A stretch of 64,000 nt of DNA from Candidatus Omnitrophota bacterium (lineage in GTDB: Bacteria; Omnitrophota; Gorgyraeia; Zapsychrales; JANLHA01), in assembly GCA_023247795.1 (NCBI GenBank), contig JAHFFT010000006.1, forward strand, positions 4,664 to 68,663, in the 5' to 3' direction. The translations under genes were made by a program, and so were the position numbers. Positions within the stretch are counted from its first letter, which is position 1. Every line of letters starts with the position of its first letter. A model generated the notes under the pieces. That model had not been told where the DNA came from and made no database searches. It saw nothing but the letters and a program-made list of their open reading frames with translations. This document shows positions 1 to 64,000 of the stretch, in pieces.

Positions 1-957
1 AAATCCGCGCACCCGCAAGAGCCCGTGCAAGACTCCGGCCTTCTCCCGACGGTAAACCGTGCCCAGTTCAAAAAACCGAACCGGCAAATCTCGATAAGAA
101 CGGATGGATGAATTATAAATCAACATATGCCCCGGACAGTTCATCGGCTTGACCGCATATTCCTCTTCATCGACGGAAAAATAATACATGTTTTCACGAT
201 AATGCTCGGCGTGCCCGCTTTTTTCCCAGAGCTTGCCTTTCAAAATGTGCGGCGTCATCACCAATTCATAACCGCGCTTGATGTTCTGCTCGCGGATGTA
301 ATCTTCGATTGTCTTACGCAGCATCGCACCCTTGGGATGATAAAACACCAAGCCTGCACCAGCGGTTTCGTTATAAGTGTTAAAAAGATCAAGCTGGACC
401 CCGAGCTTGCGATGATCGCGCTTCTTGGCCTCTTCAAGCAGGTCCAAATATTCCTTCATCTCTTCTTTCGAAAAAAACGCGGTGCCGTAAATCCTCTGCA
501 GCATGGGCTGCTTTTCGTCCCCGCGCCAATACGCCCCGGCGACCGATAACAGCTTGAACGCCTTGATCTCGCCGGAACTTTTGACATGCGGGCCCTTACA
601 CAAATCCATCCATTCCTCGCCGGTATGGAAAATGGAGACTTTCTCGTCGGACAACCCTTGGATGATCTCAACTTTGAATCGCTCGCCTTTTTCTTGAAAA
701 AGCTTAACAGCTTCTGCACGCGGCATAAAACTTTGCCGGAACGCGAGGTTGCGGTTGATGATCTTTTGCATCGCCTTCTCAATCTGGCTCAAATCCTCGT
801 CGGAAAATGGCTCTTTGCGATCAAAATCATAATAGAAACCGTTCTCGATCGCCGGACCAATGGTGACCTTGGTCTGCGGCCAGAGTTGTTGCACCGCTTG
901 TGCCATCACATGCGAACAACTGTGCCGTAATTTGTCGATATCGGTTTTATATTCCAT
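1..957 (-). CDS. thrS: threonyl-tRNA synthetase, truncated by window edge (319 codons present; starts at the N2/editing domain, no TGS domain)
   Basis: Minus-strand frame open from 957 to position 1. Translation MEYKTDIDKLRHSCSHVMAQAVQQLWP...RDHRKLGVQLDLF...MNCPGHM...RDLPVRFFELGTVYRREKAGVLHGLLRVRGF matches ThrS signature blocks (HSCAH, DHRKLG, NCPGH, RVRGF). The ORF track missed it because the stop lies outside the window. Confidence 0.85.
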   Translation of the reverse strand, partial: MEYKTDIDKLRHSCSHVMAQAVQQLWPQTKVTIGPAIENGFYYDFDRKEPFSDEDLSQIEKAMQKIINRNLAFRQSFMPRAEAVKLFQEKGERFKVEIIQGLSDEKVSIFHTGEEWMDLCKGPHVKSSGEIKAFKLLSVAGAYWRGDEKQPMLQRIYGTAFFSKEEMKEYLDLLEEAKKRDHRKLGVQLDLFNTYNETAGAGLVFYHPKGAMLRKTIEDYIREQNIKRGYELVMTPHILKGKLWEKSGHAEHYRENMYYFSVDEEEYAVKPMNCPGHMLIYNSSIRSYRDLPVRFFELGTVYRREKAGVLHGLLRVRGF

Positions 958-970
958 GGCTTTAAAAAAC

Positions 971-1048
971 TGGTGGGCGGTACAAGATTCGAACTTGTGA
1001 CCTTCACGATGTCAACGTGACACTCTAACCAACTGAGCTAACCGCCCC
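971..1048 (-). tRNA. tRNA-Val (anticodon GAC)
   Basis: Reverse complement GGGGCGGTTAGCTCAGTTGGTTAGAGTGTCACGTTGACATCGTGAAGGTCACAAGTTCGAATCTTGTACCGCCCACCA folds as a cloverleaf. Anticodon loop is TTGACAT; CCA is encoded. Confidence 0.85.
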
Positions 1049-1070
1049 AATGATTCATCCATCTTTACTA

Positions 1071-1153
1071 TGGGCAAGGTGGGAGTCGAACCCACATGAC
1101 CTTGCAGTCACAGGATTTTAAGTCCTGCGTGTATGCCATTCCACCACTTGCCC
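1071..1153 (-). tRNA. tRNA-Leu (anticodon TAA), long variable arm
   Basis: Reverse complement GGGCAAGTGGTGGAATGGCATACACGCAGGACTTAAAATCCTGTGACTGCAAGGTCATGTGGGTTCGACTCCCACCTTGCCCA. Has a 7-bp acceptor stem, anticodon loop CTTAAAA, a long extra arm and a T-arm GGGTTCGACTCCC. Confidence 0.8.
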
Positions 1154-1195
1154 ACATATCGTTTGATGGGGACTGTCCCGTCACCGTCCTCAAAA

Positions 1196-1267
1196 AGGCG
1201 AGGACCGGAATCGAACCGGTGAATAGTGGTTTTGCAGACCACTGCCTTACCACTTGGCTACCTCGCC
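1196..1267 (-). tRNA. tRNA-Cys (anticodon GCA)
   Basis: Reverse complement GGCGAGGTAGCCAAGTGGTAAGGCAGTGGTCTGCAAAACCACTATTCACCGGTTCGATTCCGGTCCTCGCC. Anticodon loop is CTGCAAA. Confidence 0.85.
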
Positions 1268-1504
1268 AAAAATTTTTAAGACCCTGTGCTGCGTCAAATT
1301 AATTCTTGTCGGTTGACTCCGCACTCCGCTAGGGGGGCAAGCCCCCCTTCGGCGCTCGTTTCACTCGCTGAGCACCCCCCAACCCTGGGGGAAAAATTTT
1401 CCCCCAAACCCCCTTTTAGTACACCGTTGCTATAAAATTTATTTAACGGTGTCCTTGAAGCGCTCTGTATCGAACGGTGGTTAAAATTGCGGAAAATCAA
1501 AGGG

Positions 1505-2047
1505 TCAATATTTTAACGATTGAATGACTTTTACAATCGTCTCGATCGCGGCAAGATGGCCTTTCCCATAATCCCCGCAGGCCAAATCTCCTTCTATCGG
1601 GTCAACAAATTTAACGCCCCGCTCTTTCAATTTCCGACAATTGTCCTGCACCGCCCGATTCTGATACATCGCCTCATTCATCGCCGGCGCTAAAACGATC
1701 GGGGCTCTCGTCGCTAAGGCAATGCAGGTCAACAAATCGTCTGCCAAACCGTTTGCCAACCGGCCAATGATGTTGGCCGTGGCCGGGGCAACAACCAAAA
1801 TATCTGCTTCTTGAGCCAAACGGATATGCAACATCTCACCGGATTCTTCATCCTTAAACATCTCATGATAAACCGGGCGGCCTGATAAACTCGCCAACGT
1901 TAATGGCGTGATGAATTGAGCGGCTCCGTCGGTCATCACGACGGTGACAACGTAATCTTTCTCACGCAAACGGCGCACCAAATCCGCTGACTTATAGGCA
2001 GCGATGCTTCCAGTGACACCCAAAACAATTTTTTTCTGCTGTTTCAT
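1505..2047 (-). CDS. coaC: phosphopantothenoylcysteine decarboxylase-type flavoprotein (CoaC domain only, 180 aa)
   Basis: N-terminus KIVLGVTGSIAAYKSADLVRRL, a PAMN motif and flavoprotein length. Sits in the conserved gmk-rpoZ-coaBC neighbourhood. Confidence 0.75.
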   Translation of the reverse strand: MKQQKKIVLGVTGSIAAYKSADLVRRLREKDYVVTVVMTDGAAQFITPLTLASLSGRPVYHEMFKDEESGEMLHIRLAQEADILVVAPATANIIGRLANGLADDLLTCIALATRAPIVLAPAMNEAMYQNRAVQDNCRKLKERGVKFVDPIEGDLACGDYGKGHLAAIETIVKVIQSLKY

Positions 2048-2057
2048 AAAAACCCGC

Positions 2058-2336
2058 TTATACCGAACTCAACTCCGACTCTTCTTCCGCCGTGCTTTTC
2101 TTCGCTTCTTTTGACTTGGGTTGCGGCTTCAATTGATCGGAAACCTCTTTAAGAACGACCATGCCGGCTTTGATTTCTTCCAGCGCCAGTGTCGCTGTTT
2201 TTGTATTCGCGGGGAGCTCAATCAAAGGCTTCTTGCCGTCTGCTAATTCCATGGCTCGCTGAGAAGCCATGCGGATCAACTTGTAAATGCTCATGCCCGA
2301 TTTGGGCAGTAGTTCTTCGATTGGCGGATAGCCCAT
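2058..2336 (-). CDS. rpoZ: DNA-directed RNA polymerase subunit omega
   Basis: 92 aa with ...SIYKLIRMASQRAMEL..., lying between gmk and coaC. Confidence 0.8.
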   Translation of the reverse strand: MGYPPIEELLPKSGMSIYKLIRMASQRAMELADGKKPLIELPANTKTATLALEEIKAGMVVLKEVSDQLKPQPKSKEAKKSTAEEESELSSV

Positions 2337-2428
2337 ACTTTCCTCCTGAATTAAAACTCGTTGTTATATAAGAAATTAGGAATGATATATATCATACCAC
2401 CCTTTGCTTGTCAACGATTGAATCGGCC

Positions 2429-3001
2429 TTAAACTAAGAGGACTTGCGAAAAAAGCTTTGCCAAACGGCGATAGGCTTTTTCGAGTTGATCATTGATGAT
2501 CACATAATCATAGTGCTGCTGTTCCCTCAACTCCTTCCTGGCGGTTTGCAGACGAATGGATAGATCTTGCGATTTTTCGGTCTTGCGACCTTTAAGCCGT
2601 GTTTGCAAATCACGAAATGTCGGCGTTTTAACAAAAACTTTTAAAACATTTTTATGCTGCCTCATCACCTGCTTGGCGCCCTTCACATCAATGCACAAAA
2701 GGACATTCACCCCACTTTTTAACAATCGGCGGACATTCTGTTTTGGTGTGCCATAATATTGTCCAAACACATTCTGCGATTCCATAAAATGACCGGCGCG
2801 CTTTTTATACTCAAACATCCTTTTGCTGACAAAAAAATAATCATGGCTATGCCGTTCATTTGGCCGACGCTCCCGCGTTGTCACCGATATTGACTTGACC
2901 AAAATCTTGCGGAATTTTCTGCTGGCCAATAGCTTTTTATAAAGCGATGTCTTGCCGGAGCCTGACGGACCGGAAAGAATGACGATCCTTGCTTTGCGCA
3001 T
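2429..3001 (-). CDS. gmk: guanylate kinase
   Basis: P-loop ILSGPSGSGKTSL and GMP-binding block ISVTTRERRPNE...DYFFVS. Confidence 0.9.
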   Translation of the reverse strand: MRKARIVILSGPSGSGKTSLYKKLLASRKFRKILVKSISVTTRERRPNERHSHDYFFVSKRMFEYKKRAGHFMESQNVFGQYYGTPKQNVRRLLKSGVNVLLCIDVKGAKQVMRQHKNVLKVFVKTPTFRDLQTRLKGRKTEKSQDLSIRLQTARKELREQQHYDYVIINDQLEKAYRRLAKLFSQVLLV

Positions 3002-3010
3002 GAAAATTTT

Positions 3011-3832
3011 CTATTCGATGTTTTGGGCCTGCTCGCGCAGTTTTTCGATTTTACTTTTTATGGCGATCACGGCATTGGAGACAAGCTTGTCTTGCAATTT
3101 TGAGCCGATCGTGTTTGTTTCTCGCTGCATCTCCTGGGCGACAAAATCCAACTTCTTCCCAACGCCCATCGCTGTTTTTAACAGCAATTTGAATTCATCA
3201 ATATAATGCGTGAGGCGAGCTCTCTCCTCATTGATGTCTGTTCCTTTTTGAAAAGACAGGAATTCTTCCGTCGACAATTTCTGCTTTTGCTCACGGTGGA
3301 TGACCTTCGAACGGTTATTGATGCTGCGCAATTGTGCTCTCATGCCCAAAAGCACACTGGAAACGTCTTTGAAAAGACTGCGGCCTTCGCTCTTGCGCAT
3401 CGTCAATAGGCTGTTCAACGCCACAAGCAAGGCCTTTTCCATCGCCGGCCAAAGCTCGTCGATATCGATCGATATCTCCTTCGCTTCAACCACCCCCGGC
3501 AGCTTCACGACATCCGTAAACAATAACGTGTCACTGATTCCAAACTCCTGCTTTAAGCCCTTGGCCGCCCGCAAATATTCTTTGATCACGTCTTTATTAA
3601 ACTCCAACTTTTGCAAAGATCTTTCCATGATCTTCAGTGAAATGGTAACGCGGCCCCTTTCAATTTTTTTAGCGACAACTGGGCGCATTTTGTTTTCCAA
3701 GGCCGCGAAACCGATCGGCAAAAAAAAGACCGCATCCAAATAGCGGTGATTTTGACTTTTAACCTCAACCACTCCCTTGACCCTTCCCCAGGAGAACTGG
3801 GAACTACCAAATCCTGTCATCCCATTGATCAT
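3011..3832 (-). CDS. yicC: YicC-family protein (YicC_N + DUF1732)
   Basis: Canonical family start MINGMTGFG. The longer ORF (3011..3919) would overlap ndk by 26 nt, so I place the start at the internal Met (3832). Confidence 0.75.
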   Translation of the reverse strand: MINGMTGFGSSQFSWGRVKGVVEVKSQNHRYLDAVFFLPIGFAALENKMRPVVAKKIERGRVTISLKIMERSLQKLEFNKDVIKEYLRAAKGLKQEFGISDTLLFTDVVKLPGVVEAKEISIDIDELWPAMEKALLVALNSLLTMRKSEGRSLFKDVSSVLLGMRAQLRSINNRSKVIHREQKQKLSTEEFLSFQKGTDINEERARLTHYIDEFKLLLKTAMGVGKKLDFVAQEMQRETNTIGSKLQDKLVSNAVIAIKSKIEKLREQAQNIE

Positions 3833-3893
3833 ATTTTTTTCCTTTAAATGAACGTTTGAATTGCGCGGTACCGCGATCTTCTCAGGAGATTGC

Positions 3894-4394
3894 TCACTTC
3901 CAAACCGCTTTGAACCCATTTTGACTCTTAACTGTTTTTACTGGAAAAATCCTTTCTTCAATTTGATCCGGAAAAAACCAAAGCTTGATCTCACGTTTAG
4001 CCTCTTTCGCGTCAGACGAGACGTGAATAATATTTTCATAGACTCCTTGTTGGGTAATACGACCAAAAGCCCCGCGGATCGAATTGGGATCTGCCTCTTC
4101 CGGATTGGTTGCTCCGGCAACCACCCGGCATTTTCTTACCGCATTGCTTCCCCCATAAATGATGACCAAAACCTTATTTTGTCCGTGATATTTTCCCAGC
4201 AAATAATCAATGACTTGTTGATAAAAGGGTTGGTCTTTGATGTGTTGATAATGCTTTCGCGCCAACTCAAAATTTGTCGCAACCATACGACAGGCAAAAA
4301 TTTTTAAATTTGTTTGGCTGAATTTTGTAAAAATCGGGCCGATCAGATTCTTAATAATACCGTCGGGCTTAATCAATACCAATGCGTATTCCAT
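3894..4394 (-). CDS. ndk: nucleoside-diphosphate kinase-like protein
   Basis: E..LVLIKPDG N-terminus and NIIH-type active-site block ENIIHVSSD. Confidence 0.75.
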   Translation of the reverse strand: MEYALVLIKPDGIIKNLIGPIFTKFSQTNLKIFACRMVATNFELARKHYQHIKDQPFYQQVIDYLLGKYHGQNKVLVIIYGGSNAVRKCRVVAGATNPEEADPNSIRGAFGRITQQGVYENIIHVSSDAKEAKREIKLWFFPDQIEERIFPVKTVKSQNGFKAVWK

Positions 4395-4419
4395 GAGGCG
4401 CTTTTCTCTGTGAAGTCCT

Positions 4420-5289
4420 TTACGCCGGTGTTATCAGTTTAAGAAGCCGCTCAAGATCATCCGCGGAATAATACTCAATGACAATCTTTCCTCTTTTCTT
4501 TTGCGGCTGAATGCGGACCCTTGTTCCCAAAGCTTTTTGCAAATCTTCTTCGATGAACGTTAGATCATGATGTCGTTGTTGAATTTTTAATTCTCTTCTT
4601 TTGACCGCCTCGGGCTTTTTCGTGCGCACAAAATTTTCGACTTCGCGAACCGACATTCCCTTTTCAAGGATATAAAGAAAGGCCTCTCGCTGCTGCGCGA
4701 CATCAAGAATTCCTAAAAGTGCCCGGGCATGCCCCATGGAAAGCTCTCCTCGATAAACGCTTTTTTGGATTTCCTCTGGCAATTTCAATAATCTTATCGC
4801 ATTGGTGATCGTTGAGCCGTCCTTGCCTACCGATTTGGCAATGGCTTCATGGGTCATACCAAATTCCTGAATCAGCCGCTTAAAGGCCAAGGCTTCCTCA
4901 ATGGCATTGAGATCCTCCCTCTGAATGTTCTCAATCAACGCCAAGACAAAGGCCTTTTCATTTGAAACATTCTTGATAATCGCTGGAATTTTTTTCATTG
5001 CCGCTGCTTTTGCTGCCAGCAACCTTCGCTCGCCGGCCACAACCTCAAATCCGCCTTCGATTTCACGCAGCAAAAGCGGTTGTAAAATTCCATTTTCCTT
5101 GATGGATAAAATCAATTCATTGAGTTTGGTTTCATTATAATCGGTACGCGGCTGCAACGAATTTCTACGAATCTTATCCGTGTCAATGAGATGAACCTCT
5201 CCGTCCAAAATTTGTTTATCGCGAGTCCCCAATTCAGCCTTATCCGGGATTAGCGCTGACAATCCTTTTCCTAAAGCTCTTGATTCCAT
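4420..5289 (-). CDS. parB: chromosome partitioning protein ParB
   Basis: ParB box GERRLLAAK and HTH ...IAKSVGKDGSTITNAIRLLKLP. Adjacent to parA near the origin. Confidence 0.9.
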   Translation of the reverse strand: MESRALGKGLSALIPDKAELGTRDKQILDGEVHLIDTDKIRRNSLQPRTDYNETKLNELILSIKENGILQPLLLREIEGGFEVVAGERRLLAAKAAAMKKIPAIIKNVSNEKAFVLALIENIQREDLNAIEEALAFKRLIQEFGMTHEAIAKSVGKDGSTITNAIRLLKLPEEIQKSVYRGELSMGHARALLGILDVAQQREAFLYILEKGMSVREVENFVRTKKPEAVKRRELKIQQRHHDLTFIEEDLQKALGTRVRIQPQKKRGKIVIEYYSADDLERLLKLITPA

Positions 5290-5303
5290 GACTTCTCCTG
5301 CGT

Positions 5304-6167
5304 TTATGCGTTATCGGTTTGTGATTTCATTTGTTCGGTTGGTTCGATTCCTTTTTCATTGGAAATATTTTTTATCCTGTTTAATTCCAATTGTTTACGA
5401 TCTTTCACCTGTTCTCCCAGCAATTCTTTTGCAAGTTCTTCGTACCTTCTTGCTCCGCTGCAAATCGGATCATATAACATAATTGGCTTTCCAAAGCTTG
5501 GCGCCTCACTCAATTTGATATTACGAGGAATAATGGTCTTATAAACTTTTTCCTTGAAATACCCCTTGATTTCATTGATGACCTCAGTTGTCAAATTGGT
5601 ACGAAAATCCGCCATGGTTAGTAAAACTCCTTCAATTTCTAAATCCGTATTCAAACCATCTTTGATCAAATTGATCGTATTCAATAATTGCGAAACACCC
5701 TCAAGCGCATAAAACTCACATTGGATTGGAATAATGATCGACTGGCTTGCAACCAAAGCGTTAAGAGTTAACAAACCCAGCGATGGCGGAGAATCAATGA
5801 AGATATAATCATATTGATCTTTTACCGATGAGAGGGCGCGCTTGAGCCGCGTTTCTCGTGAAAGGGCGCCGACCAATTCAATTTCAGCGCCGGTCAAATT
5901 GATATTGCAGGGAATGATATCGAGATTTTGATAAAAATTTTTTATTATTGCTTCCTCGACGGGAGATTTCTGAAGCAAGACGTCATAAATCGAAATTTTA
6001 ATCTCACCTTTGTTAACACCGGTGCCGCTCGTTGTGTTTCCTTGCGGATCCGTATCTATAACCAAAACCTTTTTATTTTGCTGAGCGACCGCAAATGACA
6101 GATTTACCGCTGTTGTTGTTTTGCCGGTCCCTCCTTTTTGATTACAAATTGAAATGATTCGCGCCAT
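5304..6167 (-). CDS. parA: chromosome partitioning ATPase ParA/Soj
   Basis: Deviant Walker A KGGTGKTTTAVNL and ParA/MinD fold. Confidence 0.9.
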   Translation of the reverse strand: MARIISICNQKGGTGKTTTAVNLSFAVAQQNKKVLVIDTDPQGNTTSGTGVNKGEIKISIYDVLLQKSPVEEAIIKNFYQNLDIIPCNINLTGAEIELVGALSRETRLKRALSSVKDQYDYIFIDSPPSLGLLTLNALVASQSIIIPIQCEFYALEGVSQLLNTINLIKDGLNTDLEIEGVLLTMADFRTNLTTEVINEIKGYFKEKVYKTIIPRNIKLSEAPSFGKPIMLYDPICSGARRYEELAKELLGEQVKDRKQLELNRIKNISNEKGIEPTEQMKSQTDNA

Positions 6168-6256
6168 AATGATTTAATTTTTTATCGCTATTCACGTGAA
6201 ACGCAAATTCTCAAAAGCCATTCTCTCCCATATAATTGCAAAAATCAACAACAATT

Positions 6257-6451
6257 TCAATTTTTAACAACAACTCTGATCTTGGCCGGCTTTGCTCCCT
6301 CCATCCCAAACAAACCTTTTTTCTCTTCGCAGACGACTTTAACTAAAATGTCTTCTCTAGATACCTTTAGAACCTCCAATGCTTTCTTAATGGCGTCTTC
6401 GACATTGAGGCCTTCGATTTCGATTGACTTCTTCTTTCTGTGCCTATCCAT
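6257..6451 (-). CDS. Jag/KhpB N-terminal-domain-only protein (64 aa)
   Basis: IEIEGLNVEDAIKKALEVLKV resembles the Jag_N domain. Overlaps the yidC 3' end by 8 nt, the usual yidC-jag position, but has no KH/R3H domains. Confidence 0.5.
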   Translation of the reverse strand: MDRHRKKKSIEIEGLNVEDAIKKALEVLKVSREDILVKVVCEEKKGLFGMEGAKPAKIRVVVKN

Positions 6452-8093
6452 TTATAACCACCTGCGGCTGTTTGGACATTCTCCACTGTGTCAACGTCGA
6501 CAGCAAATAAAACACCGTAAAGTACAAACACAATCCACTTGCGAATTTGTAAAAAATAAATCCAATAAATACTGGAAATATCGTCATCATCATTTTTTGT
6601 TGGGCGATTTGCGCCGGATCAGTAACGACCATGTTTCTTGCCGACATTTTTTGCTGAAAAAACATAATAAGCATCATTAGCAAAGGTAACAAATTAAGTT
6701 CATTCCCAATAATTGGAAGCATGTAGGGAAGTATGAATAATTGATCCGGCATCGATAAATCCTTAATCCAAAGAAATCCCGCCCCTTTAAAGGAAACTGA
6801 CCTCCATAGCACCTGATATAAACCAATAAAAATCGGCATTTGCAAAATCAGCGGTAAACAGCCTCCTATAGGGTTGATGCGATGCTCTTTGTACAAAGCC
6901 ATCATTTCTTGATTTAATTTTTGCGGATTTGTCTTGTATTTTTCCTTCAATTGAGTCAATTTTGGCTGCAAAGCCTGCATTTTTTTCATTGAAAGCATAC
7001 TCTTTTTTGTTAAAGGATACATGAGAAGATGCAACATTACGCTTACTGAAATGATACAAAACCCCCAACTAGGAACAATTTTATACAGGAAATGCATAAA
7101 TTTATATATAATTTTTGAAACGGCATCAAAAATTCCTATTCCAGAAAACGACATAATAGGTTCAAAGCCTTGATTATACTCTTTCAGTCGTTCGAGGATT
7201 TGCGGACCACAATAAATCGAATAATTTAAAGTGATTTTCCCTCCCGCAGGTATCTCAACTTTTTCACGTGCAAAAGCTAAATCCAATATGTTATCAGCAA
7301 CGTAATGAATTCTGTAATGACTTACTGGCTCCTTTGGGTTAACAATTAAACAGTAATAACGATCCCGAAATCCAAGCCAGTTGACTTCCCCCGAATCCTG
7401 CTTCTCATCCTTTTTAGAAAATCGAAAGGCGTTTCCTTTTCGTATCACACCACTGGCTAGACTAACTGAATATTCAAAAAGGGTGCGCTCTCGAGAATTG
7501 TCCATTCTGGAAATGTCCAATCTGTTATTGTCCATTCTGGTAATGTCCAATCTGGAAATGTCCAATCTGAATCCTTTTATGTGTAAATCAATCAGTTTGG
7601 ACATTTTTGATATGTTTTCGATTTCAATCTCAGATTGGACATTATAATCATCCGTCAAATGATACTTCTTAGATATTTTAATATCATTTTCTTGATACGA
7701 GTAGCTGATTTCTCTATTATCAACTGCTAGGTGATCTAAATGATATTCAACCGAATCATGACCATCCATTGTCAAAATTTCGGTTACAGGCAAACTTGCT
7801 TTATACTCACGCAAATAAATGGATTTGATCGAACCACCCAAATTAGTGAAATCGACGTCATACTTAGCGGTCTGTTCATGCTGGATTGTCTCGGGAGTTT
7901 TTGTAGATTTATCTGCCGCTGCCAACGCCGAATCGCTTTGTGTGACAGCCGTCGTTGATTTGTCTAAACTTTGGGAATTTTTCGGAAGAAAATCAGTAGT
8001 ATTTACGCGGGGTGTCGGCCTTGGCATTAATGTACTCCAAAGCAGTAAGACAAGGAAGGATAGTGTAAAAGCTAATATCAGCCGTTTTTCCAT
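6444..8093 (-). CDS. yidC: membrane protein insertase YidC (carries an in-frame repeat insertion)
   Basis: 549 aa. An N-terminal TM segment and periplasmic domain are followed by a C-terminal core with conserved insertase TM helices (...PLTKKSMLSMKKMQALQPKL...YKEHRINPIGGCLPLILQMPIFIGLYQVL...). Confidence 0.9.
   Translation of the reverse strand: MEKRLILAFTLSFLVLLLWSTLMPRPTPRVNTTDFLPKNSQSLDKSTTAVTQSDSALAAADKSTKTPETIQHEQTAKYDVDFTNLGGSIKSIYLREYKASLPVTEILTMDGHDSVEYHLDHLAVDNREISYSYQENDIKISKKYHLTDDYNVQSEIEIENISKMSKLIDLHIKGFRLDISRLDITRMDNNRLDISRMDNSRERTLFEYSVSLASGVIRKGNAFRFSKKDEKQDSGEVNWLGFRDRYYCLIVNPKEPVSHYRIHYVADNILDLAFAREKVEIPAGGKITLNYSIYCGPQILERLKEYNQGFEPIMSFSGIGIFDAVSKIIYKFMHFLYKIVPSWGFCIISVSVMLHLLMYPLTKKSMLSMKKMQALQPKLTQLKEKYKTNPQKLNQEMMALYKEHRINPIGGCLPLILQMPIFIGLYQVLWRSVSFKGAGFLWIKDLSMPDQLFILPYMLPIIGNELNLLPLLMMLIMFFQQKMSARNMVVTDPAQIAQQKMMMTIFPVFIGFIFYKFASGLCLYFTVFYLLSTLTQWRMSKQPQVVING
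7496..7645. repeat. in-frame minisatellite inside yidC: tandem units AGA(T/A)TGGACA(T/A)T, reverse complement AATGTCCA(A/T)TCTG
   Basis: Four tandem plus two dispersed copies. They encode RLDISRLDITRMDNNRLDISRMDN in YidC. The unit matches, in 12-13 of 13 positions, the CAGAATGGACATT motif that accompanies REP elements elsewhere in the window. Confidence 0.7.
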
Positions 8094-8217
8094 TATTTCA
8101 TTTGCTTTGTAGAAGTAGAAGCGACAGGCAAGTCGCTCTTAATACATGAAGTGTTTCTGCAGTCAGATCTTACAATATATCTCCTGGCCCGAGTGACATA
8201 TTCGTTGTCAGCAACCA

Positions 8218-8355
8218 CTATACAGTTAAGCGGTGCCGGCCTTTTGCTCGACGTCTCTTTAAGACTTCCCGGCCACCAGAAGCTGACATTCTTCGTCGAA
8301 AACCGTGTAATCTTTTGCCTTTTAAGTTGGATTTTGATTTGAGATGCTTCTTCAT
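8218..8355 (-). CDS. rpmH: 50S ribosomal protein L34
   Basis: Manual translation: [45 protein letters not shown] (45 aa). Not in the ORF track because it is under 60 aa. Confidence 0.85.
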
Positions 8356-8887
8356 AGTTCGCAAATTATAACATAGTCGATAACTCAGTCAAGCTATTTC
8401 CTAATGCATTGCTTAGCAGAGACATAAAAGTCTTTCAAAAAAAAGGAGTTACCAACATTTCGACTCCATATTCTAATTATGGAAAGGCGCCCAACAGAAA
8501 ATTGATTTGCATATTTTAGGTAGTTTGTTATAATGAAAATCCTTTACGAAAAAAAACACATTTCCATAAGATTTGGTTAAATTTTTTCTAATAGCGTTCG
8601 TGTGCATTTCAAAAGTCGTAAAATTCGCATAATTAACAGCTGTGTATAACCTGTGGAATCACACTTCAAAAGCACATAAAACGTTTATTTACAACTGTTT
8701 ACATTTAATTAAGACTGTTGATAACTTTTTTAAAAACACCGTTTTCTTGGAAATCCTATTATCACACGTCCTGCGCCGTAACAATGAACGACGTTAAAAT
8801 ATCCATTGCATTAACGACCACAAACATTTATCATTGACATTACTCAATTTGCTTTCTCAACTTTTATTGCGCGTTAATATCTAAATC
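8356..8887. promoter_or_regulatory. probable oriC / dnaA control region (rpmH|dnaA divergent intergenic)
   Basis: AT-rich 530-bp spacer. One-mismatch DnaA-box variants TGTGTATAA (8641) and TGTTGATAA (8716), plus weaker ones. AT tracts that could be the unwinding element. A sigma70-like TTGCAT-16nt-TATAAT sits at 8504-8535. Gene orientation in the window flips here. Confidence 0.5.
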
Positions 8888-10249
8888 ATGGACGACCTGC
8901 TTTTGAATATCTGGAAAAAAGCCCAACCGCTCATCAAGGCGAAAGTCGGTGAGTCCTCGTTCGAAACCTGGCTTGCTTCCCTGAACGTCGCTCCTAAAGA
9001 TCCACAGACGCTGTTGATCGAAACCCCGGATGAGTTTTTCAAAAATTGGATCAACGATCACTACATTCAAATCATTGAAAATGAAATCAATAGCCTGAGT
9101 TCCGTAAAGATTGCCGTCGAACTCATTGTTAACAACTCCGTTGCGGCCGCGGCATTGGGTAAAAAGGGGGCGCAAGAACGTTTTGCGCGCATCGAAAAAA
9201 ACTTTCAACAGGTTCAGGAAGCTCCGCAAGATCAAAATCTCAATCCCCGATTTCTTTTTGATAATTTTGTGGTCGGACCGTCAAACCGATTTTGTTATGC
9301 CGCCAGCTTAGCCGTCGCGGAATCTCCGGCGAAGGCGTACAATCCGCTCTTCATTTATGGTCCGGTGGGTCTTGGGAAAACGCATTTGATGCAAGCGATT
9401 TCGCATCAAATCAAAGTCAACCATCCAAACATTCACTCTTGTTATATCTCTTCCGAACGTTTTACCAACGAACTGATCGAAGCTATTCGTCATCGTTCAA
9501 CAACTCAATTCCGACAGAAATATCGCAATATTGACGTCCTTTTAATTGACGATATCCAATTCATTGCCGGAAAAGAAGCGACTCAGGAAGAATTTTTTCA
9601 TACATTCAACACCCTTCACAATAATCGCAAACAAATCATCATTTCCTCGGATCGTCCGCCAAAAGAAATTGTTAATTTGGAAGAGCGCTTGCGAAGCCGC
9701 TTTGCTTGGGGGTTGATCACCGACGTCCAGCCGCCGGATTTTGAGACCAGGGTAGCGATTCTACGAAAAAAAATTGAACGCGAACCCGTGAATGTTCCTG
9801 ATGATGTCATTGATTTTATTGCGGAACAAATCAAAACCAATATCCGTGAGTTGGAAGGGGCTCTGATTCGGGTGATCGCTTACTCTTTATTGGAAGAAAA
9901 ATTGATTTCCCTAGAAATGACGAAGGTGATATTAAAGGATATGGTAAAAAATACAGTAAAAATGATTAGTGTTGAAATGATTCAAAATAGGGTCGCTGAA
10001 TTTTTTAATATCTCCTTAGGTGATCTCAAAGCAAAACGCCGAAGTAAAAACATCATTTTACCTCGCCAGGTTGCCATGTACTTATCCCGGCACTTAACTG
10101 AGCTTTCTCTTCCGGAAATAGGAAATGTGTTTGGTGGTAAAGATCATACGACTGTATTACATTCCTGTAAAAAAATTGAGAAAGAAATAAAAAATAATCA
10201 AGAACTTAAAAACTCCGTCAATCAATTGATCATCGAATTGAAACGATAA
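8888..10249 (+). CDS. dnaA: chromosomal replication initiator DnaA
   Basis: Walker A GPVGLGKTHLMQAI, AAA+ sensor motifs and a C-terminal DNA-binding domain ...VAMYLSRHLTELSLPEIGNVFGGKDHTTVLH. Confidence 0.95.
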   Translation: MDDLLLNIWKKAQPLIKAKVGESSFETWLASLNVAPKDPQTLLIETPDEFFKNWINDHYIQIIENEINSLSSVKIAVELIVNNSVAAAALGKKGAQERFARIEKNFQQVQEAPQDQNLNPRFLFDNFVVGPSNRFCYAASLAVAESPAKAYNPLFIYGPVGLGKTHLMQAISHQIKVNHPNIHSCYISSERFTNELIEAIRHRSTTQFRQKYRNIDVLLIDDIQFIAGKEATQEEFFHTFNTLHNNRKQIIISSDRPPKEIVNLEERLRSRFAWGLITDVQPPDFETRVAILRKKIEREPVNVPDDVIDFIAEQIKTNIRELEGALIRVIAYSLLEEKLISLEMTKVILKDMVKNTVKMISVEMIQNRVAEFFNISLGDLKAKRRSKNIILPRQVAMYLSRHLTELSLPEIGNVFGGKDHTTVLHSCKKIEKEIKNNQELKNSVNQLIIELKR

Positions 10250-10329
10250 TAAAGAAGAAATGAACAGTTATTCCCCAACTTAAATTTTCACAACCATTTG
10301 AAAATATAAGACTTTTAAGGTTATTCAAA

Positions 10330-10338
10330 TTATCCACA
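10330..10338 (+). promoter_or_regulatory. consensus DnaA box TTATCCACA in the dnaA-dnaN spacer
   Basis: Exact 9-mer match. The surrounding 150-bp spacer is AT-rich. Confidence 0.55.
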
Positions 10339-10402
10339 ACATTACTACGATTACTATTTTTTAAATTTACTACATTAATAATCGTAGGGGTATTGGAGGA
10401 AA

Positions 10403-11497
10403 GTGGTCATGAAGATCAAATTATCAAAAGAACAACTCTTAAATGGTATTCAAATCGTACAAAATATTGTATCAACAAAAACAACATTACCAATTTTATC
10501 AAACATGTTGTTAGAAACGCGGTCTGGGCATATTAAGCTCAATACTACCGATTTAGATATCGGAATATCTTGTGAAATTCCTGTGGATACTCTTGAAGAA
10601 GGGGCCATAACAATTCCCGCGAAACGGTTTGGTGATATTGTTAGAGAATTGCCAAGTGGAGATGTGATTATCAGTGCTAAGAAAAATAATCAGATTGATA
10701 TTGAAGGACAGAAATGCCGATTCAAATTGATTGGCTTACCAAAAGAGGAATTTCCTAAATTTCCAGAGTTTAAAGATAAGGAAGTGGTGAAAATAGAGCA
10801 AGCCACTTTCAAAGACATGATCCGCATGACTTCATTCGCGGTTTCCCATGAAGAGTCTCGATATGTTTTAAATGGGATTTTATTGGAAATCAAAGATAAT
10901 AAAATGCGAATGGTGGCAACAGATGGACGTAGATTAGCAAAAATTGAAAAAAATTTACAAACATCACTAAAAAAAGACATTTCTACCATCATCCCCATTA
11001 AAGCGATTCAAGAGATCTTTCGCAATCTCAACGATGAAGGGATGATTTCTTTTATTACCAGCGCAAATCAAGCTCTCTTTGATGTTGATGGGATTTTAAT
11101 TGCCAGTCGTATCATTGAAGGGGAATTCCCAAACTACAATCAAGTCATCCCACCACCCAATAATCAAAAAATCACCGTGAATACACAGGCATTGTTAAGC
11201 GCTATTCGCAGAGCAAATCTATTATCAACACCTGATTTTCAAGCGAGTAAGTTTGAAGTTTTTTCTGATAAAATCGTTGTTTCTAAAAGCACACCTGATG
11301 TGGGAGAGTCGCGGGAAGAGGTTCCCATTGAATATAAGGGTAAGGAAATGATGGTGGGTTTCAATCCCCAATATTTTATTGATGTCTTAAAGAACATAAC
11401 AGCGGAAAATATTGATCTGGAACTTTTAGGTCCGGACAAGGCTGGGGTGATTCGTCTCGACGAATATCTTTATCTATGTTTGCCGATGCGCATTTGA
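10403..11497 (+). CDS. dnaN: DNA polymerase III beta sliding clamp
   Basis: 364 aa with a three-domain clamp pattern (MKIKLSKEQLLNGIQIVQNIV...), directly after dnaA. Confidence 0.95.
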   Translation: MVMKIKLSKEQLLNGIQIVQNIVSTKTTLPILSNMLLETRSGHIKLNTTDLDIGISCEIPVDTLEEGAITIPAKRFGDIVRELPSGDVIISAKKNNQIDIEGQKCRFKLIGLPKEEFPKFPEFKDKEVVKIEQATFKDMIRMTSFAVSHEESRYVLNGILLEIKDNKMRMVATDGRRLAKIEKNLQTSLKKDISTIIPIKAIQEIFRNLNDEGMISFITSANQALFDVDGILIASRIIEGEFPNYNQVIPPPNNQKITVNTQALLSAIRRANLLSTPDFQASKFEVFSDKIVVSKSTPDVGESREEVPIEYKGKEMMVGFNPQYFIDVLKNITAENIDLELLGPDKAGVIRLDEYLYLCLPMRI

Positions 11498-11498
11498 A

Positions 11499-14224
<2,726 letters not shown>

Positions 14225-14232
14225 TGGTATTT

Positions 14233-14350
14233 AAGTAACAAGTTGCAGGTTGCAGGTTTCGGGCAAAAAATTTTGCGATAAAGTCCTTGTCACTTGTCAC
14301 TTGTGACTTGTAACATGAGACTTACTTGAGACCTGCAGCATGAGACTTGA
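14233..14350. repeat. intergenic repeat family C (AAGTAACAAGT...GTGACTTGTAAC...TGAGAC) with terminal dyad GTTGCAGGT/ACCTGCAGC
   Basis: Starts at the gyrB stop codon. Related copies at 17793, 23772, 23866 and 25753. Confidence 0.6.
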
Positions 14351-14375
14351 TTCTTTATAGAGAAAGGTTTTCAGC

Positions 14376-16835
14376 ATGAACAGTTTATCACTCAAAGAAA
14401 AAATCATCCCCGTCGCTATTGAAGACGAAATGAAGAGTTCGTATTTGGCCTATTCCATGAGCGTCATCGTGGGGCGGGCCTTGCCGGATGTGAGGGACGG
14501 CCTTAAGCCGGTCCATCGCCGGATTCTGTACGCGATGAAGGAGTTGAATCTTGAGCACAACAAGCCATATAAAAAGAGCGCGCGTATCGTCGGTGAGGTC
14601 TTAGGGAAATATCATCCGCACGGAGACGCGGCCGTGTATGAAACCATGGTGCGCATGGTGCAAGATTTTTCTTTGCGCTATCCACTGATCGACGGTCAGG
14701 GAAACTTTGGTTCGGTTGACGGTGATGCCGCGGCCGCCATGCGCTATACGGAAGCGCGGCTGGCGGCTATCGCCGACTACATCCTCAACGACATTGAAAA
14801 ACAGACGGTTGATTTTTCTCCCAACTTTGACGGTTCGCTGAAAGAGCCGCAACTTTTGCCAGCGATTGTCCCGAATCTTTTAGTGAACGGGTCTTCGGGG
14901 ATCGCGGTCGGCATGGCCACAAATATGGCCCCCCACAATTTGTCGGAGACCGTGGATGGGATCATCCATTTGGTTGACCAGCCGGAAGCCACTATCAAGG
15001 ATTTGATGAAATTTGTTAAGGGACCGGATTTTCCGACGGGTGGGATCATCTGCGGCCGCGAAGGAATCAAAGAGGCCTACGAAACCGGACGGGGAAAATT
15101 GACGTTGCGCGCCAAGGCCTCCATCGAACGGCAAAAAGGAAATAAAGACACCATTGTTGTCACGGAAATTCCTTACCAAGTCAATAAAGCGAACCTGATC
15201 ACGGCCATTGCCGATCTGGTGCAGAATAAAAGTGTCGACGGGATTACCGATATCCGCGACGAAAGCGACAAGGAAGGGATCCGGGTCGTCATTGAACTGC
15301 GTCGGGACGCTCAGCCGGAAATCATCCTCAACTACCTTTATAAACACTCGCAATTGGAAACGACGTTTGGGATCATCAATCTGGCACTGGTGAACAACAG
15401 TCCACGTATCTTGAACCTCAAGCAATTGATGAGTCATTATATCGCCCATCGAAGGGTGGTGATCCGTCGGCGAACACAATTTGATTTGGACCGGGCCTTG
15501 TACCGCGCGCATATTTTGGAAGGATTAAAAATCGCCATTGAATCGATCAACGAGATCATCCGCACGATCCGTTCTTCGAAAAGCACGGCAGAGGCCAAGG
15601 TCAACTTGATGAAGCAGTTCAAACTGAGCGAGATCCAGGCCCAGGCGATCCTTGAGATGCAACTGCAGCGATTGACCGCATTGGAACGGGACAAAATCGA
15701 GGAAGAATACCAGGCCTTATTGAAAGACATCGAACGGTTTCGCGCGATTTTGGCGTCGGAGAAATTGATCGACGGGATCATCAAAGACGAACTCCTGGAG
15801 GTTAAGAAAAAATTTCAGGATGAGCGCCGCACCGAGATTGCCGGCAAGGCCGACGAGATCGAAGTGGAAGATTTGATCGCCGAAGAAGACATGGTGATCA
15901 CCATCAGCAATACCGGATATATCAAGCGGCTTCCTGCCAGCGCTTACCGTCGGCAAAAGCGCGGCGGCAAAGGTGTTACGGCCATGACGACCAAGGAAGA
16001 AGACTTTGTCCAACATTTGTTTGTCGCTTCATCCAAAGATTATTTATTGGTGTTTTCCAATAGCGGGATTGTCCGCTGGCTTAAGGTCTATGAGCTTCCG
16101 ATTGCTTCGCGCATCGCCAAGGGCAAGGCGATCGTGAACTTGTTGTCTTTTGGAAAAGAGGAAAATTTAAGCTCGATTGTCGCGGTCAAGGAATTTACCG
16201 ATGATCAATTTGTGGTGATGGGGACGGCGCGAGGGAATGTCAAAAAGACCAAATTGTCGGCCTTTAGCAATCCGCGCAAAGGCGGGATTGTTGGTATCTC
16301 GCTGGACAAGGGCGATCGTTTGATCGGGACTTCGCTCAGCAACGGCAAACACGAAATCCTTTTTGCCACAAAAGAAGGCAAGGCCTTGCGCTTTTCAGAG
16401 AAACAAATCCGCGATATGGGCCGGGGCGCCAGAGGGGTCAGGGGCATCAATTTGGGCAAGAGCGATGAAGTGGTCAGCATGCAGGTTTTTCCCACCGACA
16501 TTGAGAAGACCGAATGTAAGGTTTTGACCGTGTCTTCGTTAGGATTTGCCAAAAAGACCGATTTTCAAGAATACCGCAACCAATCCCGCGGGGGTAAGGG
16601 GATCATCAATATGAAAGTGATGGAAAAAAACGGGCATGTGGTTGGGGTGTTGGCGGTCATGCCAGATGACGAGATCATCAGTGTAAGCAAAAAGGGCATG
16701 GTTGTGCGCTGCTCAACCTCTGATATCCGTGAAACCGGGCGCAGCACGCAAGGCGTCAGGCTCGTTTCTTTGCAAAAAGATGATACCGTAACCTCGGTTG
16801 CCAACATCGCCGCTAAAGATGTTGAGGCGATCTAA
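14376..16835 (+). CDS. gyrA: DNA gyrase subunit A
   Basis: Active-site region [11 protein letters not shown] and C-terminal beta-pinwheel repeats. Confidence 0.95.
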
Positions 16836-16901
16836 CTCTTTTTCCTTGACCGGAAACGGCTGTTTTGAATATAATACCCTCTTTTGTTCTACGTAATAAT
16901 T

Positions 16902-17058
16902 GACCATGCCGACTAGCCTGGTCAGGACACCCCGTCTTCGGCGGGGCAAGCGGGTTTGGCAGTGTCTTATCAATAAAAGCATTTTTGACCCCATCGTCTA
17001 GCCTGGTCAGGACACCCCGCCTTTGGCGGGGCAAGCGGGCTTGACAGTGTTCTATCAA
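16902..17058 (+). pseudogene. two tandem degenerate tRNA-Glu-like copies (5' half plus GC hairpin), period about 85 nt
   Basis: Each unit opens with GACC(C)CATCGTCTAGCCTGGTCAGGACAC, identical to the 5' half of the downstream tRNA-Glu. A CCCCG-loop-CGGGG hairpin and a conserved AT-rich spacer replace the anticodon and T arms. Neither unit has a 3' acceptor strand. Confidence 0.5.
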
Positions 17059-17071
17059 AAAAAGTATTTTC

Positions 17072-17145
17072 GACCCCATCGTCTAGCCTGGTCAGGACAC
17101 AAGCTTTTCAAGCTTGCAGCGCGGGTTCAAATCCCGCTGGGGTCG
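17072..17145 (+). tRNA. tRNA-Glu (anticodon TTC)
   Basis: GACCCCATCGTCTAGCCTGGTCAGGACACAAGCTTTTCAAGCTTGCAGCGCGGGTTCAAATCCCGCTGGGGTCG. Acceptor GACCCCA/TGGGGTC and T-arm GCGGGTTCAAATCCCGC. Confidence 0.85.
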
Positions 17146-17240
17146 CAAATATCAGGGCTTGAGTTAAAACTGACTTTTTGAGTTTCGGGCGGCGATAAGA
17201 TTAATTAACGCCGCTGGTATAAAAATATAAGGAAAGGGGG

Positions 17241-17612
17241 GTGATCAGAATGAAAGCATTTTTGAAATTAGCAGGTTGTTTTCTTTTGGCAATCGGATTG
17301 TTCCACGCTTATCCATCGGCTGTTTTTTCAGCAGACGAGGCCGGGATGGGTTCTGCCGCTGCGACAACTGGCAAACTGTCTGGCACCATCGCTTTTGTCG
17401 ATGCAGACAAGCAGTACATTGATGTTGAATATATGCCGGAAGGAATGACGGATCAAAAGACGGAAACTTTGAGTTTGCCGGCTACGGCCAAGATTATGAA
17501 GGCCGCTCAGGCAGCTACTTCCGCGGATTTGAAGGCAGGAGACAAGGTCGCCGTCGAGTACAGTGTCAACAGTTACGGTAAGAAGGTCATTGATGCTTTG
17601 ACGATTGAATAA
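17241..17612 (+). CDS. secreted small protein, possibly a CusF-like periplasmic metal-binding protein
   Basis: Signal peptide MKAFLKLAGCFLLAIGLFHAYPSAV, a short beta-rich body with Met-rich YMPEGM, and position upstream of a Cus-like pump. Confidence 0.4.
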   Translation: MIRMKAFLKLAGCFLLAIGLFHAYPSAVFSADEAGMGSAAATTGKLSGTIAFVDADKQYIDVEYMPEGMTDQKTETLSLPATAKIMKAAQAATSADLKAGDKVAVEYSVNSYGKKVIDALTIE

Positions 17613-17792
17613 GAATCGATGTTTTTATCAAAATCATCAGTGATCAAGAGTTGAAGAACGTCGCCGAATCCACAAGAACGGGAGACGATGTTTTCGGGTA
17701 AATCTTACCAAAGGTAAGACGGGAAAATCTGCCAACCGCACCCTTAACTAATCCCGTAGGCGTAGGCAGATATTTTCGGGTCGGTCTCTGGA

Positions 17793-17863
17793 AAGTAACA
17801 AGTCACAAGCTGCAAGTCTCAAGTTGAAAATGACGTGTGACTTGTAACTTGAGACATGAGACT
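17793..17863. repeat. intergenic repeat family C copy
   Basis: AAGTAACAAGTCACAAGCTGCAAGTCTCAAGTTGAAAATGACGTGTGACTTGTAACTTGAGACATGAGACT. Internal complementary blocks ACAAGTCAC/GTGACTTGT and GTCTCAAGTT/AACTTGAGAC. Confidence 0.6.
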
Positions 17864-17939
17864 ATTTTAAAAAGCCGTGCTGAGTTTTTTTTAGCATCCA
17901 GAGCTTGACATAACCTCATGGGTATGTTAAAAATGAAAT

Positions 17940-18305
17940 ATGAAGAATAAAGCGTTTACCAAAGCCGGAGTTAGTTTTCTTATTATCACGGTTTTCTTTG
18001 CGTACACGTTTTGCTGCAGCTTTTCGGGTTTGCTGCAAGCACAGCGAGGATGCCAAGCCTGCCATCAGCAGATGGCAGCTGCCTCCACAAAAGATCATTG
18101 CTGCAAAACTCAATATCAGGCCGATTTTCCCAACCGCTTCTCCTATAATACCGCACAGAAGGCAACGGTTTTTGCCTCCCTTGAGTCCTTAGCTGATCTA
18201 TCAAACCTTCTGAGAGTAAAATTCGATTTAGCCTATCTTGATGGTCCGCCCGGACCGATTTCCAATACACCTTTTTATATTCAATTCCGTAATCTTCGTA
18301 TCTAA
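17940..18305 (+). CDS. hypothetical Cys/His-rich small exported protein
   Basis: Hydrophobic N-terminus followed by ...CCSFSGLLQAQRGCQACHQQ...DHCCKTQYQ. Weak coding evidence. Confidence 0.3.
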   Translation: MKNKAFTKAGVSFLIITVFFAYTFCCSFSGLLQAQRGCQACHQQMAAASTKDHCCKTQYQADFPNRFSYNTAQKATVFASLESLADLSNLLRVKFDLAYLDGPPGPISNTPFYIQFRNLRI

Positions 18306-18387
18306 TCCTTCAATTCAAGAAATCCCATTTGTCGTTTAAAACGCGTTGGGAGTGTTTTAGCTATTGAACTAAGGAATGGAGTGAGCT

Positions 18388-19698
18388 ATGAAGAACCGGA
18401 AAATAATTTTAATCATTTTGTTAACAGCCGTGGCGGCTGGCACAGCAGGGTTGTTATTTAAAAAACAGCAAGCATCGGGCGGGTTTGTTAATCATCCGCA
18501 TAAGGAGAGTTATTACTGTCCCATGCATCCGCAATATACCAGCGATCGACCTGGTACTTGTCCGATTTGTCAAATGAAACTGGTAAAGAAGGAGCAGCCT
18601 GTTCCGTCAACAGCTGCTGCTTCTACGCCAACTTCTGTTCAGAAAATTCTTTATTGGACCGATCCCATGATCCCGGGATATAAAGCCAGCGGGCCAGGGA
18701 AGTCACCGATGGGAATGGATTTAGTTCCTGTTTATGAGGAAGGCGCCGCTGCAGAAAAACAGGCAGCGGCTACGGTTCCCGGGTATTCGATGGTCACCGT
18801 GGAGGGACAAAAGCAGCAGATCATCGGTATCAAAACTGCTTTGGTGACAAAACAAAATTTAGTTAAAACCATTCATGCCTATGGTTATGTGGCGCATGAT
18901 TTGGAATTGTACGACGCGCAATTGGCCTACATCGAGGCCTGGCGCGCGTATTACCCTTTTCTTTATCGTCGAGAAAGCCGTGATGAGTATCATACGGATT
19001 GGCGAAAATATTACAAGCAATCACCAGCACAAAGTCGCTGGCGCAGCGATGAAAAAGTTAAAGCGCAACAGCAATTGCTTAAAGCCGAATACGAATTGAT
19101 CCACTTGGGGTTAACAGAAACACAGCTTCGGCAGTTGCGGCAGATCAAATATGGTCAGCTATGGGTACAGCCGGATTTGTTATTCTTCGATGAAAATAAT
19201 CCGAAATGGATTTACGCGCAAATTCCGGAAAACGATTTAGGGTTTATCAGCGTCGGTCAAAATGTCGTAGTCACCATTCCGACCTATGGTGAAAAAACAG
19301 CAGGGATTGTTAAAGGTGTGGCGCCGGTTGTTGATCCCGCTACTCGCACCACTCGCGTCCGGGTCGAATTGCCGGACTATCGAGGAGAGTTGAGTGTCAA
19401 TATGTTTGCGGATGTTGATTTTCCCGTCGAGCTGGACGCGTCCCTGGTCATTCCGCGGGAGGCGATGATGGATTTGGGTTTGAGCAAAATCGTTTTCGTC
19501 CAGGTTCGGGAAGGGGTTTTTGAACCCCGGCGTATCGAAACGGGCATGGATGGAGACGGCATGGTGGCGGTCAAATCCGGACTCAACGAAGGCGAGGTCA
19601 TCGTTACCTCCGGCAATTTTCTTTTGGATTCCGAAAGCCGGCTGCAGGCTTCCTTAATGGAGGGGATGGAGGGAATGGAGGGCGGTCAACATGATTGA
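18388..19698 (+). CDS. heavy-metal efflux membrane-fusion protein (CusB/CzcB-like)
   Basis: N-terminal YYCPMHPQY...CPICQMKL metal-binding motif, then periplasmic-adaptor beta-barrel and lipoyl-like regions. Overlaps the downstream RND pump start. Confidence 0.8.
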   Translation: MKNRKIILIILLTAVAAGTAGLLFKKQQASGGFVNHPHKESYYCPMHPQYTSDRPGTCPICQMKLVKKEQPVPSTAAASTPTSVQKILYWTDPMIPGYKASGPGKSPMGMDLVPVYEEGAAAEKQAAATVPGYSMVTVEGQKQQIIGIKTALVTKQNLVKTIHAYGYVAHDLELYDAQLAYIEAWRAYYPFLYRRESRDEYHTDWRKYYKQSPAQSRWRSDEKVKAQQQLLKAEYELIHLGLTETQLRQLRQIKYGQLWVQPDLLFFDENNPKWIYAQIPENDLGFISVGQNVVVTIPTYGEKTAGIVKGVAPVVDPATRTTRVRVELPDYRGELSVNMFADVDFPVELDASLVIPREAMMDLGLSKIVFVQVREGVFEPRRIETGMDGDGMVAVKSGLNEGEVIVTSGNFLLDSESRLQASLMEGMEGMEGGQHD

Positions 19699-22600
19699 GA
19701 AAATGATTGATCTCTGCGCCCGGCAAAAATTTTTGGTTTTGATTTTTTTATTTGCCGCCATCGTCGCTTCGGTTTGGGCGGTGAAAAATATACCGCTCGA
19801 TGCTATTCCTGACCTTTCCGACACCCAGGTCATCATTTATTCCCGCTGGGATCGCAGCCCGGATTTGGTTGAGGATCAAGTCACGTATCCGATCGTTTCC
19901 GCTTTATTAGGAGCACCGGGTGTTAAGGCCATTCGCGGTTTTTCCGATTTCGGGTTCTCTTATGTGTACGTGATTTTCAAAGACGGCACCGATTTGTATT
20001 GGGCGCGAAGCCGGGTTTTGGAATATCTCAGTAAAATCACGTCCCGGCTGCCGGAAGGTGTTAAGACCGAATTGGGGCCGGATGCGACCGGGGTGGGCTG
20101 GGTCTTGCAATACGCCCTGGTCGATAAGAGCGGCAAACATGATTTGGGGGATCTGCGCAGTTTTCAAGATTGGCATTTGCGCTATTGGCTGCAAGCCGTC
20201 CCTGGTGTTGCCGAGGTCGCCTCGGCCGGAGGGTTTGTCAAACAATATCAAATCACCGTCGATCCGCGCAAATTGTTGGCCTATCACATCCCGATCACGA
20301 AAGTTATTGAAGCCGTGCGGCAAGGGAACCAGGAAACCGGTGGCCGCCTAGTCGAGTTTACCGGCGCGGAATACATGATCCGCGGGCATGGCTATGTGAA
20401 ATCAATTGAGGATTTGGAACGGATCGGCCTCGGCGCTGACGTTAACGGCACGCCGATCATCGTCAAAGATGTTGCCCGGGTCGTCCTGGGCGGCGATATC
20501 CGTCGAGGTGTTTTGGATCTCAACGGCCAGGGAGATGTTGTCGGCGGCACCATTGTCATGCGCCAAGGGGAGAACGCCTTAAAGGTGATTGACGCGGTTA
20601 AAGCAAAATTCAAAGCGATCGAACCGTCTTTGCCCGCAGGCGTCAAGATTGAGATCACCTATGATCGTTCCGATCTCATTTTGCGCGCCATGGAGCATCT
20701 TAAGAAACAGTTGCTGGAAGAAATGCTCATCGTCAGTTTGGTCATCTTGGTTTTTTTATGGCATCTGCCGTCGGCCTTCATTCCGATTGTGACGATCCCG
20801 GTCGCGGTATTGATCTCGTTCATTCCGTTGTTGGGAATGAAATTGACGTCCAACATCATGTCGCTGGCCGGCATTGCCATATCCATCGGCATCTTAGTCG
20901 ACGGGGCGATTGTGCAGATGGAAAATGTTTATAAGCGTCTCGAAGAATGGGAGGCCAATGGCCGCCGGGAACAACAACGTGATGTTGTTTTAAGGGCGCT
21001 GAAAGAGGTTGCCCCGTCGGTATTTTTCGCGCTCTTGGTCATTGCGGTATCGTTCTTGCCGATTTTTACACTCTTGGATCAAGAAGGACGTTTGTTCAAA
21101 CCATTGGCTTGGTCAAAGACGTTTGTGATGGCGATCGCCGCTGTTTTGGTGGTCACTTTGAATCCGGTGTTGCGATTGCTATTTACGCGGACCAAGCCTT
21201 TTACCGGACGACCGCGATGGTTCATGAAGTTAGCAAATGGTTTGTTCATCGGCCGTTATTACCCGGAAGAGAAACATCCGATCAGCCGGGTATTATTTTC
21301 GGTGTATGAGCCCGTGTGCCGATTTGTTCTTAAGCACGCGAAGGCAACTATCGTCGCCGCGTTGTTGTTGGTGGCCAGCACGGTGCCCATTGTTCTCAGA
21401 TTGGGTTCGGAATTCATGCCGCCCTTATGGGAAGGACAAATTCTTTATATGCCCATCACCATGCCCGGGATCTCGGTGGCCGAGGCGCAGAAATTATTGC
21501 AGGAACAGGACAGGATTCTTAAAAGTTTTCCGGAGGTTGATAAAGTTTTCGGTAAGGCTGGCCGCGTTGGAAGCGCCACTGATCCGGCACCGCTTTCGAT
21601 GATGGAGACGGTGGTGCTGTTAAAGCCGGAAAAGGAATGGCGTCGGGTCAAAGGACAGCGGATCACCCACGAAGAGTTGATCGCGGAAATGGACAAGGCC
21701 TTAAAAATTTCCGGGACGACCAATGCCTGGACCATGCCGATTAAAAATCGTATCGACATGCTCTCGACGGGGGTGCGCACTCCGATTGGGATCAAAGTTC
21801 TGGGAAGCGATTTGAAAGTGATTGATCAAATCGGTAGGGAGTTGGAGCTGCTGTTAAAAGACGTTCCCGGCACCCGCAGTGTTTTTGCCGAGCGAACCCA
21901 GGGCGGGTATTTTTTGGATTTTGATCTTAAGCGCGATCAGTTGGCCCGTTACCAATTGTCCGTTGCCGACGCGCAAATGACCATCCAATCCGCGATCGGC
22001 GGTGAAAATATCACGACCACGGTTGAGGGTCGAGAACGGTATGGCGTCCAGGTCCGGTATCCTAGGGCATTTCGCGACGACGTGGATCAATTGAGCCGGG
22101 TCTTGATCGCGACACCATCGGGTGCGCAAATTGCCATTGGTCAAGTGGCGGATATTGTCGTGCGTACCGGCCCGTCGATGATCCGTAATGAAAACGGGCT
22201 GCTTGCCGGATATGTTTATGTTGACGTGGCGGGCCGCGACATTGGTACCTATGTCGAAGAGGCAAAGAAAAAAGTGCGTGAGCAGCTCAAGCTTCCCGAA
22301 GCGTACAGTTTGGTTTGGAGTGGGCAATATGAAAATATGCTGCGCGTCCGGGAACGGCTCAAAGTTGTTGTACCGTTCACACTTTTTATCATTGCCTTGT
22401 TGCTTTATTTCAATACCAAATCTTGGGTGAAGACCGGAATCGTTTTATTGGCCGTGCCGTTTTCTTTGGTTGGTGCTTTTTGGCTGTTGTGGATGTTAGG
22501 GTACAATTTATCGATCGCGGTTTGGGTCGGGATGATTGCCTTAATGGGTCTCGACGCTGAAACTGGTGTTTTGATGCTGCTTTTTTTGGATTTGGCGTAT

Positions 22601-22906
22601 CAAGAGGCCTTGCAACGAGGGAAACTGCAATCGGTCGCGCAATTGCGTGAGGCGGTTGTGCATGGCGCGGTGCGCCGGGTGCGTCCGAAAATGATGACGG
22701 TCATGGCCGCCTTATTGGGTTTGCTGCCCATCATGTTTTCTCACGGCGCCGGAGCCGATGTCATGCAGCGCATTGCGGCACCCATGGTGGGTGGACTGAT
22801 CAGTTCTTTTGGCCTGGAACTGTTGGTTTATCCGGCGATTTTTTATCTTTGGAAAGGACGCGGTTTTTCGACAGAAGGGAGGAGCGTCAAAGAAAAGAAT
22901 TTTTGA
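19691..22906 (+). CDS. heavy-metal-efflux family RND transporter (CusA/CzcA-like)
   Basis: 1071 aa, 12-TM RND architecture. N-terminus ...AIPDLSDTQVIIYSRW... is typical of CusA/CzcA. Confidence 0.9.
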   Translation: MIEKMIDLCARQKFLVLIFLFAAIVASVWAVKNIPLDAIPDLSDTQVIIYSRWDRSPDLVEDQVTYPIVSALLGAPGVKAIRGFSDFGFSYVYVIFKDGTDLYWARSRVLEYLSKITSRLPEGVKTELGPDATGVGWVLQYALVDKSGKHDLGDLRSFQDWHLRYWLQAVPGVAEVASAGGFVKQYQITVDPRKLLAYHIPITKVIEAVRQGNQETGGRLVEFTGAEYMIRGHGYVKSIEDLERIGLGADVNGTPIIVKDVARVVLGGDIRRGVLDLNGQGDVVGGTIVMRQGENALKVIDAVKAKFKAIEPSLPAGVKIEITYDRSDLILRAMEHLKKQLLEEMLIVSLVILVFLWHLPSAFIPIVTIPVAVLISFIPLLGMKLTSNIMSLAGIAISIGILVDGAIVQMENVYKRLEEWEANGRREQQRDVVLRALKEVAPSVFFALLVIAVSFLPIFTLLDQEGRLFKPLAWSKTFVMAIAAVLVVTLNPVLRLLFTRTKPFTGRPRWFMKLANGLFIGRYYPEEKHPISRVLFSVYEPVCRFVLKHAKATIVAALLLVASTVPIVLRLGSEFMPPLWEGQILYMPITMPGISVAEAQKLLQEQDRILKSFPEVDKVFGKAGRVGSATDPAPLSMMETVVLLKPEKEWRRVKGQRITHEELIAEMDKALKISGTTNAWTMPIKNRIDMLSTGVRTPIGIKVLGSDLKVIDQIGRELELLLKDVPGTRSVFAERTQGGYFLDFDLKRDQLARYQLSVADAQMTIQSAIGGENITTTVEGRERYGVQVRYPRAFRDDVDQLSRVLIATPSGAQIAIGQVADIVVRTGPSMIRNENGLLAGYVYVDVAGRDIGTYVEEAKKKVREQLKLPEAYSLVWSGQYENMLRVRERLKVVVPFTLFIIALLLYFNTKSWVKTGIVLLAVPFSLVGAFWLLWMLGYNLSIAVWVGMIALMGLDAETGVLMLLFLDLAYQEALQRGKLQSVAQLREAVVHGAVRRVRPKMMTVMAALLGLLPIMFSHGAGADVMQRIAAPMVGGLISSFGLELLVYPAIFYLWKGRGFSTEGRSVKEKNF

Positions 22907-22989
22907 CAAGAACTGTTTGATTTTATTTCCTGTGGTATACTGGTTTGAGTTAGGATATTTAACAAATATTAACTTTAGGAGGAGAAGAC

Positions 22990-23280
22990 ATGAAAGCCAA
23001 GTTAACTTTTTTAAGCGTTTTGCTGTTGGTGTTGTTGTGCGCACCGGCATTTGCCCAATATGCTACCCCGCCGGCAGCGGATGCGGGTCCGGCTGCGGCA
23101 GAGCCAGTCAATGTGGGTAATAAATTTTGTCCGATCTCCGGCAAACCGATTGGTACGATGGGCGAGACCAAGGTGGTCGAGTATAAAGGGAAGGCCTATA
23201 ATTTATGCTGCCCGATGTGCGAAAAGGATTTCAATGCCGACCCGGAAAAATATATTAAAATATTGGAAGAAACTAAGTAA
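22990..23280 (+). CDS. secreted YHS-domain metal-binding protein
   Basis: Signal peptide, then CPISGKPI...YKGKAYNLCCPMCEKDFNADPEKY (YHS/TRASH-type Cys pattern). Confidence 0.7.
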   Translation: MKAKLTFLSVLLLVLLCAPAFAQYATPPAADAGPAAAEPVNVGNKFCPISGKPIGTMGETKVVEYKGKAYNLCCPMCEKDFNADPEKYIKILEETK

Positions 23281-23328
23281 CGGTTTGTCGTCAGTTCCAG
23301 TCGAGTTTGCAAAATATGATGGGAGAAT

Positions 23329-23775
23329 ATGAAGGTCATTGAAGAATTCTTCGAGGAATTTTTTCCTCATTTGCATCCCATGCTGGTGCATTTTCCGATT
23401 GCCTTATTCGTGACGGCGCTGATATTAGAAATCAGCGCCGTTCTTTTTAAAAAAGAAAATTTGCATAAAAGTGCCTTAACGATTTTTACGATAGGAACGT
23501 TGATGACCCCGTTTGTTGTTCAATCCGGCCTTTGGCAGGCAGAAGACCTGCATTTGGATCATCCGCTTTTGGATCAACATCGGCAGTTTGCCTATTTGAC
23601 GATGTGGGGTTCGTTGATCGCGTTGACGGGTGTCATTGTTTTGAAGAATACGTTCGCGAAATACGCTCGGATCTTTTTTTTGGCGAGCCTGCTGGTGATT
23701 GTTGGACTGGTTGCCTTGACCGCTGACCGCGGCGGAGACATGGTCTTTGAGTATGGTGTGGGTGTGGAAAAGTAA
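23329..23775 (+). CDS. DUF2231-like membrane protein
   Basis: HPMLVHFPIALF signature and four predicted TM helices. Commonly found with metal-efflux operons. Confidence 0.55.
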   Translation: MKVIEEFFEEFFPHLHPMLVHFPIALFVTALILEISAVLFKKENLHKSALTIFTIGTLMTPFVVQSGLWQAEDLHLDHPLLDQHRQFAYLTMWGSLIALTGVIVLKNTFAKYARIFFLASLLVIVGLVALTADRGGDMVFEYGVGVEK

Positions 23776-23938
23776 CAAGTCCCAAGCGACATGTCTCAAG
23801 TTGAGAATGACATGTGACTTGTAACTTGAGACGTGAGACTAAATTAACAGGGACAGCCCCCACTGGATAGTCCCAAGCGACATGTCCCAAGTTGAGAATG
23901 AGATGCGACTTGTAACTTGAGACTTGAGACAAGATTAA
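23772..23938. repeat. two tandem repeat-family-C units separated by a GGGACAGCCCCCACTGGATA REP-like segment
   Basis: AGTCCCAAGCGACATGTCTCAAGTTGAGAATGACATGTGACTTGTAACTTGAGACGTGAGACT appears twice, with about 90% identity between the two. Confidence 0.6.
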
Positions 23939-23959
23939 CAAAGAGAGTCCTTACAGTAC

Positions 23960-24979
23960 ATGATTGATGTTAAGTTTTATGAGGCCTTTAAAGAAGAAAC
24001 GGCCCTCCTTAAAAAATATCTCCCCAAAAAAATCAAGGTAGCCTACACCGAGCAAACCATTCAGGAAAGCACTGATCGGGTCTGCCCAGCGAAACTGATC
24101 AGTGTCCGTACTCAATCGCGGATTCCCGTTGCCTGGAGTAGGGGTCTCGACGGCATTTTAACCCGCAGCATGGGCTTTGATCATCTGGCACGTTATTGCC
24201 AGGCAGCTAAAAGAACGATTTCCTGCGGTTATCTTCCTGGGTATTGTGACCGAGCCGTCGCTGAGCAAGCGATCATGTTGATGATGGCCTTGCTGCGCAA
24301 ACTTCCGCGGCAGATGAAAAATTTTAAAACGTTCAAACGCGATGATCTCACCGGTCAGGAATGCCGTGATCGGAAATTGTTGGTTGTTGGTGTGGGTCGC
24401 ATTGGCGCCGAGATTGTTAACATCGCCAAGGGTCTGCGGATGCGGGTCAAAGGCGTCGACATCGTGGCACGCTTTAAGGATGTTGAATATGTGTCGTTGG
24501 CCAAAGGCCTGGCTTGGGCGCAGATTGTTGTTTGCGCTCTGCCCTTAACTGAAGAGACGGCCGGTTTGCTCAATGGCAAGGCGTTTGCTAAGGTCCAAGA
24601 ATCGATCGTGTTCATCAATATTTCTCGAGGAGAAGTGGCGCCAGTCAAAGACTTGAAAAAGATGTTGGAGGAAAATAAGCTTTCCGGATTGGCCATGGAC
24701 GTTTTTGAAGCGGAAGATGTTTTGGCGGAAGATTTTCGTCGTCGAGGTGACAGCAAGAAGGAAAGCGTTAAGGTGATTAAGGGATTGCTGACGCGCGATA
24801 ATGTGATTTTGACCCCACACAATGCTTTTAACACGGTTGAAGCGGTTGAGCGCAAGGCGCGGGAAAGTGTCGATGCGGTTGTTCAGTTTTTAAAAGGCAA
24901 GTCCTTTCCGCATCCACTTCCCCCCTCCCTAGCCCTCCCCGCCAGCCCCGCCATAGGCGGGGCAAGGGGGAGGGAATAA
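23960..24979 (+). CDS. D-isomer-specific 2-hydroxyacid dehydrogenase family protein
   Basis: NAD-binding GVGRIGAEIV and catalytic-domain layout. The last roughly 20 codons read through palindromic repeat B, so the true stop may lie earlier. Confidence 0.75.
   Translation: MIDVKFYEAFKEETALLKKYLPKKIKVAYTEQTIQESTDRVCPAKLISVRTQSRIPVAWSRGLDGILTRSMGFDHLARYCQAAKRTISCGYLPGYCDRAVAEQAIMLMMALLRKLPRQMKNFKTFKRDDLTGQECRDRKLLVVGVGRIGAEIVNIAKGLRMRVKGVDIVARFKDVEYVSLAKGLAWAQIVVCALPLTEETAGLLNGKAFAKVQESIVFINISRGEVAPVKDLKKMLEENKLSGLAMDVFEAEDVLAEDFRRRGDSKKESVKVIKGLLTRDNVILTPHNAFNTVEAVERKARESVDAVVQFLKGKSFPHPLPPSLALPASPAIGGARGRE
24918..24974. repeat. GC-rich palindromic repeat family B (CCCTCCCTAGCCCTCCCCGC...GGGGAGGG)
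   Basis: CCCCCTCCCTAGCCCTCCCCGCCAGCCCCGCCATAGGCGGGGCAAGGGGGAGGG. Second copy at 40897-40960, and a partial AATGGGGGAGG at 47685. Confidence 0.5.
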
Positions 24980-25055
24980 ATGGTCGTTGCAATTTAAGTA
25001 TCGGTCATTAGAATAGAAAATATCTGTGATTGAAAACCTACTGAGGAGGAAAGCG

Positions 25056-25712
25056 ATGTTAAAAATTTATGGAGCGGATTTATCGACGCCGGCGAATAAG
25101 GTTCGGTTTGTGGCGAACGCGCTAGGATTGAAGTACGAGTATATCCGGATCAGCATCCGTGAAAAGGAAAATCAAAAGCCCGAATATTTGAAGATCCATC
25201 CGGCCGGCAAGATTCCTGCAATCAACGACGACGGATTTATCCTGTTTGAAAGCAACGCGATCATTCGCTATCTCACCTGCAAGCAAAAATCCGATCTGTA
25301 TCCGCAGGACTTGAAACAGCGCAGCCTGATTGATCAATGGATGGATTTTGCATCGCTGCATGTTGCCGCGGCTATGAACAAGGTGGTTTTCAATCGATTG
25401 TTTGCTCCGGTCATCGGCGTTCCCGTCGATGAACAGTCGTTGAATGACGGCTTGAAGTTTTTGCACAGATTTTTACCGGTTGTGGATAACCAGGTTGGCA
25501 AGGAAGGGCTTTTTGCGGGCAAGGACCTGTCTTTGGCGGATTTCAGTTTGTTGGCCGCGTTGGATGCCGCGGATGTCGTGCAAATTGACTTGGCCGCACA
25601 CAAAAATATCGTGAAATGGCGCAATACCATGCAGCAAAAAGATTTTTATACCAAATGTTATCGAAATTACGGCGAAGTGTTGCAGAAGATGATGGCGGCC
25701 GCGCCTAAATAA
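25056..25712 (+). CDS. glutathione S-transferase family protein
   Basis: MLKIYGADLSTPANKVRF...IHPAGKIPAINDDGFILFESNAIIRYL. Start placed at the Met after the GAGGAGG RBS. Confidence 0.8.
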   Translation: MLKIYGADLSTPANKVRFVANALGLKYEYIRISIREKENQKPEYLKIHPAGKIPAINDDGFILFESNAIIRYLTCKQKSDLYPQDLKQRSLIDQWMDFASLHVAAAMNKVVFNRLFAPVIGVPVDEQSLNDGLKFLHRFLPVVDNQVGKEGLFAGKDLSLADFSLLAALDAADVVQIDLAAHKNIVKWRNTMQQKDFYTKCYRNYGEVLQKMMAAAPK

Positions 25713-25717
25713 GGAAT

Positions 25718-25835
25718 GGGGACAGTCCCTAAGGGGACAGCCCCCACTGGATATACAAGTCCCAAGCTGCAAGTTTCAAGTTGAAAATGACCTGTAACTT
25801 GTAACTTGAGACATGAGACTTGTGACATGAGACAT
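25718..25835. repeat. REP doublet (GGGGACAGTCCCT AA GGGGACAGCCCCC ACTGGATA) fused to a repeat-family-C unit
   Basis: Direct sequence match to the REPs at 35864 and 49986 and to the repeat-C copies. Confidence 0.6.
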
Positions 25836-26642
25836 ATGAAAGTAGCCGCTGTACAGCTTAACGCTCAGGACGATAAGGAACAAAATCTCAAACAGGCTTT
25901 TGCGTTGGTCCATCAGGCTGCCCAAGCCAAGGCCGAGCTGATTGCCTTGCCCGAGGTTTTTCATTTCCGCGGAAAAGTTCCGCAAGAACAACTTTATCAG
26001 CAAATCGCGGAAAATATCCCTGGCAGGTCAACGACCCCTTTTTTACAACTCGCCCGCGATAAGAAGGTTTATATCCTTTTAGGCTCGATCTACGAGTGGC
26101 GTAAGAAAAAAAATAAAATCAGCAATACGTCGATTTTGATTGATCCTCGGGGAAAAATTTTGGCCCGCTATCGAAAAATACATTTGTTTGACGCGGTGGT
26201 TAATAAAAAAGTCATCCGTGAATCAAAGAATTTTCTTCCTGGCCGTCAATTGGCGATGGCTAAGGTCAAAAATTTTAATTTGGGATTGACGATTTGCTAT
26301 GATTTGCGTTTTTCTAATCTTTATCGACGGTATTCTCAAAAGGGCTGTGACATCATCGCGGTCCCGTCGTCATTTACCAAAAAGACCGGCACCGCGCATT
26401 GGGAAATATTGCTGAGGGCCCGGGCCATCGAAACCTTAAGCTATGTGATTGCCCCGAATCAGGTCGGAAAAGATCGACGAGGAATCGAGACTTACGGGCA
26501 CAGCATGATTGTCAGCCCCTGGGGTGAGATTTTGGCCAAGGCCTCGGCGGACAAAACGGAAATCATTTATGCCGAGTTAAAAAAAAGTTACGTTGAAGAG
26601 GTGCGAAAAATTTTTTTAAACAGGAGGCGTCGTTATGAGTAA
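25836..26642 (+). CDS. carbon-nitrogen hydrolase (nitrilase superfamily)
   Basis: [13 protein letters not shown]...ALPEVF (Glu), ...RKIHLFD (Lys), ...ICYDLRF (Cys). Confidence 0.8.
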
Positions 26643-27618
26643 AAATGTTCGTGTGGCGGTCACTGGAGCGGCCGGACAAATCGGCTATGCCTTGCTTTTT
26701 CGCATTGCCGCCGGAGAAATGTTTGGAAAAGACACCGAAGTCCATCTGCAGCTCTTGGAGCTTGAGCAAGCGCTCCCGGCCTTAAAGGGAGTGGTCATGG
26801 AACTGGATGACGGTGCTTTCCCATTGCTTAAGTCCGTCGCTATGGCCGCTGACCCCAACGTGGCTTTTAAGGATGTTGATTGGGCGCTCTTAGTCGGCAG
26901 TGTCCCGCGTAAGGCCGGGATGGAACGGTCGGATTTGCTCAAGATCAACGGCGGGATTTTTATTCAGCAGGGCAAGGCGCTCGATCAATACGCGAAGCCG
27001 AATGCCCGTGTCTTGGTTGTTGGGAATCCCTGCAATACCAACGCGTATATTGCCAAGGCGGTTTGCCGAAAAATTCCGGCTAAGAATTTTTTTGCCATGA
27101 CCATGCTGGACCAGAACCGGGCCTTGACCCAATTGGCAAAAAAGGCTGGCTGCGACGTCGCCGCGGTCAAGAATTTGGCGGTCTGGGGGAACCACTCCTC
27201 GACACAGTACCCGGATTTTTTTCACGCGACGATCAATAAGAAACCGGTCACAGAAGTCATTCGCGACGAGGCTTGGCTTAAGGGAGAATTCTTGGAAATC
27301 ATTCAGAAGCGGGGAGCGGCCATCATCACCGCCCGAGGCGCCTCCTCAGCCGGCTCAGCGGCCAACGCGATCATCGATACGGTCCGAAATCTTATAACCT
27401 CAACCCCCAAAGGCGAATTTTTTTCCGTCGCGGTCTCTTCCGATGGAAGTTATGGGATCGACAAGGGAGTCATGTTCGGGTTTCCGATCATTTCCGACGG
27501 AGAAAATTGGCAGGTGGTTAAAAACATTTCCCACAATGATTTTTCCAAAGCCAAGGTGCAAGCGACTTATCAAGAATTGCTTTCCGAGCGGGAGGCTGTT
27601 GACGGCCTCATCCATTAA
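26635..27618 (+). CDS. mdh: malate dehydrogenase (LDH2-type)
   Basis: [27 protein letters not shown] Rossmann fold and the [11 protein letters not shown] motif. Confidence 0.9.
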
Positions 27619-27663
27619 CGGAGAGCGGAGTCATCCGTCAAGAATTGATTTCACGAAGCACTG

Positions 27664-28749
27664 GTGCGTATGCCGATTCGGGAAAAAATCGAATACGAAG
27701 TTGATCCGCAGAATCGTCTGGTCTTGAAAAAATCCGGCCAGCGTTCCAATGTCGCCAAATTCCGAAAGGTCTTGGACGGCCGCTTCGCGATCGATGAGAA
27801 GAATGCCCTTTCCTATCACGTTGACGTACCCGCCGATTCAGAAGACCCCAAAACGATCAAATTGTCTGGTGTTTGGGCCTTGGATCAAAACCACAATCTG
27901 AATTTGGTTTTGGACCAATCCGACCAACAGATTGATGGGAAAAAACTGACGATCTCGGGAGAATGGGTGGATGTCAGCGACAATCAACTGCTCTTCGCGG
28001 TCACAACAAAAGAGTCGGCCAACCGGCTGCGGACTTATTTATTGAATTTTTCTGGACGCTGGCATGCCGATGAGCATAACCAGCTCAGTTTTAAGATCGA
28101 GCAGGAACAAGGATCTAGCAGCCAATTGACTTTTATTGGGAGTTGGGAGCTTGATCGTAAAAATTCCATCACATATACTTTTCAAAATTCCAAATCAGAG
28201 CGAGAACAAAAAGCAGTTAACGCGTTAACCTTCAAAGGCCATTGGGATATTACGCGAAAGGATCGGATTTCTTATGTTCTTAATGAGGTCCAAACTTGCG
28301 GAGTGAAAGCGAACGCAAGTTTGCAGGCCGAATTAACCTCGCAGTCCTCTTGCGGGGTCAATCAAACTTTAGGCTCGCAATTTGATTTTAACGTGGGATG
28401 GGGCAGGATGACGGCCGAGGGCCTGCGGTATGAAGTTTCGATCGGTGCTATACCAGCCAAGAAATCCTTGGTTCTTTTAGGGAAGTGGCAGGTTAACAAA
28501 AACGGTGATCTGTCTTTGGAGCTGGTTTGCGAAGACGGAAAGCCTAAAAGCATCGAATTTGGTTGTTCTTATGACTTTGATCGCGATACCGGCCTTTCCT
28601 TTAAATTGAGCAACCGTTTGGGCGAGGATCTGGGGCTGGAATTGAAATTAACCAAGCGTCTGGCCAAAGACAAAGGCGAAATTTTTTTGAAAGGAGACCT
28701 GTCAAAAAAGGAAATGGCTGTCAGCCTTGGGGCGGGGATATTGTGGTAA
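27664..28749 (+). CDS. hypothetical protein with internal repeats of about 45 aa (beta-rich)
   Basis: Recurring L(T/S)F.G.W..D..N motif. No recognisable family. Confidence 0.4.
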   Translation: MRMPIREKIEYEVDPQNRLVLKKSGQRSNVAKFRKVLDGRFAIDEKNALSYHVDVPADSEDPKTIKLSGVWALDQNHNLNLVLDQSDQQIDGKKLTISGEWVDVSDNQLLFAVTTKESANRLRTYLLNFSGRWHADEHNQLSFKIEQEQGSSSQLTFIGSWELDRKNSITYTFQNSKSEREQKAVNALTFKGHWDITRKDRISYVLNEVQTCGVKANASLQAELTSQSSCGVNQTLGSQFDFNVGWGRMTAEGLRYEVSIGAIPAKKSLVLLGKWQVNKNGDLSLELVCEDGKPKSIEFGCSYDFDRDTGLSFKLSNRLGEDLGLELKLTKRLAKDKGEIFLKGDLSKKEMAVSLGAGILW

Positions 28750-29023
28750 ATGCTTTATCTCGAATCCGTTAAAGTAGTTTTGCCGGAAAGTGAATATTTT
28801 GAAATTTAAATGAGAAATTTCCTGTTTTGTACTTGTTTTTTGGATTTTCAGCGTATATACTTTACTGTATCTTATTCTAATTAAAGGGCATTTTCAGTGT
28901 TTGGCAAGGTTCTCAGGGTTGTCGGGGGGCTGGTTGGGGAAAATCAAATTCTATCTGAAAAGCAATCCTTTAAGCAAACGATAAAAGCTTCGTGGTTCGC
29001 TACTTTTAGAGAAAGGGGTATTT

Positions 29024-30028
29024 GTGCAACATAGACCAGCGCTGTTTTTGACGATAATCGGAGTTTTTCTTTTAGGAGGGCTGACTGGGTGCGATAAAAT
29101 TTCGGTAGTAACAAATTATTTTAAGCAAAAAGTATCGTCGACGAAATCGGAAAAAGAACAACCGGTCGCGGATAAGCCGGTTCCAGCAGAAGTCTCCCCT
29201 GTAATAATCCCGCCCGCAGGTGAAAATAAAGAGCAGGCCACAACTTCACCCACAACTTCAACGGAAGCCAAATCAGATGTCTTAGCCAAAGTGGGCAATT
29301 GGTCAATCACGTTGGAAGAATTTAAAAAGCGTCTTAACGCGCTAAAAGAGATGGCCCCCGAATACAATACGGCGGATGTTGAGCAAAATAAATTGATTTT
29401 AAACGAAGTGGTCAATCAACAACTGCTGGCACAAGAAGCAGATCGTTTGGGCCTCGGACAAAAAGAAGAAGTGGTCCAGGCGGTCAAGGAATTTCGGCAG
29501 ACGGTATTGATCAGGGCTTTGGGCGCACAGTTGACCGAAGGGGTAGCGGCGACCAAGGAAGAGGCGGAAGAATATTACAATACCAATAAAAAAGATTTTG
29601 TGAAGCCCGCGCAATGGAAATTGCGGGAGATTGTCGTCGATAACGAAGCTGATGCCAAAGACATTTTGATCGAACTTTTAAAAGGCACGGACTTCGCGCC
29701 GATGGCGCAGACGCGTTCGAAGGGCAAGACCGCGGCCCAGGGCGGTGAGTTGGAAATGATCAGCGAATTCCAATCAGAGCCGTTGCAAAACGCGGTGAGC
29801 GGATTAGGAAAGGGCGATGTTTCACACGTTTTTAAAGGAGCGGACGGTTATACCATCGTTAAGGTTGATGATAAAATTGGCGGGGAGCAGGTTGAGTTTT
29901 CGGAGGTGGCCAATGATCTGCAAATGCAGTTGACGGGTTTGAAGCAGCAGCAGAAGGTTATGCAGTATATTGAGGACCTGCGAAGTAAGGCCTCGATTGA
30001 CATCAATGCGAAACTTTTAGAGGAGTAG
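29024..30028 (+). CDS. parvulin-type peptidyl-prolyl isomerase lipoprotein (SurA/PpiC-like)
   Basis: Lipobox LLGGLTGC, chaperone-like N-domain and rotamase block ...AAQGGELEMISEF...VFKGADGYTIVKV. Confidence 0.7.
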   Translation: MQHRPALFLTIIGVFLLGGLTGCDKISVVTNYFKQKVSSTKSEKEQPVADKPVPAEVSPVIIPPAGENKEQATTSPTTSTEAKSDVLAKVGNWSITLEEFKKRLNALKEMAPEYNTADVEQNKLILNEVVNQQLLAQEADRLGLGQKEEVVQAVKEFRQTVLIRALGAQLTEGVAATKEEAEEYYNTNKKDFVKPAQWKLREIVVDNEADAKDILIELLKGTDFAPMAQTRSKGKTAAQGGELEMISEFQSEPLQNAVSGLGKGDVSHVFKGADGYTIVKVDDKIGGEQVEFSEVANDLQMQLTGLKQQQKVMQYIEDLRSKASIDINAKLLEE

Positions 30029-30032
30029 AGGC

Positions 30033-30821
30033 ATGAATATTGAAAACAAGAAACAAATAGCAATCATTTTGTTAGCGGTTGGATTAGGGCTCGTCGCTGC
30101 TGTTTTAACCGCCAATCATATTCAAGATAGCATCAAAACCGAAACCGCCCGACTTTCCCAGGAATTTGAAAATAAAAAAATGCGGCCGCTTGTCGAAGAG
30201 ATTAAGGATATGCAAGCGGAATTGCAAAAAGTTAAAGACCGGCCGATCCCGCAAATGCCGCAGGTGCAAGCGGCGCTGTCCCTTCCCAAATCCTCGCTGG
30301 CTTTGCGAACACCGGAAGGAAAAAGAGCTTACACGGTTAGGATTGACGCGCTCTCCGCCGTTGGCGGCATGATCAATCCCGGTGACTACGTGGACATCAT
30401 AGCACACATGGATATGCCGGATCCGGTGACGAACGAAAATGAAAAAATTTCCTCGATGATCTTTCAAAACATCCAGGTTCTGGCGGTAGGGGTCAAATTT
30501 CAGGCCCCGGGCGAATATGAAGAGCAGCAGGAAGCCAGGGCGTTGAATATCACCTTCGCGTTATCGCCGGAAGAAGCCAGTTTGCTGTCATTTATTGAGA
30601 AAAACGGCCGGATGCAGCTGGTTTTGCGTCCGCCGGAAGAAACCGCGACCGAGGTCATTCAAGCCGCGAGCTGGAGTTCTTTGGCGGATTATGTTTTTGA
30701 AAAGCAGGGGACTGAGCTGGTGGTTCCCCGTTCTAAAGCGGATATTGAACCGGTGAAATCAGACAAACAAGAAGAGGTCAAGCCCTTTATTCAGATTTTC
30801 CGTGGCGGACAAGCTTTTTAA
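30033..30821 (+). CDS. cpaB: Flp pilus assembly protein CpaB/RcpC
   Basis: N-terminal TM segment and SAF/RcpC-like C-terminus (...INPGDYVDIIAH...). Confidence 0.8.
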   Translation: MNIENKKQIAIILLAVGLGLVAAVLTANHIQDSIKTETARLSQEFENKKMRPLVEEIKDMQAELQKVKDRPIPQMPQVQAALSLPKSSLALRTPEGKRAYTVRIDALSAVGGMINPGDYVDIIAHMDMPDPVTNENEKISSMIFQNIQVLAVGVKFQAPGEYEEQQEARALNITFALSPEEASLLSFIEKNGRMQLVLRPPEETATEVIQAASWSSLADYVFEKQGTELVVPRSKADIEPVKSDKQEEVKPFIQIFRGGQAF

Positions 30822-30901
30822 AAGGTGAATAGTGAAAAGTGAATGGGGAATAGAAAAAACATTCCTTCTTCACCAATTTAACAAAAGGAAGTAAAGACTC
30901 T

Positions 30902-32830
30902 ATGATGCTAACAACTCAGAAAAATTTCATCAAACAGCCCGCGATCATTTCCGTTTTAACCCTTGTGTTTTTCTCTTCTTTGGTTACTGTCCCAAAAGTT
31001 TCTGCCTTACAGGACGTCGTGGATACGATGAAAGAAGACAAGGTCTCCCTCAATAAGGGCGACTTGGTTTCTTTGAAGGTTTCTCAGCTCACGCGGATCG
31101 CGATCAGCAACCCCGGCATCATTGACGTGGTTAACGCTGATGAGAAAGAGATTCTCATCATTGGGCGCGCGGTGGGTGAGACGCCGATTTTTATTTGGGA
31201 TGAAAACGGCAAACGAAAAATCATGGCCCGGGTCATGGAAGAGGAGTTGGATTCTTTGACGCAGAGAATCCAAGAGTTACTGGATGATGCGGATATCAAA
31301 GACGTTGATTTAAAAAAGAACAATTATGAAGGGAAGATCATTGCTTCGGGGCATATCCTTAAGCAAAAAAAGGACGAGTTTGAAAAAATCATGGGTCAGT
31401 TCAGCACCAATGTGATCAATATGGTCAAAGAGGAAGAAGATCTCGTCCAAATCGATGTGCAGATTTCGGAATTGAATACAACGCTTTCAAAAGAATTGGG
31501 TTTTGACTGGACGGCCGGAAGTTCCGATCATATCGTTTTGGGGTATCAGGAAGTGCTGCCGACGTTTGCCGGCCGCAGCGTCGAGGACTGGTTCAAGCTT
31601 GGCCGATTTGACCGGACCAACGCCATCTTGGCGACGGTGGACTTATTGATCCAAGAAGGAAAGGCGCGCACCTTATCGAAGCCGAGTATTCTTGTCTCTA
31701 ACGGTGAGGAAGCCTCATTTCACGTCGGAGGCGAAATCCCGGTCCGGACCACTACGACCTCAACCGGAGGCGCGTCGGTCCAGCAAAACGTGAGTTTTAA
31801 GCAATACGGTATTGATTTGACTGTTACGCCAGAGATCAAAGATGGAAAAGTGGACATGACATTGCATGTTTCCGTCCGCGATATTGATGCCGCGAACGCC
31901 GTCGGCGATGACGTGGCTTTTACCAACCGGCAAGCCAATACCAAAGTCCTTTTGGATGATAAACAAACCATCGTGATCGCCGGTCTCATCAAGCAGCAGC
32001 AGGGCGAGACGGTTAATCGAGTTCCATTTTTAAGTTCCATTCCTTTGGTAGGATTTCTTTTTCGACATACCGCTACTCCGACTCCCAATCAAGATCAGGA
32101 GTTGGTGGTTTCTTTGACACCCACCATTGTTCGGCAAAAACGACCGGGGCGGGATATTGGCCCGGAGCCTAATCGGCCAATTTCGGATCAGGTTAAAGAG
32201 GAAAAGCTTCCCGAGGTTAGTAAATTAGAGGAAGCGAAGAAAGCAGATGCCGTTGCAACGACTGAGAGCCAAGAGAGCCAAGCGGAGCAAAATTTAAATA
32301 ATGTCGATTTGCCGGAATTTGCAGAGCAGCCCGTCGCTGTGCCAGAGCAGCCGGCTGCGGTGGCCGCCCCTGAGGAGGAGCCAAGTGAACAAACCATTAC
32401 CTTAGCACCATACGGGGATGTTGATAATACGACGAACGTCGTTGCTGCCCCTGTTGCTCCTTCAGCCCAGCCCCAGGAAAGTCCAAAGGTGGCGGACGAA
32501 GGCTCTACCAATGCCATAGCCACTTATGTGCAAGCTATTCAAAAACGGATTTCAAATACCATTTCTTATCCTTATGAAGCCCGTGAGAACAATTGGCAGG
32601 GAACGGTCAAGTTGAATTTGGTTTTGGAGAAGGACGGTAACTTGAAAGAGGCGAAAGTGGAACAGTCGTCGGGATATGATGTTTTTGATAAGGACGCGGT
32701 CAATACGGCATTGATTTTGGCACCTTTCGATCCCTTTCCAGCTGAAATCGATTTGGAAGAGCTGGTTGTCACTGTTCCGATTGTTTATAGTCAGGAAGCG
32801 GTTTTTGGCGATAGCGAGCAGCAGAACTAG
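30902..32830 (+). CDS. cpaC: Tad secretin CpaC/RcpA with C-terminal TonB_C-like domain
   Basis: Secretin core ...VPFLSSIPLVGFLFRHT...VVSLTPTIVRQ, a Pro/Glu/Ala-rich linker, and a C-terminus YVQAIQKRISNTISYPYEARENNWQGTVKLNLVLEKDGNLKEAKVEQSSGYDVFDKDAVNTALILAPFDPFP that resembles TonB_C. Confidence 0.8.
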   Translation: MMLTTQKNFIKQPAIISVLTLVFFSSLVTVPKVSALQDVVDTMKEDKVSLNKGDLVSLKVSQLTRIAISNPGIIDVVNADEKEILIIGRAVGETPIFIWDENGKRKIMARVMEEELDSLTQRIQELLDDADIKDVDLKKNNYEGKIIASGHILKQKKDEFEKIMGQFSTNVINMVKEEEDLVQIDVQISELNTTLSKELGFDWTAGSSDHIVLGYQEVLPTFAGRSVEDWFKLGRFDRTNAILATVDLLIQEGKARTLSKPSILVSNGEEASFHVGGEIPVRTTTTSTGGASVQQNVSFKQYGIDLTVTPEIKDGKVDMTLHVSVRDIDAANAVGDDVAFTNRQANTKVLLDDKQTIVIAGLIKQQQGETVNRVPFLSSIPLVGFLFRHTATPTPNQDQELVVSLTPTIVRQKRPGRDIGPEPNRPISDQVKEEKLPEVSKLEEAKKADAVATTESQESQAEQNLNNVDLPEFAEQPVAVPEQPAAVAAPEEEPSEQTITLAPYGDVDNTTNVVAAPVAPSAQPQESPKVADEGSTNAIATYVQAIQKRISNTISYPYEARENNWQGTVKLNLVLEKDGNLKEAKVEQSSGYDVFDKDAVNTALILAPFDPFPAEIDLEELVVTVPIVYSQEAVFGDSEQQN

Positions 32831-32953
32831 GATCTTTTGACGGGCGGGTGTCTTTGAATTAGATTTAAAGCGCATGGCATATCTTGAAGTGTGAAGAAGC
32901 ACAGCTAAAAATTTTCTTCCAGAAGCATTCTATTTTTTAATCATCCCCTTCTT

Positions 32954-35116
32954 ATGGAATCAAGAACGATCACGGTTTTCAGCAATAAAGGCGGCGTTGG
33001 CAAGACCTTTATTGCGGTTAATCTCGCGACCGCCCTTGCCGCCACCGGCAAGCGGGTTCTGCTTTTGGATTTGGATTTTCAGGCCTACCACGATATGTCA
33101 AGGATGCTGAACTTGGTTCCCCGCCAATCTTTGGCCAATCTCATCTCGGAAATCGAATCCATGGAAGATCCCGAGACGATCACCAAATTTACAATCACGC
33201 ACGACAGCGGCTTGGATTTTTTGCCGGCGGTTGTTCATACCAAACAAATCGGACACATCACCGCGAGCAATATCAAACCGTTTTTTAAGAAGGCCAGGCA
33301 GATTTATGATTACATCATTGTCGACGCTGGCAAGGCCTTCAGCGAGATTCTGCTCACGGTCCTCGATCATTCCAATTTGATCCTTTTGGTCGCGACCCCC
33401 GACATCTTAGCAGTCTATCAAATCAAGTCGTGCTTGGAGTTGTTAACCAGTCTGCATTTCCCTTTGAAGATCGTTAAAGTGATTCTTAATCGCTCGGAGA
33501 GCCGTGGTGGTGTCGCCTGGCAAGAGGTGCGTTCAGCGCTTTCCTGTGAGATTTTTGGTCAGATCCCGTCGGACGGGAAGGCCGTTGGCATGGCGCTCAA
33601 TCGTGGCGTTCCAGTCGTAGTCGATAGTCCGAAGGCCGCTGTTTCGGAAGCGTTCAATAAAATGGCCAACGATCTTAAAAGGGATGAAATTTATGTCCAG
33701 GCCGCGGAATTGGCCAAGGTGCGGCAGTCCGAGGATTTGGACAAGTCCGTCAAATTTTGGGAAAAATTTGGGATCACTCAGCATTCGTTGGGGGGAGGGC
33801 ATGATTATTTCGCTAAGGAAGAAGATGAGATTGTTACGTTGAAGAAAAAAATCCATGAGAAGCTGGTGAACCGTTTGCACGTCGAGGATCTCAGTCCGGA
33901 GGTCTTAGGGGATCCGCACAAAGCCCAAGAGCTGAAGAACTCGGCGCAAAAGATCGTCGGGAATCTCTTGATGGAAGAAAAGGGCGGAATGATCGCCTCG
34001 CATGAAGAACGCAGCCGCATTGTTAAGGAGATTGTCGATGAAGCGCTGGGGCTGGGAGCACTTGAAGAATTTTTAGCCGATCCAGACGTGACCGACATCA
34101 TGGTGAACAGCAAAGAAGAGCTCTATATTGAAAAAAATGGCAAATTGATTTTGACCAACAAACGATTTTTATCCGATCAGCAGATGCGTTCGATTATGGA
34201 CCGGATCATCGCCCCGTTAGGCCGGCGGATTGATGAGTCAGTGCCCATGGTGGACGCCCGTCTTCCCGACGGGTCGCGGTTCAACGCGATCATCCCACCA
34301 TTGTCGTTGAACGGCCCGATGATTACGATTAGAAAATTTGGCGTTGAGCGATTGGAACTCAACGATTTGATGGAAAAATATCGCAGCTTCAGCCCGCCCA
34401 TGCAGGATTTTCTCAATGCCTGCGTGTTGGGCCGGCAGAATGTTGTGGTTTCCGGAGGGACCGGGGCGGGAAAAACGACTTTGCTCAATGTGTTGTCTTC
34501 GTTCATCCCCGATGATGAAAGGATCATCACCATTGAGGACGCGGCCGAATTGCGGCTGAAGAAACAGCATTGGGCGCGTCTGGAGGCCCGGCCGTCGAAC
34601 GTGGAAGGCCGCGGGTCGGTCTCCATCCGCGAGTTGTTTATCAATTCGCTGCGTATGCGGCCAGACCGCATCATCATTGGGGAATGCCGAGGGGCCGAGG
34701 TTTTGGATATGTTGCAGGCGATGAATACCGGCCACGATGGATCGATGACCACCTTGCACGCCAATTCAACACGGGATGTGATGGTTCGGATGAGTTCGAT
34801 GATTTTGTTGAGCGGTATCGAACTGCCGACCCACGCCATCAATCAAATGATCTCATCGGCCATTGACGTGATCGTGCACGTGGCCCGTCTCTCCGACGGG
34901 AGCCGCAAGATCACCGGCGTTACCGAAATTGTTGGAATGCTTCCGGATTATCAGTTGGACCTCAGAGACATTTTTTATTTTAAGCCTTCCGGCCGGTCCG
35001 AGGAGGGGGTGGTTTTAGGCGAATTTTTCGCGACCGGATACATCCCCAAATGCTATGACGACTTTATGACGATGGGTTTTAAGTTGGATAAGTCGATCTT
35101 CAATAAATCCACGTAA
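32954..35116 (+). CDS. fused CpaE/TadZ-like ParA/MinD ATPase plus CpaF/TadA secretion ATPase (720 aa)
   Basis: N-terminal NKGGVGKT deviant Walker A (MinD/ParA fold, about 260 aa). C-terminal VSGGTGAGKTTLLN...IITIEDAAEL...GHDGSMTTLHANS (VirB11/CpaF ATPase). Confidence 0.8.
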   Translation: MESRTITVFSNKGGVGKTFIAVNLATALAATGKRVLLLDLDFQAYHDMSRMLNLVPRQSLANLISEIESMEDPETITKFTITHDSGLDFLPAVVHTKQIGHITASNIKPFFKKARQIYDYIIVDAGKAFSEILLTVLDHSNLILLVATPDILAVYQIKSCLELLTSLHFPLKIVKVILNRSESRGGVAWQEVRSALSCEIFGQIPSDGKAVGMALNRGVPVVVDSPKAAVSEAFNKMANDLKRDEIYVQAAELAKVRQSEDLDKSVKFWEKFGITQHSLGGGHDYFAKEEDEIVTLKKKIHEKLVNRLHVEDLSPEVLGDPHKAQELKNSAQKIVGNLLMEEKGGMIASHEERSRIVKEIVDEALGLGALEEFLADPDVTDIMVNSKEELYIEKNGKLILTNKRFLSDQQMRSIMDRIIAPLGRRIDESVPMVDARLPDGSRFNAIIPPLSLNGPMITIRKFGVERLELNDLMEKYRSFSPPMQDFLNACVLGRQNVVVSGGTGAGKTTLLNVLSSFIPDDERIITIEDAAELRLKKQHWARLEARPSNVEGRGSVSIRELFINSLRMRPDRIIIGECRGAEVLDMLQAMNTGHDGSMTTLHANSTRDVMVRMSSMILLSGIELPTHAINQMISSAIDVIVHVARLSDGSRKITGVTEIVGMLPDYQLDLRDIFYFKPSGRSEEGVVLGEFFATGYIPKCYDDFMTMGFKLDKSIFNKST

Positions 35117-35117
35117 C

Positions 35118-35465
35118 GTGACCCGCATCATCAATCAAACCAAACAAACTGTTATCGCAACCGAAGGAAGAATCGCCGACACCATGGTCTCTCGCCTGGT
35201 AGGACTTTTAAACCGCGAATCGATGGCTCGACGAGAAGCTCTTATCATAACCCAATGCCGCGGCATTCACATGTTTTTTATGCGGTTCGCGATTGACGTG
35301 ATTTTTGTCGACGGGGACGATCGGATTGTTGGTTTGGTCAGAAATATTAAGCCGTTTTGTATCAGCCCGTATTTTTGGCAGGCATGCTCAGCGATTGAAT
35401 TGCCTTCTGGAGTGATTGATCAAACCCGGTGTGCGATGGGGGACAGGATTGTTATTGCTCCATAG
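35118..35465 (+). CDS. DUF192 family protein
   Basis: ...GLLNRESMARREALIITQCRGIHMFFMRFAIDVIFVDGDDRIVGL... fits the DUF192 (COG1430) pattern. Confidence 0.55.
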   Translation: MTRIINQTKQTVIATEGRIADTMVSRLVGLLNRESMARREALIITQCRGIHMFFMRFAIDVIFVDGDDRIVGLVRNIKPFCISPYFWQACSAIELPSGVIDQTRCAMGDRIVIAP

Positions 35466-35515
35466 GCCCTCAGTGTCCCAGTTTTTTTGGGCCTGGGCAA
35501 CGGGGACTCTCAAGA

Positions 35516-35758
35516 TTATTCTTCCATGACTCCAAAATCATTGATGGATTGGTCCAATTCATCCAGCCAGTGTTCGCAGAATTTGCAGTAGATGGCTGGT
35601 TTATTAATTTTTTTGCCGCAGTAAGTGCACGCCTTTTTATCGCTGTCGGGATAATCGATTTTCAGAAGATCATCAACGATGATGTTTTTGCAATGCGGGC
35701 ATTCTTTGCCCTCAGTGTCGGGGGAGACATCATCGAAGCAATAAGGACATTTATGCAT
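35516..35758 (-). CDS. double zinc-ribbon small protein
   Basis: CPYC...CPHC and CTYC...CKFC pairs in 80 aa. Confidence 0.5.
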   Translation of the reverse strand: MHKCPYCFDDVSPDTEGKECPHCKNIIVDDLLKIDYPDSDKKACTYCGKKINKPAIYCKFCEHWLDELDQSINDFGVMEE

Positions 35759-35863
35759 AGGAATCCTTGATTAAAGTGAATGGAAAAAGTTTAAGGTTAT
35801 GTCTTTCATCGCTAAGGTCATTATACAACAAGATTTTTAAAAGCGAAAAGAGAAGTTGTTTTT

Positions 35864-35924
35864 AGGGGACAGTCCCCTTATACTAGGGGACAGTCCCCTA
35901 GGCATTAAATGTCCATTCTGAATT
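35864..35924. repeat. two REPs (AGGGGACAGTCCCCT) followed by AAATGTCCATTCTGAATT
   Basis: Inverted orientation of the CAGAATGGACATT-N-AGGGGACAGTCCCCT composite found at 49966, 50662 and 51121. Lies 10 bp upstream of the ORF starting at 35936. Confidence 0.7.
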
Positions 35925-35935
35925 AGGGATTTTTT

Positions 35936-37720
35936 ATGGGAGTTATTCATAAACTCAAACAAGAAGTTGTACAGTTCATTGTCCAAAAGAAGAAGGATCT
36001 CCCGCAGGTCAGCTGTCGAAAGATGGCGGATTTTGTCCATACCGCATTTGAATTAAATCTCTCTAAGTCGGCGATTAACAACATTTTACAGAGATCGACG
36101 TTAAGTAGTCCGGTGGGCAGGCGGCCACAAGACCCCGGCCGAAAAGAATCGGTTGTTCAACAGGGTGTTAAAGCCAAATCTTTTAAAATTCCCGATCAGA
36201 AGAAAATATTAGGGGGACAGTCCCCAAAAAGGGACTGTCCCCCTCCTGGTTTTCCTCCTGTTCCCCCGCTTCAACCGTCTAAGTCTCCTCTTCCTCCGGT
36301 CGCACAGAGTCAGCGTAAATTCAGTGTGAAAAGAGCCTCTTCATTGCAGCCAAAAGAGGGACTGTCCCCTAAAGGGGACAGTCCCCCTAAGCTACCAAAG
36401 ACGCTTTATGATCATATGGGCAGCATTTTTCTAAAGGCGGCAGAATGGGAGATTTCCGACGGGCCACTTTTGGGAAAAATACTAAAGGATCATCTGCCGG
36501 CCGGATTTTCTCAGCAAGAGCTGGAGCAGGCCGGGGAAGTGCTTTTATTTTTGCAAGTATTTGGGATTAAAAGACTTGAAGATTTTATTCATTACACAAA
36601 AGACGGATTATGGGCGATTAACGGTCTAAAAACCAAAATCCCATTTTTCAAGATCAATGATTTAGCACGATTTTTGAATACCGTTTCGGGGGTAAGAGCA
36701 CAGCTGCAAATACACATTTCACAATTAGTTACAAAAGCAGCCTATATCAAGGTGGTCTTTAAAGCCGGTAATTGCTTATGGGTAGATGCCCTGGGCGCCG
36801 GGCTGAGTTCTGCGAAGAGAAAAGGGCCCAATTTTTCGTCCATCAACCAGATCACCACAACAATGATCAATCAATGGTTAATGCCGCGTGAGCCGCTGAT
36901 TCTGGGTGCTGTTCAGGATGGCCAATCGCTTTATCATTTGGCGGCAGGCTTTGCTAATGACACGAATCGAAAATTACATAAGATCATGGCTTTTGGTTAT
37001 GACGATCAAGAGATCATTGCCTTTGATTCCTTCATTGACACAAAACGATCATTTCTCGTCGGACTATGGCCGTCGCAGGAGTTTTATCAGCAACTTTTTG
37101 GATCGCAAGATTTTGTTTATAAGAAAAATTTTGAAATGACCGATGGCCATAAGCAGGTTGCCTATGATGAAATGACCGTTAAAATCAAAGATCCGGTTGG
37201 GGAGTTACATCCCATTTCGTTAAGGGCGGTGGGGTTTGAAATGCCAGGGAACCAGCCGCAAATGGGCGTTATTTTAACCAATATGAGTGATAAGGAAATG
37301 ACAGCAGCGGGACTCATCAGTGCTTATGTTCAGCGCTGGCCCTGTTTTCAAGAATCGAAATCGCTACAAAATTTTCTGCAACCCAATGTCTCGGAAGAGT
37401 ATGTGTCTCAAGATGAAAATATTTCCAACGATTTATCCGAGGCCAATGATTTGCATATTGCACTTAACTATTTGAATCGCTACGGCCAAGAGGCCTTTTT
37501 TCCATCAGCATACGGCGATTTAGACCTATCATCAATGACATCAATATTTTACAACATAGCCGGATATTTACAGTGTACCAAAGAGCTGGTAAAAGTTGAA
37601 CTGATTATGCCAAGGGAAGATTATCCTTATCAAAATGATTTGGCTCTGGCGGTCAGGAAGGTCAATGAGCGCAATATCAGCGATTTTCAGGGAAGAAAAT
37701 TATTTTTGTCATGTTTATAA
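35936..37720 (+). CDS. 594-aa transposase-like protein (N-terminal HTH; C-terminal Y-x2-R-W...E...K like the IS4/IS1634 C1 motif) carrying two in-frame REP insertions
   Basis: REP doublets at 36212-36243 and 36358-36387 are translated as ...GGQSPKRDCPPPG... and ...KEGLSPKGDSPPK.... The YVQRWPCFQESK block resembles DDE-transposase C1. The family call is tentative. Confidence 0.35.
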   Translation: MGVIHKLKQEVVQFIVQKKKDLPQVSCRKMADFVHTAFELNLSKSAINNILQRSTLSSPVGRRPQDPGRKESVVQQGVKAKSFKIPDQKKILGGQSPKRDCPPPGFPPVPPLQPSKSPLPPVAQSQRKFSVKRASSLQPKEGLSPKGDSPPKLPKTLYDHMGSIFLKAAEWEISDGPLLGKILKDHLPAGFSQQELEQAGEVLLFLQVFGIKRLEDFIHYTKDGLWAINGLKTKIPFFKINDLARFLNTVSGVRAQLQIHISQLVTKAAYIKVVFKAGNCLWVDALGAGLSSAKRKGPNFSSINQITTTMINQWLMPREPLILGAVQDGQSLYHLAAGFANDTNRKLHKIMAFGYDDQEIIAFDSFIDTKRSFLVGLWPSQEFYQQLFGSQDFVYKKNFEMTDGHKQVAYDEMTVKIKDPVGELHPISLRAVGFEMPGNQPQMGVILTNMSDKEMTAAGLISAYVQRWPCFQESKSLQNFLQPNVSEEYVSQDENISNDLSEANDLHIALNYLNRYGQEAFFPSAYGDLDLSSMTSIFYNIAGYLQCTKELVKVELIMPREDYPYQNDLALAVRKVNERNISDFQGRKLFLSCL

Positions 37721-38312
37721 TACGAATACTAATATATAACAATTCTGTAACTTGACATTTAAAATAAGAGCATGTTATACTTTAAAAGTGAAGAGGGGGG
37801 AGATCTGGCTGCTTATCAGGAGCAGGGAATGATTGTAAGTTTTTTTGAACAAATAAGATACATATTCCAGAATGGCCTCGCATTTCTTTTTTTAAGATAT
37901 CATCCTTTTGAACATCATCTCCATCCATCGCGGGCTGGAGATTTTTTATTGACTGCAAAGTCTTTCGAGAAAAGGCGTGTTGCAAGCGATCTGACCTTGC
38001 TTTTAGCAGGGATGATTCTGTGGGCCCATCCAGTGGTCTGCAGATGCCGGCTGCAAAATTTGGCCGGTAATAGAGTCCGAGAGTGAATTCTGCTTGAAGC
38101 GCGGGGATGCTTTAAGGCGGACAAGGGTTATTTGAAACGTTAGGACAGAAACATTTGAACAAAGGCGACAACAGCAAATTTTTAAAAAAATCAGGCCTTT
38201 GATCAGAGAAGTTTGGTCTTAACCGCAAATGACTTAAGAAAAGGGTTCACACCTGAAGGGATTTGTAAAGTTGTTTTAGCAACGTTAGTAGTCATTTTGA
38301 AGGAGGATAGCA

Positions 38313-38543
38313 ATGTATAAGAAAAGGAATCAAAAAAAGAAAGGGCAGAGTACGCTGGAATATATCATTTTAGTCACCGGTGTGATCGCCGTTCTTATTA
38401 TTTTTTTAAAGCCGGATACAGGTATTTTCACCCAGGCCTTCAATGGTGTTTTGGGTAGCGCCAAAGACGGCATGGTTAATATGTCAAACCGGTTATCGGG
38501 ATCTTGGCCTTCGGATCAAGTGGGTACAAAAACCGGGGGATAA
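38313..38543 (+). CDS. Flp/Tad-type prepilin A (76 aa)
   Basis: Leader MYKKRNQKKKG, then QSTLEYIILVTGVIAVLIIF (Gly at -1, Glu at +5 class-III prepilin motif). GGAGG RBS. Confidence 0.7.
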   Translation: MYKKRNQKKKGQSTLEYIILVTGVIAVLIIFLKPDTGIFTQAFNGVLGSAKDGMVNMSNRLSGSWPSDQVGTKTGG

Positions 38544-38578
38544 GATCAGCAAAGAAATTAAAAACGGAGGAACAATCC

Positions 38579-39010
38579 ATGTTTAGAAAGTTAATGAAGA
38601 ATAAGAAAGCGCAGCAGACCGCGGAGTACGCGTTGCTGATTTCGCTGGTGGTCGCGGCGGTGATCGCGATGCAGACTTACGCTCAGCGCGCGATTCAAGG
38701 ACGTATCCGCGATGCCTCGTCGTATTTGGTTGAGAAAACACCGGAACTCGGAGACATTAATCAATACGAACCTTATTATCTAAAAACCGATTATCATATT
38801 GACTCTTTTGATGAAACGACCGAGAGTCATACGAATGAAATCAAAGGCGGTAAATTCGAGTCTGACACCTACTCTGAACGCACCAGACAGAAAGATGGGT
38901 TTCAGGCTTCAGATTATAAGTCGGTTGTGACTGAAGATAGTTTTAAGCCCAGTGGAGGATCGGGCACCAGTACCGGAGGAACGCCTCCAGCTGGCGGCAC
39001 GACCCCGTAA
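38579..39010 (+). CDS. TadE-like pseudopilin B
   Basis: MFRKLMKNKKA/QQTAEYALLISLVVAAVIAM (TadE-type N-terminus). GGAGG RBS at 38565. Confidence 0.65.
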   Translation: MFRKLMKNKKAQQTAEYALLISLVVAAVIAMQTYAQRAIQGRIRDASSYLVEKTPELGDINQYEPYYLKTDYHIDSFDETTESHTNEIKGGKFESDTYSERTRQKDGFQASDYKSVVTEDSFKPSGGSGTSTGGTPPAGGTTP

Positions 39011-39073
39011 TAGAGGATGCTAAATTGATCCAATTCTCTTTGCAGAGAAATTAAATTGAGGAGGAGGCGAGAC

Positions 39074-39397
39074 ATGTTTAAATTTTTAAGGAAGATGAAA
39101 GGGCAGAGCACCCTGGAATACGCGGTTTTGATCATCATTGTCATTGGTGCTTTGTTGTCCATACAAATGTATATTAAGCGCGGCATCCAAGGTCGTCTAC
39201 GAAGTGCTGCCGACGATATCGGCGATCAGTATGATCCAGGTAACGTCAATTATCGTGTTCACACAACTGTTGTTAGTAACACGCACGATACATTTATAGA
39301 CGGGAAAACCAATTCGACCTTATTGCAGCCGGAAAAAACAATCACAACGGTCAATTCCGAGATTGTTAACGCGGAGCAGACCTTTTGGGGGAGATGA
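39074..39397 (+). CDS. prepilin-like protein C (GDQYDP family)
   Basis: MFKFLRKMKG/QSTLEYAVLIIIVIGALLSI...DDIGDQYDPGN. GAGGAGG RBS. Confidence 0.65.
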   Translation: MFKFLRKMKGQSTLEYAVLIIIVIGALLSIQMYIKRGIQGRLRSAADDIGDQYDPGNVNYRVHTTVVSNTHDTFIDGKTNSTLLQPEKTITTVNSEIVNAEQTFWGR

Positions 39398-39469
39398 TTG
39401 GATCTTCATGATACCCGCAAAATGGAGAAGCATTTTGTTAAGTTAACAAGAGGGCCCAGGAGGACAGCA

Positions 39470-39700
39470 ATGATAAAGAAAAGGAATCAAAAAAAGAAAG
39501 GGCAGAGCACGCTGGAATATATCATTTTGGTCACCGGTGTGATCGCCGTTCTTATTATTTTTTTAAAACCGAATGGAGGCATTTTTACCAAGGCCTTCGA
39601 TGGTGTTTTGAATAGCGCCAAAGACGGCATGGTTAATATGTCAAACCGGTTATCGGGATCTTGGCCTTCGGATCAAGTGGGTACAAAAACCGGGGGATAA
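39470..39700 (+). CDS. prepilin A' (paralog of 38313)
   Basis: MIKKRNQKKKGQSTLEYIILVTGVIAVLIIFL..., nearly identical to A. Confidence 0.7.
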   Translation: MIKKRNQKKKGQSTLEYIILVTGVIAVLIIFLKPNGGIFTKAFDGVLNSAKDGMVNMSNRLSGSWPSDQVGTKTGG

Positions 39701-39735
39701 GATCAGCAAAGAAATTAAAAACGGAGGAACAATCC

Positions 39736-40119
39736 ATGTTTAGAAAGTTAATGAAGAATAAGAAAGCGCAGCAGACCGCGGAGTACGCGTTGCTGATTTC
39801 GCTGGTGGTGGCAGCGGTGATCGCGATGCAGACCTACGCCCAGCGCGCGATTCAAGGACGTATCCGCGGCGCATCGGCGTGGCTGGTTTCCGCGACAAAT
39901 GAGATTGGAACAACGAACCAGTATGAACCGTATTATTTGGACACCAAATATGAAATTGACAGCTATGATAAAACCACGGAGGTTCATACGAATCAAGCCG
40001 GCACCGGCGGTAAGTTTGACACCGATACTTATTCTGAGCGCACCAGAAAAGCGGGTGGTGCCCAAGTTTCAACGTATGATATGCCTATAAAGACCGATGA
40101 AACACAGTGGAAAAATTAA
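39736..40119 (+). CDS. TadE-like pseudopilin B' (paralog of 38579)
   Basis: N-terminal 60 aa identical to B. The C-terminal half has diverged. Confidence 0.65.
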   Translation: MFRKLMKNKKAQQTAEYALLISLVVAAVIAMQTYAQRAIQGRIRGASAWLVSATNEIGTTNQYEPYYLDTKYEIDSYDKTTEVHTNQAGTGGKFDTDTYSERTRKAGGAQVSTYDMPIKTDETQWKN

Positions 40120-40207
40120 TAACCGCTGAGGGTGTTCAGATTTCAAGCGGAGGTTAAGAGGATTAAAATCTCTTTTTAGAGAAATTCAATTAAGGAGGAG
40201 GCAAGAC

Positions 40208-40540
40208 ATGTTTAAATTTTTAAGGAGGATGAAAGGGCAAAGCACCCTGGAATACGCGGTATTGATTATCATTGTCATCGGGGCCTTGCTGTCGATACAA
40301 ATGTATATCAAGCGTGGTATCCAAGGCCGGTTGCGCAGTGCGGCCGACGACATCGGCGATCAGTACGATCCAGGTAACACCAATTATGTTAGAACAACCG
40401 AGGTTGCCAGCAATACGAGGGATACTTTTAAAGCCGGCATTACGAATTCTGTTTTACTAGATGATGAGACGACCACGACAATTGTGAATAGTACAATTAT
40501 CAATGCCGAGCAGACCTTTTGGGGAAATGAGAAAAAGTAG
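40208..40540 (+). CDS. prepilin-like protein C' (paralog of 39074)
   Basis: MFKFLRRMKGQSTLEYAVLIIIVIGALLSIQMYIKRGIQGRLRSAADDIGDQYDPGN. C-terminus diverged. Confidence 0.65.
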   Translation: MFKFLRRMKGQSTLEYAVLIIIVIGALLSIQMYIKRGIQGRLRSAADDIGDQYDPGNTNYVRTTEVASNTRDTFKAGITNSVLLDDETTTTIVNSTIINAEQTFWGNEKK

Positions 40541-40595
40541 TAAAATTATGGAATTCTCCGAAATAGCGGCGTTGCATTTTTTTATGGGAGGATGA

Positions 40596-40757
40596 ATGTT
40601 GGGTTGGCGTAAAAGAGGAAAGACCGGTCAGAATTTGGTCGAATACGCGATTGTTATCGCGGTGGTGGCGTCGGCGATGTACGCGATGAGCACCTATGTC
40701 TTTCGTTCTGTTCAATCAACCCAGCAGATGATCCAGCGGGAGTTTTCCCGTCAATAA
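40596..40757 (+). CDS. flp: canonical Flp pilin (53 aa)
   Basis: Manual translation: MLGWRKRGKTG/QNLVEYAIVIAVVASAMYAMSTYVFRS... Classic Flp motif G-x-x-x-V-E-Y-A-I-V. Under 60 aa, so absent from the ORF track. Confidence 0.7.
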   Translation: MLGWRKRGKTGQNLVEYAIVIAVVASAMYAMSTYVFRSVQSTQQMIQREFSRQ

Positions 40758-40837
40758 ATTGAGTATGTCATTAAGACATTTTGGGGTATCAAAGGCAATG
40801 CCTCAAAATGAAAAAGGCAAATAAGTAAAATAAGCAT

Positions 40838-40888
40838 GGCTTACTTTAAAGAAGATTTCTCATCTTGAAGTAAGCCTTGTTTTTTCTT
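40838..40888 (+). terminator. Rho-independent terminator after flp
   Basis: 8-bp stem GGCTTACT/AGTAAGCC, then TTGTTTTTTCTT. Confidence 0.55.
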
Positions 40889-40896
40889 AAACGTGT

Positions 40897-40960
40897 TCCC
40901 CGCTCCCTAGCCCTCCCCGCAGAGGAAAGGGAAAAAGATCTTAGCTCAATGGGGGAGGGA
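40897..40960. repeat. palindromic repeat family B copy
   Basis: CCCCGCTCCCTAGCCCTCCCCGC...AATGGGGGAGGGAAG matches the copy at 24918-24974. Confidence 0.5.
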
Positions 40961-40982
40961 AGTTGTGATGAGAGGTTGAGGC

Positions 40983-41402
40983 ATGTTTAAAAATTTACGA
41001 GACAATAAGGGCCAAGGCATCGCGGTGCAATATGTGCTGGTCTTTTTTATCGTGATTGCCTTTGTTTCGTCGATGTCGGTTTATGTCCGTCGAGTTTTGC
41101 AAAGCCGTATCCAGGGTGCCGGCGATTTTTTAGTGAAGCAAGTGTATGCCATCCATTCCAACGCGGAAATGAATTTTTTAGGGAACCTGGTCCGAGAATA
41201 CGAACCGTATTATGTTCAGTCGGACAGTCGACGGTTTACCAACAGCGATACGTTAAGACGGGAAGATGTTTTTGCCCCAGCCACGAATGTCAGTGTTTAT
41301 CGGATGGACATGGACGATAGCACAGCCGTGAAATCCGTATCGAAGCAGAAGCGGCCGATCGATGCCCTGAAAGATCAGGGCCTTCAGCCGCCGCACCTGT
41401 AA
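40983..41402 (+). CDS. TadE-like pseudopilin paralog (139 aa)
   Basis: ...NKGQGIAVQYVLVFFIVIAFV... hydrophobic prepilin-like N-terminus, with the Glu at +5 replaced by Gln. Confidence 0.5.
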   Translation: MFKNLRDNKGQGIAVQYVLVFFIVIAFVSSMSVYVRRVLQSRIQGAGDFLVKQVYAIHSNAEMNFLGNLVREYEPYYVQSDSRRFTNSDTLRREDVFAPATNVSVYRMDMDDSTAVKSVSKQKRPIDALKDQGLQPPHL

Positions 41403-41417
41403 GAGCAGAGGAGTAAG

Positions 41418-41753
41418 ATGAGATTTGGTCATCGAGAAAACGCCCAGACATTTTTGGAATACTCGCTTTTGATCGGGATTGTGGTGGCGGTTTTGATGGC
41501 CATGTCGCCGATGTTGCGGCGATCGACGCAGGCGATGATTAAAGTGGTTTCCGATCAGGTCGGGGACCAGGTCAATTCCGAACAAGAAGGCGGTGACCAG
41601 GGGCATTTGGATTCCGTGAATACCATAACACGGGTGGATCGGCAGATCAGCACCATTGATCGTTTGGGGACGAGAAGGATCGATTATGATAAGGATTCGA
41701 CATTTACTGATTCGAGCGTGATTGTGAACCAAGGATTTCGGGAAACGAATTGA
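41418..41753 (+). CDS. prepilin-like protein (111 aa)
   Basis: ...ENA/QTFLEYSLLIGIVVAVLMAM.... Confidence 0.55.
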   Translation: MRFGHRENAQTFLEYSLLIGIVVAVLMAMSPMLRRSTQAMIKVVSDQVGDQVNSEQEGGDQGHLDSVNTITRVDRQISTIDRLGTRRIDYDKDSTFTDSSVIVNQGFRETN

Positions 41754-41808
41754 TTGTGAATTGAATAGTGAATTAGAGAAGAGTGAAATAAGGAGCGAGG
41801 TGTCAAAA

Positions 41809-42120
41809 ATGAGGCAAAGAGGACAAAGCACGTTAGAGTATATGATTCTGCTGATTTTGATCATCGCCGCGTTCATCGCGATCGGTAACTATTTTGGCCG
41901 CGGGGTGTTGGGGCGCTGGAAGGCCGCGGTGGATGATTTGGGGGATCAATATGATCCGCGGTTAACCAACGGCAAAGTGACGGTCAGTTTGTCGGCCAAT
42001 ATGGAAAGCCGGGTTGTTTCCGTTCCTGATGAGACCCGTGAAGGCGTATGGACGATTCGTACTGATCAATCCAACTCTCTTGAGCGGCGTTCGGGATTCA
42101 CCAGCGTCGGAGGGTTTTAA
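41809..42120 (+). CDS. prepilin-like protein (GDQYDP family)
   Basis: MRQRG/QSTLEYMILLILIIAAFIAI...DDLGDQYDPRLTN. AAGGAG RBS. Confidence 0.6.
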   Translation: MRQRGQSTLEYMILLILIIAAFIAIGNYFGRGVLGRWKAAVDDLGDQYDPRLTNGKVTVSLSANMESRVVSVPDETREGVWTIRTDQSNSLERRSGFTSVGGF

Positions 42121-42125
42121 GCTTT

Positions 42126-43553
42126 ATGAGTCATGGTTTTTATACAAAATGGTTCAAATTCCCGCAGGCCGCTCAGGCCGCTTCGGAGTTGGCGATTTTT
42201 GGCGCTATTTTGATCTTTGTCATAGGGCTGATTGTCCGCACCGGATTCAATACCAGCCAGAATTTAAATCAGCAGCTCAGGGCGTTTCGATTCGCGCTTA
42301 CAGAGTCCTATAAAACGGGAGAAGGGCAGTATACCGGCCGCCGCCCGTCTCGGGCACGCAATGCCGCTTCTATTCTTCTGATTGAAGATCGTTTGTCCAT
42401 CAACGGTGCTGATCAATTGGGAGAACGTGATCGGATTCCTTATATGACAAGTGCTTCCGGAACTTTCAGCCGAAATTTGTTGATGCCGCTGGCTTTTGAA
42501 AGCACCCAACACTTACCTATATTTGATTTGATTGTGAATGGCCAGCGGTTTCCTTTCATTACGTCAGCATTTAAGGAATATGATTTAATGACGATGTATC
42601 GGGATAACGAAGCGAAGCATTGTGATCATGATCCTCATCCGAGAGGGACCTGCTGGGACAAGAATTGTAATGGCGGACAAGGATGCGTTATTTTTTATAC
42701 AAAGATTGTTAGGGCGAATGCTATCGGAAAGTTTAATTCCGGCTGTGAGAAATGCTTTGATTTGGATTTGGATGGAAAGGTGGATGTCCCGTCGGAATTA
42801 CGAACCAATTTTCATTGGCAGTGGCAGACGGTCGAGGGGTTGAAAGAAAATATTGATCCCGCGAATGATCTGAACTCGAGCATGGACGTTGATGGTGATT
42901 TAAAGGAAGAGAGCGTGTTAGAGGTTGTGGGAGTTCCTCCGCCGGCGTCCGATCCTAATGCGACATTAGCGGCCTATCAAGCAGAAGTCGCCAAGCACGC
43001 GAATGAAATTCAGTCGCTCAAGGTGGTTGATTTTCAGGAGGGGGACGTCAATTTGGGGTTTGATGATCAGGACGCGGCGCTACGCGAGGAACAGGGACTG
43101 TCAAAGCGTAAATTTGGATTGGATGATGATGTTGCCATTTACGCGATGACAAAAGAGGGAACCATGCTGCGAGTGGAACAGGGAAAATTATTTGATCCGT
43201 TAACTTCTCAATTCATCCGCAACACCAATCGACAGGACCACGCGGAATTGATCCAACGCATTTTTTATATTGATAACGATACGGGACGCTTTTGCACATC
43301 CGACGGTCAACCTTTGCAGTGGAAATACGCCGATGGGAGTCCTAGCGAATGGGCCAAGAAAAATGCCGTCGCAGGCTTAGATAATCCAGTGGAGGCCTGC
43401 AATAACTGTTTTTCTCAGGATAATATCGAGCTTACTTGTATGGATCAAGGGAAGGACCGTCCTCACGAAGGCCCGATCATTTTTATCCGCAGCCGAATCA
43501 AGGACCTGCGCGGCCGACGCTGGGTAACGAGGTTGGAGGAGTTTGATAAGTGA
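42126..43553 (+). CDS. 475-aa protein with pilin-like N-terminus and Cys-rich extracellular region
   Basis: ...AAQAASELAIFGAILIFVIGLIV..., then ...HCDHDPHPRGTCWDKNCNGGQGC.... Confidence 0.45.
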   Translation: MSHGFYTKWFKFPQAAQAASELAIFGAILIFVIGLIVRTGFNTSQNLNQQLRAFRFALTESYKTGEGQYTGRRPSRARNAASILLIEDRLSINGADQLGERDRIPYMTSASGTFSRNLLMPLAFESTQHLPIFDLIVNGQRFPFITSAFKEYDLMTMYRDNEAKHCDHDPHPRGTCWDKNCNGGQGCVIFYTKIVRANAIGKFNSGCEKCFDLDLDGKVDVPSELRTNFHWQWQTVEGLKENIDPANDLNSSMDVDGDLKEESVLEVVGVPPPASDPNATLAAYQAEVAKHANEIQSLKVVDFQEGDVNLGFDDQDAALREEQGLSKRKFGLDDDVAIYAMTKEGTMLRVEQGKLFDPLTSQFIRNTNRQDHAELIQRIFYIDNDTGRFCTSDGQPLQWKYADGSPSEWAKKNAVAGLDNPVEACNNCFSQDNIELTCMDQGKDRPHEGPIIFIRSRIKDLRGRRWVTRLEEFDK

Positions 43554-43855
43554 AAGGTGAAGAGAGAGTAGTGAATAAAAAAATTCAAGCCCAGGTGACC
43601 ATCGAGTTTACTTTCAGCATGATGATCACGTTATTGTTGATCGTCGGGATGATTAAGGTCTTCACCTGGACCGGACGGGATTTGGCCGACCGTATTCACG
43701 CCCATGAAGAGATTTTAACTAAGGATTTAGGGTGTACCAGCTCTTCTTGTCCTATGAAGCAGATTAAGCCCACGTTTTATACGGCGACGGACATCGATGC
43801 CGCCTACCCCGCGAATTTTTTCAATTTTGACATGAAAGGGCTTGAGAAGGATTAA
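43550..43855 (+). CDS. TadE-like pseudopilin (101 aa)
   Basis: ...KIQAQVTIEFTFSMMITLLLIV.... Start overlaps the upstream stop by 4 nt. Confidence 0.55.
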   Translation: MKGEERVVNKKIQAQVTIEFTFSMMITLLLIVGMIKVFTWTGRDLADRIHAHEEILTKDLGCTSSSCPMKQIKPTFYTATDIDAAYPANFFNFDMKGLEKD

Positions 43856-43869
43856 ACGAGCAGCCATAG

Positions 43870-46800
43870 GTGGTTTTTGTGATCAATGAATTGAATAAAA
43901 AAATAATGCAGGTAAAAAGGTTTTTTCAAATCCGAAATCCGATTTCTGAAAAACACCGTTCAGAAAAAGGGCAGATCGCGGTGATTTTGATTTTGGTCGC
44001 CGCGGTCGGTCTGATTTTTTACGCGGTCGTGTTCAATTTTAACCGCATTTCGCAAATCAAAACGTTAACCATGCAGGCGGCAAATGCCTCGGCAGCTCAG
44101 ATGGTTTCTTCGATGGCGAGTTATGGAGAGTCGGTTTGGCAGGTGTATTTGAGAGGCAAGCTCGATGGGAAGAAACCAGGCTATTGTAAGCATGATAATG
44201 TTTTTAAGATGATCATCAAATTCATCATTATCCTCATCATTGTTATTATTGCCGTTATTACGGGACAATGGTGGGCTATATACGCAATCATAGCATTGGC
44301 ATATAGTTTTGTGGCGATTGTCTTGCAAGTTACGGTGGTCCAACCCGGGCTAACCGATGCCTGGAATAAAATGATCGCCAATTTATCGATCGCCGATCAA
44401 TTTGTTGAGATGGGGGTGCAAGCGGGCATTCAGGGTGTCGTTACGGACAATGTGCAAATTCCCGATTTGATTGACAGCGACTCTGATGGAATTTTTGGCG
44501 ACCTGCAGAATCCTTCTGATAAAAAAAGCGCGCCGGACTACATCTCACGTTTTGGATATAACTATACCCAGCGGTTGCGGCGGATTCCTATAGTTGATAG
44601 TTCCGCTGTCAATTATTTTATCAATGGAATAAAAGATGTGGGCGGTTTGAAGGATTTATTAGTGAAGACCGGCGATGTCAATGACTGGGGAGTTCATGCG
44701 GCTGGAACTGGGAGCGCCCTATCGGCATGCTGTTTGCCCGATGCTGCAGAAAATCCGGACCGTCCGGCCTGTTGCGATCTTCCCATCGACAATGATGATT
44801 TCTGCGGTGACAAAGATAAAGATAACTATGATGAAGAGTGTTCGTTGGGCGTTCGTCCGGAGGGGTGTCCTTCGAACTCGAAAGCCATCTGCGCAAAGGA
44901 AAGTATTTATTCTACCGTCACTAATCAGAACCCTCAGGGTCTATATAATGGTCGATATGATTACCCCTATGCCTACGAAGCCTTTCCGGAAAACACGAAT
45001 AATGCGGCATTGTCTTTCCGTGCGCAGTTAGGCCGAGATGATGAACACCATTTGTATCGACGAGATCCCAATAATCCCAATGGGCGGCAGCTGTTGATTT
45101 CGCCGATTCCCCCTGAGGGAACGCCAGGGCGGTTTTTTGTTGAAGACGCCAGCGGGGTTTTTCCATTTTTTTATAAGATTGGCCAATGGGGCGTTGATTT
45201 GAATGAAATCGATTATAGTAAAGTCACAACCGAGGATGTCCGTTGCAACTTGTGCGATGCAGGTAAGATGCTAGGCGCTCCTTTAAACTCTTCTACGAAT
45301 CCAGGCGTTTGTACGAATCTTCCCAGCGAGGTTTCACCGCAGTTGAGTCTGCCGCTTAATCCGACGCAAGACGGAGGTTTTCGACCCAGTGGCGGCTGGT
45401 GTGTGGATAGTGTCAATACCGGGAAGGCAGGAGATCCGCCGCAGGTCTTGGATATTGTGCCGTCGATCAATGAGTTATTTACGCCAACTAATCCAAATCC
45501 AGATTCAATACCTCCCGAAGAAGAATGCGCGGTTGGCCCAGGCAACGCCGGAGGCTGGAAACCAGGTGCGGACCGGTTTTGTTCTACTGTATATCCTTAT
45601 TCGTCCGCCTGTTTTAAGCATGGAGGAAAGGATCAGTGTTTGGTTGATTCAGAAATGGGACCGATAGGGTTTGACTGCCTGTGCGGCGAGGGGGCGGCGG
45701 CTTCCGTATCTGCGAATCTATGGCCTGATGACGCGTTGGACGAAATCGTTTATGGGCTGCCTTATTTCATTGAATACGCCCAAGGGTTGGTCAATGTTTC
45801 TACGATACAATTGAATCAGACCCTTGTCGAGTGGTATGAACAGACCGCGGATTGGATTGAGCCGGGGTGTGAGCGCACGGAAAATCCTAGCTGTCCACCG
45901 GGGTGCGAAGCAAATTCTAGTTGTCCACCGGGATGTGAAAAGAAGACCAGCTGTCCGGGGAGTTTTACAAAGAAAGGTCGTGATGGCCCGTTGAAAACCG
46001 TGAGCGGGAAGATGGTTGCGGGATCGGTATTGGATAAAAATGAGAAAGGGGAAAATGAGAAAATCGTCGGTGGGGGCGGATATCTTTATGGTTGGGTACG
46101 GGACTTGGCCAATTTTCGTAACCCAATTTATCATTGGTTGTATCCCACACAGGAAAAGGCCTATGTTGCCGACTCTTGCACGATCAAGTCCGCGGCTGAT
46201 GATAAAGCCGCTTGGTGTGTTCCGCCGTCACAGAATTCGAAGAACAACTTTGATGTGAAGGAATGTCCCGGCGTGACCGCTGAAGAGGCTGAAACTTTCG
46301 ACGCGAATAAAAATGGGGTTCGCGGTGATGTCGAAGACGTGGTGGCTTGCCTGCGGTTTAACGCCGGCGATGCCGCTAAGGGAAAGTTGAGCAATGAAGC
46401 GAAGTTCACGGCTTGTCAAACGGCTTGCTCAACGGGGACGGATGTCACGACCCAGTGCGCGTATCTGCCGCGATCGGTGGTACCCGGGTTCATCAATAGT
46501 TATGAAAATTATTTTGACGGGCAGCAGGTGAAGGGCAATCCTTGCGCCGACACCAATTTTAAAACATTATTAGATAAAAGTGTTGAAGAATCCCGCAACC
46601 AAGATGTCAAATTGCAGAAGCGTTTGAAATTTTTAGACGGTCGTTTGAAAGAGGCCCAAAACATCGCCGGGGAGACCGGGGTTTTTACCGCAGCGATCAA
46701 CAAACTTGAGGCCTTTTTAAACGCGGGGACCAAGTTTGCTGCCCCTACGGTTAAACCGGTACAAGACCTAGGAAACGGATTAGTAGCATCGATCGTTGAG

Positions 46801-47667
46801 CAAATCGCTGACCCCGTTGTTGTTCTTAATAATCAAGATTCGCCGTCGGAGGCATTGATTCAAGAAATGCTGAAACCCGAAGTCGCGCCTGACCAAAAAG
46901 GGTTATCTTCGGTCGTCGTTTATGTCTGGCAGGATGCCCAGCGCGACGATTTGCGCACGACCGCCTCGGGACGCAAGACCTTTGAAGGTTATTGGCACGC
47001 GGTCAAGGCCGAGGTGCGTATGCCCACCCGCTGCAACTATGCCTGCGGGGTGAATGGGGGGTGGGATCCGGAATATCCTTCCATTAAGACCAAGACCAAA
47101 GGGTTTTTGGGAAGCACAAGATGTTATTATTTAGAAAACAGCGATGGTATGGTTAAGGCGCGGACCATTCGTTTTGATGAAGACGTGGATCCGAAAAAAA
47201 TGGCTTTCCCGAATGGAACGCCGATTTGGGATTTTCGTTTTTTTCATCCCGATGCTGGCAAGGCCAGCATTCAAAATATCCTCGCGGATTGTAAAGAGCA
47301 AGTGGATCCATTGATCGCGAATATGAGTAAAGGATGGGGGGACCCTAATCCTCCTCTCAATTGTTGTTTTGCGGAAAAACCAGAGGAACATCATTGTACG
47401 GAAGAAGAGGCCAAGACTTGCACAAACAAATTTTTTGGCGCAAGCTTTTTATTGGACAAGATTCCTGATTATATGGCCCTCGCTGGCAGCGACGCATATA
47501 AGTATCGGGTTTGTTGGCAGCGCGTGCACGAAGATCTTTTAGCGCACGGTGTAGCGACGGAATCCTGCGCTCAGTATTTTTTTGGCGGCGCTGACAGTGG
47601 GGGCCCCGCCGGGATGCGCATGAAATTTGTGCCTTGCGATGAGCGTTTTATTAAGGGATTCAATTGA
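43870..47667 (+). CDS. 1265-aa TadG-like membrane-anchored protein with a Cys-rich ectodomain
   Basis: N-terminus ...SEKGQIAVILILVAAVGLIFYAV... plus a second TM segment. About 45 Cys in total. Tandem SCPPGCE repeats encoded at 45885-45960. Confidence 0.7.
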   Translation: MVFVINELNKKIMQVKRFFQIRNPISEKHRSEKGQIAVILILVAAVGLIFYAVVFNFNRISQIKTLTMQAANASAAQMVSSMASYGESVWQVYLRGKLDGKKPGYCKHDNVFKMIIKFIIILIIVIIAVITGQWWAIYAIIALAYSFVAIVLQVTVVQPGLTDAWNKMIANLSIADQFVEMGVQAGIQGVVTDNVQIPDLIDSDSDGIFGDLQNPSDKKSAPDYISRFGYNYTQRLRRIPIVDSSAVNYFINGIKDVGGLKDLLVKTGDVNDWGVHAAGTGSALSACCLPDAAENPDRPACCDLPIDNDDFCGDKDKDNYDEECSLGVRPEGCPSNSKAICAKESIYSTVTNQNPQGLYNGRYDYPYAYEAFPENTNNAALSFRAQLGRDDEHHLYRRDPNNPNGRQLLISPIPPEGTPGRFFVEDASGVFPFFYKIGQWGVDLNEIDYSKVTTEDVRCNLCDAGKMLGAPLNSSTNPGVCTNLPSEVSPQLSLPLNPTQDGGFRPSGGWCVDSVNTGKAGDPPQVLDIVPSINELFTPTNPNPDSIPPEEECAVGPGNAGGWKPGADRFCSTVYPYSSACFKHGGKDQCLVDSEMGPIGFDCLCGEGAAASVSANLWPDDALDEIVYGLPYFIEYAQGLVNVSTIQLNQTLVEWYEQTADWIEPGCERTENPSCPPGCEANSSCPPGCEKKTSCPGSFTKKGRDGPLKTVSGKMVAGSVLDKNEKGENEKIVGGGGYLYGWVRDLANFRNPIYHWLYPTQEKAYVADSCTIKSAADDKAAWCVPPSQNSKNNFDVKECPGVTAEEAETFDANKNGVRGDVEDVVACLRFNAGDAAKGKLSNEAKFTACQTACSTGTDVTTQCAYLPRSVVPGFINSYENYFDGQQVKGNPCADTNFKTLLDKSVEESRNQDVKLQKRLKFLDGRLKEAQNIAGETGVFTAAINKLEAFLNAGTKFAAPTVKPVQDLGNGLVASIVEQIADPVVVLNNQDSPSEALIQEMLKPEVAPDQKGLSSVVVYVWQDAQRDDLRTTASGRKTFEGYWHAVKAEVRMPTRCNYACGVNGGWDPEYPSIKTKTKGFLGSTRCYYLENSDGMVKARTIRFDEDVDPKKMAFPNGTPIWDFRFFHPDAGKASIQNILADCKEQVDPLIANMSKGWGDPNPPLNCCFAEKPEEHHCTEEEAKTCTNKFFGASFLLDKIPDYMALAGSDAYKYRVCWQRVHEDLLAHGVATESCAQYFFGGADSGGPAGMRMKFVPCDERFIKGFN

Positions 47668-47715
47668 TAGATCAATCCGCCCCTTCAATGGGGGAGGTCA
47701 GGTGGGGGTTTTTCA

Positions 47716-48102
47716 TTGGCAAAAGGAAATATGATGTGTTACAATCGGTTTGATCGACGCTGTCAAAATGAGCGCGGCGTTTCTTCGGCCATCGAATATA
47801 TGGCCATGATCACTTTTATTTTGATGGCGTTTTTTATTTCCCAACATTTTATTATGAAGGGTTTTGCCGGACGCTGGAAAGCGGCCGGCGACGCGTTTGG
47901 ACACGGTAAGCAATATGACCCCAGAGATTCTACTAAGGGTGGAAGTGTTGAGTGTTTTTTTGACGCCAAAAAGTCGTTGTGGATCAGCACCCGCTGTTTT
48001 AAATCGAAATGTGTCACTGGAATACCGTCGGATCCGGATTGTCAGCAGTTTTTGGATCCATGCAGTGAGTTGCAATCAGCGAATTCGAAATGCGGTGATT
48101 GA
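47716..48102 (+). CDS. prepilin-like protein (Cys-containing C-terminus)
   Basis: ...ERG/VSSAIEYMAMITFILMAFFI...GRWKAAGDAFGHGKQYDPRD. Confidence 0.55.
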   Translation: MAKGNMMCYNRFDRRCQNERGVSSAIEYMAMITFILMAFFISQHFIMKGFAGRWKAAGDAFGHGKQYDPRDSTKGGSVECFFDAKKSLWISTRCFKSKCVTGIPSDPDCQQFLDPCSELQSANSKCGD

Positions 48103-48120
48103 GTTTTATCAAGGAGACCT

Positions 48121-48975
48121 ATGGTCATAGCGTTATTTTTAGCCTTTTGTACCGCGGCCTTGATCGGCTATGCTGTTGTGCCGCTGGTTTATAGCCGGTC
48201 CATGATTTTAAGTCAAAAACGGGCCAGTGTTTACGCGAGCAAGCTGGATCGGGTCCTTCCTCGTCGAGAGTTGCAGAAGACGATCCAACTGTATATGCTG
48301 GCACCTTTGTTTCTAGGGGCTATTTTTTATTTTGTTTTCCCAGAAGAGATCCGTTTTTTTGGCGTCATTCTGGGGGCCATTCTCGGGTTCATTTTTCCTG
48401 GTATCTACACGACGGTCCTACTGAAAAATAACCGTAAAAAATTTGATGATCAGATGATCGACGCGTTGATGATCATGTCAAGTTCTTTCCGGGGAGGGTT
48501 GAGTTTGATCCAAGCGATGGAAGCGGTGGTTGAGGAAATGCCGGACCCGATCAATCAGGAATTCGCGACGATTTTGGGAGAAAACAAAATGGGCGTTTCA
48601 CTTGAAGACGCGTTGACGCATTTTTATACCCGCATGCCGAGCGCGGCCGTTCAACAGACAATCACGGCGGTGTTATTGGCGAGAGAAACCGGCGGAAATT
48701 TGCCGGAGATTTTTAAGCGGATTGTTAACGTCATGCGCGAACGCAAGCGTATTCAAATGCAAATCGACACCCTCACCCTGCAGGGAAAGATTCAAGGGGT
48801 TGTGATGTCAATTTTGCCGGTCGCCTTTTTCTTTGTGATCAGATCTTCGAGCGCGGGGTTTTATGACCATATGTTCAAATCAGAGGTGGGGCGGGTATTG
48901 CTGATCTTTGCCTGTGTGGCGGAGATCGTCGGGGTGTACTTGATTTGGCGGATCAGTCTGTTAAAGGATTATTAA
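48121..48975 (+). CDS. tadB: Flp pilus assembly inner-membrane protein TadB
   Basis: T2SS-F-like domain ...MSSSFRGGLSLIQAMEAV...LLARETGGNLPEIF... with flanking TM helices. Confidence 0.8.
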   Translation: MVIALFLAFCTAALIGYAVVPLVYSRSMILSQKRASVYASKLDRVLPRRELQKTIQLYMLAPLFLGAIFYFVFPEEIRFFGVILGAILGFIFPGIYTTVLLKNNRKKFDDQMIDALMIMSSSFRGGLSLIQAMEAVVEEMPDPINQEFATILGENKMGVSLEDALTHFYTRMPSAAVQQTITAVLLARETGGNLPEIFKRIVNVMRERKRIQMQIDTLTLQGKIQGVVMSILPVAFFFVIRSSSAGFYDHMFKSEVGRVLLIFACVAEIVGVYLIWRISLLKDY

Positions 48976-49064
48976 TGTGACCGTGACTTACGGAGCGAAA
49001 GCGAACGTAAGTCACTGGCCGGATTAACCCCGGCTGATTTTGGCGGGGTGGATAATAAAAGGAT

Positions 49065-49952
49065 GTGGTTATGTTGATGTTCATTTTGACTTTGTGCTTT
49101 TTAGCCGGATTCAGTTTCATTCTGGGGATTTTCCCTTTGGATTGGGAGGCGCGGCCGACGCTGCGCGGTACCGGACTTGAGGTATTATCTCGTCGGAAAA
49201 TACCGAATCCTTTAAAGGTCATCATCCAGACTCTGGCTTTGATCAACCGTCCTTTGTGTTCAGGGGTTGTTCGCGCCCGGCTTATCAAAGATTTGGGGAC
49301 GGCGCACGTGAATATGTCGCCGGAAGAGTTTTTTTTGGTCAAAGAAATGGCGATCGTTGGCCTTCTTTTTGTCACCTATCCGATGATCCGTGCGGACATG
49401 ATGATGTTTTGGCTTTTGATGAGCATTTCGGTCGGTTATATGCTGCCGGAATATTGGTTGAAGGGAAAGATTAAGCGGGTCAAAATCATGATCGCAAAAG
49501 AACTGCCAGATACCATTGATCTTTTGGGGTTGTGCGTGAACGCGGGTTTGGATTTTATCCTGGCCTTAAAATGGGTTGTTGAGAAATCTCCCCCCACGGT
49601 TATTGTCACGGAACTTAATACGTTGCTGCAGGAAATCAATGTGGGGAAAACCCGTCGAGACGCGCTTAAAGATTTATCGTTGAAGTATGAGCTCCCAGAT
49701 TTGTCTTCTTTTACGAGAACGCTTATTCAGGCGGATAAAATGGGGACATCGGTCTCTGAGGCCTTAAACGTTTTATCTGAAGACATGCGGATTGCTCGTT
49801 TCCGCCGCGGGGAGCAGCAAGCGATGAAAGCTCCGCTCAAGCTACTCATTCCCCTGCTATTTTGCATCTTTCCAGTGGTCGGAATTCTCGTTGCCGGCCC
49901 TATCTTCCTCGAGTTCATCGAAACCAACCCCCTTCAACAGCTCGGTAAGTAA
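49065..49952 (+). CDS. tadC: Flp pilus assembly inner-membrane protein TadC
   Basis: T2SS-F-like domain ...LLGLCVNAGLDFILALKWV...LIQADKMGTSVSEALNVLSEDMR.... Confidence 0.8.
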   Translation: MVMLMFILTLCFLAGFSFILGIFPLDWEARPTLRGTGLEVLSRRKIPNPLKVIIQTLALINRPLCSGVVRARLIKDLGTAHVNMSPEEFFLVKEMAIVGLLFVTYPMIRADMMMFWLLMSISVGYMLPEYWLKGKIKRVKIMIAKELPDTIDLLGLCVNAGLDFILALKWVVEKSPPTVIVTELNTLLQEINVGKTRRDALKDLSLKYELPDLSSFTRTLIQADKMGTSVSEALNVLSEDMRIARFRRGEQQAMKAPLKLLIPLLFCIFPVVGILVAGPIFLEFIETNPLQQLGK

Positions 49953-49965
49953 AAAAGGAATAATC

Positions 49966-50000
49966 CAGAATGGACATTAATTTAAAGGGGACAGTCCCCT
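49966..50000. repeat. composite CAGAATGGACATT-N7-AGGGGACAGTCCCCT (REP)
   Basis: Exact motifs, 5 bp from the 3' end of the RAYT gene. Confidence 0.7.
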
Positions 50001-50005
50001 GTTAA

Positions 50006-50545
50006 TTATTCCTCTACTTCGTAAGAATCAAGAATTTGGAACCAGGAATAGGTGTCTTGATCTGTATAATCTTCAATGGGTTTGAGTGCTGAATTGATGC
50101 GTTTGTGTCCAGTGTGATAAGCCGCGCTCGACCACTCCCATTCCCAGGCTTTTTTTACTAGTTTTGCCTGTACCGGGTTACATTCTACATAACGGATAGC
50201 CGCCAAAAGATGATCTTCTTCCAGTAAGCACGAATAAAATCTTTCCTGCCAAAAATGTCCATTTAGATTACGTTTGCGATGCTGATCTTGAGCATAGCGC
50301 ATATGACAAACGCTAAACGCCTTTGCCAGGGAATCCTCTTTGTGGGGGATGACTATAAAGTGGACATGATTGCTCATAAGGCAATAGGCGAGGATGGACA
50401 TGGTGTATTTTTCGCTATATTCACAAATCCAAGAAAGGTATTTTAAATGATCGGCGTCATCAAAAAAGACCGTTTGTTGATAATTCCCCCTCTGGACGAC
50501 GTGATATGGGTAGTCTGGTATTACAATGCGTGCTGTTCGTGGCAT
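50006..50545 (-). CDS. REP-associated tyrosine transposase (RAYT; IS200/Y1 HUH family)
   Basis: HUH motif MSNHVHFIV; ...GHFWQERFYS...IRYVECNPVQAKLV...WEWSS... matches the RAYT C-terminal catalytic-Tyr region (compare E. coli YafM WQPRFW...NP...W.WSS). Flanked by REPs. Confidence 0.8.
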   Translation of the reverse strand: MPRTARIVIPDYPYHVVQRGNYQQTVFFDDADHLKYLSWICEYSEKYTMSILAYCLMSNHVHFIVIPHKEDSLAKAFSVCHMRYAQDQHRKRNLNGHFWQERFYSCLLEEDHLLAAIRYVECNPVQAKLVKKAWEWEWSSAAYHTGHKRINSALKPIEDYTDQDTYSWFQILDSYEVEE

Positions 50546-50661
50546 AATCTACAAATTGATGTGGGGGGTACTAAAAAAGTTGGGTGCGGGAATATGAGGA
50601 CAATAGTTTATACAACAATTTTGATAAAATGTCAAGTCTTTAGGGGCAATCACCAAATTTT

Positions 50662-50717
50662 CAGAATGGACATTTAAAAATAGGGGACTGTCCCTATTAT
50701 TAAAAATGTCCATTCTG
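50662..50717. repeat. 56-bp perfect palindromic composite: CAGAATGGACATT / AGGGGACTGTCCCT / AATGTCCATTCTG
   Basis: The arms are exact reverse complements around a central REP. Lies upstream of the RAYT gene. Confidence 0.75.
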
Positions 50718-51120
50718 AATGTCTACTGTATTGGAGTTATCTTACCTAATTTAGGCATATAAACTGTTGTGGATTAAGGTGTTAATGAGAAAATTATTTT
50801 TTTACACCCTTGTTCTTATCGATATTTATGTTATACTTACTTTGCAAGTGATTATAGAATTTTATTAGATTCATAACATGTTGTAGTAAAACAGTTTAAG
50901 ATATGATAAAAGCCACGGATATCTTAAATTTGAGTATTAAATTTAATTTTGGTAAAGTTTAAGGGGCTGCCGAAATCGAGGCAGTCTTTTTTTATTTCAT
51001 CGGCCGATGAAAATGACACTCAAACAACTAACCGCAACACCCCAAAGGGAACTTCAAAAAGAGTTCCCTCCATTCATCACTTGCACAGAGGGAGCCTCCT
51101 TAGCCCTAAAATCCATTTTT

Positions 51121-51156
51121 CAGAATGGACATTATATCAAAAGGGGACAGTCCCCT
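51121..51156. repeat. composite CAGAATGGACATT-N8-AGGGGACAGTCCCCT
   Basis: Exact motifs, 19 bp upstream of the giant ORF start codon. Confidence 0.7.
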
Positions 51157-51174
51157 AATTAACCGAGTATGACT

Positions 51175-54100
51175 ATGGACGAAAGCAGATTGGACATTAA
51201 AAATATAAGTACTACTAGAGGCAGTATTAAAAATTTTAATACTAATAGAGATAGTCTTTCGTCTATATTGCCGCATATTCTCCCAAAGGAAGAACCAAAA
51301 CCATTCAAAAGCGGGTTTAAGCATTGGATTCGTATCGTTGCCATGATCGTGATCGCGGTGTTTTTGCCGGAACAGATCAGCTGGGCGTTCAACTACAACC
51401 CAGCAGTTCTCTGGGGAGGGCCAAAGCAGGATTTGATGCACTTAGCCCAGCCCGCACCGGTTATGCCAACTCCGGCGCAAGTCCAAATTCCAGTTGTCCC
51501 TAGCGATGCCGAGATTTCTCAGCAGCTTTCGCAAAGCGTACACGATATGCTCGGCCGCATTGCTTATCTTGAAAACGCGCAAGTTCAATTCGACCTGCAA
51601 AACCCCAACGATCCAAACAAAAAGCCGCAATCATCAATTCAAATCAAACCAAAGAACGTTGTCACCGAACAAAGCATGATGGCCTATGTCGAGTGGCTGC
51701 GCCAGCCAGGGATTAAACCCCTCAACTGCGGTGTCTATGCTTTGCGGGATTTATTGGGAGCCAACGGATTGCAGGTGAGTTTGCAAGAGTTGTCATTAGC
51801 CACATTGATGGAGGACATCTTAAACGGCATTATCAAACCCGGAGATCCTAAACTCAAGACCTCACTTTACGCGATCGATAAAGTCGCTCAAGGTTATAAC
51901 CTGAATCTCAAGGCCGCAAAAGTCCTGCCGCAGGATGTCGTAAAACTCAAAACACCGTTTATCGCCAACCTTGATCCCGAACATTTTGTTACGGTCACGT
52001 TGATTGAGCAGGATAAGGTGAGTTATTTTGATGTCGGCCGTCCGACCATCCTGGCTAAAGACGAATTCATCAAGCAGGCCAATGGGTTTGTCCTAGCGCC
52101 GGATATGGAAAAGCAAACAATCGAATACGCCTTAGTCTCTGATTCGATGAAGGCCTTTGTCTGGGGCAGCCAGTGGGTGAGGATGAAGGATGATTTGCCC
52201 GGCTTGATTGATGATGGAGATATGTGGGACGAGATATATGTCGAGATCGCTATTGAACTTATTGAGGCTTACTTTTTTGGGCCGGCCGTGGCTGTTATGG
52301 CATATGGAGCCTCTGATCTGGCAAGTACTTTGACTGAAATATGTGTGATGAAGAATGTTTGCGGTGAAAATGACACGTTTATTTTTAATTTCATTTTTAC
52401 CACGGTGCTGATGGCCGCTGGAATGTCTATGGGGGATTTCGCAACGGGAGCGGAAAACGGAGTCCTGAAAGAGGGTGCTAAAGGTGGGCTTAAAGAGGGC
52501 GTTAAAGATGGGACTAAAGAGGGAGCTAAAAAGGGGCTTGAAGATACCGCCAAAAGTACGGCGCCGTCCGCGACTGGTGAAGTCGCGGCAACAGCACCAG
52601 CCATCGAACCTGCCGCTGCAGGCGCGTCCCCAACCATTGGTTCAAGATTGGTCGATTCAATCAAAACCGGCACTCAAAATTTTTATAATGAAATGAAAAT
52701 TTCGTTGACCGACTTTGGCAATAAAGTCGTTGGATTTTTTAAAGGGATCGGCGAGTTAGCACAAAAAGGTTTTAATTTTGTAGTGGGTGGTGGGGCGGAC
52801 AAGGCCCCCCAAGCGGCAGGGACGGCAGGACAAGCAACCAATAATTTGGGAGCTGCAAAAGAGCTTGCCAAAACCATGCCGGCGAAGTTCGATATGGCGA
52901 AGTCCTTAGATCGTTTATTTTCCGCCCAGGCCGTAAAGGCATTCTTTGTTGGAGGCATCAAAGCCCTGCCGAAAGCAATTGTCAGCGCGTACGTTAAACA
53001 GGAAGTGTATAAGATCGTGGATAGGAATATTTCCGAAGACATGAACCCCGCTATCCGTCAGGCGTTGGTGGGTGTTGTTTCGTCCATCGGCGGTGAGCTT
53101 TTGTTGGCGGCCGGCATCAAAGGGCTCGGCGCTGCTTTATCGGAGGTATCACCGGAAATGAATAACGCGCTCAGCAAATTATTCAACATGGGCACATACC
53201 AAAGCGAAGAGGACGCGCAGAAAAAGGCCGACGAAGTAGTTGACAATGCTAAAGCAGACACCATCAAAGCCGCTGATAAGACTGTTGAAGGTCAGAATTT
53301 GACAGCAGAGCAAAAAGAAGGAGTGCGAAATGCGGCACTCAAAGCCGATGAATATAAATTCAACGCGATTGAACGAACGGTTTATCAGTCGGAACTTGAC
53401 CGTATTAAGTCAGATAAAAATTATAGTCGTGATAATGACGCCTTTCATGCCAGCACATTTGTCGATGAGTTTAAAGTGATTGGCAAAACCATTGGGCCGC
53501 GTTTGGCGGGTGCCGCGGTCGCTGCTGGTCTGCGTTATCTCGCTGATAAAAATTGGGGTGATGCCGACGCCAAGTCGCAGGTTTCACAAATGATCGGTGA
53601 GATCGGCCAAGCCGTGGGCGGAATTTTATACGGAATTGCCATCAGGCAAGATTCGGGTTACACGAAGGAAGAGATCCATCAGGATAAGGATGGCACGAAG
53701 GAAACAAATTCAGATTATGATAAATATTATCGTGAGAATAAAATCACCGGAAAGCGGGAGTATGTTGCTGAAGGAGATGGCAAGACGATCTACAATCCGG
53801 AATATCCCGGCAGCGAGAAGGGAAAACATTATCTTTTGAGCGACCGAACGTATGGGGCCATGTTATACGATGCTCTTACCAGAGGGGCTGTTGGTCTGTT
53901 GGTCGCGCACGGCCTGGACAATTACGAAAAGCGAAATGTCGATGTGGACGCGAATGGCGATCAAAACCGTTACCAACTGGTTAAAGGACGTGCTGCCATA
54001 TTGGGTGGGCTGATTTTGATTGATACCATCGTGACGGACATTAATAAGTGGGCTGGTATCGATAACCCCGAGCGCTATTTAAAAGACGAAGGGGTCGGGA

Positions 54101-57100
54101 TCACGAAAATCGCCGGCGATTCGTTTATCGCGCGTTATTTCACGACCAGGGTGGCTGAACAATTGATCGCCATGGTCAGACCGATCGCGACTTTTAGCGG
54201 CAGTCTGCCGGGCGAAGACGGGGCCGGGGATGATAACCGCTGGGCGCGCGATCATAAAACCGCTTACGGCGAAAATTACACTTCAAGCCAACAGAATTAT
54301 TTGACTTATCTCACCCAGCTTTCCGAGATGACCGGCCAGTCTTTAGAAACGGTCAATCAGATCAAGGCGAATAGAGACGCGCTCAAAGAACAGCTTAATA
54401 GCGGCCAGATCACTAAGAGCGAGTACGAGGCCAGAAAAATGTTTGCTTTTCACGACATCATGTGGGCCGCAAATGGTGCTTTTTACGTCGATCGGATGAA
54501 TTCGGCAATGGCCGCGGGTTTCGTGAACAATTCTTTTCAAAGCGGCGGGATTTATGATGAGGTCGAGGCCATTCTCGGATACCTTCCGTTAAAAATAACT
54601 TCCGGACTAGCGTTAAATCACCGTGAGGTGGTTTTTAAAAAGGAGACCAAGGAGGGTGAACCTGATAAATTGATTGCCATTGCCACGACCAAGAGCCCAC
54701 GGGAACCGACGATCATTATGGGCGACACCTTGGGATTTGGCTGGGTCAAGGGGATGAATAACCTTAAGATCGATTCCGAGACCAATACGAGCTCGGTCGG
54801 TTTGGGATTTGATCATTTGACTAATCGTTTTCTGGGCTTCTTGACCGATAAGGAACAGAAAGAATTCAACGTGACGGCCGACGAGGCCGGGGTTTTTGAT
54901 TCACATACCGGAGAGAAAATAGTTGGGCTAGAAGAATTAAGGACGTTGAACCATCATCTTGGCATTTTAAATAAAATAAAGACCGGGCAAGCCTACCAGG
55001 AAGAGAACGGCGATGTTTTTGATACCAAGACCAATAAGGTGCTGGCATACGCGGCAGAGATGAAAGATGGGGAGTCCAAATATCAACTGATTACCGCGGA
55101 ATTGAAAAGCGGTCAAACGCAAATCCGCAATGGGATGGACGTGGATATGTTTTCCGGCAACGTGATTTCGAATGTTGCTTTTAAAGACGCCGACGGTAAA
55201 AAACTGGCTGCCGTGCGATTGGATTTTAAGCAAACTCCGGAAAATACCGAAGGCGATAGGAATGGCCAGTTTTTGGTTTTTGGCCGCGCGGACTTGGCAC
55301 GGGAATTTGATATTTCGGGTGTTAAGAACGATATCATCGATAAGATGAAAAAGTTGTCTCCGGACGCGCTTTGGGTGGAGGATGATCAGGGAGATGAAAT
55401 TTTTCATTTTATAGATGTTAAGTCTCTTGAAGAATTTAAAGATAGCATTGATTCGATTGCGAGATTGAAAGATAACCAAGATGAAATTTTAAGTTATGAT
55501 CCTGATTATGATGATGAAGAGCGCCTTGTTCCGAGCAAGCGCGTCATTTTAGACAGCGATGGAAGGGAACTTTTTGTCCTTGATAAGGACAACGCTGATC
55601 CCAGAATTACATTTAAAAAGGGATCGCTTGATTATGTCAAAGAGAATTTTAAAGAATACAGCGCCTCTGACCGGATAACAACATATCAGGGCGATGGTTT
55701 TGGCCGAAGGATTAAAGACGAGGATATCGGCTGGCAGGCGAGCAGACGGATTTCTACGGATGGCTCCGGACAGCAGCAGGACGAGATTGTTTCAAATAAG
55801 CTCGTCGGGGAATCAAGGCTCATTTCGACAGCGGCTTGGTTGCTGATGCCGGAGTTGGCGAATTTAGCGTTGAAGGAGAAAGATGGGGGTGGAGGGTTGG
55901 ATCCAAAGATTATGCGCAAGGTTTTGGAGCAAACAGCAGGAACAGATTCTTTAGGGGTGAGGATGCTGGCGTCCGGTCTTGATCAGGTTAATAAGATGCA
56001 CGCGGAGAATGATACACCATTCACTTATGATTTTGCCGGGACCGACACCCATGGCAAGACCATGTTTAAATTGCAGGGCAACAATAACGAAAACGGCAAG
56101 ATGACCATAATTTTTGATAAAAGCGGCAAGGCGAACATTCGTTTGGCGCGGGACAACAATGCTAACCTTGATATCTTCGACGGGGCGCTGAATTTGGTTG
56201 GCTACAATAAAGACGAGGCCGTGGCGATCAAGGCGATAAAAGCAGTAGGGCTGTCCGCCGCCGACATCATTTTTGGACGGGGGTTTGATGCGAATGTTTA
56301 TTCCATCAGGGATTTGGTGGCTCGGGAAGAGAAGAGTGATAAATTGGAAGCGGGCTTGACGGATTTGGTCATCAGTCAAGCAAACAGTCAATTAACGACA
56401 CTTTTGAATGATTATGGTTATGTTGGTATAACTAACATTGATGTTAATCATTTCCTCAGCAAAGTGAGTCCGTTTGATTTGATGGATAAAGGGTCGATCG
56501 CGATCGACGGGTCAGAGCCGGTCAAGGCAAGTAAGGATACCAGTGTTACGGTAACGGGTAATATTGTTAAAACAATGACTTACGATTTACCTGAGATGAA
56601 TGATTTGACCACCAGCAAGGTGGATCAGGGTAAGGATCTAGGGCAGATTTCTATGAGCGACGGGCGGGAGACAATCATGAGGTACGATCGTGTTGATGAT
56701 GATGTAAAGAGCAAATTTATAATGAAAAACGATCACGATGAGATGCGTGTGACGACCGCAGGCGATATTAGTGTAGATAATAATGTTTTCAAGATTATTA
56801 ATTATGATCCGACTGATGCGGATATGGCTCATGGCATAAAAGTGGATATTGAAGGTTTGAAAAATGCTTTGTGGGAAAATGATTGGGTTGCCACGAGCGC
56901 AGGATTGCGAGAGATTGTCAGCAATGCCAAGGAACTGCAAAAAAGCGAAAACAATCAGAAAGAAGCATTTAGAGAGGCAGTACAGACGTCGTTGGCTGAG
57001 ATGAAGCAATTCGATAAGGATTATGGGATGTCGGCTGTGGATCAGAATAAAGATCTGATCCTTGCCGCTCTGGGAAAAAATGATAAAGGTGAGCGCATCG

Positions 57101-60100
57101 CGAATGTTTATTCGGCGTATCAGGGCAGGATTTGGGATGAGGATGAGATCATGAAGTATTATGGTTATGAAAAGCCGTCGAGCGAGGCAAGTGATCTCGA
57201 TGGAAGCAATGATGAAAAAGAAAAATTTAATTTGAAGCTGAACCAGGGCACGGTTGCTCATGTCGAAAAATTGGACAGCCCCTTCGGCCGTATGTTCACG
57301 GAAGCAGGTAGTACCAGAAATATGGGGGAAGGGTCGATGGATGATTTATACAAAGTCAATCAGGTCAGTGGCTCGACCTTGGCCGCGATCGCGCCTGTTC
57401 AGCTCGATGATTTAAGAAATTTTATGACGGAGACAGACCGTGTTTTTACGAACGAGGGATTGGGTAAGATCGTTGATCAAGCTAAAGGTGGTCATTTGAA
57501 GAAAGCCCTCGCGGACAATGGTTATGATTTAACAGGCGAGGATATAGCAAAAATTGATGAGAAGGCCGATCTGCGTTTGAAGACTGATCTGCGGGAGAAC
57601 GGTTATACGAATGAACACGGTGAAATTCAGGACAGTTTCAGAAAATTGCAATCAGCCGATGAAATGCGGCTGACTAGTGAATTTGGCGAATTGAAAGATC
57701 AAATTTTTCAAAGTTTAAAAAATTCCGATAATGGCCAAATCACCATGGAACCACTAACACTCACGTCTGGCGGGATCATTGATTACAATTCGAAAAATGG
57801 ACATGCTGATCTGTTCAGCATTCCGCAGGGTGGGCAGTTCGGTGGCTTGCTTCCGAGTGGAAAAGTTGCTTATGACCAACATCCTTCGCAAATTGTCCTG
57901 GAGGAATCCGGTGTTTATCGAGGCCCAGGGAGTGTTTTGGTTTACGGCGAACGCTACGGCCATTCGATTACGACCGATGTTTTTGGCGGTGATTATTTTG
58001 ACAAAAATGTGATTTATCAGATCGGCAGTGACGGTAAGTCTGAAAGTTACGCTTTGGGCAATGGCGAGTTGCCGGAACAGCTTCATATCGGTAAGACCAA
58101 ATTATCAGGAACGCTGAAGACTAAAAACGAAACCACGGTCGCGTATGAAGGAAAAGGTTTTGATATCTCGGTAACCAAGTTTGGCGATTCACAGAAGTTA
58201 AAAAATGTTTCTGATTTGCCGGTTTCGGTTGATATGTCTAAGGTGGCGGAGTCAAGAGCAAACACCTTCTTGACCGAAGACCCGACGGTTACGGTAACGG
58301 AAAAAGGTCAAAGTCCTAGAACGATCACCTTTGATATCAAGGGCCGTGATCAGGAGCATGGATTTATCTGGGAAAAGGGAAGCGAAATTGTTAATCTTCC
58401 CGACGGTACTCGGCAGCTGGTCTTAAGCGGTCCCATCAATGAACCGGGGCTTGCGGATGTTTCGTTCAATCATTCCTCGGAAGAAGGAGCCAGAGTGGAT
58501 GAGCAAAGATCAGCGATCATTCCGATCTTAATCCCGAAGGCCAATGTTTCCAACGGGACAGAGGCTGCCGGACCAGGATTAAAGGTTGATCGTCTTGGGC
58601 TCGGAACGGTTGGCCAGCTCATCGTAGCAAGTGGAGAGCCGGTTGATTCTGCCACGAAAAAAATTGTCGGAGCAGATGGACAAGAGAAAGAAGAAGAGTA
58701 TCGGGTTTATAACGCTAATTTTGAGGGAGAAGATGATGCCACGGACAGCGCCGGGGTTCGGCGGTTGATCGTAGAAGGCAATCCGTTCAAGTCAAAAGAG
58801 CGATTTGGCAACATCGAATTGGACCAGCCAACGACCAATATGGGTTTTACGATTAAGCACGACATAGATACAGCAGGGAAAAGTCCGGAGGATGTTAAAA
58901 GGGAAGAGCGGAATCAGGCGGTTCATTTGGAGACTAAAATACAGGAAACATCAAAGGACAGTTATGCACCATCTGTTAACCCAAATGGAATTTTGGATCC
59001 GATGTTAGTTGTTGGCAACGACTTGGATCTATGGGATACAACGATGATTGATACAAGATCGATTTCTAAACTCTCGGCCATCGATGGTTTTGATATTGAT
59101 CTCTTAGGTAATTACCATGTTCATGACGGCACGCGAAAGGTTTCTGAATTGTTAAATATTGATAAGACGTATGAATCCGCATCGGGAAAATTAACGGTAA
59201 TCAAATCAGATAAATATGGGGTGGTTTATGAAAATCCAGAGCAGACGTTTGAATATTTTTCAAGCGCAAAGTTAACGACGGTTTCTAAATTAGATGAATC
59301 AAAGTCTCGTCTGGATTCTATCATTTATGATGTGAGAAAAGGACTGGCTTCGGGTTTTGATAAGGATGAGAATTGGAATGGTTCCGAAGGGCAGCTCTTT
59401 GTCAAAAGCATTGATTTTGACAGCCGAAGTTTAACGTATGACAATAAAGATTTTAAATTGGGAGTGGAAGGTTATAAAAAAGCTGATCAGCGTTTTGCTG
59501 ATACCGTGCTGCGGGCTCAAGGGAGCGAATTGGTTTTAGGCGGGGGTAATAAAGAGGAAAAGAGTGTTCAGCTCTCAAATGCGGCCAGCAGTTATCGGGA
59601 TAAGTTGGTTCAGGAATTGCAACTGTTTAGCAATATGAACACGGATCAGATCAAGGAACATTTAAGGGAAAGATTTCAAGAAATCAATATCCCATTTGGC
59701 GATGACGCGAGTTTTCAAAGGGAGGTCGGTAAGGTATTTGGTACCCTAGTAAAACTTTTTGAGGGACACAGCACGTTAAGCAAGGACAATGAAATGCTTG
59801 CGGATTTTGGTCAGTTGGCCTGGAATTTAACAAAACAGGATCCGGACACGGCCGCCCTGTTAGTTGGTGTTAAAAATGAAGACCGGGGCGCGATCAATGA
59901 TTACGCGCATGCCATGCGCCAGACTGAGGTTTTGAACACCTTTGACAACTGGAATGAGAATCAAAATGATTTACCGAATTTAGGAAAGCTGCATGGGGCC
60001 GCGGACGGGTATGAAGCGACTGCTAAAGCAGGGAATTCTCGAACATTTCAGGAGACCGGTGCAGATGGAAAACAAAATATTAATCGGGAGGAAGGCCTGA

Positions 60101-63100
60101 CCATTGCCTTAGGGGATATGCAGGTGACGAGAGCGCAAGGGCTTCAGCTCGCCTTGCAAAAGGCAGATTTAAAAGCCATCGAAAATATCGCTCAGCGTTC
60201 CAGTGACCAAGATTTAAAAAATAAGCTGGTTGATTTGGCTAAGGCGATACGTGCAGGTTCGGTTCCGGATGCGGTAGGGTTCTCCGATTTGATTGTCAGT
60301 AAAGGGCTGGATTCATTTGTCAATTCACCGGACTCGGTTAATTTAGAAATTGTCAAGGAGATTGCCCGCTTAGGTGATGCTAAGGCAGGGAAAAATATCT
60401 TTAGCGGTGATATCAAACGCCTGCCGTTCACCGAGGGATCTCGTTATTATTTCGAAGGCCCGATTGATCCAAAGCTCAAAGAGGCGTTTGGTCCCATCGG
60501 ATTTGGCGTCAACGACGGGCATTTTGAAGGGATTAAAGAGAAATTTTTTGAAATTCATGAACGTGGGGATTTTTTGGGAATGGAGCAACATTTTACGTTT
60601 ACGGGTCATTACGACGATGCGAATGGCCAAGCTAAAGTTGAACAAGTCCATTTACAGGGTAATAACGCCGGATATATTGCAAATATTTCAAAGTTGCTGG
60701 GTCAAGAAATTTTGTTCCAAGGCAGGGAGACCGATATTACGTTAACAGCCCAGAATGGGTTTATGGATCTGCGTGAGGACGGCAGTATTTCTGTTCCACA
60801 AGGAGTTGACGTCCAGGCCTGCGGTTCGATGCCGGGATGTCTTAAGGACAAGACGAGACTTTTGGAAAGCATCGATTCATATGTGACCTTTGGTGAGACT
60901 CGCAAACTCGCCTATGGCAAGATTAGTGGGACCGGTGAGTTTGCTCATATTTTCGATCTTAATTTTCCGAAGCATGAGCCTGCGCCCTCTGAGGAAAAGG
61001 CACCAGAACCAAATGATCAAGAAACAACCCGTGTCGTCGTGCGGCCGGTAGGCGATGGTGTCGTTTCGATTACGGAATCAGGAGAAAAAGCTGATAAGAA
61101 ACTTCAGGAGCAAACCGCTCCCAAAGATTTGACGGAACAAGGGAAGAAAACATATCAAAAGATTGTTGATAAAACCCTTCTTACCCAGCAGGTTTTTAAC
61201 CTGGGTGTCCCGATTGAACGGTTTCACAATGGTAAAATCGAGCAAGATATGCAATTGACAGCGCTTCCACAATTGGCCTTGGAGAACGGCTCGCTGGCGG
61301 TCTTGGATCAAAGCGTTAAGAAGCCGGCTATTTCGCAAGCAGAACTGGCCGATTTTTTAAAGACCGGGAAACTTCCGTCCGCGTATAAAAAGCAGGGTAT
61401 TCCGGTTTTGACAGGGTTTAATTTAGAAAAGGATGATAAAGAAAAAATTTCAGTCAGCATTGCATCTAAAGGTGAACAGGGGGAAATCGCGGAGATATCA
61501 TCTCTTGTCCGAAATCCAAACGCAACAGGCCAATTTTCTAACGACGCGGTTGGGATGGAATGGACACCCAGCGGCCCGAAATTTTTTGGCGGGGAGAGTT
61601 TGGGACGAGCGGTTGTTGGACATCTGCAAAGAGAAGGAGTCGTTCTTCCTACCGATGAACGTTTGGGCAAGTTATCGCTCGATAAAGCGCCAAAGGCTGT
61701 TTATGATTTGAAATATGCCGGTGAACAGATTTTGAGCCCGACAAGCGGGAAATGGGTTAGCGTGGATCAAGGGAAATTTAGGGTTGGCGGTACGGTGACG
61801 GATCCAACATCTGTTTCTCATGTTAATTCGGTCTCGGGAGCATTTATTTATGACCGCGTTGCTCAGGTCACGGGCTGGCGGCCGCTGTATGACAATAATG
61901 AAAATTTAGTTGATCTCGAATATCTTGCCACCAAGGGATCCATGGAAGCGCCAGTCACCCCTGGTTTTATTGTTAATCAATCAAATGATTTCGGGTTTAA
62001 GATCACACTAGTAGCTCCCAACCTTAATAATAAGCCACAAGAAAAACAACCCGAAGAGCAACAGAACCCTCTTAAGAATCAAGAATTGCATAACGTGAAT
62101 ATTTCTCCAAAGCCGGATGAGAATAAAAATCTTGTTATGGTTTTCGGCCCGGGTGACGTCAAACAACAACTCTTAGAATCTTCGATCGGTTTTACCATTG
62201 ACAATCCTTATGCTGTTAATGATCCGATGCGGGCACGGATAGGTATTGATCGGCCGGATACACAGGTCACCATTTTGAATGAACACCTTGAGGATGAGCG
62301 AGCCGGTGAGCCTAATTTGAAGGATGGCGGTTATTATGGCGCCCGTCCGGGGACGTTTTCGGGTGGGGCGGATTCCGCGTATATCAAGGCCAAGAAAGCA
62401 GAGATTACGGCGGCGTGGAATGACTTGAACGAGGAAGAAGCTCTCCTTAAGGGTGCTGGTAAAAATCCTGATCAAGACGTGCATTATAAAAAGCATAAAG
62501 AAGAAGTAGCAAATTTAATCGATAGCTTACCTATTGTGCAGCAGACCACCTCTGCCGGAGATCGGCTCCGCTATAAGCTTACGAAGATGTTGGTTGACAA
62601 TATCCATACTGGCGGTTTAGGGTTTGTAGGGTTTGAGTATTCCGGTGGAAAATTCGGTTGGGTGAGGCCGGCAGAACCAAAGCCGGAAGATTTTTCTAGA
62701 CCTTCTGACTATCGAGTGGCCAAGATCAATTACGATGCCGCTGAAGATGAATTTAAAAAGATCATGGCTCCATTAGTTAAAGGAAGCGGCCAAGTTGTTG
62801 ATGGTTTCACAATGGATCAGGTGGGATTGATGCATTTTCTTAACGGGACTGAGCCGCAATATATTTCTGACGGGCTTGTTTCTTCCAGTTACGATTTATT
62901 GCGCGGTAAAAATTTTGTTGATAAACCAATCACCAGCCAAGACGCGGTGGACCCCAGCAAAAATATTTCAAAAACCGAAAGGAATGCTGCAAAATTCATA
63001 TCTTTAATTCAAGAATATATAACGGGTCCAGTGGGTGAGAGGTTAGGGGAGGTTGCAGATAAAGTGATGAATAATCCGCGGTATGCTTTTAACCCGGACC

Positions 63101-64000
63101 CGAATAATAAAATGCTAGATTCTGCTGATGAGGTGAGAGTGGTGTTTCAGGGAATTGACGGAACCCCTAAAACTTATATTGACAAGTCATATAAATTTGA
63201 AAAGGTATTTGCAGCGCTATCGCAGCATGGGTATTCGGAAATGAGAGACTATCAGGGTTTAGCGCAAAGTTTATATAACGCCCGTACGCTTGAAATCGCG
63301 GTCAACGTGGGAGAAGCCTTTGCGATTGTGGGGTCGCTGGGAGTTGATGGGGCGTTTGTCAAAGCCGGTTTTAGGAATATCAGGCAGGCAGCGTTTAAGA
63401 ATTTATCTACGCAATCATTCCGCATCATAAGTGAAAACGCGTTTAAAGATTATTCGGCGAAGAAGGCCATCGGGTTTGCCGTTGGCGGTGCTGCGGTTGA
63501 TCAAATGATGACGAAAAGGTACACCGGAGAATATGGTGAAATAGACGGATCAACTCTTTTTCACGCGCTGGCATCGGCCGCGATGTTTGGCAAGAAAGGA
63601 ACATTTCTTACGAAGCTGATTACACAGGCTGATGAAAGTGGTTTAAAATTGGCAAAATATGTGGTGGCCAATCCCAGCGTATTGGTCAAGGCCGGAAAGC
63701 AGTTGGCCATCAGTGAAGCCGGTGTTTTAACCGCGGCCACTGTTTATAACAAGTATGTTAATGATCAATGGCTTTACAGTCCTAAGGAATATGCCGCTAT
63801 CTTAGGCGTTGGGGCGGCTTTACCGCTGGCATATCAGGGCTTACGGACGATAACTCCGCAGGCGGCTAAGACCGCTGTTTTTAGTGTGCATAAAGCCTTA
63901 GCCTCAAATTATGCTTTGGGGTACTCGGCGTTGGCCATTCCGGTCGGTAATTATTTATGGAAGCAAAATACCGGCCATGACCTTGGTTGGGGGAATGCGA
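51175..64000 (+). CDS. giant ORF, truncated by window edge (over 4,275 codons): N-terminal TM segment, C39-like peptidase motif, Lys/Gly/Glu-rich repeat, then a very long region with no recognisable domains
   Basis: Read manually: ATG at 51175, then no in-frame stop to the window end at 64000, so the C-terminus lies outside the window. Cys in ...PLNCGVYAL..., His in ...DPEHFVTV..., Asp in ...SYFDVG.... The other five frames carry only short ORFs across the region. Confidence 0.8.
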   Translation, partial: MDESRLDIKNISTTRGSIKNFNTNRDSLSSILPHILPKEEPKPFKSGFKHWIRIVAMIVIAVFLPEQISWAFNYNPAVLWGGPKQDLMHLAQPAPVMPTPAQVQIPVVPSDAEISQQLSQSVHDMLGRIAYLENAQVQFDLQNPNDPNKKPQSSIQIKPKNVVTEQSMMAYVEWLRQPGIKPLNCGVYALRDLLGANGLQVSLQELSLATLMEDILNGIIKPGDPKLKTSLYAIDKVAQGYNLNLKAAKVLPQDVVKLKTPFIANLDPEHFVTVTLIEQDKVSYFDVGRPTILAKDEFIKQANGFVLAPDMEKQTIEYALVSDSMKAFVWGSQWVRMKDDLPGLIDDGDMWDEIYVEIAIELIEAYFFGPAVAVMAYGASDLASTLTEICVMKNVCGENDTFIFNFIFTTVLMAAGMSMGDFATGAENGVLKEGAKGGLKEGVKDGTKEGAKKGLEDTAKSTAPSATGEVAATAPAIEPAAAGASPTIGSRLVDSIKTGTQNFYNEMKISLTDFGNKVVGFFKGIGELAQKGFNFVVGGGADKAPQAAGTAGQATNNLGAAKELAKTMPAKFDMAKSLDRLFSAQAVKAFFVGGIKALPKAIVSAYVKQEVYKIVDRNISEDMNPAIRQALVGVVSSIGGELLLAAGIKGLGAALSEVSPEMNNALSKLFNMGTYQSEEDAQKKADEVVDNAKADTIKAADKTVEGQNLTAEQKEGVRNAALKADEYKFNAIERTVYQSELDRIKSDKNYSRDNDAFHASTFVDEFKVIGKTIGPRLAGAAVAAGLRYLADKNWGDADAKSQVSQMIGEIGQAVGGILYGIAIRQDSGYTKEEIHQDKDGTKETNSDYDKYYRENKITGKREYVAEGDGKTIYNPEYPGSEKGKHYLLSDRTYGAMLYDALTRGAVGLLVAHGLDNYEKRNVDVDANGDQNRYQLVKGRAAILGGLILIDTIVTDINKWAGIDNPERYLKDEGVGITKIAGDSFIARYFTTRVAEQLIAMVRPIATFSGSLPGEDGAGDDNRWARDHKTAYGENYTSSQQNYLTYLTQLSEMTGQSLETVNQIKANRDALKEQLNSGQITKSEYEARKMFAFHDIMWAANGAFYVDRMNSAMAAGFVNNSFQSGGIYDEVEAILGYLPLKITSGLALNHREVVFKKETKEGEPDKLIAIATTKSPREPTIIMGDTLGFGWVKGMNNLKIDSETNTSSVGLGFDHLTNRFLGFLTDKEQKEFNVTADEAGVFDSHTGEKIVGLEELRTLNHHLGILNKIKTGQAYQEENGDVFDTKTNKVLAYAAEMKDGESKYQLITAELKSGQTQIRNGMDVDMFSGNVISNVAFKDADGKKLAAVRLDFKQTPENTEGDRNGQFLVFGRADLAREFDISGVKNDIIDKMKKLSPDALWVEDDQGDEIFHFIDVKSLEEFKDSIDSIARLKDNQDEILSYDPDYDDEERLVPSKRVILDSDGRELFVLDKDNADPRITFKKGSLDYVKENFKEYSASDRITTYQGDGFGRRIKDEDIGWQASRRISTDGSGQQQDEIVSNKLVGESRLISTAAWLLMPELANLALKEKDGGGGLDPKIMRKVLEQTAGTDSLGVRMLASGLDQVNKMHAENDTPFTYDFAGTDTHGKTMFKLQGNNNENGKMTIIFDKSGKANIRLARDNNANLDIFDGALNLVGYNKDEAVAIKAIKAVGLSAADIIFGRGFDANVYSIRDLVAREEKSDKLEAGLTDLVISQANSQLTTLLNDYGYVGITNIDVNHFLSKVSPFDLMDKGSIAIDGSEPVKASKDTSVTVTGNIVKTMTYDLPEMNDLTTSKVDQGKDLGQISMSDGRETIMRYDRVDDDVKSKFIMKNDHDEMRVTTAGDISVDNNVFKIINYDPTDADMAHGIKVDIEGLKNALWENDWVATSAGLREIVSNAKELQKSENNQKEAFREAVQTSLAEMKQFDKDYGMSAVDQNKDLILAALGKNDKGERIANVYSAYQGRIWDEDEIMKYYGYEKPSSEASDLDGSNDEKEKFNLKLNQGTVAHVEKLDSPFGRMFTEAGSTRNMGEGSMDDLYKVNQVSGSTLAAIAPVQLDDLRNFMTETDRVFTNEGLGKIVDQAKGGHLKKALADNGYDLTGEDIAKIDEKADLRLKTDLRENGYTNEHGEIQDSFRKLQSADEMRLTSEFGELKDQIFQSLKNSDNGQITMEPLTLTSGGIIDYNSKNGHADLFSIPQGGQFGGLLPSGKVAYDQHPSQIVLEESGVYRGPGSVLVYGERYGHSITTDVFGGDYFDKNVIYQIGSDGKSESYALGNGELPEQLHIGKTKLSGTLKTKNETTVAYEGKGFDISVTKFGDSQKLKNVSDLPVSVDMSKVAESRANTFLTEDPTVTVTEKGQSPRTITFDIKGRDQEHGFIWEKGSEIVNLPDGTRQLVLSGPINEPGLADVSFNHSSEEGARVDEQRSAIIPILIPKANVSNGTEAAGPGLKVDRLGLGTVGQLIVASGEPVDSATKKIVGADGQEKEEEYRVYNANFEGEDDATDSAGVRRLIVEGNPFKSKERFGNIELDQPTTNMGFTIKHDIDTAGKSPEDVKREERNQAVHLETKIQETSKDSYAPSVNPNGILDPMLVVGNDLDLWDTTMIDTRSISKLSAIDGFDIDLLGNYHVHDGTRKVSELLNIDKTYESASGKLTVIKSDKYGVVYENPEQTFEYFSSAKLTTVSKLDESKSRLDSIIYDVRKGLASGFDKDENWNGSEGQLFVKSIDFDSRSLTYDNKDFKLGVEGYKKADQRFADTVLRAQGSELVLGGGNKEEKSVQLSNAASSYRDKLVQELQLFSNMNTDQIKEHLRERFQEINIPFGDDASFQREVGKVFGTLVKLFEGHSTLSKDNEMLADFGQLAWNLTKQDPDTAALLVGVKNEDRGAINDYAHAMRQTEVLNTFDNWNENQNDLPNLGKLHGAADGYEATAKAGNSRTFQETGADGKQNINREEGLTIALGDMQVTRAQGLQLALQKADLKAIENIAQRSSDQDLKNKLVDLAKAIRAGSVPDAVGFSDLIVSKGLDSFVNSPDSVNLEIVKEIARLGDAKAGKNIFSGDIKRLPFTEGSRYYFEGPIDPKLKEAFGPIGFGVNDGHFEGIKEKFFEIHERGDFLGMEQHFTFTGHYDDANGQAKVEQVHLQGNNAGYIANISKLLGQEILFQGRETDITLTAQNGFMDLREDGSISVPQGVDVQACGSMPGCLKDKTRLLESIDSYVTFGETRKLAYGKISGTGEFAHIFDLNFPKHEPAPSEEKAPEPNDQETTRVVVRPVGDGVVSITESGEKADKKLQEQTAPKDLTEQGKKTYQKIVDKTLLTQQVFNLGVPIERFHNGKIEQDMQLTALPQLALENGSLAVLDQSVKKPAISQAELADFLKTGKLPSAYKKQGIPVLTGFNLEKDDKEKISVSIASKGEQGEIAEISSLVRNPNATGQFSNDAVGMEWTPSGPKFFGGESLGRAVVGHLQREGVVLPTDERLGKLSLDKAPKAVYDLKYAGEQILSPTSGKWVSVDQGKFRVGGTVTDPTSVSHVNSVSGAFIYDRVAQVTGWRPLYDNNENLVDLEYLATKGSMEAPVTPGFIVNQSNDFGFKITLVAPNLNNKPQEKQPEEQQNPLKNQELHNVNISPKPDENKNLVMVFGPGDVKQQLLESSIGFTIDNPYAVNDPMRARIGIDRPDTQVTILNEHLEDERAGEPNLKDGGYYGARPGTFSGGADSAYIKAKKAEITAAWNDLNEEEALLKGAGKNPDQDVHYKKHKEEVANLIDSLPIVQQTTSAGDRLRYKLTKMLVDNIHTGGLGFVGFEYSGGKFGWVRPAEPKPEDFSRPSDYRVAKINYDAAEDEFKKIMAPLVKGSGQVVDGFTMDQVGLMHFLNGTEPQYISDGLVSSSYDLLRGKNFVDKPITSQDAVDPSKNISKTERNAAKFISLIQEYITGPVGERLGEVADKVMNNPRYAFNPDPNNKMLDSADEVRVVFQGIDGTPKTYIDKSYKFEKVFAALSQHGYSEMRDYQGLAQSLYNARTLEIAVNVGEAFAIVGSLGVDGAFVKAGFRNIRQAAFKNLSTQSFRIISENAFKDYSAKKAIGFAVGGAAVDQMMTKRYTGEYGEIDGSTLFHALASAAMFGKKGTFLTKLITQADESGLKLAKYVVANPSVLVKAGKQLAISEAGVLTAATVYNKYVNDQWLYSPKEYAAILGVGAALPLAYQGLRTITPQAAKTAVFSVHKALASNYALGYSALAIPVGNYLWKQNTGHDLGWGNA

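Follow-up and report, generated by a model that had tools for sequence, protein, structure and literature searches.

A 15-bp coding tandem array in an Omnitrophota yidC gene is very probably expanded native sequence rather than inserted REP DNA

REP/REPIN-RAYT systems (Nunvar 2010; Bertels and Rainey 2011; PMC3116915, PMC3337134) combine short palindromes bearing a conserved 5' flank with a single Y1 HUH transposase placed between inverted copies, and long palindromes of the form a-palindrome-a^c have also been described for them (PMC3337134). Bacterial in-frame coding VNTRs or minisatellites, which arise by slipped-strand mispairing, consist instead of head-to-tail units with a length that is a multiple of three; the unit comes from a short direct repeat already present in the gene, the affected protein segment is surface-exposed and length-tolerant, and copy number differs between related lineages. 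The array described here lies in the yidC gene of a 64-kb window (the whole stretch of DNA analysed, 64,000 nucleotides from an Omnitrophota bacterium) and shares these VNTR features, the difference in copy number being seen at the protein level, while its unit resembles the 5' flank of REP elements elsewhere in the same window. The original prediction took that resemblance to mean that REP/MITE-derived sequence had entered yidC and expanded there. We consider it highly probable that the array is a replication-slippage expansion of YidC's own sequence in a length-tolerant loop of the P1 domain, and not inserted REP/MITE DNA.

The REP elements of the window have the form CAGAATGGACATT + N8-9 + GGGGACWGTCCCC and adjoin a RAYT-like gene, and the evidence for this system covers the 64-kb window plus three loci of a relative. 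Chance predicts 0.02 occurrences of the motif AGAWTGGACAWT in the window, but there are 12, six in yidC and six outside. Five of the latter six are exact copies of CAGAATGGACATT, followed after 8-9 nt by the palindrome GGGGACWGTCCC(C), and these five cluster around a Y1-transposase (RAYT-like) ORF. The palindrome itself, GGGACWGTCCC with at most one mismatch, is found 13 times in the window against 0.47 expected. The features outside yidC are the following.

35866..35920, minus strand: REP-type element immediately ahead of ORF 35936-37720, composed of 13-mer + N8 + two palindromes.
49966..50001, plus strand: REP-type element, 13-mer CAGAATGGACATT + N8 + GGGGACAGTCCCC, at the 3' end of the RAYT-like gene.
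50006..50545, minus strand: RAYT-like Y1 transposase of 179 aa with an H-V-H motif and RYVECNP (Pfam Y1_Tnp, 1.4e-14).
50662..50717, no strand assigned: 56-nt long palindrome, 13-mer - GGGGACTGTCCC - reverse-complement 13-mer (a-palindrome-a^c).
51121..51156, plus strand: REP-type element, 13-mer + N9 + GGGGACAGTCCCC, upstream of a giant ORF.
51186..51198, plus strand: lone CAGATTGGACATT without palindrome, in codons 7-11 (S-R-L-D-I) of the giant ORF, which opens at 51166.

These elements agree with described REP systems in the short palindrome with its conserved 5' flank, in the a-palindrome-a^c long palindrome and in the single Y1 HUH transposase between inverted copies, here those at 49966 (+) and 50705 (-), which bracket ORF 50006-50545. 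The HVH and RYVECNP motifs of this ORF were read from the translation, and its best NCBIfam match, REP_Tyr_transpos, reaches 64.8 bits, below the cut-off of 80 (IS200: 26 bits). The composite of 13-mer and palindrome is common to the window and the related MAG nzgw298, in which the element at 35866..35920 is conserved. A scan of genome contigs, in a collection that excludes the window's genome, for the 13-mer + N7-10 + GGGGAC gave 13 matches against about 17 predicted under uniform composition, and only three of the 13, all in nzgw298, are meaningful; viral contigs gave no match to either composite pattern. Within ORF 35936-37720, REP palindromes sit in frame in the coding region and their number differs, again in frame, from that of a relative, so that this ORF carries a genuine copy-number change of a REP palindrome inside coding sequence. 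Since palindromes occur inside that ORF too, the location of the yidC array within a gene is a weak argument against a REP origin, and the ORF itself lends such an origin some plausibility.

The features of the yidC locus are as follows.

6444..8093, minus strand: yidC CDS, 549 aa, comprising TM1, a periplasmic P1 beta-sandwich and the insertase core (Pfam, AlphaFold, orthologs).
7494..7568, minus strand: five in-frame 15-bp units in codon register inside yidC, coding R176-S200.
7593..7605, plus strand: inverted copy CAGTTTGGACATT, reading A ATG TCC AAA CTG on the gene strand and coding K163-M-S-K-L167, an ancestral conserved YidC motif.
7631..7643, plus strand: exact inverted copy CAGATTGGACATT, coding N151-V-Q-S-E on the gene strand, restricted to the lineage of the window and P0002.

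The product of 6444-8093 is a YidC/Oxa1 insertase with a periplasmic P1 domain. It matches the Pfam families 60KD_IMP (1.8e-54) and YidC_periplas (4.8e-14), begins with the MEKRL start that it has in common with its orthologs, and matches PDB sequences at 1.3e-45; its AlphaFold model (pLDDT 87.5) has the YidC fold, with E. coli YidC 6al2/3wvf as Foldseek match (E 6.5e-28, TM 0.72-0.75). The beta-supersandwich fold and overall architecture are the same as those of E. coli YidC P1 (PDB 3BLC, 3BS6, 3WVF, 6AL2), although P1 is too diverged for the loop discussed below to be mapped residue by residue onto E. coli, the phmmer alignment starting at residue 234. Rfam gave no match at the yidC locus, and an antisense ORF at 7381-7647 was treated as spurious because it faces conserved yidC codons.

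Tandem Repeats Finder placed the array at 7495-7569 with period 15 (5.0 copies, 83% matches, score 101), with an alternative fit of period 30 to the same array (2.5 copies, score 115). The units read, in order, AGATTGGACATTTCC, AGATTGGACATTACC, AGAATGGACAATAAC, AGATTGGACATTTCC and AGAATGGACAATTCT, and encode RLDIS RLDIT RMDNN RLDIS RMDNS. Unit 4 repeats unit 1 letter for letter, the array has a higher-order period of 30 bp, and units differ at 0-4 of 15 positions overall and at 1-4 of 15 between neighbours. The descriptive part of the original prediction therefore largely stands: the part of yidC that codes the periplasmic (P1) domain contains an in-frame minisatellite, with a period of 15, head-to-tail copies and one open frame kept throughout, and both the quoted peptide repeat and the match at 12-13 of 13 positions to the REP-side motif are correct. 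Its count of four tandem and two nearby copies has to be amended, in that the tandem array has five units and the two nearby copies exist but lie on the opposite strand.

Short tandem repeats in metagenomes are prone to mis-assembly, and the array might accordingly be a mis-joined or collapsed repeat. However, an independent Logan assembly (L001, run SRR14366766, same population) agrees with the window at every position of a 3,777-nt stretch that spans the array, which makes an artefact unlikely, and an ENA assembly encodes the same protein. The 75-nt array is moreover imperfect and shorter than a read, and a related array of four units is present in P0002, the closest relative. We regard the probability of an artefact as practically negligible.

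P0002 is the only close relative (78% identity), and its array, seen in the protein only, reads RLDIN-RMDNI-RLDIN-RMDNS. Protein comparison thus gives five units in the window against four in P0002, the two assemblies from the window population being identical, and the slippage history rests on this comparison of proteins. On this evidence copy number appears to differ between lineages, and the periplasmic loop is lengthened, as had been proposed. The orthologs that carry the unit in unexpanded form are more distant, at about 50% protein identity to the window YidC. At the homologous codons P0003 reads TTC TCT TTG GAC ATT TCC AGA TTG GAC AAT AAG and P0008 reads TTC AGT TTG GAC ATT TCC AGT TTG GAC AAA, with P0008 and P0010 together following the pattern TTC AGT TTG GAC (A/G)TT TCC AGT TTG GAC AAA; the ancestral TTGGACATTTCCAGATTGGACAAT is present in all three. 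About the first 1.6 units of the array correspond to the ancestral LDISRLDN codons of these unexpanded orthologs, and the codons for L-D-I-S-R-L-D-N form a 15-bp direct quasi-repeat, TTGGACATTTCCAGA|TTGGACAAT. At the level of the peptide, the motif [LI][DE][MI]SxL[DN] recurs at the array position through most of 108 Omnitrophota YidCs. Because unexpanded orthologs already carry the unit, we read the array as a slippage expansion of a quasi-repeat that was there before. A comparable event is seen in P0030, where the neighbouring conserved motif just upstream has undergone an independent FRLDN-FRLDN duplication.

These observations bear directly on the proposal that yidC received, by insertion, a 13-mer associated with REP/MITE elements, which then multiplied there as a coding microsatellite. 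In addition to the in-frame palindromes of ORF 35936-37720, the proposal can draw on the similarity of the 13-mer to the REP 5' flank (12/13, and 15/16 for unit 1) and on the presence in yidC of motif copies in both orientations within a span of 150 nt. Against it, the unit stands unexpanded at the homologous codons of orthologs with about 50% identity, the residues it codes are the conserved LD(I/M)SxLD and MSK motifs of the family, and the only sequence that the window YidC has in excess of its orthologs is the tandem units themselves. The palindrome GGGACWGTCCC, at up to one mismatch, is absent from 6444-8093, both in and adjoining the array, all 13 window matches lying elsewhere, and no REP palindrome was found in the nine ortholog yidC loci scanned. 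The original prediction named orthologs sharing the peptide without DNA similarity to the REP partner motif as evidence against it; the peptide is indeed shared, yet so is the DNA motif, and the two together imply that the motif in yidC long predates the split from relatives with palindrome-free loci. The array resembles a REP or REPIN in its likeness to the 5' flank, but differs in being coding, lacking a palindrome and being ancestral at its site; as relatives with the motif have palindrome-free loci, the array, judged by sequence, appears not to be a REP or REPIN copy. Insertion of REP-associated DNA is in our view very improbable.

How surprising is the resemblance to the REP flank? The yidC copies match the 13-mer at 12 of 13 positions and never exactly, and when unit 1 is taken together with its flank (TTCAGATTGGACATTT), 15 of 16 positions agree with the consensus of the REP flank. 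By chance alone, 2.1 matches per window are expected to the 13-mer at up to two mismatches, and 1.37 to the 16-mer TTCAGAATGGACATTT at up to three, and the ancestral states show two (P0008 type) to four mismatches (P0003 type) to this 16-mer. The ancestral match is thus at chance level, and tandem copying has multiplied the resemblance. A single Ser-to-Arg substitution would have brought the ancestral near-match closer to the REP flank before it was copied to five. The 15/16 match of unit 1 is, for its part, closer than chance alone often gives.

The two inverted copies in yidC have different ages. M-S-K is found at the position of the first in most of the 108 orthologs, and its Ser codon is TCC in all ten orthologs with DNA. 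At the site of the second, 7631-7643, orthologs other than P0002 have different residues and codons with no indel, and what lies between the two inverted copies is conserved coding sequence of the usual YidC kind, likewise free of indels relative to orthologs. The inverted pairs I3 and I4, which involve the 7631-7643 copy, are 14 nt long and 100% complementary. Template switching that homogenises the arms of inverted repeats has been documented in coding DNA (PMC7202029, PMC8604942), where an imperfect inverted repeat is perfected by several simultaneous substitutions without an indel. The exact copy at 7631-7643 would fit this pattern, and its most likely source is a short-patch template switch involving inverted repeats close to each other. 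This exact inverted copy of 13-14 nt appeared in the very lineage that expanded the array, which is a counterpoint to a view based on slippage alone.

For the array itself, the first duplication may have come from replication misalignment between the two ancestral half-repeats, and later duplications may have copied a 30-bp double unit (RLDIx-RMDNx). The units would have diverged since, which suggests that the array is old and turns over slowly, and that it does not act as a hypermutable switch. As the unit length is a multiple of three, a change in copy number alters only the length of the loop and never the reading frame. Unlike perfect-repeat VNTRs, the yidC units are diverged and show no polymorphism between assemblies, so there is no sign of rapid contingency-type variation; the host of the array also differs, being a housekeeping insertase and not a surface antigen.

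The AlphaFold model shows a beta-strand at residues 166-178 preceding a low-confidence loop at 187-197 (pLDDT <50). Among the 108 Omnitrophota orthologs the array-bearing segment varies from 12 to 26 residues, with modes at 14 and 19, and it measures 25 residues in the window YidC and 20 in P0002. The array thus occupies a length-tolerant surface loop of the P1 domain. In E. coli the P1 domain has been reported to be non-essential for insertase function (PMC4252904), and tolerance of changes in loop length fits this reported dispensability.

A different reading of the shared motif is that the 13-mer is a functional cis-element across this Omnitrophota clade, for instance a protein-binding site or a hairpin arm, of which yidC holds an ancient, selected instance. 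Other instances would be found in the 5' flanks of the REPs and, in the distant relatives L016 and L024, in the leader of parB, and the expansion would have multiplied the sites. Evidence for it, and a hint that the motif may mean something outside yidC, comes from that non-coding leader, where AATGTCCAATCTG-N-CAGATTGGACATT-N-CAGATTGGACAAT stands upstream of parB: the three copies are exact 13-mers (the middle one a 15-mer), while the spacers between them carry indels. The cluster is, however, confined to one lineage, and with it excluded the nine loci contain about five independent, non-homologous near-matches against some 2.3 expected (scaled from 2.1 per 64 kb). The motif is, further, neither a DnaA box nor parS.

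Within yidC, synonymous conservation is locally raised around M-S-K and L-D-x-S, including the TCC codon, and the per-site value was reached in 0 of 300 permutations; the gene-wide maximum was nevertheless reached in 105-156 of 300 shuffles and is not significant. A strong fold is predicted for this segment of the yidC mRNA (-47.2 kcal/mol, z = -4.4), the hairpin arm pairs have different central bases but are each self-consistent (AAA/TTT in L016 yidC, AAT/ATT in the L016 intergenic copy, ATT/AAT in the long REP palindrome), and in the window as well as in P0008 and P0021 a strong hairpin pairs the MSK with the LDIS codons. Against this, RNAalifold found no conserved long hairpin in 11 orthologs, and the named helix pairs at 69% with no covariation beyond shuffles (213/500), which gives no support to the MSK-LDIS hairpin as a conserved mRNA structure. 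Taken as a whole, the cis-element reading seems to us unlikely. Stated for the consensus CAGA(A/T)TGGACA(A/T)T, as a conserved element of the clade such as a hairpin arm, a flank recognised by the RAYT or a site bound by some other DNA- or RNA-binding factor, it is hardly less doubtful. If it were true, yidC and the REP flank would really be linked, by a shared motif and not by an insertion, and an ancient yidC site held by nucleotide-level selection would have been amplified five-fold in the window lineage.

Two known elements were also considered for the motif and set aside. It shares only 5-6 of 9 positions with the DnaA box TTATCCACA, and ordinary box-like sequences, TGTGTATAA and TGTGGAAT, lie upstream of dnaA. 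A degenerate parS is the only one upstream of parA in the window and in L016 and L024, with near-perfect parS in eight other loci, but a new parS is not indicated, as L016 and L024 have a canonical ParB HTH and there is no change that they have in common with the window.

Slippage expansion of native YidC sequence remains the reading that we favour, and it is the codon-level comparison of orthologs that settled the question of origin. The array is of little importance in itself, and what can be learned from it is chiefly negative: a coding repeat may look strikingly like the flank of a mobile element and yet go back to an ancestral near-match multiplied by tandem copying. Possibly weightier leads are the exact 13-mers grouped ahead of parB in distant relatives, taken with the synonymous conservation seen locally in yidC, and the in-frame change in REP palindrome copy number inside another gene of the window. 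The result shows that changes in loop length through in-frame slippage are tolerated in a housekeeping insertase, the domain concerned being one that E. coli is known to be able to do without.

In this Omnitrophota bacterium, the array lies in a minus-strand ORF of 549 codons (6444-8093) that is YidC by its Pfam domains (60KD_IMP, 1.8e-54; YidC_periplas, 4.8e-14). A tandem repeat search places it at 7495-7569 with a period of 15 bp (5.0 copies, 83% matches, score 101), or alternatively with a period of 30 bp and 2.5 copies; in codon register it spans 7494-7568 and codes R176-S200, RLDIS RLDIT RMDNN RLDIS RMDNS. Units 1 and 4 have the same sequence; any other two units differ at 1-4 of their 15 bases. 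An independent Logan assembly from the same population includes the array within 3,777 nt identical to the window. The in-frame repeat of the original prediction is thus present, though its tandem copies number five rather than four; the two further copies exist as well, on the opposite strand:

7593-7605, opposite strand to the array: inverted copy with 2 mismatches to the REP 13-mer, coding K-M-S-K-L
7631-7643, opposite strand to the array: exact inverted copy, coding NVQSE

Across the window the 12-mer AGAWTGGACAWT occurs 12 times, against 0.02 expected. By eye, rpmH (45 aa, ~8216-8353, minus strand) lies between dnaA and yidC, and the rpmH-yidC gap is too small for rnpA or yidD, in contrast to some orthologous loci. 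The database entry for this YidC (P0001) starts 22 codons too late relative to orthologs.

Outside yidC, five copies of the 13-mer are exactly CAGAATGGACATT, followed after 8-9 nt by GGGGACWGTCCC(C). These copies, and a longer palindrome, are as follows:

35908, minus strand: 13-mer and palindrome
49966, plus strand: 13-mer and palindrome
50662, plus strand: 13-mer and palindrome
50705, minus strand: 13-mer and palindrome
51121, plus strand: 13-mer and palindrome
50662-50717: long palindrome of 56 nt, flank-palindrome-flank^c, a form known from REP systems (PMC3337134)

The REP palindrome occurs 13 times in the window (0.47 expected), and the inverted copies at 49966 and 50705 flank a 179-aa ORF with a Y1_Tnp domain, whose best NCBIfam match is the REP-associated tyrosine transposase (64.8 bits, below the 80-bit cut-off). 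When a genome collection was scanned for the composite pattern, three loci were recovered, all in one Omnitrophota MAG, nzgw298, the ten remaining matches corresponding to the calculated chance level; one of these loci is orthologous to the window at 35.9 kb, with 90.6% nucleotide identity in the adjoining ORF. Given the palindrome excess, the bracketed Y1_Tnp ORF, the long palindrome and the nzgw298 loci, we conclude that the window holds an ordinary REP/RAYT-like system, of which the 13-mer is the conserved 5' flank. The sixth copy outside yidC, CAGATTGGACATT at 51186, is without palindrome and lies within a giant ORF, where it falls in codons 7-11 (S-R-L-D-I). This ORF opens at 51166 (+) and runs stop-free for more than 4,278 codons past the window end at 64000, with a Peptidase_C39 match at aa 188-312 and, by eye, an N-terminal TM segment; giant genes are on record in Omnitrophota (bioRxiv 10.1101/2023.11.21.568195; PMC10066038).

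Does the yidC array derive from this system, as was proposed? The sole close YidC relative, P0002 (78% identity), carries four units, RLDIN-RMDNI-RLDIN-RMDNS; all other YidCs are at most 52% identical and are without the array. At the array site, most of 108 orthologs read [LI][DE][MI]SxL[DN] ('LDISRLD' verbatim in several), followed by a variable stretch and then RD(K/R)SL. The decisive evidence is our codon alignment of ten orthologs with DNA, P0010 being obtained separately. At the homologous codons P0003 reads TTC TCT TTG GAC ATT TCC AGA TTG GAC AAT AAG and P0008 reads TTC AGT TTG GAC ATT TCC AGT TTG GAC AAA, with P0010 nearly the same, so that unexpanded genes already carry about 1.6 units, including the predicted 12-mer AGATTGGACAAT. 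The REP palindrome was not found in the loci of these genes. The DNA between the inverted copies codes the conserved strand MSKLIDLHIKGF, without indel relative to orthologs. No foreign DNA was inserted, and the extra DNA is only more copies of yidC's own unit. The expansion is thus shared by the window (five units) and P0002 (four), but the motif itself is native to unexpanded orthologs, and a REP/MITE origin does not hold. A REP or REPIN copy is ruled out by the absent palindrome, the lack of insertion and the ancestral state at the site.

In behaviour and by its features, the array is instead a slippage-made tandem repeat that is coding and in frame, a further instance of an already known kind. 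Direct quasi-repeats are a classic substrate for slipped-strand mispairing, and the ancestral TTGGACATTTCCAGA|TTGGACAAT, a 15-bp direct quasi-repeat, would have been the starting substrate; from established knowledge of repeat slippage, we infer that mispairing occurred here. The 30-bp higher-order period and the RLDIx/RMDNx alternation point to a later duplication of a double (30-bp) unit. The P0002 units are closer to one another than to those of the window, which suggests that units were still turning over once the lineages had separated. Furthermore, the adjacent conserved motif immediately upstream is independently duplicated in P0030 (FRLDN-FRLDN), so duplication has occurred more than once in this part of the periplasmic domain (P1). 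With a 15-bp unit, copy changes cannot shift the reading frame, and the divergence of adjacent units implies that slippage is not rapid. The exact copy at 7631 appeared, with no indel, in the lineage that also expanded the array, and may stem from template switching between inverted repeats, a known route to such copies (PMC7202029, PMC8604942).

Why, then, is the unit so like the REP flank? Relative to the 16-mer flank consensus TTCAGAATGGACATTT, the ancestral sequence has 2 (P0008 type) to 4 (P0003 type) mismatches, and chance alone predicts 1.37 matches per window to the 16-mer when up to 3 mismatches are allowed, and 2.1 to the 13-mer when up to 2 are allowed. Changing one Ser codon to Arg (AGT -> AGA) would give unit 1 its 15/16 match, and tandem copying would then raise the number of near-matches; the exact REP consensus was found in none of the yidC copies. 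On these grounds, coincidence plus amplification is the most likely explanation.

Alternatively, the 13-mer could be a cis-element shared beyond yidC, which we regard as improbable. In two related, distant Omnitrophota genomes (loci L016 and L024; YidC ~50% identical to the window's), AATGTCCAATCTG, CAGATTGGACATT and CAGATTGGACAAT lie at the end of parA, immediately before the ribosome-binding site of parB (L016 5790-5855; L024 4573-4637). Indels distinguish the spacers of the two genomes, but the 13-mers are exact in each; the 13-mer is that of the yidC unit, the middle copy being a 15-mer match. Synonymous sites point the same way: the Ser of M164-S165-K166 (7596-7604) is TCC in 10/10 orthologs, where TCC makes up only ~20% of Ser codons in these genes, the LDxS position is NCC in 9/10, the Leu after it, if present, uses YTG in every case, and the Asp codon is GAC in 7/8. 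This conservation was matched in 0/300 permutations per site; the gene-wide maximum is not significant. Coincidence does not explain the L016/L024 copies, the synonymous conservation or the inverted copy at 7631. A conserved hairpin was tested for as well. The window's yidC mRNA segment folds at -47.2 kcal/mol (z = -4.4) and several orthologs also fold well; RNAalifold, however, found no long helix common to 11 orthologs, and the helix between the MSK and LDIS codons is 69% paired with covariation not beyond shuffles (213/500). No GGGGAC palindrome was found near the L016/L024 13-mers, nor any hint of changed ParB specificity in these loci.

The 13-mer corresponds to no DnaA box and to no parS site. 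The window's own parS, upstream of parA (5304-6167) at ~6190-6206 (minus), is degenerate (GCGTTTCACGTGAATAG, 4 mismatches), and one or two near-perfect sites occupy the same place in 8/10 ortholog loci. The window's ParB (parB 4420-5289) has KDGST in its helix-turn-helix, against KDRST in 10/10 compared orthologs.

For the protein, the AlphaFold model (pLDDT 87.5), which matches E. coli YidC, predicts a long beta-strand at 166-178, followed by the array, modelled as short helices plus a loop whose pLDDT drops below 50 at 187-197. From the conserved F/Y to RD the chain spans 12-26 residues among orthologs (modes 14 and 19); the window's YidC has 25 here and P0002 has 20. P1 is reported non-essential for function in E. 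coli (PMC4252904). With this low-pLDDT loop after the strand, the E. coli match and the non-essential P1, the array is predicted merely to lengthen a floppy periplasmic loop, as anticipated, inside the natural length range of the family.

Other repeats were observed in the window. An 85-bp tandem repeat (16913-17100; 2.2 copies, 91% matches) extends into tRNA-Glu (17072-17146), and by eye its unit seems to copy part of the 5' half of that tRNA; downstream of this tRNA is a c-di-AMP riboswitch (17652-17776, +; Rfam RF00379, 47.4 bits). Several intergenic spacers hold direct repeats of heptamer type (CTTGTCA, GACTTGA, TGAGACA), with higher-order units of 14 and 25 nt; at 25.8 kb they adjoin REP palindromes at 25719 and 25734:

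14286-14348: heptamer-type direct repeats
23907-23930: heptamer-type direct repeats
25793-25835: heptamer-type direct repeats

Four GGGGACWGTCCCC palindromes lie in frame, at 36214-36241 and 36358-36385, within a 594-aa ORF (35936-37720, +) for which no Pfam or NCBIfam match was found, and encode a linker rich in Pro and Ser (GGQSPKRDCPP, EGLSPKGDSPP). In the nzgw298 ortholog (L007, reverse complement; 589 aa, 90.6% nucleotide identity) the frame stays open, but an 18-nt in-frame indel leaves it one palindrome short, and a 6-nt indel occurs as well. Here the copy number of REP palindromes has truly changed within a coding region. The broader proposal, that REP-derived repeats can vary in frame within genes, thus holds for this ORF, not for yidC.

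Follow-up and report, generated by a model that had tools for sequence, protein, structure and literature searches.

The window analysed here, a stretch of 64,000 nucleotides of an Omnitrophota chromosome, contains a complete locus for a Tad/Flp (type IVc) pilus, which lies about 20 kb from dnaA. One gene of this locus encodes a secretin that continues beyond its pore into a domain of the TonB type. A mobile-element or plasmid origin was considered and rejected, as the window also carries dnaN, gyrB, gyrA, parAB and yidC besides dnaA; the cumulative GC skew reaches its minimum at about 8-10 kb of the window. The fusion gene and the Tad genes around it are the following:

29024..30028, + strand: SurA/PpiC-like lipoprotein chaperone, directly upstream (Pfam Rotamase and SurA_N)
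30033..30821, + strand: CpaB/RcpC alignment-complex protein (Pfam RcpC, 86 bits; NCBIfam pilus_cpaB, 100 bits, cut-off 71)
30902..32830, + strand: Tad secretin with C-terminal TonB_C domain, 642 aa plus stop (ORF list, Pfam, NCBIfam)
32954..35116, + strand: TadZ(ParA/MinD)-TadA(CpaF) fusion ATPase (Pfam AAA_31/CbiA/ParA at residues 4-241, T2SSE at 366-648)
38313..42120, + strand: Flp-type (class III signal peptide) pilin and pseudopilin genes (Pfam Class_IIIsignal)
48121..49952, + strand: TadB and TadC platform proteins (Pfam T2SSF in both ORFs)

The immediate neighbours of the fusion gene are retained in most of the related loci: the CpaB gene in 79 of 80, the TadZ-TadA gene in 76 and the SurA-like gene, with a lipobox followed by a conserved Asp, in 70. 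The translations of the Flp-type pilin genes contain GQSTLEY motifs. Almost every window ORF of 100 aa or more was scanned by profile, including all those on the + strand between 27.6 and 50 kb except 37772-38086 and duplicate pilin copies. Among the window ORFs scanned, there is no gene for ExbB/ExbD, TolQ/TolR or a TonB-dependent receptor, and none for a TadD-like TPR protein or an OmpA-like (CpaD) protein. ExbB/ExbD/TolQ/TolR and TonB-dependent receptors are also absent from two annotated related loci (L081 and L086). Genes for TadD, CpaD, Pal, OmpA, ExbBD and TonB-dependent receptors may lie in other parts of the genome, beyond the 64 kb.

In the ORF list, the fusion gene is a single uninterrupted frame with an ATG start, and a Shine-Dalgarno-like motif, AAGGAAG, is found about 12 nt 5' of the ATG. 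Two peptides quoted in an earlier note on this DNA, ...VVSLTPTIVRQ and YPYEARENNWQG...PFDPFP, both occur verbatim in the 642-aa translation. The parts of the gene, all on the + strand, are arranged as follows:

30902..31006, + strand: Sec-type signal peptide, residues 1-35 (read from the translation)
31043..31213, + strand: CpaC/RcpA-type N-terminal beta domain, T2SS-T3SS_pil_N, residues 48-104 (Pfam PF13629)
31247..31501, + strand: second periplasmic alpha/beta domain, N1-like, residues 116-200 (AF2 secondary structure)
31646..32134, + strand: Secretin pore domain, residues 249-411 (Pfam PF00263)
32135..32497, + strand: disordered acidic E/A/P-rich linker, about residues 412-532 (pLDDT, alignment identity)
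32498..32797, + strand: TonB-type C-terminal domain (CTD) with its leading helix, residues 533-632 (Pfam, NCBIfam, AF2, Foldseek)
32561-32788, + strand: Pfam TonB_C core within the CTD, residues 554-629 (PF03544)

The signal peptide has a basic n-region, a hydrophobic core and an AXA-like site with probable cleavage at VSA|LQ. Its translation has no lipobox Cys, and its region corresponds to a helix at residues 12-26 of the AF2 model. No further hydrophobic helix is apparent in the translation, the Pfam matches or the model. The N-terminal half that follows is that of a CpaC/RcpA secretin, as had been proposed: PF13629 (45.8 bits, cut-off 23) and PF00263 (152.3 bits, cut-off 27.5, profile positions 2-169 of 169) both score above their cut-offs, and the gene stands in a tad operon. 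In the AF2 model, the pil_N domain is all-beta and the N1-like domain consists of helices at 116-129 and 154-165 and strand regions at 135-153 and 171-191; both domains have a pLDDT of about 90. The pore domain matches secretin sequences of the PDB with E values from 2e-28 to 1e-15 (A. caldus 8jvb, 2e-28; RcpA 8odn, 9e-23), and Foldseek matches the pore region to secretins with a probability of 1.0. Neither an STN (N0) nor a Secretin_N domain was matched by Pfam at E <= 0.1. JGI names the homologs "pilus assembly protein CpaC".

The linker is rich in Pro, Glu and Ala, as the earlier note had described it (E 14 %, A 13 %, P 12 %), and residues 417-530 are predicted to be disordered (AF2 pLDDT below 50). 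Across 79 genomes, its length varies from 32 to 228 aa with a median of 78, its median net charge is -14.5, and the mean pairwise identity among homologs is 0.13. A segment so variable in length, acidic and unconserved reads as a tether rather than a ruler.

The resemblance of the CTD to TonB_C, noticed before from the letters alone, holds in the profile searches: PF03544 (TonB_C) scores 56.0 bits (E 5.6e-15, cut-off 24.6) and NCBIfam tonB_Cterm, TIGR01352, scores 50.5 bits (cut-off 27.1). In the AF2 predictions, the CTD residues reach a pLDDT above 90, and the model of the CTD has a pLDDT of 85. The predicted structure of this C-terminal part has the TonB/TolA-type fold, in which alpha and beta elements combine around a sheet of three strands. 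All top 25 Foldseek matches of the model are CTDs of TonB, TolA-III, HasB or FusB, and the best TM score is 0.77, to the H. pylori TonB CTD (5LW8). In sequence, the CTD is nearer to TonB than to TolA domain III: a profile search of the PDB gives 1e-12 with the H. pylori TonB CTD versus 1e-3 with TolA, and the Pfam TolA profile has no match on the protein. The N-terminal transmembrane helix by which TonB binds ExbBD is absent from the fusion, where the signal peptide and the secretin domains are found instead. The product of 30902..32830 is hence confirmed as a Tad (CpaC/RcpA-type) secretin that is joined via a low-complexity linker to a domain of the TonB C-terminal type.

The secretin and the CTD share one ORF in 79 of 80 species-representative genomes, and judged from these genomes the fusion is the rule across Omnitrophota, not an accident. 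A search for the same fusion among protein clusters drawn from NCBI, JGI, ENA and Logan found 379 homologs; nearly all of the best 120 listed have the same three Pfam domains. The CTD is under purifying selection. The mean pairwise identity of its core is 0.56, compared with 0.57 for the pore domain, and nine residues are invariant in the homolog alignment (Y542, P557, G567, G579, S590, G591, D596, P608 and P626), while the residues C-terminal of the CTD are unconserved and gappy. The CTD was used alone as a word-index query, which retrieved a single fragment, and its relatives were therefore sought by an exhaustive profile search.

It could be argued that a sequencing or assembly frameshift has fused the secretin gene with a separate TonB-like gene downstream. 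One of the 80 genomes (L034) has the secretin and the CTD in separate, overlapping frames, and one homolog (P0116) has a stop directly after the secretin domain. This stop, however, is located 50 nt from the contig end with linker-like sequence beyond it, and another seemingly CTD-less homolog (P0104) merely runs off its contig, so both were rejected as CTD-less forms. The top matches of 100-376 aa that were inspected were rejected as well, being 5'-truncated fragments of fusions. No clean CTD-less member of the family was found among the homologs inspected. A frameshift, which the earlier note had itself named as the outcome that would undo its reading, has next to no chance of explaining a frame that is continuous in 79 independent species-level assemblies and an architecture that recurs in nearly all of the best 120 clusters listed; by this comparison of sequences, the artefact is refuted.

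Modules related to the CTD are also present on other envelope proteins. TolC-like OEP proteins carry from one to six N-terminal copies of TonB_C (clusters P0138, P0259 and P0270-P0281), and the only one of these clusters that has a known taxon is labelled Omnitrophota. Against the CTD profile, each of their modules scores 35-81 bits. The secretin-attached CTDs form a distinct tier of 98-150 bits, against at most 81 for the others among the top matches inspected. Arrays of four to five copies also occur on inner-membrane proteins of the BlaR1/M56 type, and the number of repeats is for this reason not specific evidence for a polymer ligand.

By combining these observations, it is possible to describe how the fusion protein might work. 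Each secretin subunit would end in a flexible acidic tether that bears a TonB-type CTD. With RcpA as the model, an assembled ring would have 13-14 subunits and would suspend an equal number of TonB_C modules in the periplasm, at a distance of up to about 10 nm from the outer membrane. The modules are placed in the periplasm because the C-termini of secretins emerge at the periplasmic side of the barrel. The CTDs would act passively, without coupling to the proton-motive force, and would attach the channel to the layer of the cell wall, either by binding peptidoglycan directly or by gripping a wall- or outer-membrane-associated protein through beta-strand augmentation, which is the typical binding mode of the TonB CTD fold. 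Such anchoring would position the secretin and brace it against the pilus load. In other Tad systems, separate proteins acting at the same site do this job in trans: the TadD pilotin at RcpA's C-terminal tip or the CpaD lipoprotein encoded just downstream of cpaC. That the CTD lies in the periplasm, that it serves as an anchor and what it binds are inferred, and we assign a probability of somewhat less than one half, about 0.45, to the CTD being a passive periplasmic anchor or assembly module that works in cis and replaces TadD/CpaD.

Several properties of the protein bear on the ligand. The shortest linkers are too short to span the periplasm, and the ligand of the CTD must therefore lie near the outer membrane. 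Two CTDs are present in 8 of the 80 secretins, and this doubling, together with the reuse of TonB_C on TolC-like proteins, points to a generic envelope ligand rather than a Tad-specific one. It is plausible that the CTD ties the channel to the cell wall, as the earlier note had suggested for peptidoglycan. To our knowledge, structures have proven a single way of binding for TonB/TolA CTDs, in which a short strand of peptide is taken up from a partner protein. Direct binding of peptidoglycan by a TonB CTD was reportedly described by Kaserer et al. in 2008, and the literature searched contained no direct support for it. In related genomes, the net charge of the CTD has a median of -5 and is never positive, so that electrostatic binding to anionic wall polymers is not favoured. 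Complete peptidoglycan synthesis is kept in Omnitrophota (bioRxiv 10.64898/2026.06.07.730766).

The partner could also be a component of the pilus machine itself. The CTD might be a docking module that captures a TonB-box-like strand on CpaB/RcpC, on the tethered SurA-like chaperone or on the precursor of a minor pilin or adhesin, recruiting it during assembly or pilus passage. This is a tentative alternative, yet a real possibility. The closeness of the CTD to genuine TonB CTDs and the strong synteny of the neighbourhood agree with it, and so does the high conservation of the beta3 edge strand (E620, T624, P626, Y629), the strand to which the TonB box is paired in complexes of TonB, though this conservation does not point to a particular ligand. 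The separate high-scoring tier of secretin CTDs would fit co-evolution with a dedicated partner, and contacts by strand addition are already used in the Tad machine, where RcpC completes a beta-sheet of the RcpA N-domain (PMC12307814). However, the tethers of the SurA-like lipoproteins are variable and P/A/T/S-rich, with no conserved TonB-box-like motif before SurA_N. In addition, the related modules on TolC-like proteins have no Tad context, and the doubling of the CTD would not be expected for a 1:1 site. It is distinctly unlikely that the CTD instead folds back onto the periplasmic N-domains of its own or a neighbouring subunit and in this way stabilises the ring or regulates the periplasmic gate. 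Such a device would be the cis version of the contacts of ExeB/GspB and TonB3 with their secretins: the TonB-like ExeB binds the periplasmic domain of ExeD and is needed for ExeD assembly (PMC4098917), and the type IVa pilus needs PocAB-TonB3 for its assembly, a contact between TonB3 and PilQ's N0 domain having been proposed (PMC5285504). Even the minimum linker of about 32-35 aa would be sufficient for contact with the rings of N-domains directly under the barrel, and the fusion can be read as a Rosetta-stone link between the TonB_C and secretin families. Against this, the hypotheses for ExeB and TonB3 are built on an N0/STN domain, which is missing from the fusion, the AF2 model of the full-length protein shows no sign of a fixed CTD position and its pTM is low (0.47), and the TonB_C modules on TolC-like proteins would be left unexplained.

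The earlier note had also considered an energising partner. In such a case, the CTD would join the secretin to a proton-motive-force-driven motor of the ExbBD/TolQR type or to TonB-dependent transporters, and would pass force or a signal to or from the pilus channel. The domain family is indeed that of the TonB energy transducer, and TonB paralogues affect how type IV pili function in Pseudomonas (PMC5285504) and, according to an excerpt of another paper, natural transformation in Acinetobacter (PMC8811193). Force transduction by TonB and TolA, though, requires an N-terminal transmembrane helix that binds the motor (PMC12204202). In the fusion, this membrane anchor is replaced by a cleavable signal peptide and the chain would be anchored in the outer membrane; the linker, which can be as short as about 32 aa, is unconstrained in sequence. 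The replaced anchor and the lack of an ExbB/ExbD gene among the scanned ORFs of the window both speak against an energising partner, and we regard energy coupling as highly improbable. The CTD is most likely a built-in envelope anchor rather than an energy coupler.

The anchor might be part of something wider. Topology-inverted TonB CTDs may have been repurposed throughout Omnitrophota as a tethering system on unrelated outer-membrane channels, such as the Tad secretin and TolC-like efflux ducts, securing these channels to the wall or to a shared scaffold of the envelope in place of pilotins and OmpA/CpaD-type anchors. We consider such a lineage-wide system unlikely. If it exists, the secretin fusion would also provide Rosetta-stone evidence, the first of its kind, that the TonB family and secretins are physically linked, as has long been suspected (ExeB-ExeD, TonB3-PilQ). 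No recognisable pilotin is encoded among the window ORFs scanned, and a conserved anchor borne by the secretin itself would represent a third solution for targeting and bracing the secretin, beside TadD in Pseudomonas and CpaD in Caulobacter. A TonB CTD that works from the outer-membrane side and without a motor would widen the roles assumed for this domain family. Tad pili have been proposed as the attachment or predation organelle of ultra-small, host-dependent Omnitrophota (PMC10066038). The literature searched contained no description of the secretin-TonB_C fusion. Automatic pipelines name these proteins "TonB family protein", and a survey of Omnitrophota genomes possibly tallied such genes as "TonB-domain content" with no mention of secretins (bioRxiv 10.64898/2026.06.07.730766). 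The pilus machinery of Omnitrophota may therefore be under-called and its TonB systems over-called.

Compared with known Tad secretins, the Omnitrophota protein has the same pil_N and pore domains as RcpA/CpaC, likewise without N0/STN, and the same operon partners (CpaB/RcpC, TadZ, TadA, TadB/C and Flp-type pilins). The difference lies behind the pore. P. aeruginosa RcpA (PDB 8ODN) ends at residue 416 with an essential tip of four residues that binds the TadD pilotin (PMC10499894), in agreement with the statement of the earlier note that standard Tad secretins have no such appendage. The Omnitrophota chain runs about 230 residues further, through the linker and TonB_C, and has no short TadD-binding tip. 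This tip is not universal among Tad systems: C. crescentus CpaC depends on the separate lipoprotein CpaD, an OmpA-like protein of the peptidoglycan-binding type that belts the secretin barrel and is encoded immediately 3' of cpaC, and an early assembly intermediate in Caulobacter connects the secretin with peptidoglycan (PMC13170226). A TadD- or CpaD-like gene is not found among the scanned ORFs of the Omnitrophota locus.

CpaD and the AMIN domains of PilQ are both accessory modules that tie a pilus secretin to the peptidoglycan layer (PMC5285504 for AMIN, with an excerpt of a second paper, PMC10653833, to the same effect). The OmpA-like and AMIN folds differ from TonB_C, AMIN is N-terminal whereas the CTD is C-terminal, and peptidoglycan binding by the CTD is putative. 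[quoted passage not shown] The TolC-like OEP proteins resemble the fusion in being outer-membrane channels that carry CTD-related modules, but they belong to another channel family, and their modules are N-terminal and more numerous. The TonB CTD itself (PF03544; H. pylori 5LW8/6SLY, E. coli 2GSK/2GRX) shares with the secretin CTD the motifs YP, EG, DG, SSG, D..A and IPI.YS and the same helix-helix-beta-beta-helix-beta fold. In TonB, this domain is attached to a helix of the inner membrane, by which ExbBD is engaged, and extends up to the outer membrane. In the Omnitrophota secretin, the topology would be inverted: an acidic domain, without the motor-binding helix, hung from an outer-membrane channel.

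The secretin is encoded by one continuous reading frame of 642 codons (30902-32830, +), at the position given in the earlier note, and its ATG is preceded by AAGGAAG, a motif resembling a ribosome-binding site. All three of its Pfam domains lie above the curated cut-offs:

residues 48-104, T2SS-T3SS_pil_N, 45.8 bits (cut-off 23)
residues 249-411, Secretin, 152.3 bits (cut-off 27.5)
residues 554-629, TonB_C, 56.0 bits, E 5.6e-15 (cut-off 24.6)

The Secretin and TonB_C parts previously read from the sequence are thus both borne out, and the NCBIfam model tonB_Cterm matches as well (50.5 bits, cut-off 27.1). In the full-length AlphaFold2 model, for which 58 homologs served as input, the secretin core is confident, residues 417-530 are disordered (pLDDT <50), and the C-terminal domain (CTD, residues 533-637, pLDDT >90) is predicted to fold in the order helix-helix-strand-strand-helix-strand. 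The N-terminus carries no membrane anchor other than the signal peptide. The protein belongs to the secretin superfamily, to the Tad-type secretins (minus their TadD-binding C-terminal tip) and to the TonB_C domain family; it falls outside the TonB energy transducers because it has no motor-binding helix.

When a profile built from 21 CTDs was searched against the PDB, TonB C-terminal domains ranked first among solved structures: H. pylori TonB (6SLY/5LW8) matched at E ~1e-12, other TonBs from ~1e-6, HasB at 1e-4 and TolA at 1e-3. The top 25 Foldseek matches of a model predicted for the CTD alone (pLDDT 85) to the PDB were the C-terminal domains of TonB, TolA-III, HasB and FusB and nothing else, the best being 5LW8 with a TM-score of 0.77 normalised to the target; structure prediction thus agrees with the earlier assignment to the TonB family. 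The E-values and the Foldseek matches together identify the CTD as a genuine TonB-type domain, nearer to TonB than to TolA.

The fusion is real and conserved. PF13629, PF00263 and PF03544 (the three domains listed) occur together in almost every one of the 120 top-ranking protein clusters (37-59 % identity), and HMMs built from our own alignment find secretin and CTD in one uninterrupted frame in 79 of 80 related genomes. The same fusion therefore recurs among homologs, the frameshift test for a CTD encoded by a separate gene is negative, and an assembly artefact has practically no chance of explaining the architecture. The sole exception, locus L034 (856-3166), splits secretin and CTD between two overlapping frames that part inside the linker, probably because of a frameshift in sequencing or because the gene has recently become a pseudogene. 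Homologs seemingly without the CTD are contig-end truncations or ambiguous cases. The closest relative (91 % identity) comes from an Omnitrophota groundwater MAG. The best 80 loci, from species-representative genomes, are labelled Omnitrophota or carry placeholder labels from other phyla (Planctomycetales, Phycisphaerae, Elusimicrobia); the latter are taken to be of the same lineage.

Mean pairwise identity is 0.50 in the N-terminal domain, 0.44 in the second periplasmic domain, 0.57 in the pore domain, 0.13 in the linker and 0.56 in the CTD core. The CTD value, set beside that of the pore, shows that selection on the appendage is as strong as on the channel. Nine CTD positions are invariant among 58 sequences (Y542, P557, G567, G579, S590, G591, D596, P608 and P626). 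Linker length varies from 32 to 228 residues (median 78). Both linker and CTD are acidic, the linker strongly so and the CTD with a median net charge of -5. Two tandem CTDs are present in 8 of the 80 genomes (loci L007, L010, L011, L013, L014, L016, L024 and L042); P0125, P0174 and P0192 are among the secretin proteins with a tandem TonB_C pair. In P0192, a divergent secretin of ~1050-1090 aa in the same gene context, long K/E/R-rich segments resembling TolA domain II part the two CTDs and also sit between the pore and the CTDs. Judged by its length, P0174 probably resembles P0192.

An exhaustive search with the CTD profile returned 50,587 proteins at E <= 1e-3 and 96 at E <= 1e-30. Among the top matches inspected, per-domain scores fall in tiers: 98-150 bits for secretin-attached CTDs, gene fragments included, 35-81 bits for those on TolC-like outer-membrane (OEP) proteins, and 53-65 bits for the divergent secretin subfamilies P0174 and P0192. 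By these scores the secretin CTDs look like a specialised clade. The OEP proteins, which form the next tier, carry N-terminal tandem arrays of 1-6 TonB_C modules (P0138, P0259, P0250, P0236 and P0270-P0281; loci L083-L085); 12 of 14 P0138 homologs have this N-terminal arrangement, and one such cluster is labelled Omnitrophota. At L083 the gene adjoins a further giant ORF. Proteins of BlaR1/M56 type also bear tandem arrays, which makes TonB_C a promiscuous periplasmic module.

The literature searched contains no paper describing a secretin-TonB_C fusion, in keeping with the earlier remark that no standard Tad secretin is known to have such an appendage. TonB is mentioned neither in an analysis of Omnitrophota Tad systems nor in papers on RcpA-TadD, RcpC, Kil and the Bdellovibrio Tad system, and secretins and Omnitrophota both go unmentioned in a 2025 survey of TonB/TolA evolution. 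A 2026 Omnitrophota survey reports that genes with a 'TonB C-terminal domain' flank the loci of giant proteins, and never uses the word secretin. Hundreds of secretin-TonB_C sequences are already in databases, annotated as 'TonB family protein' or 'pilus assembly protein CpaC'.

The secretin gene lies within a complete Tad/Flp pilus locus:

29024-30028 (+), SurA/PpiC-like lipoprotein (peptidyl-prolyl isomerase)
30033-30821, CpaB/RcpC
30902-32830 (+), secretin-TonB_C
32954-35116 (+), TadZ-TadA fusion ATPase, 720 aa
35118-35465, DUF192 protein
35936-37720 (+), conserved 594-aa protein, no significant Pfam match
38313-42120, pilins with class III signal peptides
42126-48102, several unassigned proteins, one of them a 1265-aa Cys-rich protein
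48121-49952, TadB and TadC

In 70 of the 80 loci the SurA/PpiC-like gene immediately precedes cpaB. Its product combines a lipoprotein signal with a tether that is long and variable, and is possibly a dedicated chaperone for the secretin. Where the homologs listed have a lipobox, the residue after its Cys is nearly always Asp (Glu in two). In E. coli, Asp at this position is an inner-membrane retention signal. The fusion of TadZ (ParA/MinD-type) with TadA/CpaF (T2SSE) is kept in 76 of the 80 loci, and the same kind of TadZA fusion has been described in Bdellovibrio (bioRxiv 10.64898/2026.07.08.737194). The 594-aa protein, with only a weak N-terminal HTH_32 match, occurs in 55 of the 80 Tad loci at ~26 % identity and appears to be a conserved component or regulator of the system. 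A three-gene pilin cassette, comprising a 76-aa Flp-like pilin and pilin-like proteins of ~150-168 aa and ~110 aa, is present as a tandem duplicate (38313-39397 and 39398-40540, +) with near-identical N-terminal halves. Between the pilins and TadB lie two Cys-rich proteins without a Pfam match, of 475 aa (42126-43553, +) and 1265 aa (43870-47667, +), the latter with a hydrophobic pilin-like segment close to its N-terminus; either might be a TadG-like or tip-adhesin component.

Secretin C-termini face the periplasm: it is on that side of the barrel that S-domains and the tip of RcpA contact their lipoprotein pilotins (PMC10499894). The CTDs should accordingly be periplasmic, one per subunit. 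Motor engagement by TonB and TolA requires an N-terminal helix (PMC12204202), which rules out force transduction of the TonB kind by secretin-TonB_C. As the secretin has no such helix, the energising partner envisaged in the earlier note is not supported, and energy coupling through the CTD is very improbable.

The fusion is mechanistically suggestive. The best reading of its putative function, with a confidence of roughly 45 %, is that the CTD acts in cis as an anchor or assembly module. This reading draws on the presence of related modules, in variable copy number, on two unrelated families of outer-membrane channels; on the Tad locus, in which no TadD-like (TPR) or CpaD-like (OmpA-like) gene was found; and on Caulobacter, where the gene just 3' of cpaC encodes an essential lipoprotein of wall-binding type that forms a belt around the secretin barrel (PMC13170226). 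The scanned ORFs of the 64-kb window and of two annotated related loci yielded no TadD, CpaD, ExbBD or TonB-dependent receptor. The shortest tethers, ~32-35 residues, would span only ~10 nm, so the ligand would have to be close to the outer membrane, whether in the wall layer, on a periplasmic portion of an outer-membrane protein, on the secretin's own N-domain rings or at the top of the CpaB ring. Direct peptidoglycan binding has been reported for TonB C-terminal domains. For the secretin CTD, the proven binding mode of the fold and the acidity of the domain would favour a protein strand over peptidoglycan itself. Peptidoglycan synthesis is complete in Omnitrophota (bioRxiv 10.64898/2026.06.07.730766). 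It is conceivable, if unlikely, that the CTD holds a dedicated Tad partner through strand addition. More doubtful still is a CTD folded back on the N-domains of the secretin, which would be a cis counterpart to the ExeB-ExeD interaction and to the contact proposed between TonB3 and PilQ (PMC4098917, PMC5285504).

The window is chromosomal. Positions 4420-16835 form a replication-origin region with parB, parA and yidC (-) and dnaA, dnaN, gyrB and gyrA (+); cumulative GC skew is lowest at ~8-10 kb. A c-di-AMP riboswitch (17652-17776, +; 47.4 bits, gathering score 38) is followed by a small ORF (17940-18305) and an HlyD/HMBD-AcrB efflux pair (18388-22906). Locus L081 of a related genome shares the gene order gyrA, nitrilase, malate/lactate dehydrogenase, SurA-like gene, cpaB, secretin. 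Between tadC and a giant open frame (51163-63999, +) lies an IS200/IS605-type Y1 transposase gene (50006-50545, -). The giant frame comes directly after the Tad locus and has at least 4279 codons, running past the window end; its sole Pfam match is Peptidase_C39-like (residues 189-313). This frame fits the reported Omnitrophota pattern of a giant ORF beside a Tad cassette (bioRxiv 10.64898/2026.06.07.730766). The origin-proximal position of the locus agrees with that in Velamenicoccus archaeovorus, whose Tad locus lies at 12-30 kb of the chromosome and is expressed in co-culture (Seymour et al., PMC10066038).

Follow-up and report, generated by a model that had tools for sequence, protein, structure and literature searches.

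The gene at positions 35936-37720 of the window, which is the whole 64-kb stretch of Omnitrophota DNA analyzed here, carries two in-frame inverted doublets of a short palindrome. We consider it probable that these are REP/RAYT doublets persisting as tolerated passengers in the disordered linker of a conserved Tad-locus protein. In-frame REPs in genes are already known and are common for the repeat family described here; this host gene provides an example from an uncultured phylum.

REP palindromes and a RAYT gene in the window

With at most one mismatch, the 12-mer GGGACAGTCCCC gave 22 strand-matches (about 13 sites) in 64 kb versus 0.16 expected from shuffles. The REP palindrome GGGGACWGTCCCC is seen at few loci within the window, and 6 of the 13 palindromes lie within 520 bp at the host gene, a concentration that exceeds random REP scatter. 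Copies outside the coding part of the host gene, together with the RAYT gene, are as follows.

1168..1180, no strand: extragenic REP copy between tRNA-Leu and tRNA-Cys
23850-23861: second copy of the variant GGGACAGCCCCC
25718..25745, no strand: extragenic REP copy plus the variant GGGACAGCCCCC, between two ORFs
35865..35898, no strand: upstream REP doublet, a direct pair with the 8-nt spacer TTATACTA, in the promoter/leader region
49966..49999, no strand: composite repeat on the RAYT 3' flank, CAGAATGGACATT, 8 nt, then GGGGACAGTCCCC
50006..50545, minus strand: RAYT gene, Y1/HUH transposase of the IS200 type, 179 aa (Pfam Y1_Tnp)
50662..50717, no strand: composite repeat on the RAYT 5' flank, 13-mer, REP, inverted 13-mer
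51121..51155, no strand: third composite repeat, 13-mer, 9 nt, REP, shortly before a giant ORF that begins at 51169

The RAYT gene lies 14 kb from the host gene and is flanked on both sides by REPs (49987-49999 and 50683-50695). Its product matched Pfam Y1_Tnp with E = 1.4e-14 and 54.7 bits (cut-off 23 bits), while its score against NCBIfam REP_Tyr_transpos, 64.8 bits, was under the 80-bit equivalog cut-off. Motifs read from the translation are H60-V-H62 and Y119 in RYVECNP. The 5' composite repeat is a 56-nt inverted repeat with perfect arms and a hairpin of -31 kcal/mol (z = -6.8). The palindromes are true REPs, as the first-pass annotation had proposed. They belong to a REP/RAYT system of this genome, whose cognate RAYT gene they flank within the same window. 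The predicted REP substrate of the RAYT is the 13-nt palindrome. The two palindromes of the upstream doublet (35865-35877 and 35886-35898), which that annotation had placed with a 13-mer just before the start codon of the host gene, are present at exactly those coordinates. The doublet is conserved in a syntenic ortholog of the host gene, where the center base of the second copy is changed from A to T.

The repeat family extends well beyond this genome. A RAYT with 34% identity occurs in an unrelated metagenome contig (L198) of 64% GC, with doublets of the same palindrome on both flanks, and in other Omnitrophota, hairpins with a GGGGAC...GTCCCC outer stem flank RAYT genes. Metagenome contigs carrying the same doublets number at least 120 and span GC values of 0.33 to 0.77. 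A literature search with the palindrome string returned unrelated primer matches only. Like the systems described by Bertels and Rainey (2011, PMC3116915), the window system has inverted REP doublets, long hairpins and a REP-flanked RAYT gene, and it appears to be vertically inherited, the insertions being common to the ortholog. GTAG-tagged REPs likewise flank RAYT genes (PMC3733652). Unlike those REPs, the unit here is a minimal 13-nt perfect palindrome with a single-base center, it lacks an unpaired GTAG or CGTC tag, and the RAYT flanks carry a second motif, the 13-mer. Neither a conserved flank nor a GTAG or CGTC tag was found among 334 metagenome copies or 11 window copies; only xTAG stands next to some of the copies in the window.

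Intragenic doublets and the linker that holds them

Four of the 13 palindrome copies in the window are coding, and they form the two doublets within the host gene.

35936..37720, plus strand: host gene, 594 aa, HTH domain, disordered linker and C-terminal domain with weak Tn5-like fold
35936..36109, plus strand: N-terminal three-helix HTH domain, transposase type, aa 1-58 (AF2, Pfam)
36110..36388, plus strand: hypervariable linker, predicted disordered, aa 59-151, containing both doublets
36212..36243, plus strand: REP doublet 1, GGGGGACAGTCCCCAAAAAGGGACTGTCCCCC, inverted pair, read GGQSPKRDCPP (aa 93-103)
36358..36387, plus strand: REP doublet 2, GGGACTGTCCCCTAAAGGGGACAGTCCCCC, inverted pair, read EGLSPKGDSPP (aa 141-151)

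Positions and sequences of both doublets are exactly as first annotated, and both are in frame and contribute to a Pro/Gly/Ser-rich linker. The reading frame is a real gene. A fortuitous frame, which the first-pass annotation had named as a possible refutation, did not materialize, because homologs of the 594-aa protein number 24 in a word-indexed search and 947 cluster representatives in an exhaustive search, and the family is present in 111 species genomes. Across residues 59-151 the AF2 prediction has pLDDT < 50, and among homologs the linker, which cannot be aligned, measures anywhere from about 10 to 400 aa. Linkers of distant homologs are without REP sequence, but they are unalignable there. 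One such linker, KGDSPEKGEP of homolog P0021, was considered as a REP and rejected, its DNA (AGGAGACTCTCCT) being a different palindrome present in single copy.

The predicted RNA hairpins have energies of -30.9 kcal/mol (z = -5.3) for doublet 1, unmatched in stability by any other local structure among 70 family genes, and -27.6 kcal/mol for doublet 2. No comparable linker hairpin was found in other members among those 70 genes, and strong linker hairpins are not a feature of the family. Read by eye, the loop of doublet 1 contains a C-CCA-AAA heptamer. Doublet 2 with its flanks is an inverted copy of doublet 1 (arms 36209-36249 and 36350-36390, 41 nt, 78% complementary), the two being opposite in orientation and 100 nt apart.

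The syntenic ortholog, with 88% amino acid and about 90% nucleotide identity, has the same insertions at the same sites. Because of this sharing, the insertions do not appear to be very recent, and the very recent invasion envisaged in the first-pass annotation is not borne out. Doublet 1 is kept in the ortholog with three substitutions, while at doublet 2 the ortholog is 18 nt shorter, a difference that two 9-nt in-frame deletions would fit, leaving half of the second palindrome. All linker indels between the two orthologs are multiples of three. Linker substitutions show no codon-position bias (5/6/5), and in the C-terminal domain 83 of 137 fall at position 3. Divergence at third positions (5 of about 74 linker sites, 83 of 444 in the C-terminal domain) is lower in the linker, which, with numbers this small, hints at some nucleotide-level constraint there. 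Palindrome stems differ by two substitutions in the four fully aligned copies, plus two center flips. No REP-free ortholog was found, the next closest homolog being about 30% identical.

Insertion into genes is widespread for these doublets. In metagenome contigs they lie in frame within genes for NifS, NifU, ValRS, aconitase, MiaB, epimerases and glycosyltransferases, with Pfam domains spanning the insert. On low-GC contigs about half of the doublets sit within housekeeping genes: 13 of 27 fall inside long ORFs versus 59% for random positions, and for ten such cases Pfam domains on both sides of the insert confirm the intragenic location. The survey suggests that coding sequence is hardly closed to this REP family. 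REPs with GTAG or CGTC tags have been described within genes, often as dimers entirely inside ORFs and encoding about 10-30 extra residues, and a location in flexible linkers or loops has been proposed for them (Di Nocera et al. 2013, PMC3733652). The window palindromes resemble these in being short, dimeric, inside an ORF and at a linker. The premise of the first-pass annotation that REPs are normally extragenic is therefore weaker than assumed, given both that study and the low-GC contigs. REPINs, in contrast, have been described as extragenic (PMC3116915), unlike the coding copies in the window and the doublets within long ORFs. Rickettsia palindromic elements also form in-frame inserts, of about 100-150 bp, in genes that stay functional; they encode a conserved peptide segment that is compatible with the fold (PMC10969869). 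Our palindromes are likewise mobile repeats in frame within a real gene. They differ in that the inserts are only about 30-40 nt and a cognate tyrosine transposase can be identified.

These observations are consistent with the following course of events. REPIN-like units about 40 nt long, each an inverted doublet, would have been inserted twice in opposite orientations, presumably by the RAYT, and both insertions would have fallen between the HTH and C-terminal domains, in the disordered, length-variable linker. The GGGGAC(A/T)GTCCCC core is stop-free in six frames and always reads Gly-x-x-Pro, so an insert of total length divisible by three would merely add flexible residues to an unconstrained stretch and could be tolerated as a passenger. 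Such insertions would be functionally neutral and older than the split of the two species, with vertical inheritance and erosion by in-frame indels and point changes since then. Co-option as linkers, the other possibility raised in the first-pass annotation, becomes unnecessary because all homologs have a hypervariable, disordered linker, and no comparable hairpin occurs elsewhere in the family.

The intragenic palindromes might instead be functional cis-elements, either hairpins that attenuate transcription or translation past the HTH-coding part and so give an HTH-only product, or extra regulatory binding sites acting with the promoter copies; we judge this unlikely. The two strong hairpins would suit such a role, as would the terminator scan, in which doublet 1 is terminator-like on both strands, but the U-tract 3' of doublet 1 is poor and no other member among the 70 family genes has a comparable linker hairpin. 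The nearly unchanged stems and the low third-position divergence also point toward function, yet the ortholog is already without half of one doublet and has a mutated stem in another. To the concentration of six palindromes at the host gene and the heptamer in the doublet 1 loop, which could likewise be cited in favor of cis-elements, we oppose the occurrence of the same doublets in many unrelated genes and in phyla without the host gene family.

It is also rather improbable that the host-gene copies arose by local duplication or gene conversion of promoter-proximal REPs instead of independent RAYT-mediated transposition. The clustering of 6 of the 13 copies is in keeping with this route, and the upstream copies with their flanks match doublet 2 exactly over 14-16 nt (I3, I8); opposite orientation and a 100-nt spacing, however, are not the product of a simple tandem duplication. 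In several other lineages a REPtron lies immediately upstream of the host gene, which would make the region a long-standing REP neighborhood. A local origin would in any case alter only the arrival route of the doublets, not the nature of the element or the reason for its tolerance.

The host gene and its relation to transposases

The N-terminal domain is of the transposase HTH type, as first annotated. Its helices (residues 9-21, 27-38 and 44-53) are predicted by AF2 with pLDDT of about 90, and HTH_32 was matched by 10 of 23 family members and HTH_Tnp_Tc3_2 by 6 of 23, the match of the 594-aa protein alone being sub-threshold (E 0.046). The fused HTH-linker-C-domain architecture is found in all 23 aligned homologs and in the top 150 profile matches. 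Toward the C-terminus, YVQRWPCFQESK corresponds to aa 464-475. The host gene is conserved in Omnitrophota as part of the Tad pilus locus. The order RcpC-secretin-CpaF-DUF192-host gene-pilins-TadBC is kept in about 73 of 81 loci, one to a genome, and the gene is essentially single-copy and syntenic across about 80 Omnitrophota genomes.

Because of this synteny, it is very improbable that the host ORF is the transposase of a mobile element with terminal inverted repeats that was invaded by REPs; the first-pass suggestion of one mobile element colonized by another fails on a single-copy gene with a fixed Tad-locus place, no terminal inverted repeats and no DDE triad. Like Tn5/IS4-family DDE transposases, the protein has an N-terminal DNA-binding domain and an LTN...Y..RW motif that by inspection resembles the IS4/Tn5 YREK region, and its sole PDB fold matches are to Tn5 transposase (Foldseek E 1e-3 to 7e-3, probability 0.82-0.94), but with TM-scores of only 0.2. 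Unlike those enzymes, it keeps one of the three DDE positions when these are mapped by motif rather than by structural superposition: D284 alone is conserved (21 of 23 members), there is no conserved second Asp, and among the 23 members no conserved acidic residue follows the fourth strand, the equivalent of Tn5 E326 being Leu or Phe. None of the 23 members matched a Pfam DDE family (DDE_Tnp_1 or similar), and hhalign found no similarity between the family profile and Tn5 transposase (probability 0.2), the Tn5 sequence having been verified against PDB chains. A profile search of PDB sequences returned nothing relevant. The resemblance to Tn5 transposase appears weak and confined to the level of the predicted fold.

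No terminal repeats delimit the gene. The TAAATGTC that the first-pass annotation saw at both ends is one 8-mer, and its right copy overlaps the -35 element of a strong predicted promoter of the next gene. An inverted 13-mer at the right end was considered as a terminal repeat and rejected. The window holds a 9-nt remnant, CCAGAATGG, at about 37865-37875 (arm I2), and across the family the site is unenriched downstream, with no inverted 13-mer in 65 loci and 0.10 per kb versus a background of 0.28 per kb.

The 13-mer and the Tad locus

Of all that this locus contains, the REPs may hold the least interest. The 13-mer AATGTCCAAtCTG is conserved phylum-wide at the host gene promoter, typically at 20-21 nt and about 84 nt before the ATG, and has a local copy in the window.

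35908..35920, plus strand: 13-mer AATGTCCATTCTG, local copy of the phylum-wide site (family upstream comparison)

The 12-nt core of this copy (ATGTCCATTCTG, 35909-35920) ends 15 nt before the ATG at 35936. Across the family the consensus just before the start codon is nAATGTCCA(A)(T)CTG(G/A)A. In 57 of 79 loci the upstream 130 nt contain the site with no more than two mismatches, mostly 20-21 nt before the ATG, and TGTCCA is present upstream of family genes at 6.2 per kb versus a background of 0.25 per kb. The 13-mer is also found beside the adjacent giant ORF, and a DNA-level cluster of it lies inside the yidC coding sequence next to dnaA/oriC, where the cluster is retained in one orientation or the other although the encoded peptide changes. 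A palindromic variant, AATGTCCAGACTGGACATT, was noted as well. A sigma-70 scan upstream of the host gene in the window gave no convincing promoter, whereas most homologs have a clear TTGACA...TATAAT upstream. From its placement and conservation, the 13-mer at the host gene is probably an operator.

More tentatively, the host gene may encode a phylum-wide, transposase-derived DNA-binding protein of the Tad locus whose predicted recognition site is the 13-mer. REP/RAYT would then have fused with this site in the present lineage, yielding the composite repeat of 13-mer, 8-9 nt and REP, a reading we hold to be possible though doubtful. If it is true, the composite repeat could disperse binding sites for the host protein.

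For insertions of this kind, a six-frame-open core, its Gly-x-x-Pro reading and a disordered-linker site would explain how they survive. The metagenome survey bears on how truly extragenic REPs are, and in-gene REPs matter for gene calling and protein alignments in metagenomes. For the Omnitrophota, the analysis brings to light a conserved Tad-locus component that had gone unannotated, along with a candidate operator, and regulation of the Tad pilus, the presumed host-attachment machine of these bacteria, is now open to experiment.

REP copies and the RAYT gene of the window

On re-reading of the window DNA, the REP sequences and coordinates reported in the first-pass annotation proved exact. 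Translation likewise bore out two REP doublets in frame within the 594-aa ORF at 35936-37720, here termed the host gene, and two palindromes and a 13-mer were confirmed upstream of its start codon. Searched with at most one mismatch, the 12-mer GGGACAGTCCCC gave 22 strand-matches in the window, representing ~13 sites, versus 0.16 in shuffled sequence. REP copies other than those at the host gene are extragenic.

REPs, composite repeats and RAYT gene in the window
1168: extragenic REP between two tRNA genes
23850, 25718 and 25734: extragenic REPs between ORFs
35865-35877 and 35886-35898: upstream palindromes, before the host-gene start codon
35908-35920: 13-mer AATGTCCATTCTG, after the upstream palindromes
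36212-36243: intragenic doublet 1, peptide GGQSPKRDCPP
36358-36387: intragenic doublet 2, peptide EGLSPKGDSPP
49987, 50683 and 51143: extragenic REPs around the RAYT gene
49966-49999: composite repeat at RAYT flank, CAGAATGGACATT, 8 nt, GGGGACAGTCCCC
50006-50545, minus strand: RAYT gene, 179 aa, Y1/HUH transposase
50662-50717: composite repeat at RAYT flank, 13-mer, REP, inverted 13-mer
51121-51155: third composite repeat

The RAYT (REP-associated tyrosine transposase) matched the Pfam Y1_Tnp domain (E = 1.4e-14) and its translation contains the motifs H60-V-H62 and RYVECNP; the top NCBIfam model, REP_Tyr_transpos, scored 64.8 bits, which is below its 80-bit cut-off. A palindrome lies on either side of the gene, each time adjoining a 13-mer, and the region around the second composite repeat (50655-50735) folds at -31 kcal/mol. 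This is a REPtron arrangement. Two independent comparisons confirm the identity of the palindromes as REPs, in agreement with the first-pass annotation. Contig L198 (metagenomic, unrelated, 64% GC) encodes a RAYT 34% identical to that of the window with doublets of the same palindrome on both sides, and in other Omnitrophota the hairpins flanking RAYT genes are longer, with GGGGAC...GTCCCC outer stems and lineage-specific interiors. The 13-nt palindrome of the window looks like a minimal version of this hairpin family. No GTAG or CGTC tag was found at the palindromes. A separate repeat of ~30 nt, GGGACAGCCCCCACTGGATA...GTCCCAAGC, occurs in two copies 3' of two ORFs (23850-23885 and 25734-25775), one of which adjoins a REP.

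The host gene as a component of the Tad locus

A word-indexed search returned 24 homologs of the host gene and an exhaustive search 947 representatives at 50% clustering; the ORF is not a fortuitous frame. The family gene is present in 111 species genomes, nearly all labelled Omnitrophota, and in ~73 of 81 loci gene order is RcpC, secretin, CpaF, DUF192, family gene and pilin-like genes, with TadB and TadC later. Even a homolog with merely 24% identity (locus L082) occupies the same place. The Omnitrophota Tad complex is already known (PMC10066038), and the family gene is not mentioned in the searched passages of that paper.

All members share one architecture, comprised of a conserved N-terminal domain (consensus MGVIHKLK...SKSSIN...LSSPVGRR), an unalignable linker of ~10 to 400 aa and a conserved C-terminal domain beginning at DGMGxIFLKAAEWE. 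AlphaFold models of the host protein were confident for both domains (full-length pLDDT 79.6; C-domain alone, pLDDT 87.1 and pTM 0.87), with pLDDT below 50 for linker residues 59-151. The N-terminal domain matches transposase-type HTH models (HTH_32 in 10 of 23 members, HTH_Tnp_Tc3_2 in 6 of 23). Fold matches of the modelled C-domain in the PDB were exclusively Tn5 transposase chains (E 1e-3 to 7e-3, probability 0.82-0.94), a likeness that is weak: TM values were just 0.18-0.24, profile searches found no sequence-profile similarity and, of the presumed catalytic positions, D284 alone is conserved. Moreover, no inverted 13-mer was found downstream of the family gene in 65 loci searched. The host protein is thus at most transposase-derived, and the proposal that the ORF is a mobile element colonised by another is unsupported given its fixed Tad position. 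It is an uncharacterised, conserved, non-mobile component of the Tad locus.

Of 81 loci, 11 have a RAYT homolog less than 10 kb from the family gene. In six or seven it is divergent and directly upstream (L021, L028, L036, L037, L050, L058, L063), and at three loci (the window, L070, L076) it comes after TadC. At both of these Tad boundaries several lineages combine REP hairpins with 13-mers, a recurrence that may be functional or may merely mark a long-standing REP neighbourhood. RAYT is normally a single-copy gene, and its recurrence with GGGGAC...GTCCCC hairpins at two fixed Tad boundaries in distant Omnitrophota lineages exceeds expectation.

Age and tolerance of the intragenic doublets

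Both doublets lie inside the disordered linker. The syntenic ortholog in GCA_023247815.1 (L001; 88% aa identity) has, at the same positions, both the upstream doublet and the 13-mer, a doublet 1 that differs by three substitutions, and the first palindrome of doublet 2. The insertions are therefore older than the split of the two species, and the recent invasion suggested earlier finds no support. The second palindrome of doublet 2 is reduced to GTCCCCC in the ortholog; the loss fits exactly two 9-nt deletions, with KGD and KLP absent from the aligned protein. The doublets and their flanks are inverted copies of one ~40-nt unit, which fits insertion of REPIN-like units (inverted REP doublets) in both orientations. 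Two palindrome centres (window 35892 and 36236) have flipped between A and T while stems are nearly intact, suggesting hairpin-templated inversion of the centre.

The orthologs share 90.9% of nucleotides across the HTH domain and 89.7% across the C-domain; the linker, palindromes left aside, is 94.1% identical. In the C-domain, substitutions fell predominantly at codon position 3 (83 of 137), whereas those of the linker were unbiased (5/6/5). This pattern indicates that selection has maintained the linker frame and that its peptide sequence is unconstrained. Linker DNA (36111-36388) is also better conserved than C-domain third positions (~81%); this seeming nucleotide-level conservation without codon-position bias is unexplained and involves small numbers.

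Doublets 1 and 2 are predicted to form highly stable hairpins of -30.9 and -27.6 kcal/mol, and doublet 1 was a match in a terminator-like scan. A cis-regulatory role for the doublets might account for the clustering of 6 of 13 window REP copies at the host gene and for the low third-position divergence of the linker, but we consider it improbable, as none of the other lineages among 70 family genes has a comparable linker hairpin and one doublet is already being lost in the ortholog.

Insertion of REPs into coding sequence has precedents. Intragenic REPs were described in 2013, often as dimers encoding 20-30 residues with a suggested linker or loop position (PMC3733652); Rickettsia RPEs are the classic case of in-frame palindromic insertion (PMC10969869). 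A metagenome scan with the pattern GGGACWGTCCCC, 1-12 nt, GGGACWGTCCC detected doublets in at least 120 contigs, whose GC ranged between 0.33 and 0.77; the family gene was absent from the contigs among the matches listed. In 32 low-GC contigs among these listed matches, 13 of 27 assessable doublets lay inside long ORFs (59% for random positions). In-frame in-gene doublets were present in contigs L097, L103, L117, L127, L141, L144, L150, L151, L162 and L199, and in ten cases checked Pfam domains span the insert (NifS, NifU, CysA-like ATPase, glycosyltransferases, epimerases, MiaB, ValRS, aconitase). An in-gene position is ordinary for this 13-nt REP family, which weakens the premise that REPs are normally extragenic. 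In-gene doublets typically read as RDSPLRGQSL, GTVPIRGQSP and KGQSPSGTVP. By our reading, no frame of the 13-nt core contains a stop codon and the peptide it encodes is always G-x-x-P (GDSP, GTVP, GQSP, GDCP, GLSP), which plausibly explains its tolerance in genes. An RHS protein also carries an in-frame doublet, and contigs of 70-74% GC contain tandem arrays of up to ~9 palindromes with a period of 17-18 nt (L091, 3690-3751; L128, 2304-2490).

The conserved 13-mer

Conserved across the phylum (L003-L081), nAATGTCCA(A)(T)CTG(G/A)A precedes the family gene in 57 of 79 loci, most often 20-21 nt before the ATG, where it overlaps the ribosome-binding site. A second copy often abuts the -35 element ~63 bp further upstream, some lineages have the motif as a perfect palindrome, AATGTCCAGaCTGGACATT, and TGTCCA is ~25-fold enriched upstream of the gene. 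On the simplest reading, the 13-mer is probably an autoregulatory operator of the HTH host protein. The distant L082 homolog, whose start overlaps DUF192, lacks an upstream operator and has exact 13-mers TGTCCATTCTGA in its coding sequence (5930 and 6563), at +930 (NNVHSE) and at the stop codon (IIVHSDIL*).

Beyond the RAYT flanks, further 13-mers occur at two sites in the window.

Other 13-mer sites and their surroundings
4420-10249: replication-origin neighbourhood; minus-strand parB, parA, jag-like, yidC and rpmH, plus-strand dnaA
6444-8093, minus strand: yidC, seven 13-mer copies inside, cluster 7498-7642
51169 to beyond 64000, plus strand: giant ORF, >4,270 codons, running off the window, after the Tad locus and RAYT

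At the giant ORF, 13-mers lie at 51121, 48 nt upstream of the start, and at 51186, within the first ten codons (MTMDESRLDI). Five of the yidC copies are 15-bp units repeated in tandem and in frame (7498-7572; RLDIS RLDIT RMDNN RLDIS RMDNS) and the remaining two are inverted. Six of six Omnitrophota yidC genes read (the window and L203-L207) have 2-7 TGTCCA/TGGACA hexamers in the same 230-nt stretch, with ~0.11 expected. Hexamer orientation and encoded peptide differ by lineage (MSK or MSN versus SRLD at the same place), which argues that in this cluster beside dnaA the DNA motif, not the peptide, is what would be conserved. The stretch lies ~1.3 kb from dnaA, near the cumulative GC skew minimum of the window (~8-10 kb). 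Though side leads, the conserved 13-mer and the uncharacterised protein of the Tad locus are more promising than the in-gene REPs themselves.

What the first reader, a model, noticed from the sequence alone, without database searches (positions are those of the whole stretch)
38306..40545. Tandemly duplicated three-gene pilin cassette with near-identical 5' halves and diverged 3' halves
Genes A-B-C (38313-39397) recur as A'-B'-C' (39470-40540). The DNA encoding leader peptides, prepilin-peptidase motifs and hydrophobic N-terminal helices is almost identical between copies, including RBS and spacers. The C-terminal, presumably surface-exposed, halves of B/B' and C/C' differ strongly at the protein level. 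That pattern fits gene conversion homogenising the N-termini with diversifying selection, or cassette shuffling, on the exposed parts. It would give an antigenic or host-range variation mechanism for Tad pilus subunits.
Basis: seen in the sequence. Interest (0 to 1): 0.75.

Follow-up and report, generated by a model that had tools for sequence, protein, structure and literature searches.

The report
Duplicated three-pilin module, Omnitrophota Tad locus
A real tandem duplication of a three-gene pilin module sits inside the conserved Tad-like pilus operon of an uncultured Omnitrophota bacterium; part of it has been recently copy-corrected between the two copies, but it is a variant of known multi-pilin biology, not a new variation mechanism.

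Summary
The duplication is real. A-B-C (38313-39397) recurs as A'-B'-C' (39470-40540), and an independent assembly spans the C->A' junction. The window is an Omnitrophota chromosome near oriC. One block (38302-38711: A, the A-B spacer, B codons 1-44) is 95% identical and contains a 197-nt perfect run. There the paralogs are closer to each other than to the sister-species orthologue, which indicates recent gene conversion or unequal crossover. C/C' have almost identical N-termini as proteins but differ at 34% of synonymous codons, so that similarity is purifying selection, as it is across the whole family. The 3' halves give dN/dS of about 0.2-0.3, with no sign of positive selection. Outside the converted block the copies are older than the split from the single-copy sister species. 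The cassette is a hyper-divergent island relative to its flanks. The same module is duplicated in six of 80 other Omnitrophota species genomes. Closest analogue: the paralogous kilLMN "Tip" minor-pilin sets of Myxococcus. Interest is moderate to low.

The parts
37752..37781 (+). Best sigma-70-like promoter match (TTGACA-18-TATACT, 11/12, TG extension). It lies downstream of the 594-aa gene and upstream of A, and is the putative promoter of the pilin operon.
   Evidence: This is a consensus match only; function is inferred.
38302..39397 (+). Cassette copy 1: RBS plus A (38313-38543, 76 aa), B (38579-39010, 143 aa) and C (39074-39397, 107 aa).
   Evidence: A reaches the Pfam Class_IIIsignal PF04021 cut-off. 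The B and C families have 699 and 1136 homologues. Those that carry an organism name are Omnitrophota/Omnitrophica, and JGI calls some 'Flp pilus assembly pilin' or 'UPF0333'.
39398..39457 (+). Unique junction between the copies. It has no similarity to the leader upstream of A or to the C'-D spacer.
   Evidence: It is spanned by an independent 1,242-bp ENA contig.
39458..40540 (+). Cassette copy 2: RBS plus A' (39470-39700, 76 aa), B' (39736-40119, 127 aa) and C' (40208-40540, 110 aa).
   Evidence: The AlphaFold2 model of B' has a long N-terminal helix (9-59, high confidence) followed by four beta strands (moderate confidence).
38302..38711 (+). High-identity block, copy 1 side (95.1% to 39459-39868). 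It covers A, the A-B spacer and B codons 1-44, and is the inferred gene-conversion or unequal-crossover tract.
38456..38652 (+). 197-nt perfect repeat, copy 1 (A 3' end, 35-nt spacer, B codons 1-24 and two bases of codon 25).
   Evidence: Independent assemblies break at its edges.
39613..39809 (+). 197-nt perfect repeat, copy 2.
38411..38455 (+). Divergence island inside the homogenised block. It holds 10 of the 15 A/A' nucleotide differences and 5 of the 6 amino-acid changes, just after the hydrophobic helix.
40596..42120 (+). Four further pilin-like genes: D (40596-40757, 53 aa, Flp-sized, conserved over its full length across the phylum), E (40983-41402, B-like, YEPYY motif), F (41418-41753) and G (41809-42120, C-like, 46-49% identity).
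43550..43855 (+). H, an eleventh pilin-like gene (A-Q-V-T-I-E-F motif), lying between the 475-aa and 1265-aa conserved unknowns.
30033..35116 (+). Tad-type machinery upstream: RcpC/CpaB (30033-30821), a secretin with a C-terminal TonB_C domain (30902-32830), and a fused ParA/TadZ-like + T2SSE/TadA ATPase (32954-35116).
35936..37720 (+). Conserved 594-aa protein of unknown function. It is present between the ATPase and the pilins in 69 of 80 related loci.
42126..49952 (+). Conserved downstream genes: a 475-aa unknown, H, a 1265-aa unknown, and two T2SSF (TadB/TadC-like) proteins (48121-48975, 49065-49952).

Best explanation
The feature is a genuine tandem duplication of a three-gene module (A-B-C) of type IV-pilin-like proteins. 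Each has a prepilin-type leader, a G/A|Q-x-x-x-E-Y processing motif and a hydrophobic alpha-1 helix. The module lies inside the phylum-wide conserved Tad-like pilus operon of an Omnitrophota bacterium. Both copies are intact, have their own ribosome-binding sites and lie in one co-directional gene array, so both are probably expressed (inferred).

Three processes explain the similarity pattern.
1. Strong purifying selection acts on the leader and alpha-1 helix. This is seen in every member of the A, B and C families and accounts for the protein-level identity of the N-termini, including all of C/C'.
2. One recent non-reciprocal exchange between the copies (gene conversion or unequal crossover) covers about 410 bp: A, the A-B spacer and the first ~44 codons of B. 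It left a 197-nt perfect tract.
3. Outside that tract the divergence is old, older than the split from the nearest sequenced species, which carries a single cassette. It evolved under relaxed but still purifying selection.

The A-B-C module behaves as an evolutionary unit. It is a hyper-divergent island relative to its flanks and has been duplicated repeatedly in the phylum.

Most likely function (inferred, not shown): the two modules supply alternative sets of pilus subunits, probably minor-pilin or tip-type, that differ in their exposed C-terminal parts. They would broaden or alter what the Tad-like pilus binds, by analogy with the interchangeable KilLMN tips of Myxococcus. This would be standing paralogue diversity, not a programmed switching device.
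For: Reality of the duplication. Independent assemblies span the junction and break at the repeat edges.

Locus identity: RcpC, secretin, TadZ-TadA fusion and two T2SSF proteins. Named homologues are Omnitrophota. Gene order is conserved in 80 loci.

Purifying selection:
- The C family N-terminal 60 aa are nearly invariant across 20 homologues from different assemblies.
- C/C' codons 16-45 have dN = 0 with dS of 1.1 to saturated.
- Orthologue pairs also show low 5' synonymous divergence.

Conversion:
- Synonymous-codon differences are 9/107 in A + B1-45, against 18/53 in C1-58 (Fisher p = 1e-4) and 19/44 in B46-end (p = 2e-6).
- A/A' differ at 8% of synonymous codons, while each differs from the sister-species A at 40%. 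The flank baseline is 18.5%.
- The A-B spacer is 100% identical between copies but 71% identical to the sister.
- A and A' share a 3' tail that the sister lacks.
- The longest perfect runs in independent duplicates L027 (>=394 nt) and L059 (94 nt) cover the same A-B spacer/B 5' region.

Old divergence elsewhere: paralogue synonymous differences are 43% (B rest), 34% (C1-58) and 50% (C rest), all above the 18.5% flank baseline (p = 3e-4, 0.011, 1e-4).

Single copy in the sister: the ENA contig carrying P0002 has the same gene sizes and spacings as L037. Its C is followed by a 54-aa D-sized gene.

(B,B') are sisters: they share a derived C-terminal extension and have lost the family's terminal GL(I/V)NGI motif.

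Recurrent duplication: L027, L029, L032, L059, L061 and L064. In L027, L029 and the window, every paralogue pair that could be compared is its own best hit; in L032 and L059 most pairs are (A and B in L032, A and C in L059).

dN/dS < 1.

Functional analogy: four paralogous kilLMN minor-pilin clusters form interchangeable tips that set prey range in M. xanthus (PMC12075869). Omnitrophota Tad loci are linked to predatory or parasitic lifestyles (PMC10066038).
Against: - The low synonymous divergence of the B 5' end is not by itself proof of conversion. Orthologues between genomes show the same dip, and B1-45 against the sister is at baseline (21%). The conversion claim therefore rests mainly on A, the spacer and the perfect tract.
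- An alternative history gives the same pattern: a recent duplication, with the B 3' part and C of one copy later replaced by a foreign allele.
- No expression, processing or assembly data exist.
- No prepilin peptidase gene was found among the window ORFs scanned.
- No curated Flp or TadE family model matches.
- The AlphaFold2 model of C is unstructured beyond the helix, and the B' model finds no significant structural neighbour.
- A, B and C are small (76-143 aa) and lack the large distal domain of KilN/TadG, so the tip analogy is weak on structure.
- dS is near saturation, so the dN/dS values are rough, and site-specific positive selection was not tested.
Confidence: 0.6

Rival explanations
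1. Gene conversion repeatedly homogenises the 5' (leader/helix) half of each gene, while diversifying selection or cassette shuffling drives the exposed 3' halves. Together these would form an antigenic or host-range variation mechanism.
For: - Divergence is non-uniform and there is a clear homogenised tract.
- The cassette is hyper-divergent relative to its flanks between sister species.
- Several distinct B alleles co-occur in one metagenome on fragmented contigs.
- The module is duplicated recurrently.
Against: - The C/C' 5' halves are not homogenised at the DNA level (34% of synonymous codons differ, dS about 1).
- The tract is a single block covering the whole of A and a spacer, not the 5' halves of each gene.
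- dN/dS in the 3' halves is 0.16-0.34.
- There are no silent cassettes, shufflon-like inverted repeats or adjacent recombinase, and no strong internal promoters or convincing terminators.
- N-terminal conservation is family-wide and is also seen between genomes.
Confidence: 0.2
2. Constraint only. The whole pattern reflects an old duplication with strong purifying selection (protein level plus codon or mRNA level) on the 5' parts. No exchange between the copies occurred.
For: - Orthologue pairs in different genomes also have fewer synonymous changes in the first 45 codons of B and C. In several species pairs the pilin genes are less diverged at synonymous sites than their flanks.
- The C 5' half behaves exactly this way.
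Against: - The perfect tract includes the family-variable 3' half of A and the non-coding 35-nt spacer. These are 76% and 71% identical to the sister species but 100% identical between the copies.
- A/A' synonymous difference (8%) is below the species-split baseline (18.5%, p = 0.02), while the rest of the cassette is above it.
- A run of 197 nt has probability 5e-5 even within the conserved block.
Confidence: 0.08
3. Recent duplication plus import. The cassette duplicated recently, with its age set by A/A' (dS about 0.1). The B 3' - C segment of one copy was then replaced by homologous recombination with a divergent allele from another strain or species. Alternatively, a divergent allele was captured in tandem.
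For: - All cassette parts outside the tract are older than the flank divergence.
- The cassette's history is decoupled from the flanks in both directions in different species pairs.
- Multiple alleles co-occur in the same sample.
Against: - B and B' share a derived C-terminal extension and have both lost the canonical GL(I/V)NGI end. No other sequenced allele shows this, which argues that their 3' parts are sisters rather than one being foreign.
- C and C' are each other's best hits in the collection scanned.
- The model needs an extra event compared with conversion.
Confidence: 0.15
4. Assembly artefact. Two strain variants of a single cassette were joined in tandem, or a repeat was expanded by the assembler.
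For: - The 197-nt exact repeat exceeds usual k-mer sizes, so the phase across it (which A goes with which B) cannot be verified without reads.
- Related alleles co-occur in the sample.
Against: - The C->A' junction is unique sequence and lies inside an independent 1,242-bp contig carrying B-C-A'.
- Independent assemblies break exactly at the repeat edges, as expected for a true repeat.
- Six other Omnitrophota genomes have the same kind of duplication.
Confidence: 0.03

Closest known systems
Myxococcus xanthus Kil (Tad-like) pilus with four paralogous kilL-kilM-kilN minor-pilin clusters ('Tips') (Herrou et al. 2025, PMC12075869)
   Same: - It is a Tad-like machine in a predatory or host-dependent lineage.
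- Three adjacent pilin-like genes form a module that exists in paralogous copies.
- The paralogues keep the N-terminal helices and differ in their exposed parts.
- The sets are proposed there, and shown genetically, to be interchangeable and to set target range.
   Different: - The Kil tip clusters are dispersed in the genome, not tandem.
- KilN is a large pilin with a distal domain, whereas A, B and C are only 76-143 aa.
- Heterotrimer formation was not testable here, and no sequence homology was tested.
- No conversion tract is described there.
Tandem flp paralogues in classical Tad loci (flp-1/flp-2 of Aggregatibacter, flp1-3 of Haemophilus ducreyi, Bdellovibrio type IVb pilin sets; from general knowledge and the references cited in PMC10066038)
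   Same: - Several small pilin genes with the G/XXXXEY motif lie in a row next to Tad machinery genes.
- They have conserved leaders and helices and variable remainders.
   Different: - Here eleven pilin-like genes belong to at least seven distinct families.
- None matches the Pfam Flp model.
- A whole three-gene block, not a single flp gene, is the duplicated unit.
Haloferax volcanii adhesion pilins PilA1-6 with a conserved N terminus (Esquivel et al. 2013, recalled from memory; that paper was not read, and is known here only from reference-list term matches)
   Same: - Multiple co-expressed pilin paralogues share an essentially identical hydrophobic N-terminal domain and differ in their C-terminal parts.
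- They have class III (archaeal-type) signal peptides, the only curated model that A matches.
   Different: - It is an archaeal system.
- The paralogues are not organised as a repeated three-gene block.
- I know of no evidence there for a conversion tract.
Neisseria pilE/pilS antigenic variation and R64 PilV shufflon
   Same: The conceptual outcome is the same: a conserved pilin N-terminus combined with alternative C-terminal parts by recombination.
   Different: - The defining features are absent. There are no promoterless or 5'-truncated silent copies, since all six genes are complete.
- There are no shufflon-like inverted repeats or site-specific recombinase, and all genes are co-directional.
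Interlocus gene conversion / concerted evolution of tandem paralogues (general phenomenon)
   Same: - There is a long perfect tract including silent and non-coding sites.
- The paralogues are closer to each other than to orthologues inside the tract only.
- A divergence island persists inside the tract.
   Different: Nothing essential. This part of the finding is a textbook case.

Membership tests
Tad / Flp (type IVc) pilus system | TadA-type secretion ATPase (T2SSE) with a TadZ/CpaE ParA-like partner | tested here: met
   Gene 32954-35116 matches T2SSE (4.5e-57) and has an N-terminal AAA_31/CbiA/ParA domain, i.e. it is a fusion.
Tad / Flp (type IVc) pilus system | Two TadB/TadC platform proteins (T2SSF), an RcpA/CpaC secretin and RcpC/CpaB | tested here: met
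   T2SSF at 48121-48975 and 49065-49952. Secretin at 30902-32830 and RcpC at 30033-30821.
Tad / Flp (type IVc) pilus system | Pilins matching the Flp family model (Pfam PF04964) or TadE-type models | tested here: not met
   None of the ten pilin-like proteins hit a Flp or TadE model at E <= 1. A and A' reach the PF04021 Class_IIIsignal cut-off. NCBIfam gives nothing. JGI labels some B homologues 'Flp pilus assembly pilin'.
Tad / Flp (type IVc) pilus system | G/XXXXEY prepilin processing motif followed by a hydrophobic helix | tested here: met
   Read directly from the sequences: A KKKG|QSTLEY, C MKG|QSTLEY, D KTG|QNLVEY, G QRG|QSTLEY. B and F have A at position -1 (KKA|QQTAEY, ENA|QTFLEY). E is a variant (G|QGIAVQY).
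Tad / Flp (type IVc) pilus system | Dedicated prepilin peptidase (TadV/CpaA, Peptidase_A24) in the locus | tested here: inconclusive
   No A24 hit among the window ORFs scanned. Small ORFs and the rest of the genome were not examined.
KilLMN-type minor-pilin tip modules | Paralogous sets of three adjacent minor-pilin genes | tested here: met
   A-B-C and A'-B'-C'. The module is duplicated as a unit in six other genomes.
KilLMN-type minor-pilin tip modules | One large subunit (KilN/TadG-like) carrying a distal variable domain | tested here: not met
   A, B and C are 76, 143 and 107 aa. The B' model is a helix plus a four-stranded sheet only. The large unknowns (475 and 1265 aa) lie outside the duplicated unit.
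KilLMN-type minor-pilin tip modules | Predicted or shown heterotrimeric complex capping the filament | not testable with these tools
   Only single-chain prediction was available.
Silent-cassette pilin antigenic variation (pilE/pilS type) | Promoterless, 5'-truncated donor copies recombining into one expression locus | tested here: not met
   All six genes have a start codon, a Shine-Dalgarno sequence and a full leader. No strong promoter-like or convincing terminator-like sites separate the copies.
Shufflon / invertible pilin segments | Inverted repeats flanking alternative C-terminal segments, plus a site-specific recombinase | tested here: not met
   Only short, chance-level inverted repeats were found and all genes are co-directional. 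The nearest transposase is an IS200-like gene at 50006-50545.
Interlocus gene conversion between tandem paralogues | An identity tract longer than expected, including silent and non-coding sites | tested here: met
   A 197-nt perfect run occurred in 0/20,000 permutations and with probability 5e-5 within the block. The spacer is 100% identical.
Interlocus gene conversion between tandem paralogues | Inside the tract the paralogues are closer to each other than to orthologues; outside it they are not | tested here: met
   A/A' differ at 8% of synonymous codons, against 40% to the sister A and an 18.5% flank baseline. B rest and C differ at 34-50% between the paralogues. One caveat: B1-45 is also conserved in orthologues.

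The most novel reading that the evidence does not exclude
The A-B-C module may be the specificity-determining (tip or adhesin) unit of the Omnitrophota Tad-like pilus. On this reading the locus is a recombination-driven hypervariable island, and alleles older than the species are exchanged between lineages. The module would be repeatedly duplicated and partly re-homogenised so that new C-terminal variants remain compatible with one assembly machinery. That would amount to a modular host- or prey-range diversification system in ultra-small, host-dependent bacteria.
Probability: 0.25. Interest if true: 0.6.

Novelty: new member of a known kind. Interest (0 to 1): 0.35.

Why it matters
Omnitrophota are uncultured, mostly ultra-small bacteria suspected of predatory or parasitic lifestyles. 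Their Tad-like pilus is one of the few candidate host-contact organelles (PMC10066038). This analysis shows three things about the locus:
- It carries a conserved array of about eight uncharacterised pilin families.
- One three-gene block within it is the part that varies. It is hyper-divergent between sister species, recurrently duplicated, and partly copy-corrected.
- That block is therefore a concrete candidate for target specificity. It also gives a testable parallel to the Myxococcus 'adaptable tips'.

As a mechanism it adds nothing new in kind. Paralogous pilins with conserved N-termini, and gene conversion between tandem duplicates, are both well known.

Tried and rejected
- AlphaFold2 of C (20-sequence alignment) was confident only for the helix at residues 13-50. 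The C-terminal half had pLDDT below 50, so no fold search was run on it.
- AlphaFold2 of B' gave a helix plus a four-stranded sheet. Foldseek against the PDB found nothing better than E = 0.5.
- Profile searches of the D and C families against PDB sequences gave only sub-threshold hits. For D these were pilin N-termini (Geopilin 0.02, PilA 0.2, Caulobacter Flp 4-5). For C the two hits were unrelated proteins (an antibody heavy chain and avidin).
- Pfam and NCBIfam have no Flp or TadE model hit for any pilin.
- Rfam finds nothing in the ~520-nt leader upstream of A.
- The inverted-repeat scan found nothing shufflon-like.
- The promoter/terminator scan found no strong promoter-like or convincing terminator-like sites between the copies.
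- Tajima relative-rate tests for asymmetric evolution of the copies were not significant (A p = 0.32, B p = 0.20, C p = 0.07).
- A search for a D remnant upstream of A found nothing. It only re-detected the start of A itself.
- A literature search for gene conversion among Flp pilins returned nothing specific.
- I first read the low dS of the B 5' end as conversion. The orthologue control showed this is partly a family-wide property, so that argument was downgraded.
- I considered that the 594-aa gene upstream was an insertion. This was rejected, because it is conserved at that position in 69/80 loci.

Full report
**1. The observation**

The region holds six complete, co-directional small ORFs: A 38313-38543, B 38579-39010, C 39074-39397, A' 39470-39700, B' 39736-40119 and C' 40208-40540. 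Each has a GGAGG-type ribosome-binding site. Each also has a basic leader ending in G or A, then Q-x-x-x-E-Y and a hydrophobic helix. Direct repeats with 1157/1134-nt spacing confirm the duplication.

A global alignment of the two units gives 76.7% identity overall, but the profile is very uneven:
- A: 93.5%
- A-B spacer: 100%
- B codons 1-44: 97%
- rest of B: 55%
- B-C spacer: 76%
- C codons 1-58: 87% DNA (57/58 aa)
- rest of C: 58%

The longest perfect run is 197 nt (38456-38652 = 39613-39809). In permutations, a run that long never arose over the whole unit (0/20,000). It arose with probability 5e-5 even inside the 410-nt high-identity block. The 60-nt junction between the copies (39398-39457) is unique sequence.

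**2. Not an assembly artefact**

An independent ENA assembly (ERZ27297570) contains a 1,242-bp contig whose gene geometry equals window 38512-39753. It carries B, C and the 76-aa A', so it spans the C->A' junction. A 5,030-bp contig from the same assembly starts at 39669 and carries B' through to the 1265-aa gene.

Both contigs begin 141 nt before the end of the 197-nt repeat. The short contig also ends 141 nt into the second copy of the repeat. That is the behaviour of a k = 141 de Bruijn graph at a true exact repeat. A Logan contig (L081, SRR14366766) is 100% identical to 39780-43710. It starts exactly 30 nt before the first post-repeat difference.

What cannot be checked without reads is the phase across the repeat, that is, which A belongs with which B.

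**3. Context**

The window is a bacterial chromosome near oriC. It carries parAB, yidC, dnaA, dnaN, gyrB and gyrA, and GC skew changes sign near 9-10 kb.

The cassette sits in a Tad-type locus with these parts:
- RcpC/CpaB
- a secretin with a TonB_C tail
- a fused ParA/TadZ-like + TadA ATPase
- a conserved 594-aa unknown
- the pilin array A-B-C-A'-B'-C'-D-E-F-G
- a 475-aa unknown
- an eleventh pilin-like gene, H
- a 1265-aa unknown
- two TadB/TadC-like proteins

The C and B families have 1136 and 699 homologues. The few that carry an organism name are Candidatus Omnitrophota/Omnitrophica, and JGI labels some 'Flp pilus assembly pilin' or 'UPF0333'.

No curated Flp or TadE model matches any of the pilins. 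Only A and A' reach the cut-off of the class III signal-peptide model. The AlphaFold2 model of B' has a confident long N-terminal helix followed by a four-stranded sheet. This is the general pilin layout, but it has no significant PDB neighbour. The model of C is confident only for the helix.

**4. Comparative picture**

Eighty loci from species-representative genomes were fetched with the C family and their pilin-like ORFs were classified.
- The usual order is D-A-B-C-E-F-G, followed by the 475-aa gene and H. The ATPase, the 594-aa gene and the 475/1265-aa genes flank the array in most loci.
- In the window and its closest relative, D follows C rather than preceding A.
- The A-B-C block is duplicated in L027, L029, L032, L059, L061 and L064. 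In L027, L029 and the window, every paralogue pair that could be compared is its own best hit; in L032 and L059 most pairs are (A and B in L032, A and C in L059). This means either independent duplications or concerted evolution. L061 and L064 share an older duplication.
- Another group of loci carries one extra A-like gene after C.

A-B-C is therefore a recurrently amplified unit.

**5. Why the 5' parts are similar**

(a) *C/C'.* The first 58 residues differ at one position, yet codons 16-45 have dS of 1.1 to saturated with dN = 0. At conserved degenerate codons, 18/53 differ. That is purifying selection on the protein, not homogenisation. The same 60 residues are nearly invariant in 20 C-family homologues from different assemblies.

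(b) *A, the spacer and the B 5' end.* Only 9/107 conserved degenerate codons differ. That compares with 18/53 in C1-58 (Fisher p = 1e-4) and 19/44 in B46-end (p = 2e-6).

(c) *Control.* Orthologues in different genomes cannot convert each other. They too show fewer synonymous changes in the first 45 codons of B and C than in the rest. For L003-L004, B is 2/43 against 15/74 and C is 2/44 against 18/58. Low 5' synonymous divergence is therefore partly a family-wide property. The cause could be codon or mRNA-level constraint, or exchange between lineages. The B 5' signal alone does not prove conversion.

(d) *The decisive evidence is the sister species.* L037 (MAG nzgw298) is collinear with the window from the ATPase to the cassette. 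Identities between the window and L037 are:
- ATPase: 92.9%
- 594-aa gene: 89.4%
- leader: 91.2%
- A: 75.7%
- A-B spacer: 71%
- B1-45: 93%
- rest of B: 50%
- C1-59: 86%

Synonymous-codon differences in the flanks are 219/1186, or 18.5%. A and A' each differ from the sister's A at 39-40% (p about 3e-4) but from each other at only 8%, which is below the baseline (p = 0.02). They also share a 3' tail and spacer that the sister lacks. The A..B 5' block was therefore homogenised after the lineages separated. Independent duplicates show their longest perfect runs at the same place: at least 394 nt in L027 and 94 nt in L059.

**6. How old is the rest, and is it under positive selection?**

Paralogue synonymous differences all exceed the 18.5% flank baseline:
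- rest of B: 43% (p = 3e-4)
- C1-58: 34% (p = 0.011)
- rest of C: 50% (p = 1e-4)

The sister's B and C differ from both window copies at 45-57%. The three alleles are therefore older than the flanking genome divergence, so the cassette is a hyper-divergent island with its own history.

B and B' nevertheless share a derived C-terminal extension. Both have lost the terminal GL(I/V)NGI motif kept by the five other B-family proteins in that alignment, so they are sisters.

The ENA contig carrying P0002 has the same gene sizes and spacings as L037. It continues past the end of L037 with C followed by a 54-aa D-sized gene and a D->E-like gap. The sister lineage therefore has a single cassette. This is inferred from geometry, because no DNA was available.

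NG86 dN/dS in the 3' parts is about 0.34 for B and 0.16 for C. This is no different from orthologue pairs. Relative-rate tests are not significant. Positive selection is not demonstrated. However, dS is near saturation and site models were not run.

In the same metagenome, further L037-like B alleles sit on tiny contigs. This is consistent with strain-level diversity breaking the assembly at this locus.

**7. Mechanism**

*Shown:*
- a real tandem duplicate
- one recent exchange tract
- an old, constrained remainder
- recurrent duplication in the phylum

*Inferred:*
- Both modules are co-transcribed from a promoter-like site at 37752-37781. No strong promoter-like or convincing terminator-like sites lie between the copies.
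- Both modules supply alternative pilin subunits that differ in their exposed parts.

There is no sign of a programmed switch. There are no truncated silent copies and no shufflon-like inverted repeats. The nearest recombinase-type gene found is an IS200-like transposase about 10 kb away at 50006-50545.

The closest functional precedent is the Myxococcus Kil Tad-like pilus. Its four paralogous three-gene kilLMN clusters form interchangeable tips that set prey range (PMC12075869). Omnitrophota Tad loci have been linked to predatory or parasitic lifestyles, but in the passages of that paper I read, the pilin array and this duplication are not described (PMC10066038). The analogy is weakened by the small size of A, B and C and by the absence of a KilN-like large subunit inside the unit.

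**8. Verdict**

The non-uniform divergence and one conversion tract are real. General conversion of the N-termini, demonstrated diversifying selection and a dedicated variation mechanism are not supported.
- The feature is a new member of a known kind: paralogous pilin modules in a Tad-like system, with ordinary concerted evolution.
- The hyper-divergent-island behaviour and the recurrent duplication give the finding moderate interest for Omnitrophota biology.

Noticed in passing
window 51169-64000 (+), running off the window end: A giant ORF of at least 4,277 codons has no stop before the window end. It has an N-terminal Peptidase_C39-like domain and lies directly downstream of the Tad locus and an IS200-like gene. 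Giant ORFs next to secretion or pilus loci are reported for Omnitrophota (bioRxiv 10.64898/2026.06.07.730766).
   Followed up: partly
window 17652-17776 (+): A c-di-AMP riboswitch (Rfam RF00379, 47.4 bits, above the gathering score) lies upstream of a 121-aa ORF (17940-18305) that has no Pfam match.
   Followed up: no
window 40596-40757 versus loci L001-L080: The Flp-sized, phylum-conserved pilin D follows the A-B-C cassettes here and in the sister lineage. In most of the other loci it precedes A. No D remnant was found upstream of A.
   Followed up: partly
window 30902-32830 and 32954-35116: Two unusual fusions occur in the machinery: a secretin with a C-terminal TonB_C domain, and a single polypeptide combining a ParA/TadZ-like domain with the TadA ATPase. 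The ATPase is conserved in 62 of 80 related loci.
   Followed up: no
loci L003/L004/L008, L074/L075, L052/L053 (pilin genes versus flanks): In several closely related species pairs, the pilin genes are much less diverged at synonymous sites than the flanking ATPase and unknown genes. For L003-L004 the values are A 3% and the first 45 codons of B and C 5% each, against 38-44% in the flanks. This is the opposite of the window/L037 pair. The cause could be strong codon or mRNA constraint, or recent exchange of the cassette between species. It remains unexplained.
   Followed up: partly
window 39010 and 40119 (ends of B and B'); alignment A4: Both B copies lack the family's terminal GL(I/V)NGI motif and carry new tails. 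B ends in a Gly/Ser/Thr/Pro-rich low-complexity tail (SGGSGTSTGGTPPAGGTTP).
   Followed up: partly
L037 6001-6179 (contig end); ENA ERZ27297570 contigs of 758 and 566 bp: The sister MAG's contig ends inside C, exactly where the conserved 5' half stops. Additional L037-like A-B alleles occur on very short contigs in the same sample as the window organism. This suggests strain heterogeneity that fragments assemblies at this locus.
   Followed up: partly
window 37862-37893 versus 38332-38363 and 39489-39520: A 32-nt imperfect inverted repeat (75-78% complementary) links the putative leader to the start of the A and A' coding regions. It is low-complexity (A/T runs) and may be chance. Possible leader-coding-region pairing was not tested.
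   Followed up: no
window 50006-50545 (-): An IS200-like Y1 transposase gene lies between the TadC-like gene and the giant ORF.
   Followed up: no
window 8888-16835: The chromosomal origin region is here (dnaA, dnaN, gyrB, gyrA; parAB and yidC lie upstream on the minus strand). GC skew changes sign near 9-10 kb. The Tad locus lies about 20-40 kb from it on the leading strand. Velamenicoccus archaeovorus has a similar origin-proximal Tad locus (12-30 kb) according to PMC10066038.
   Followed up: no
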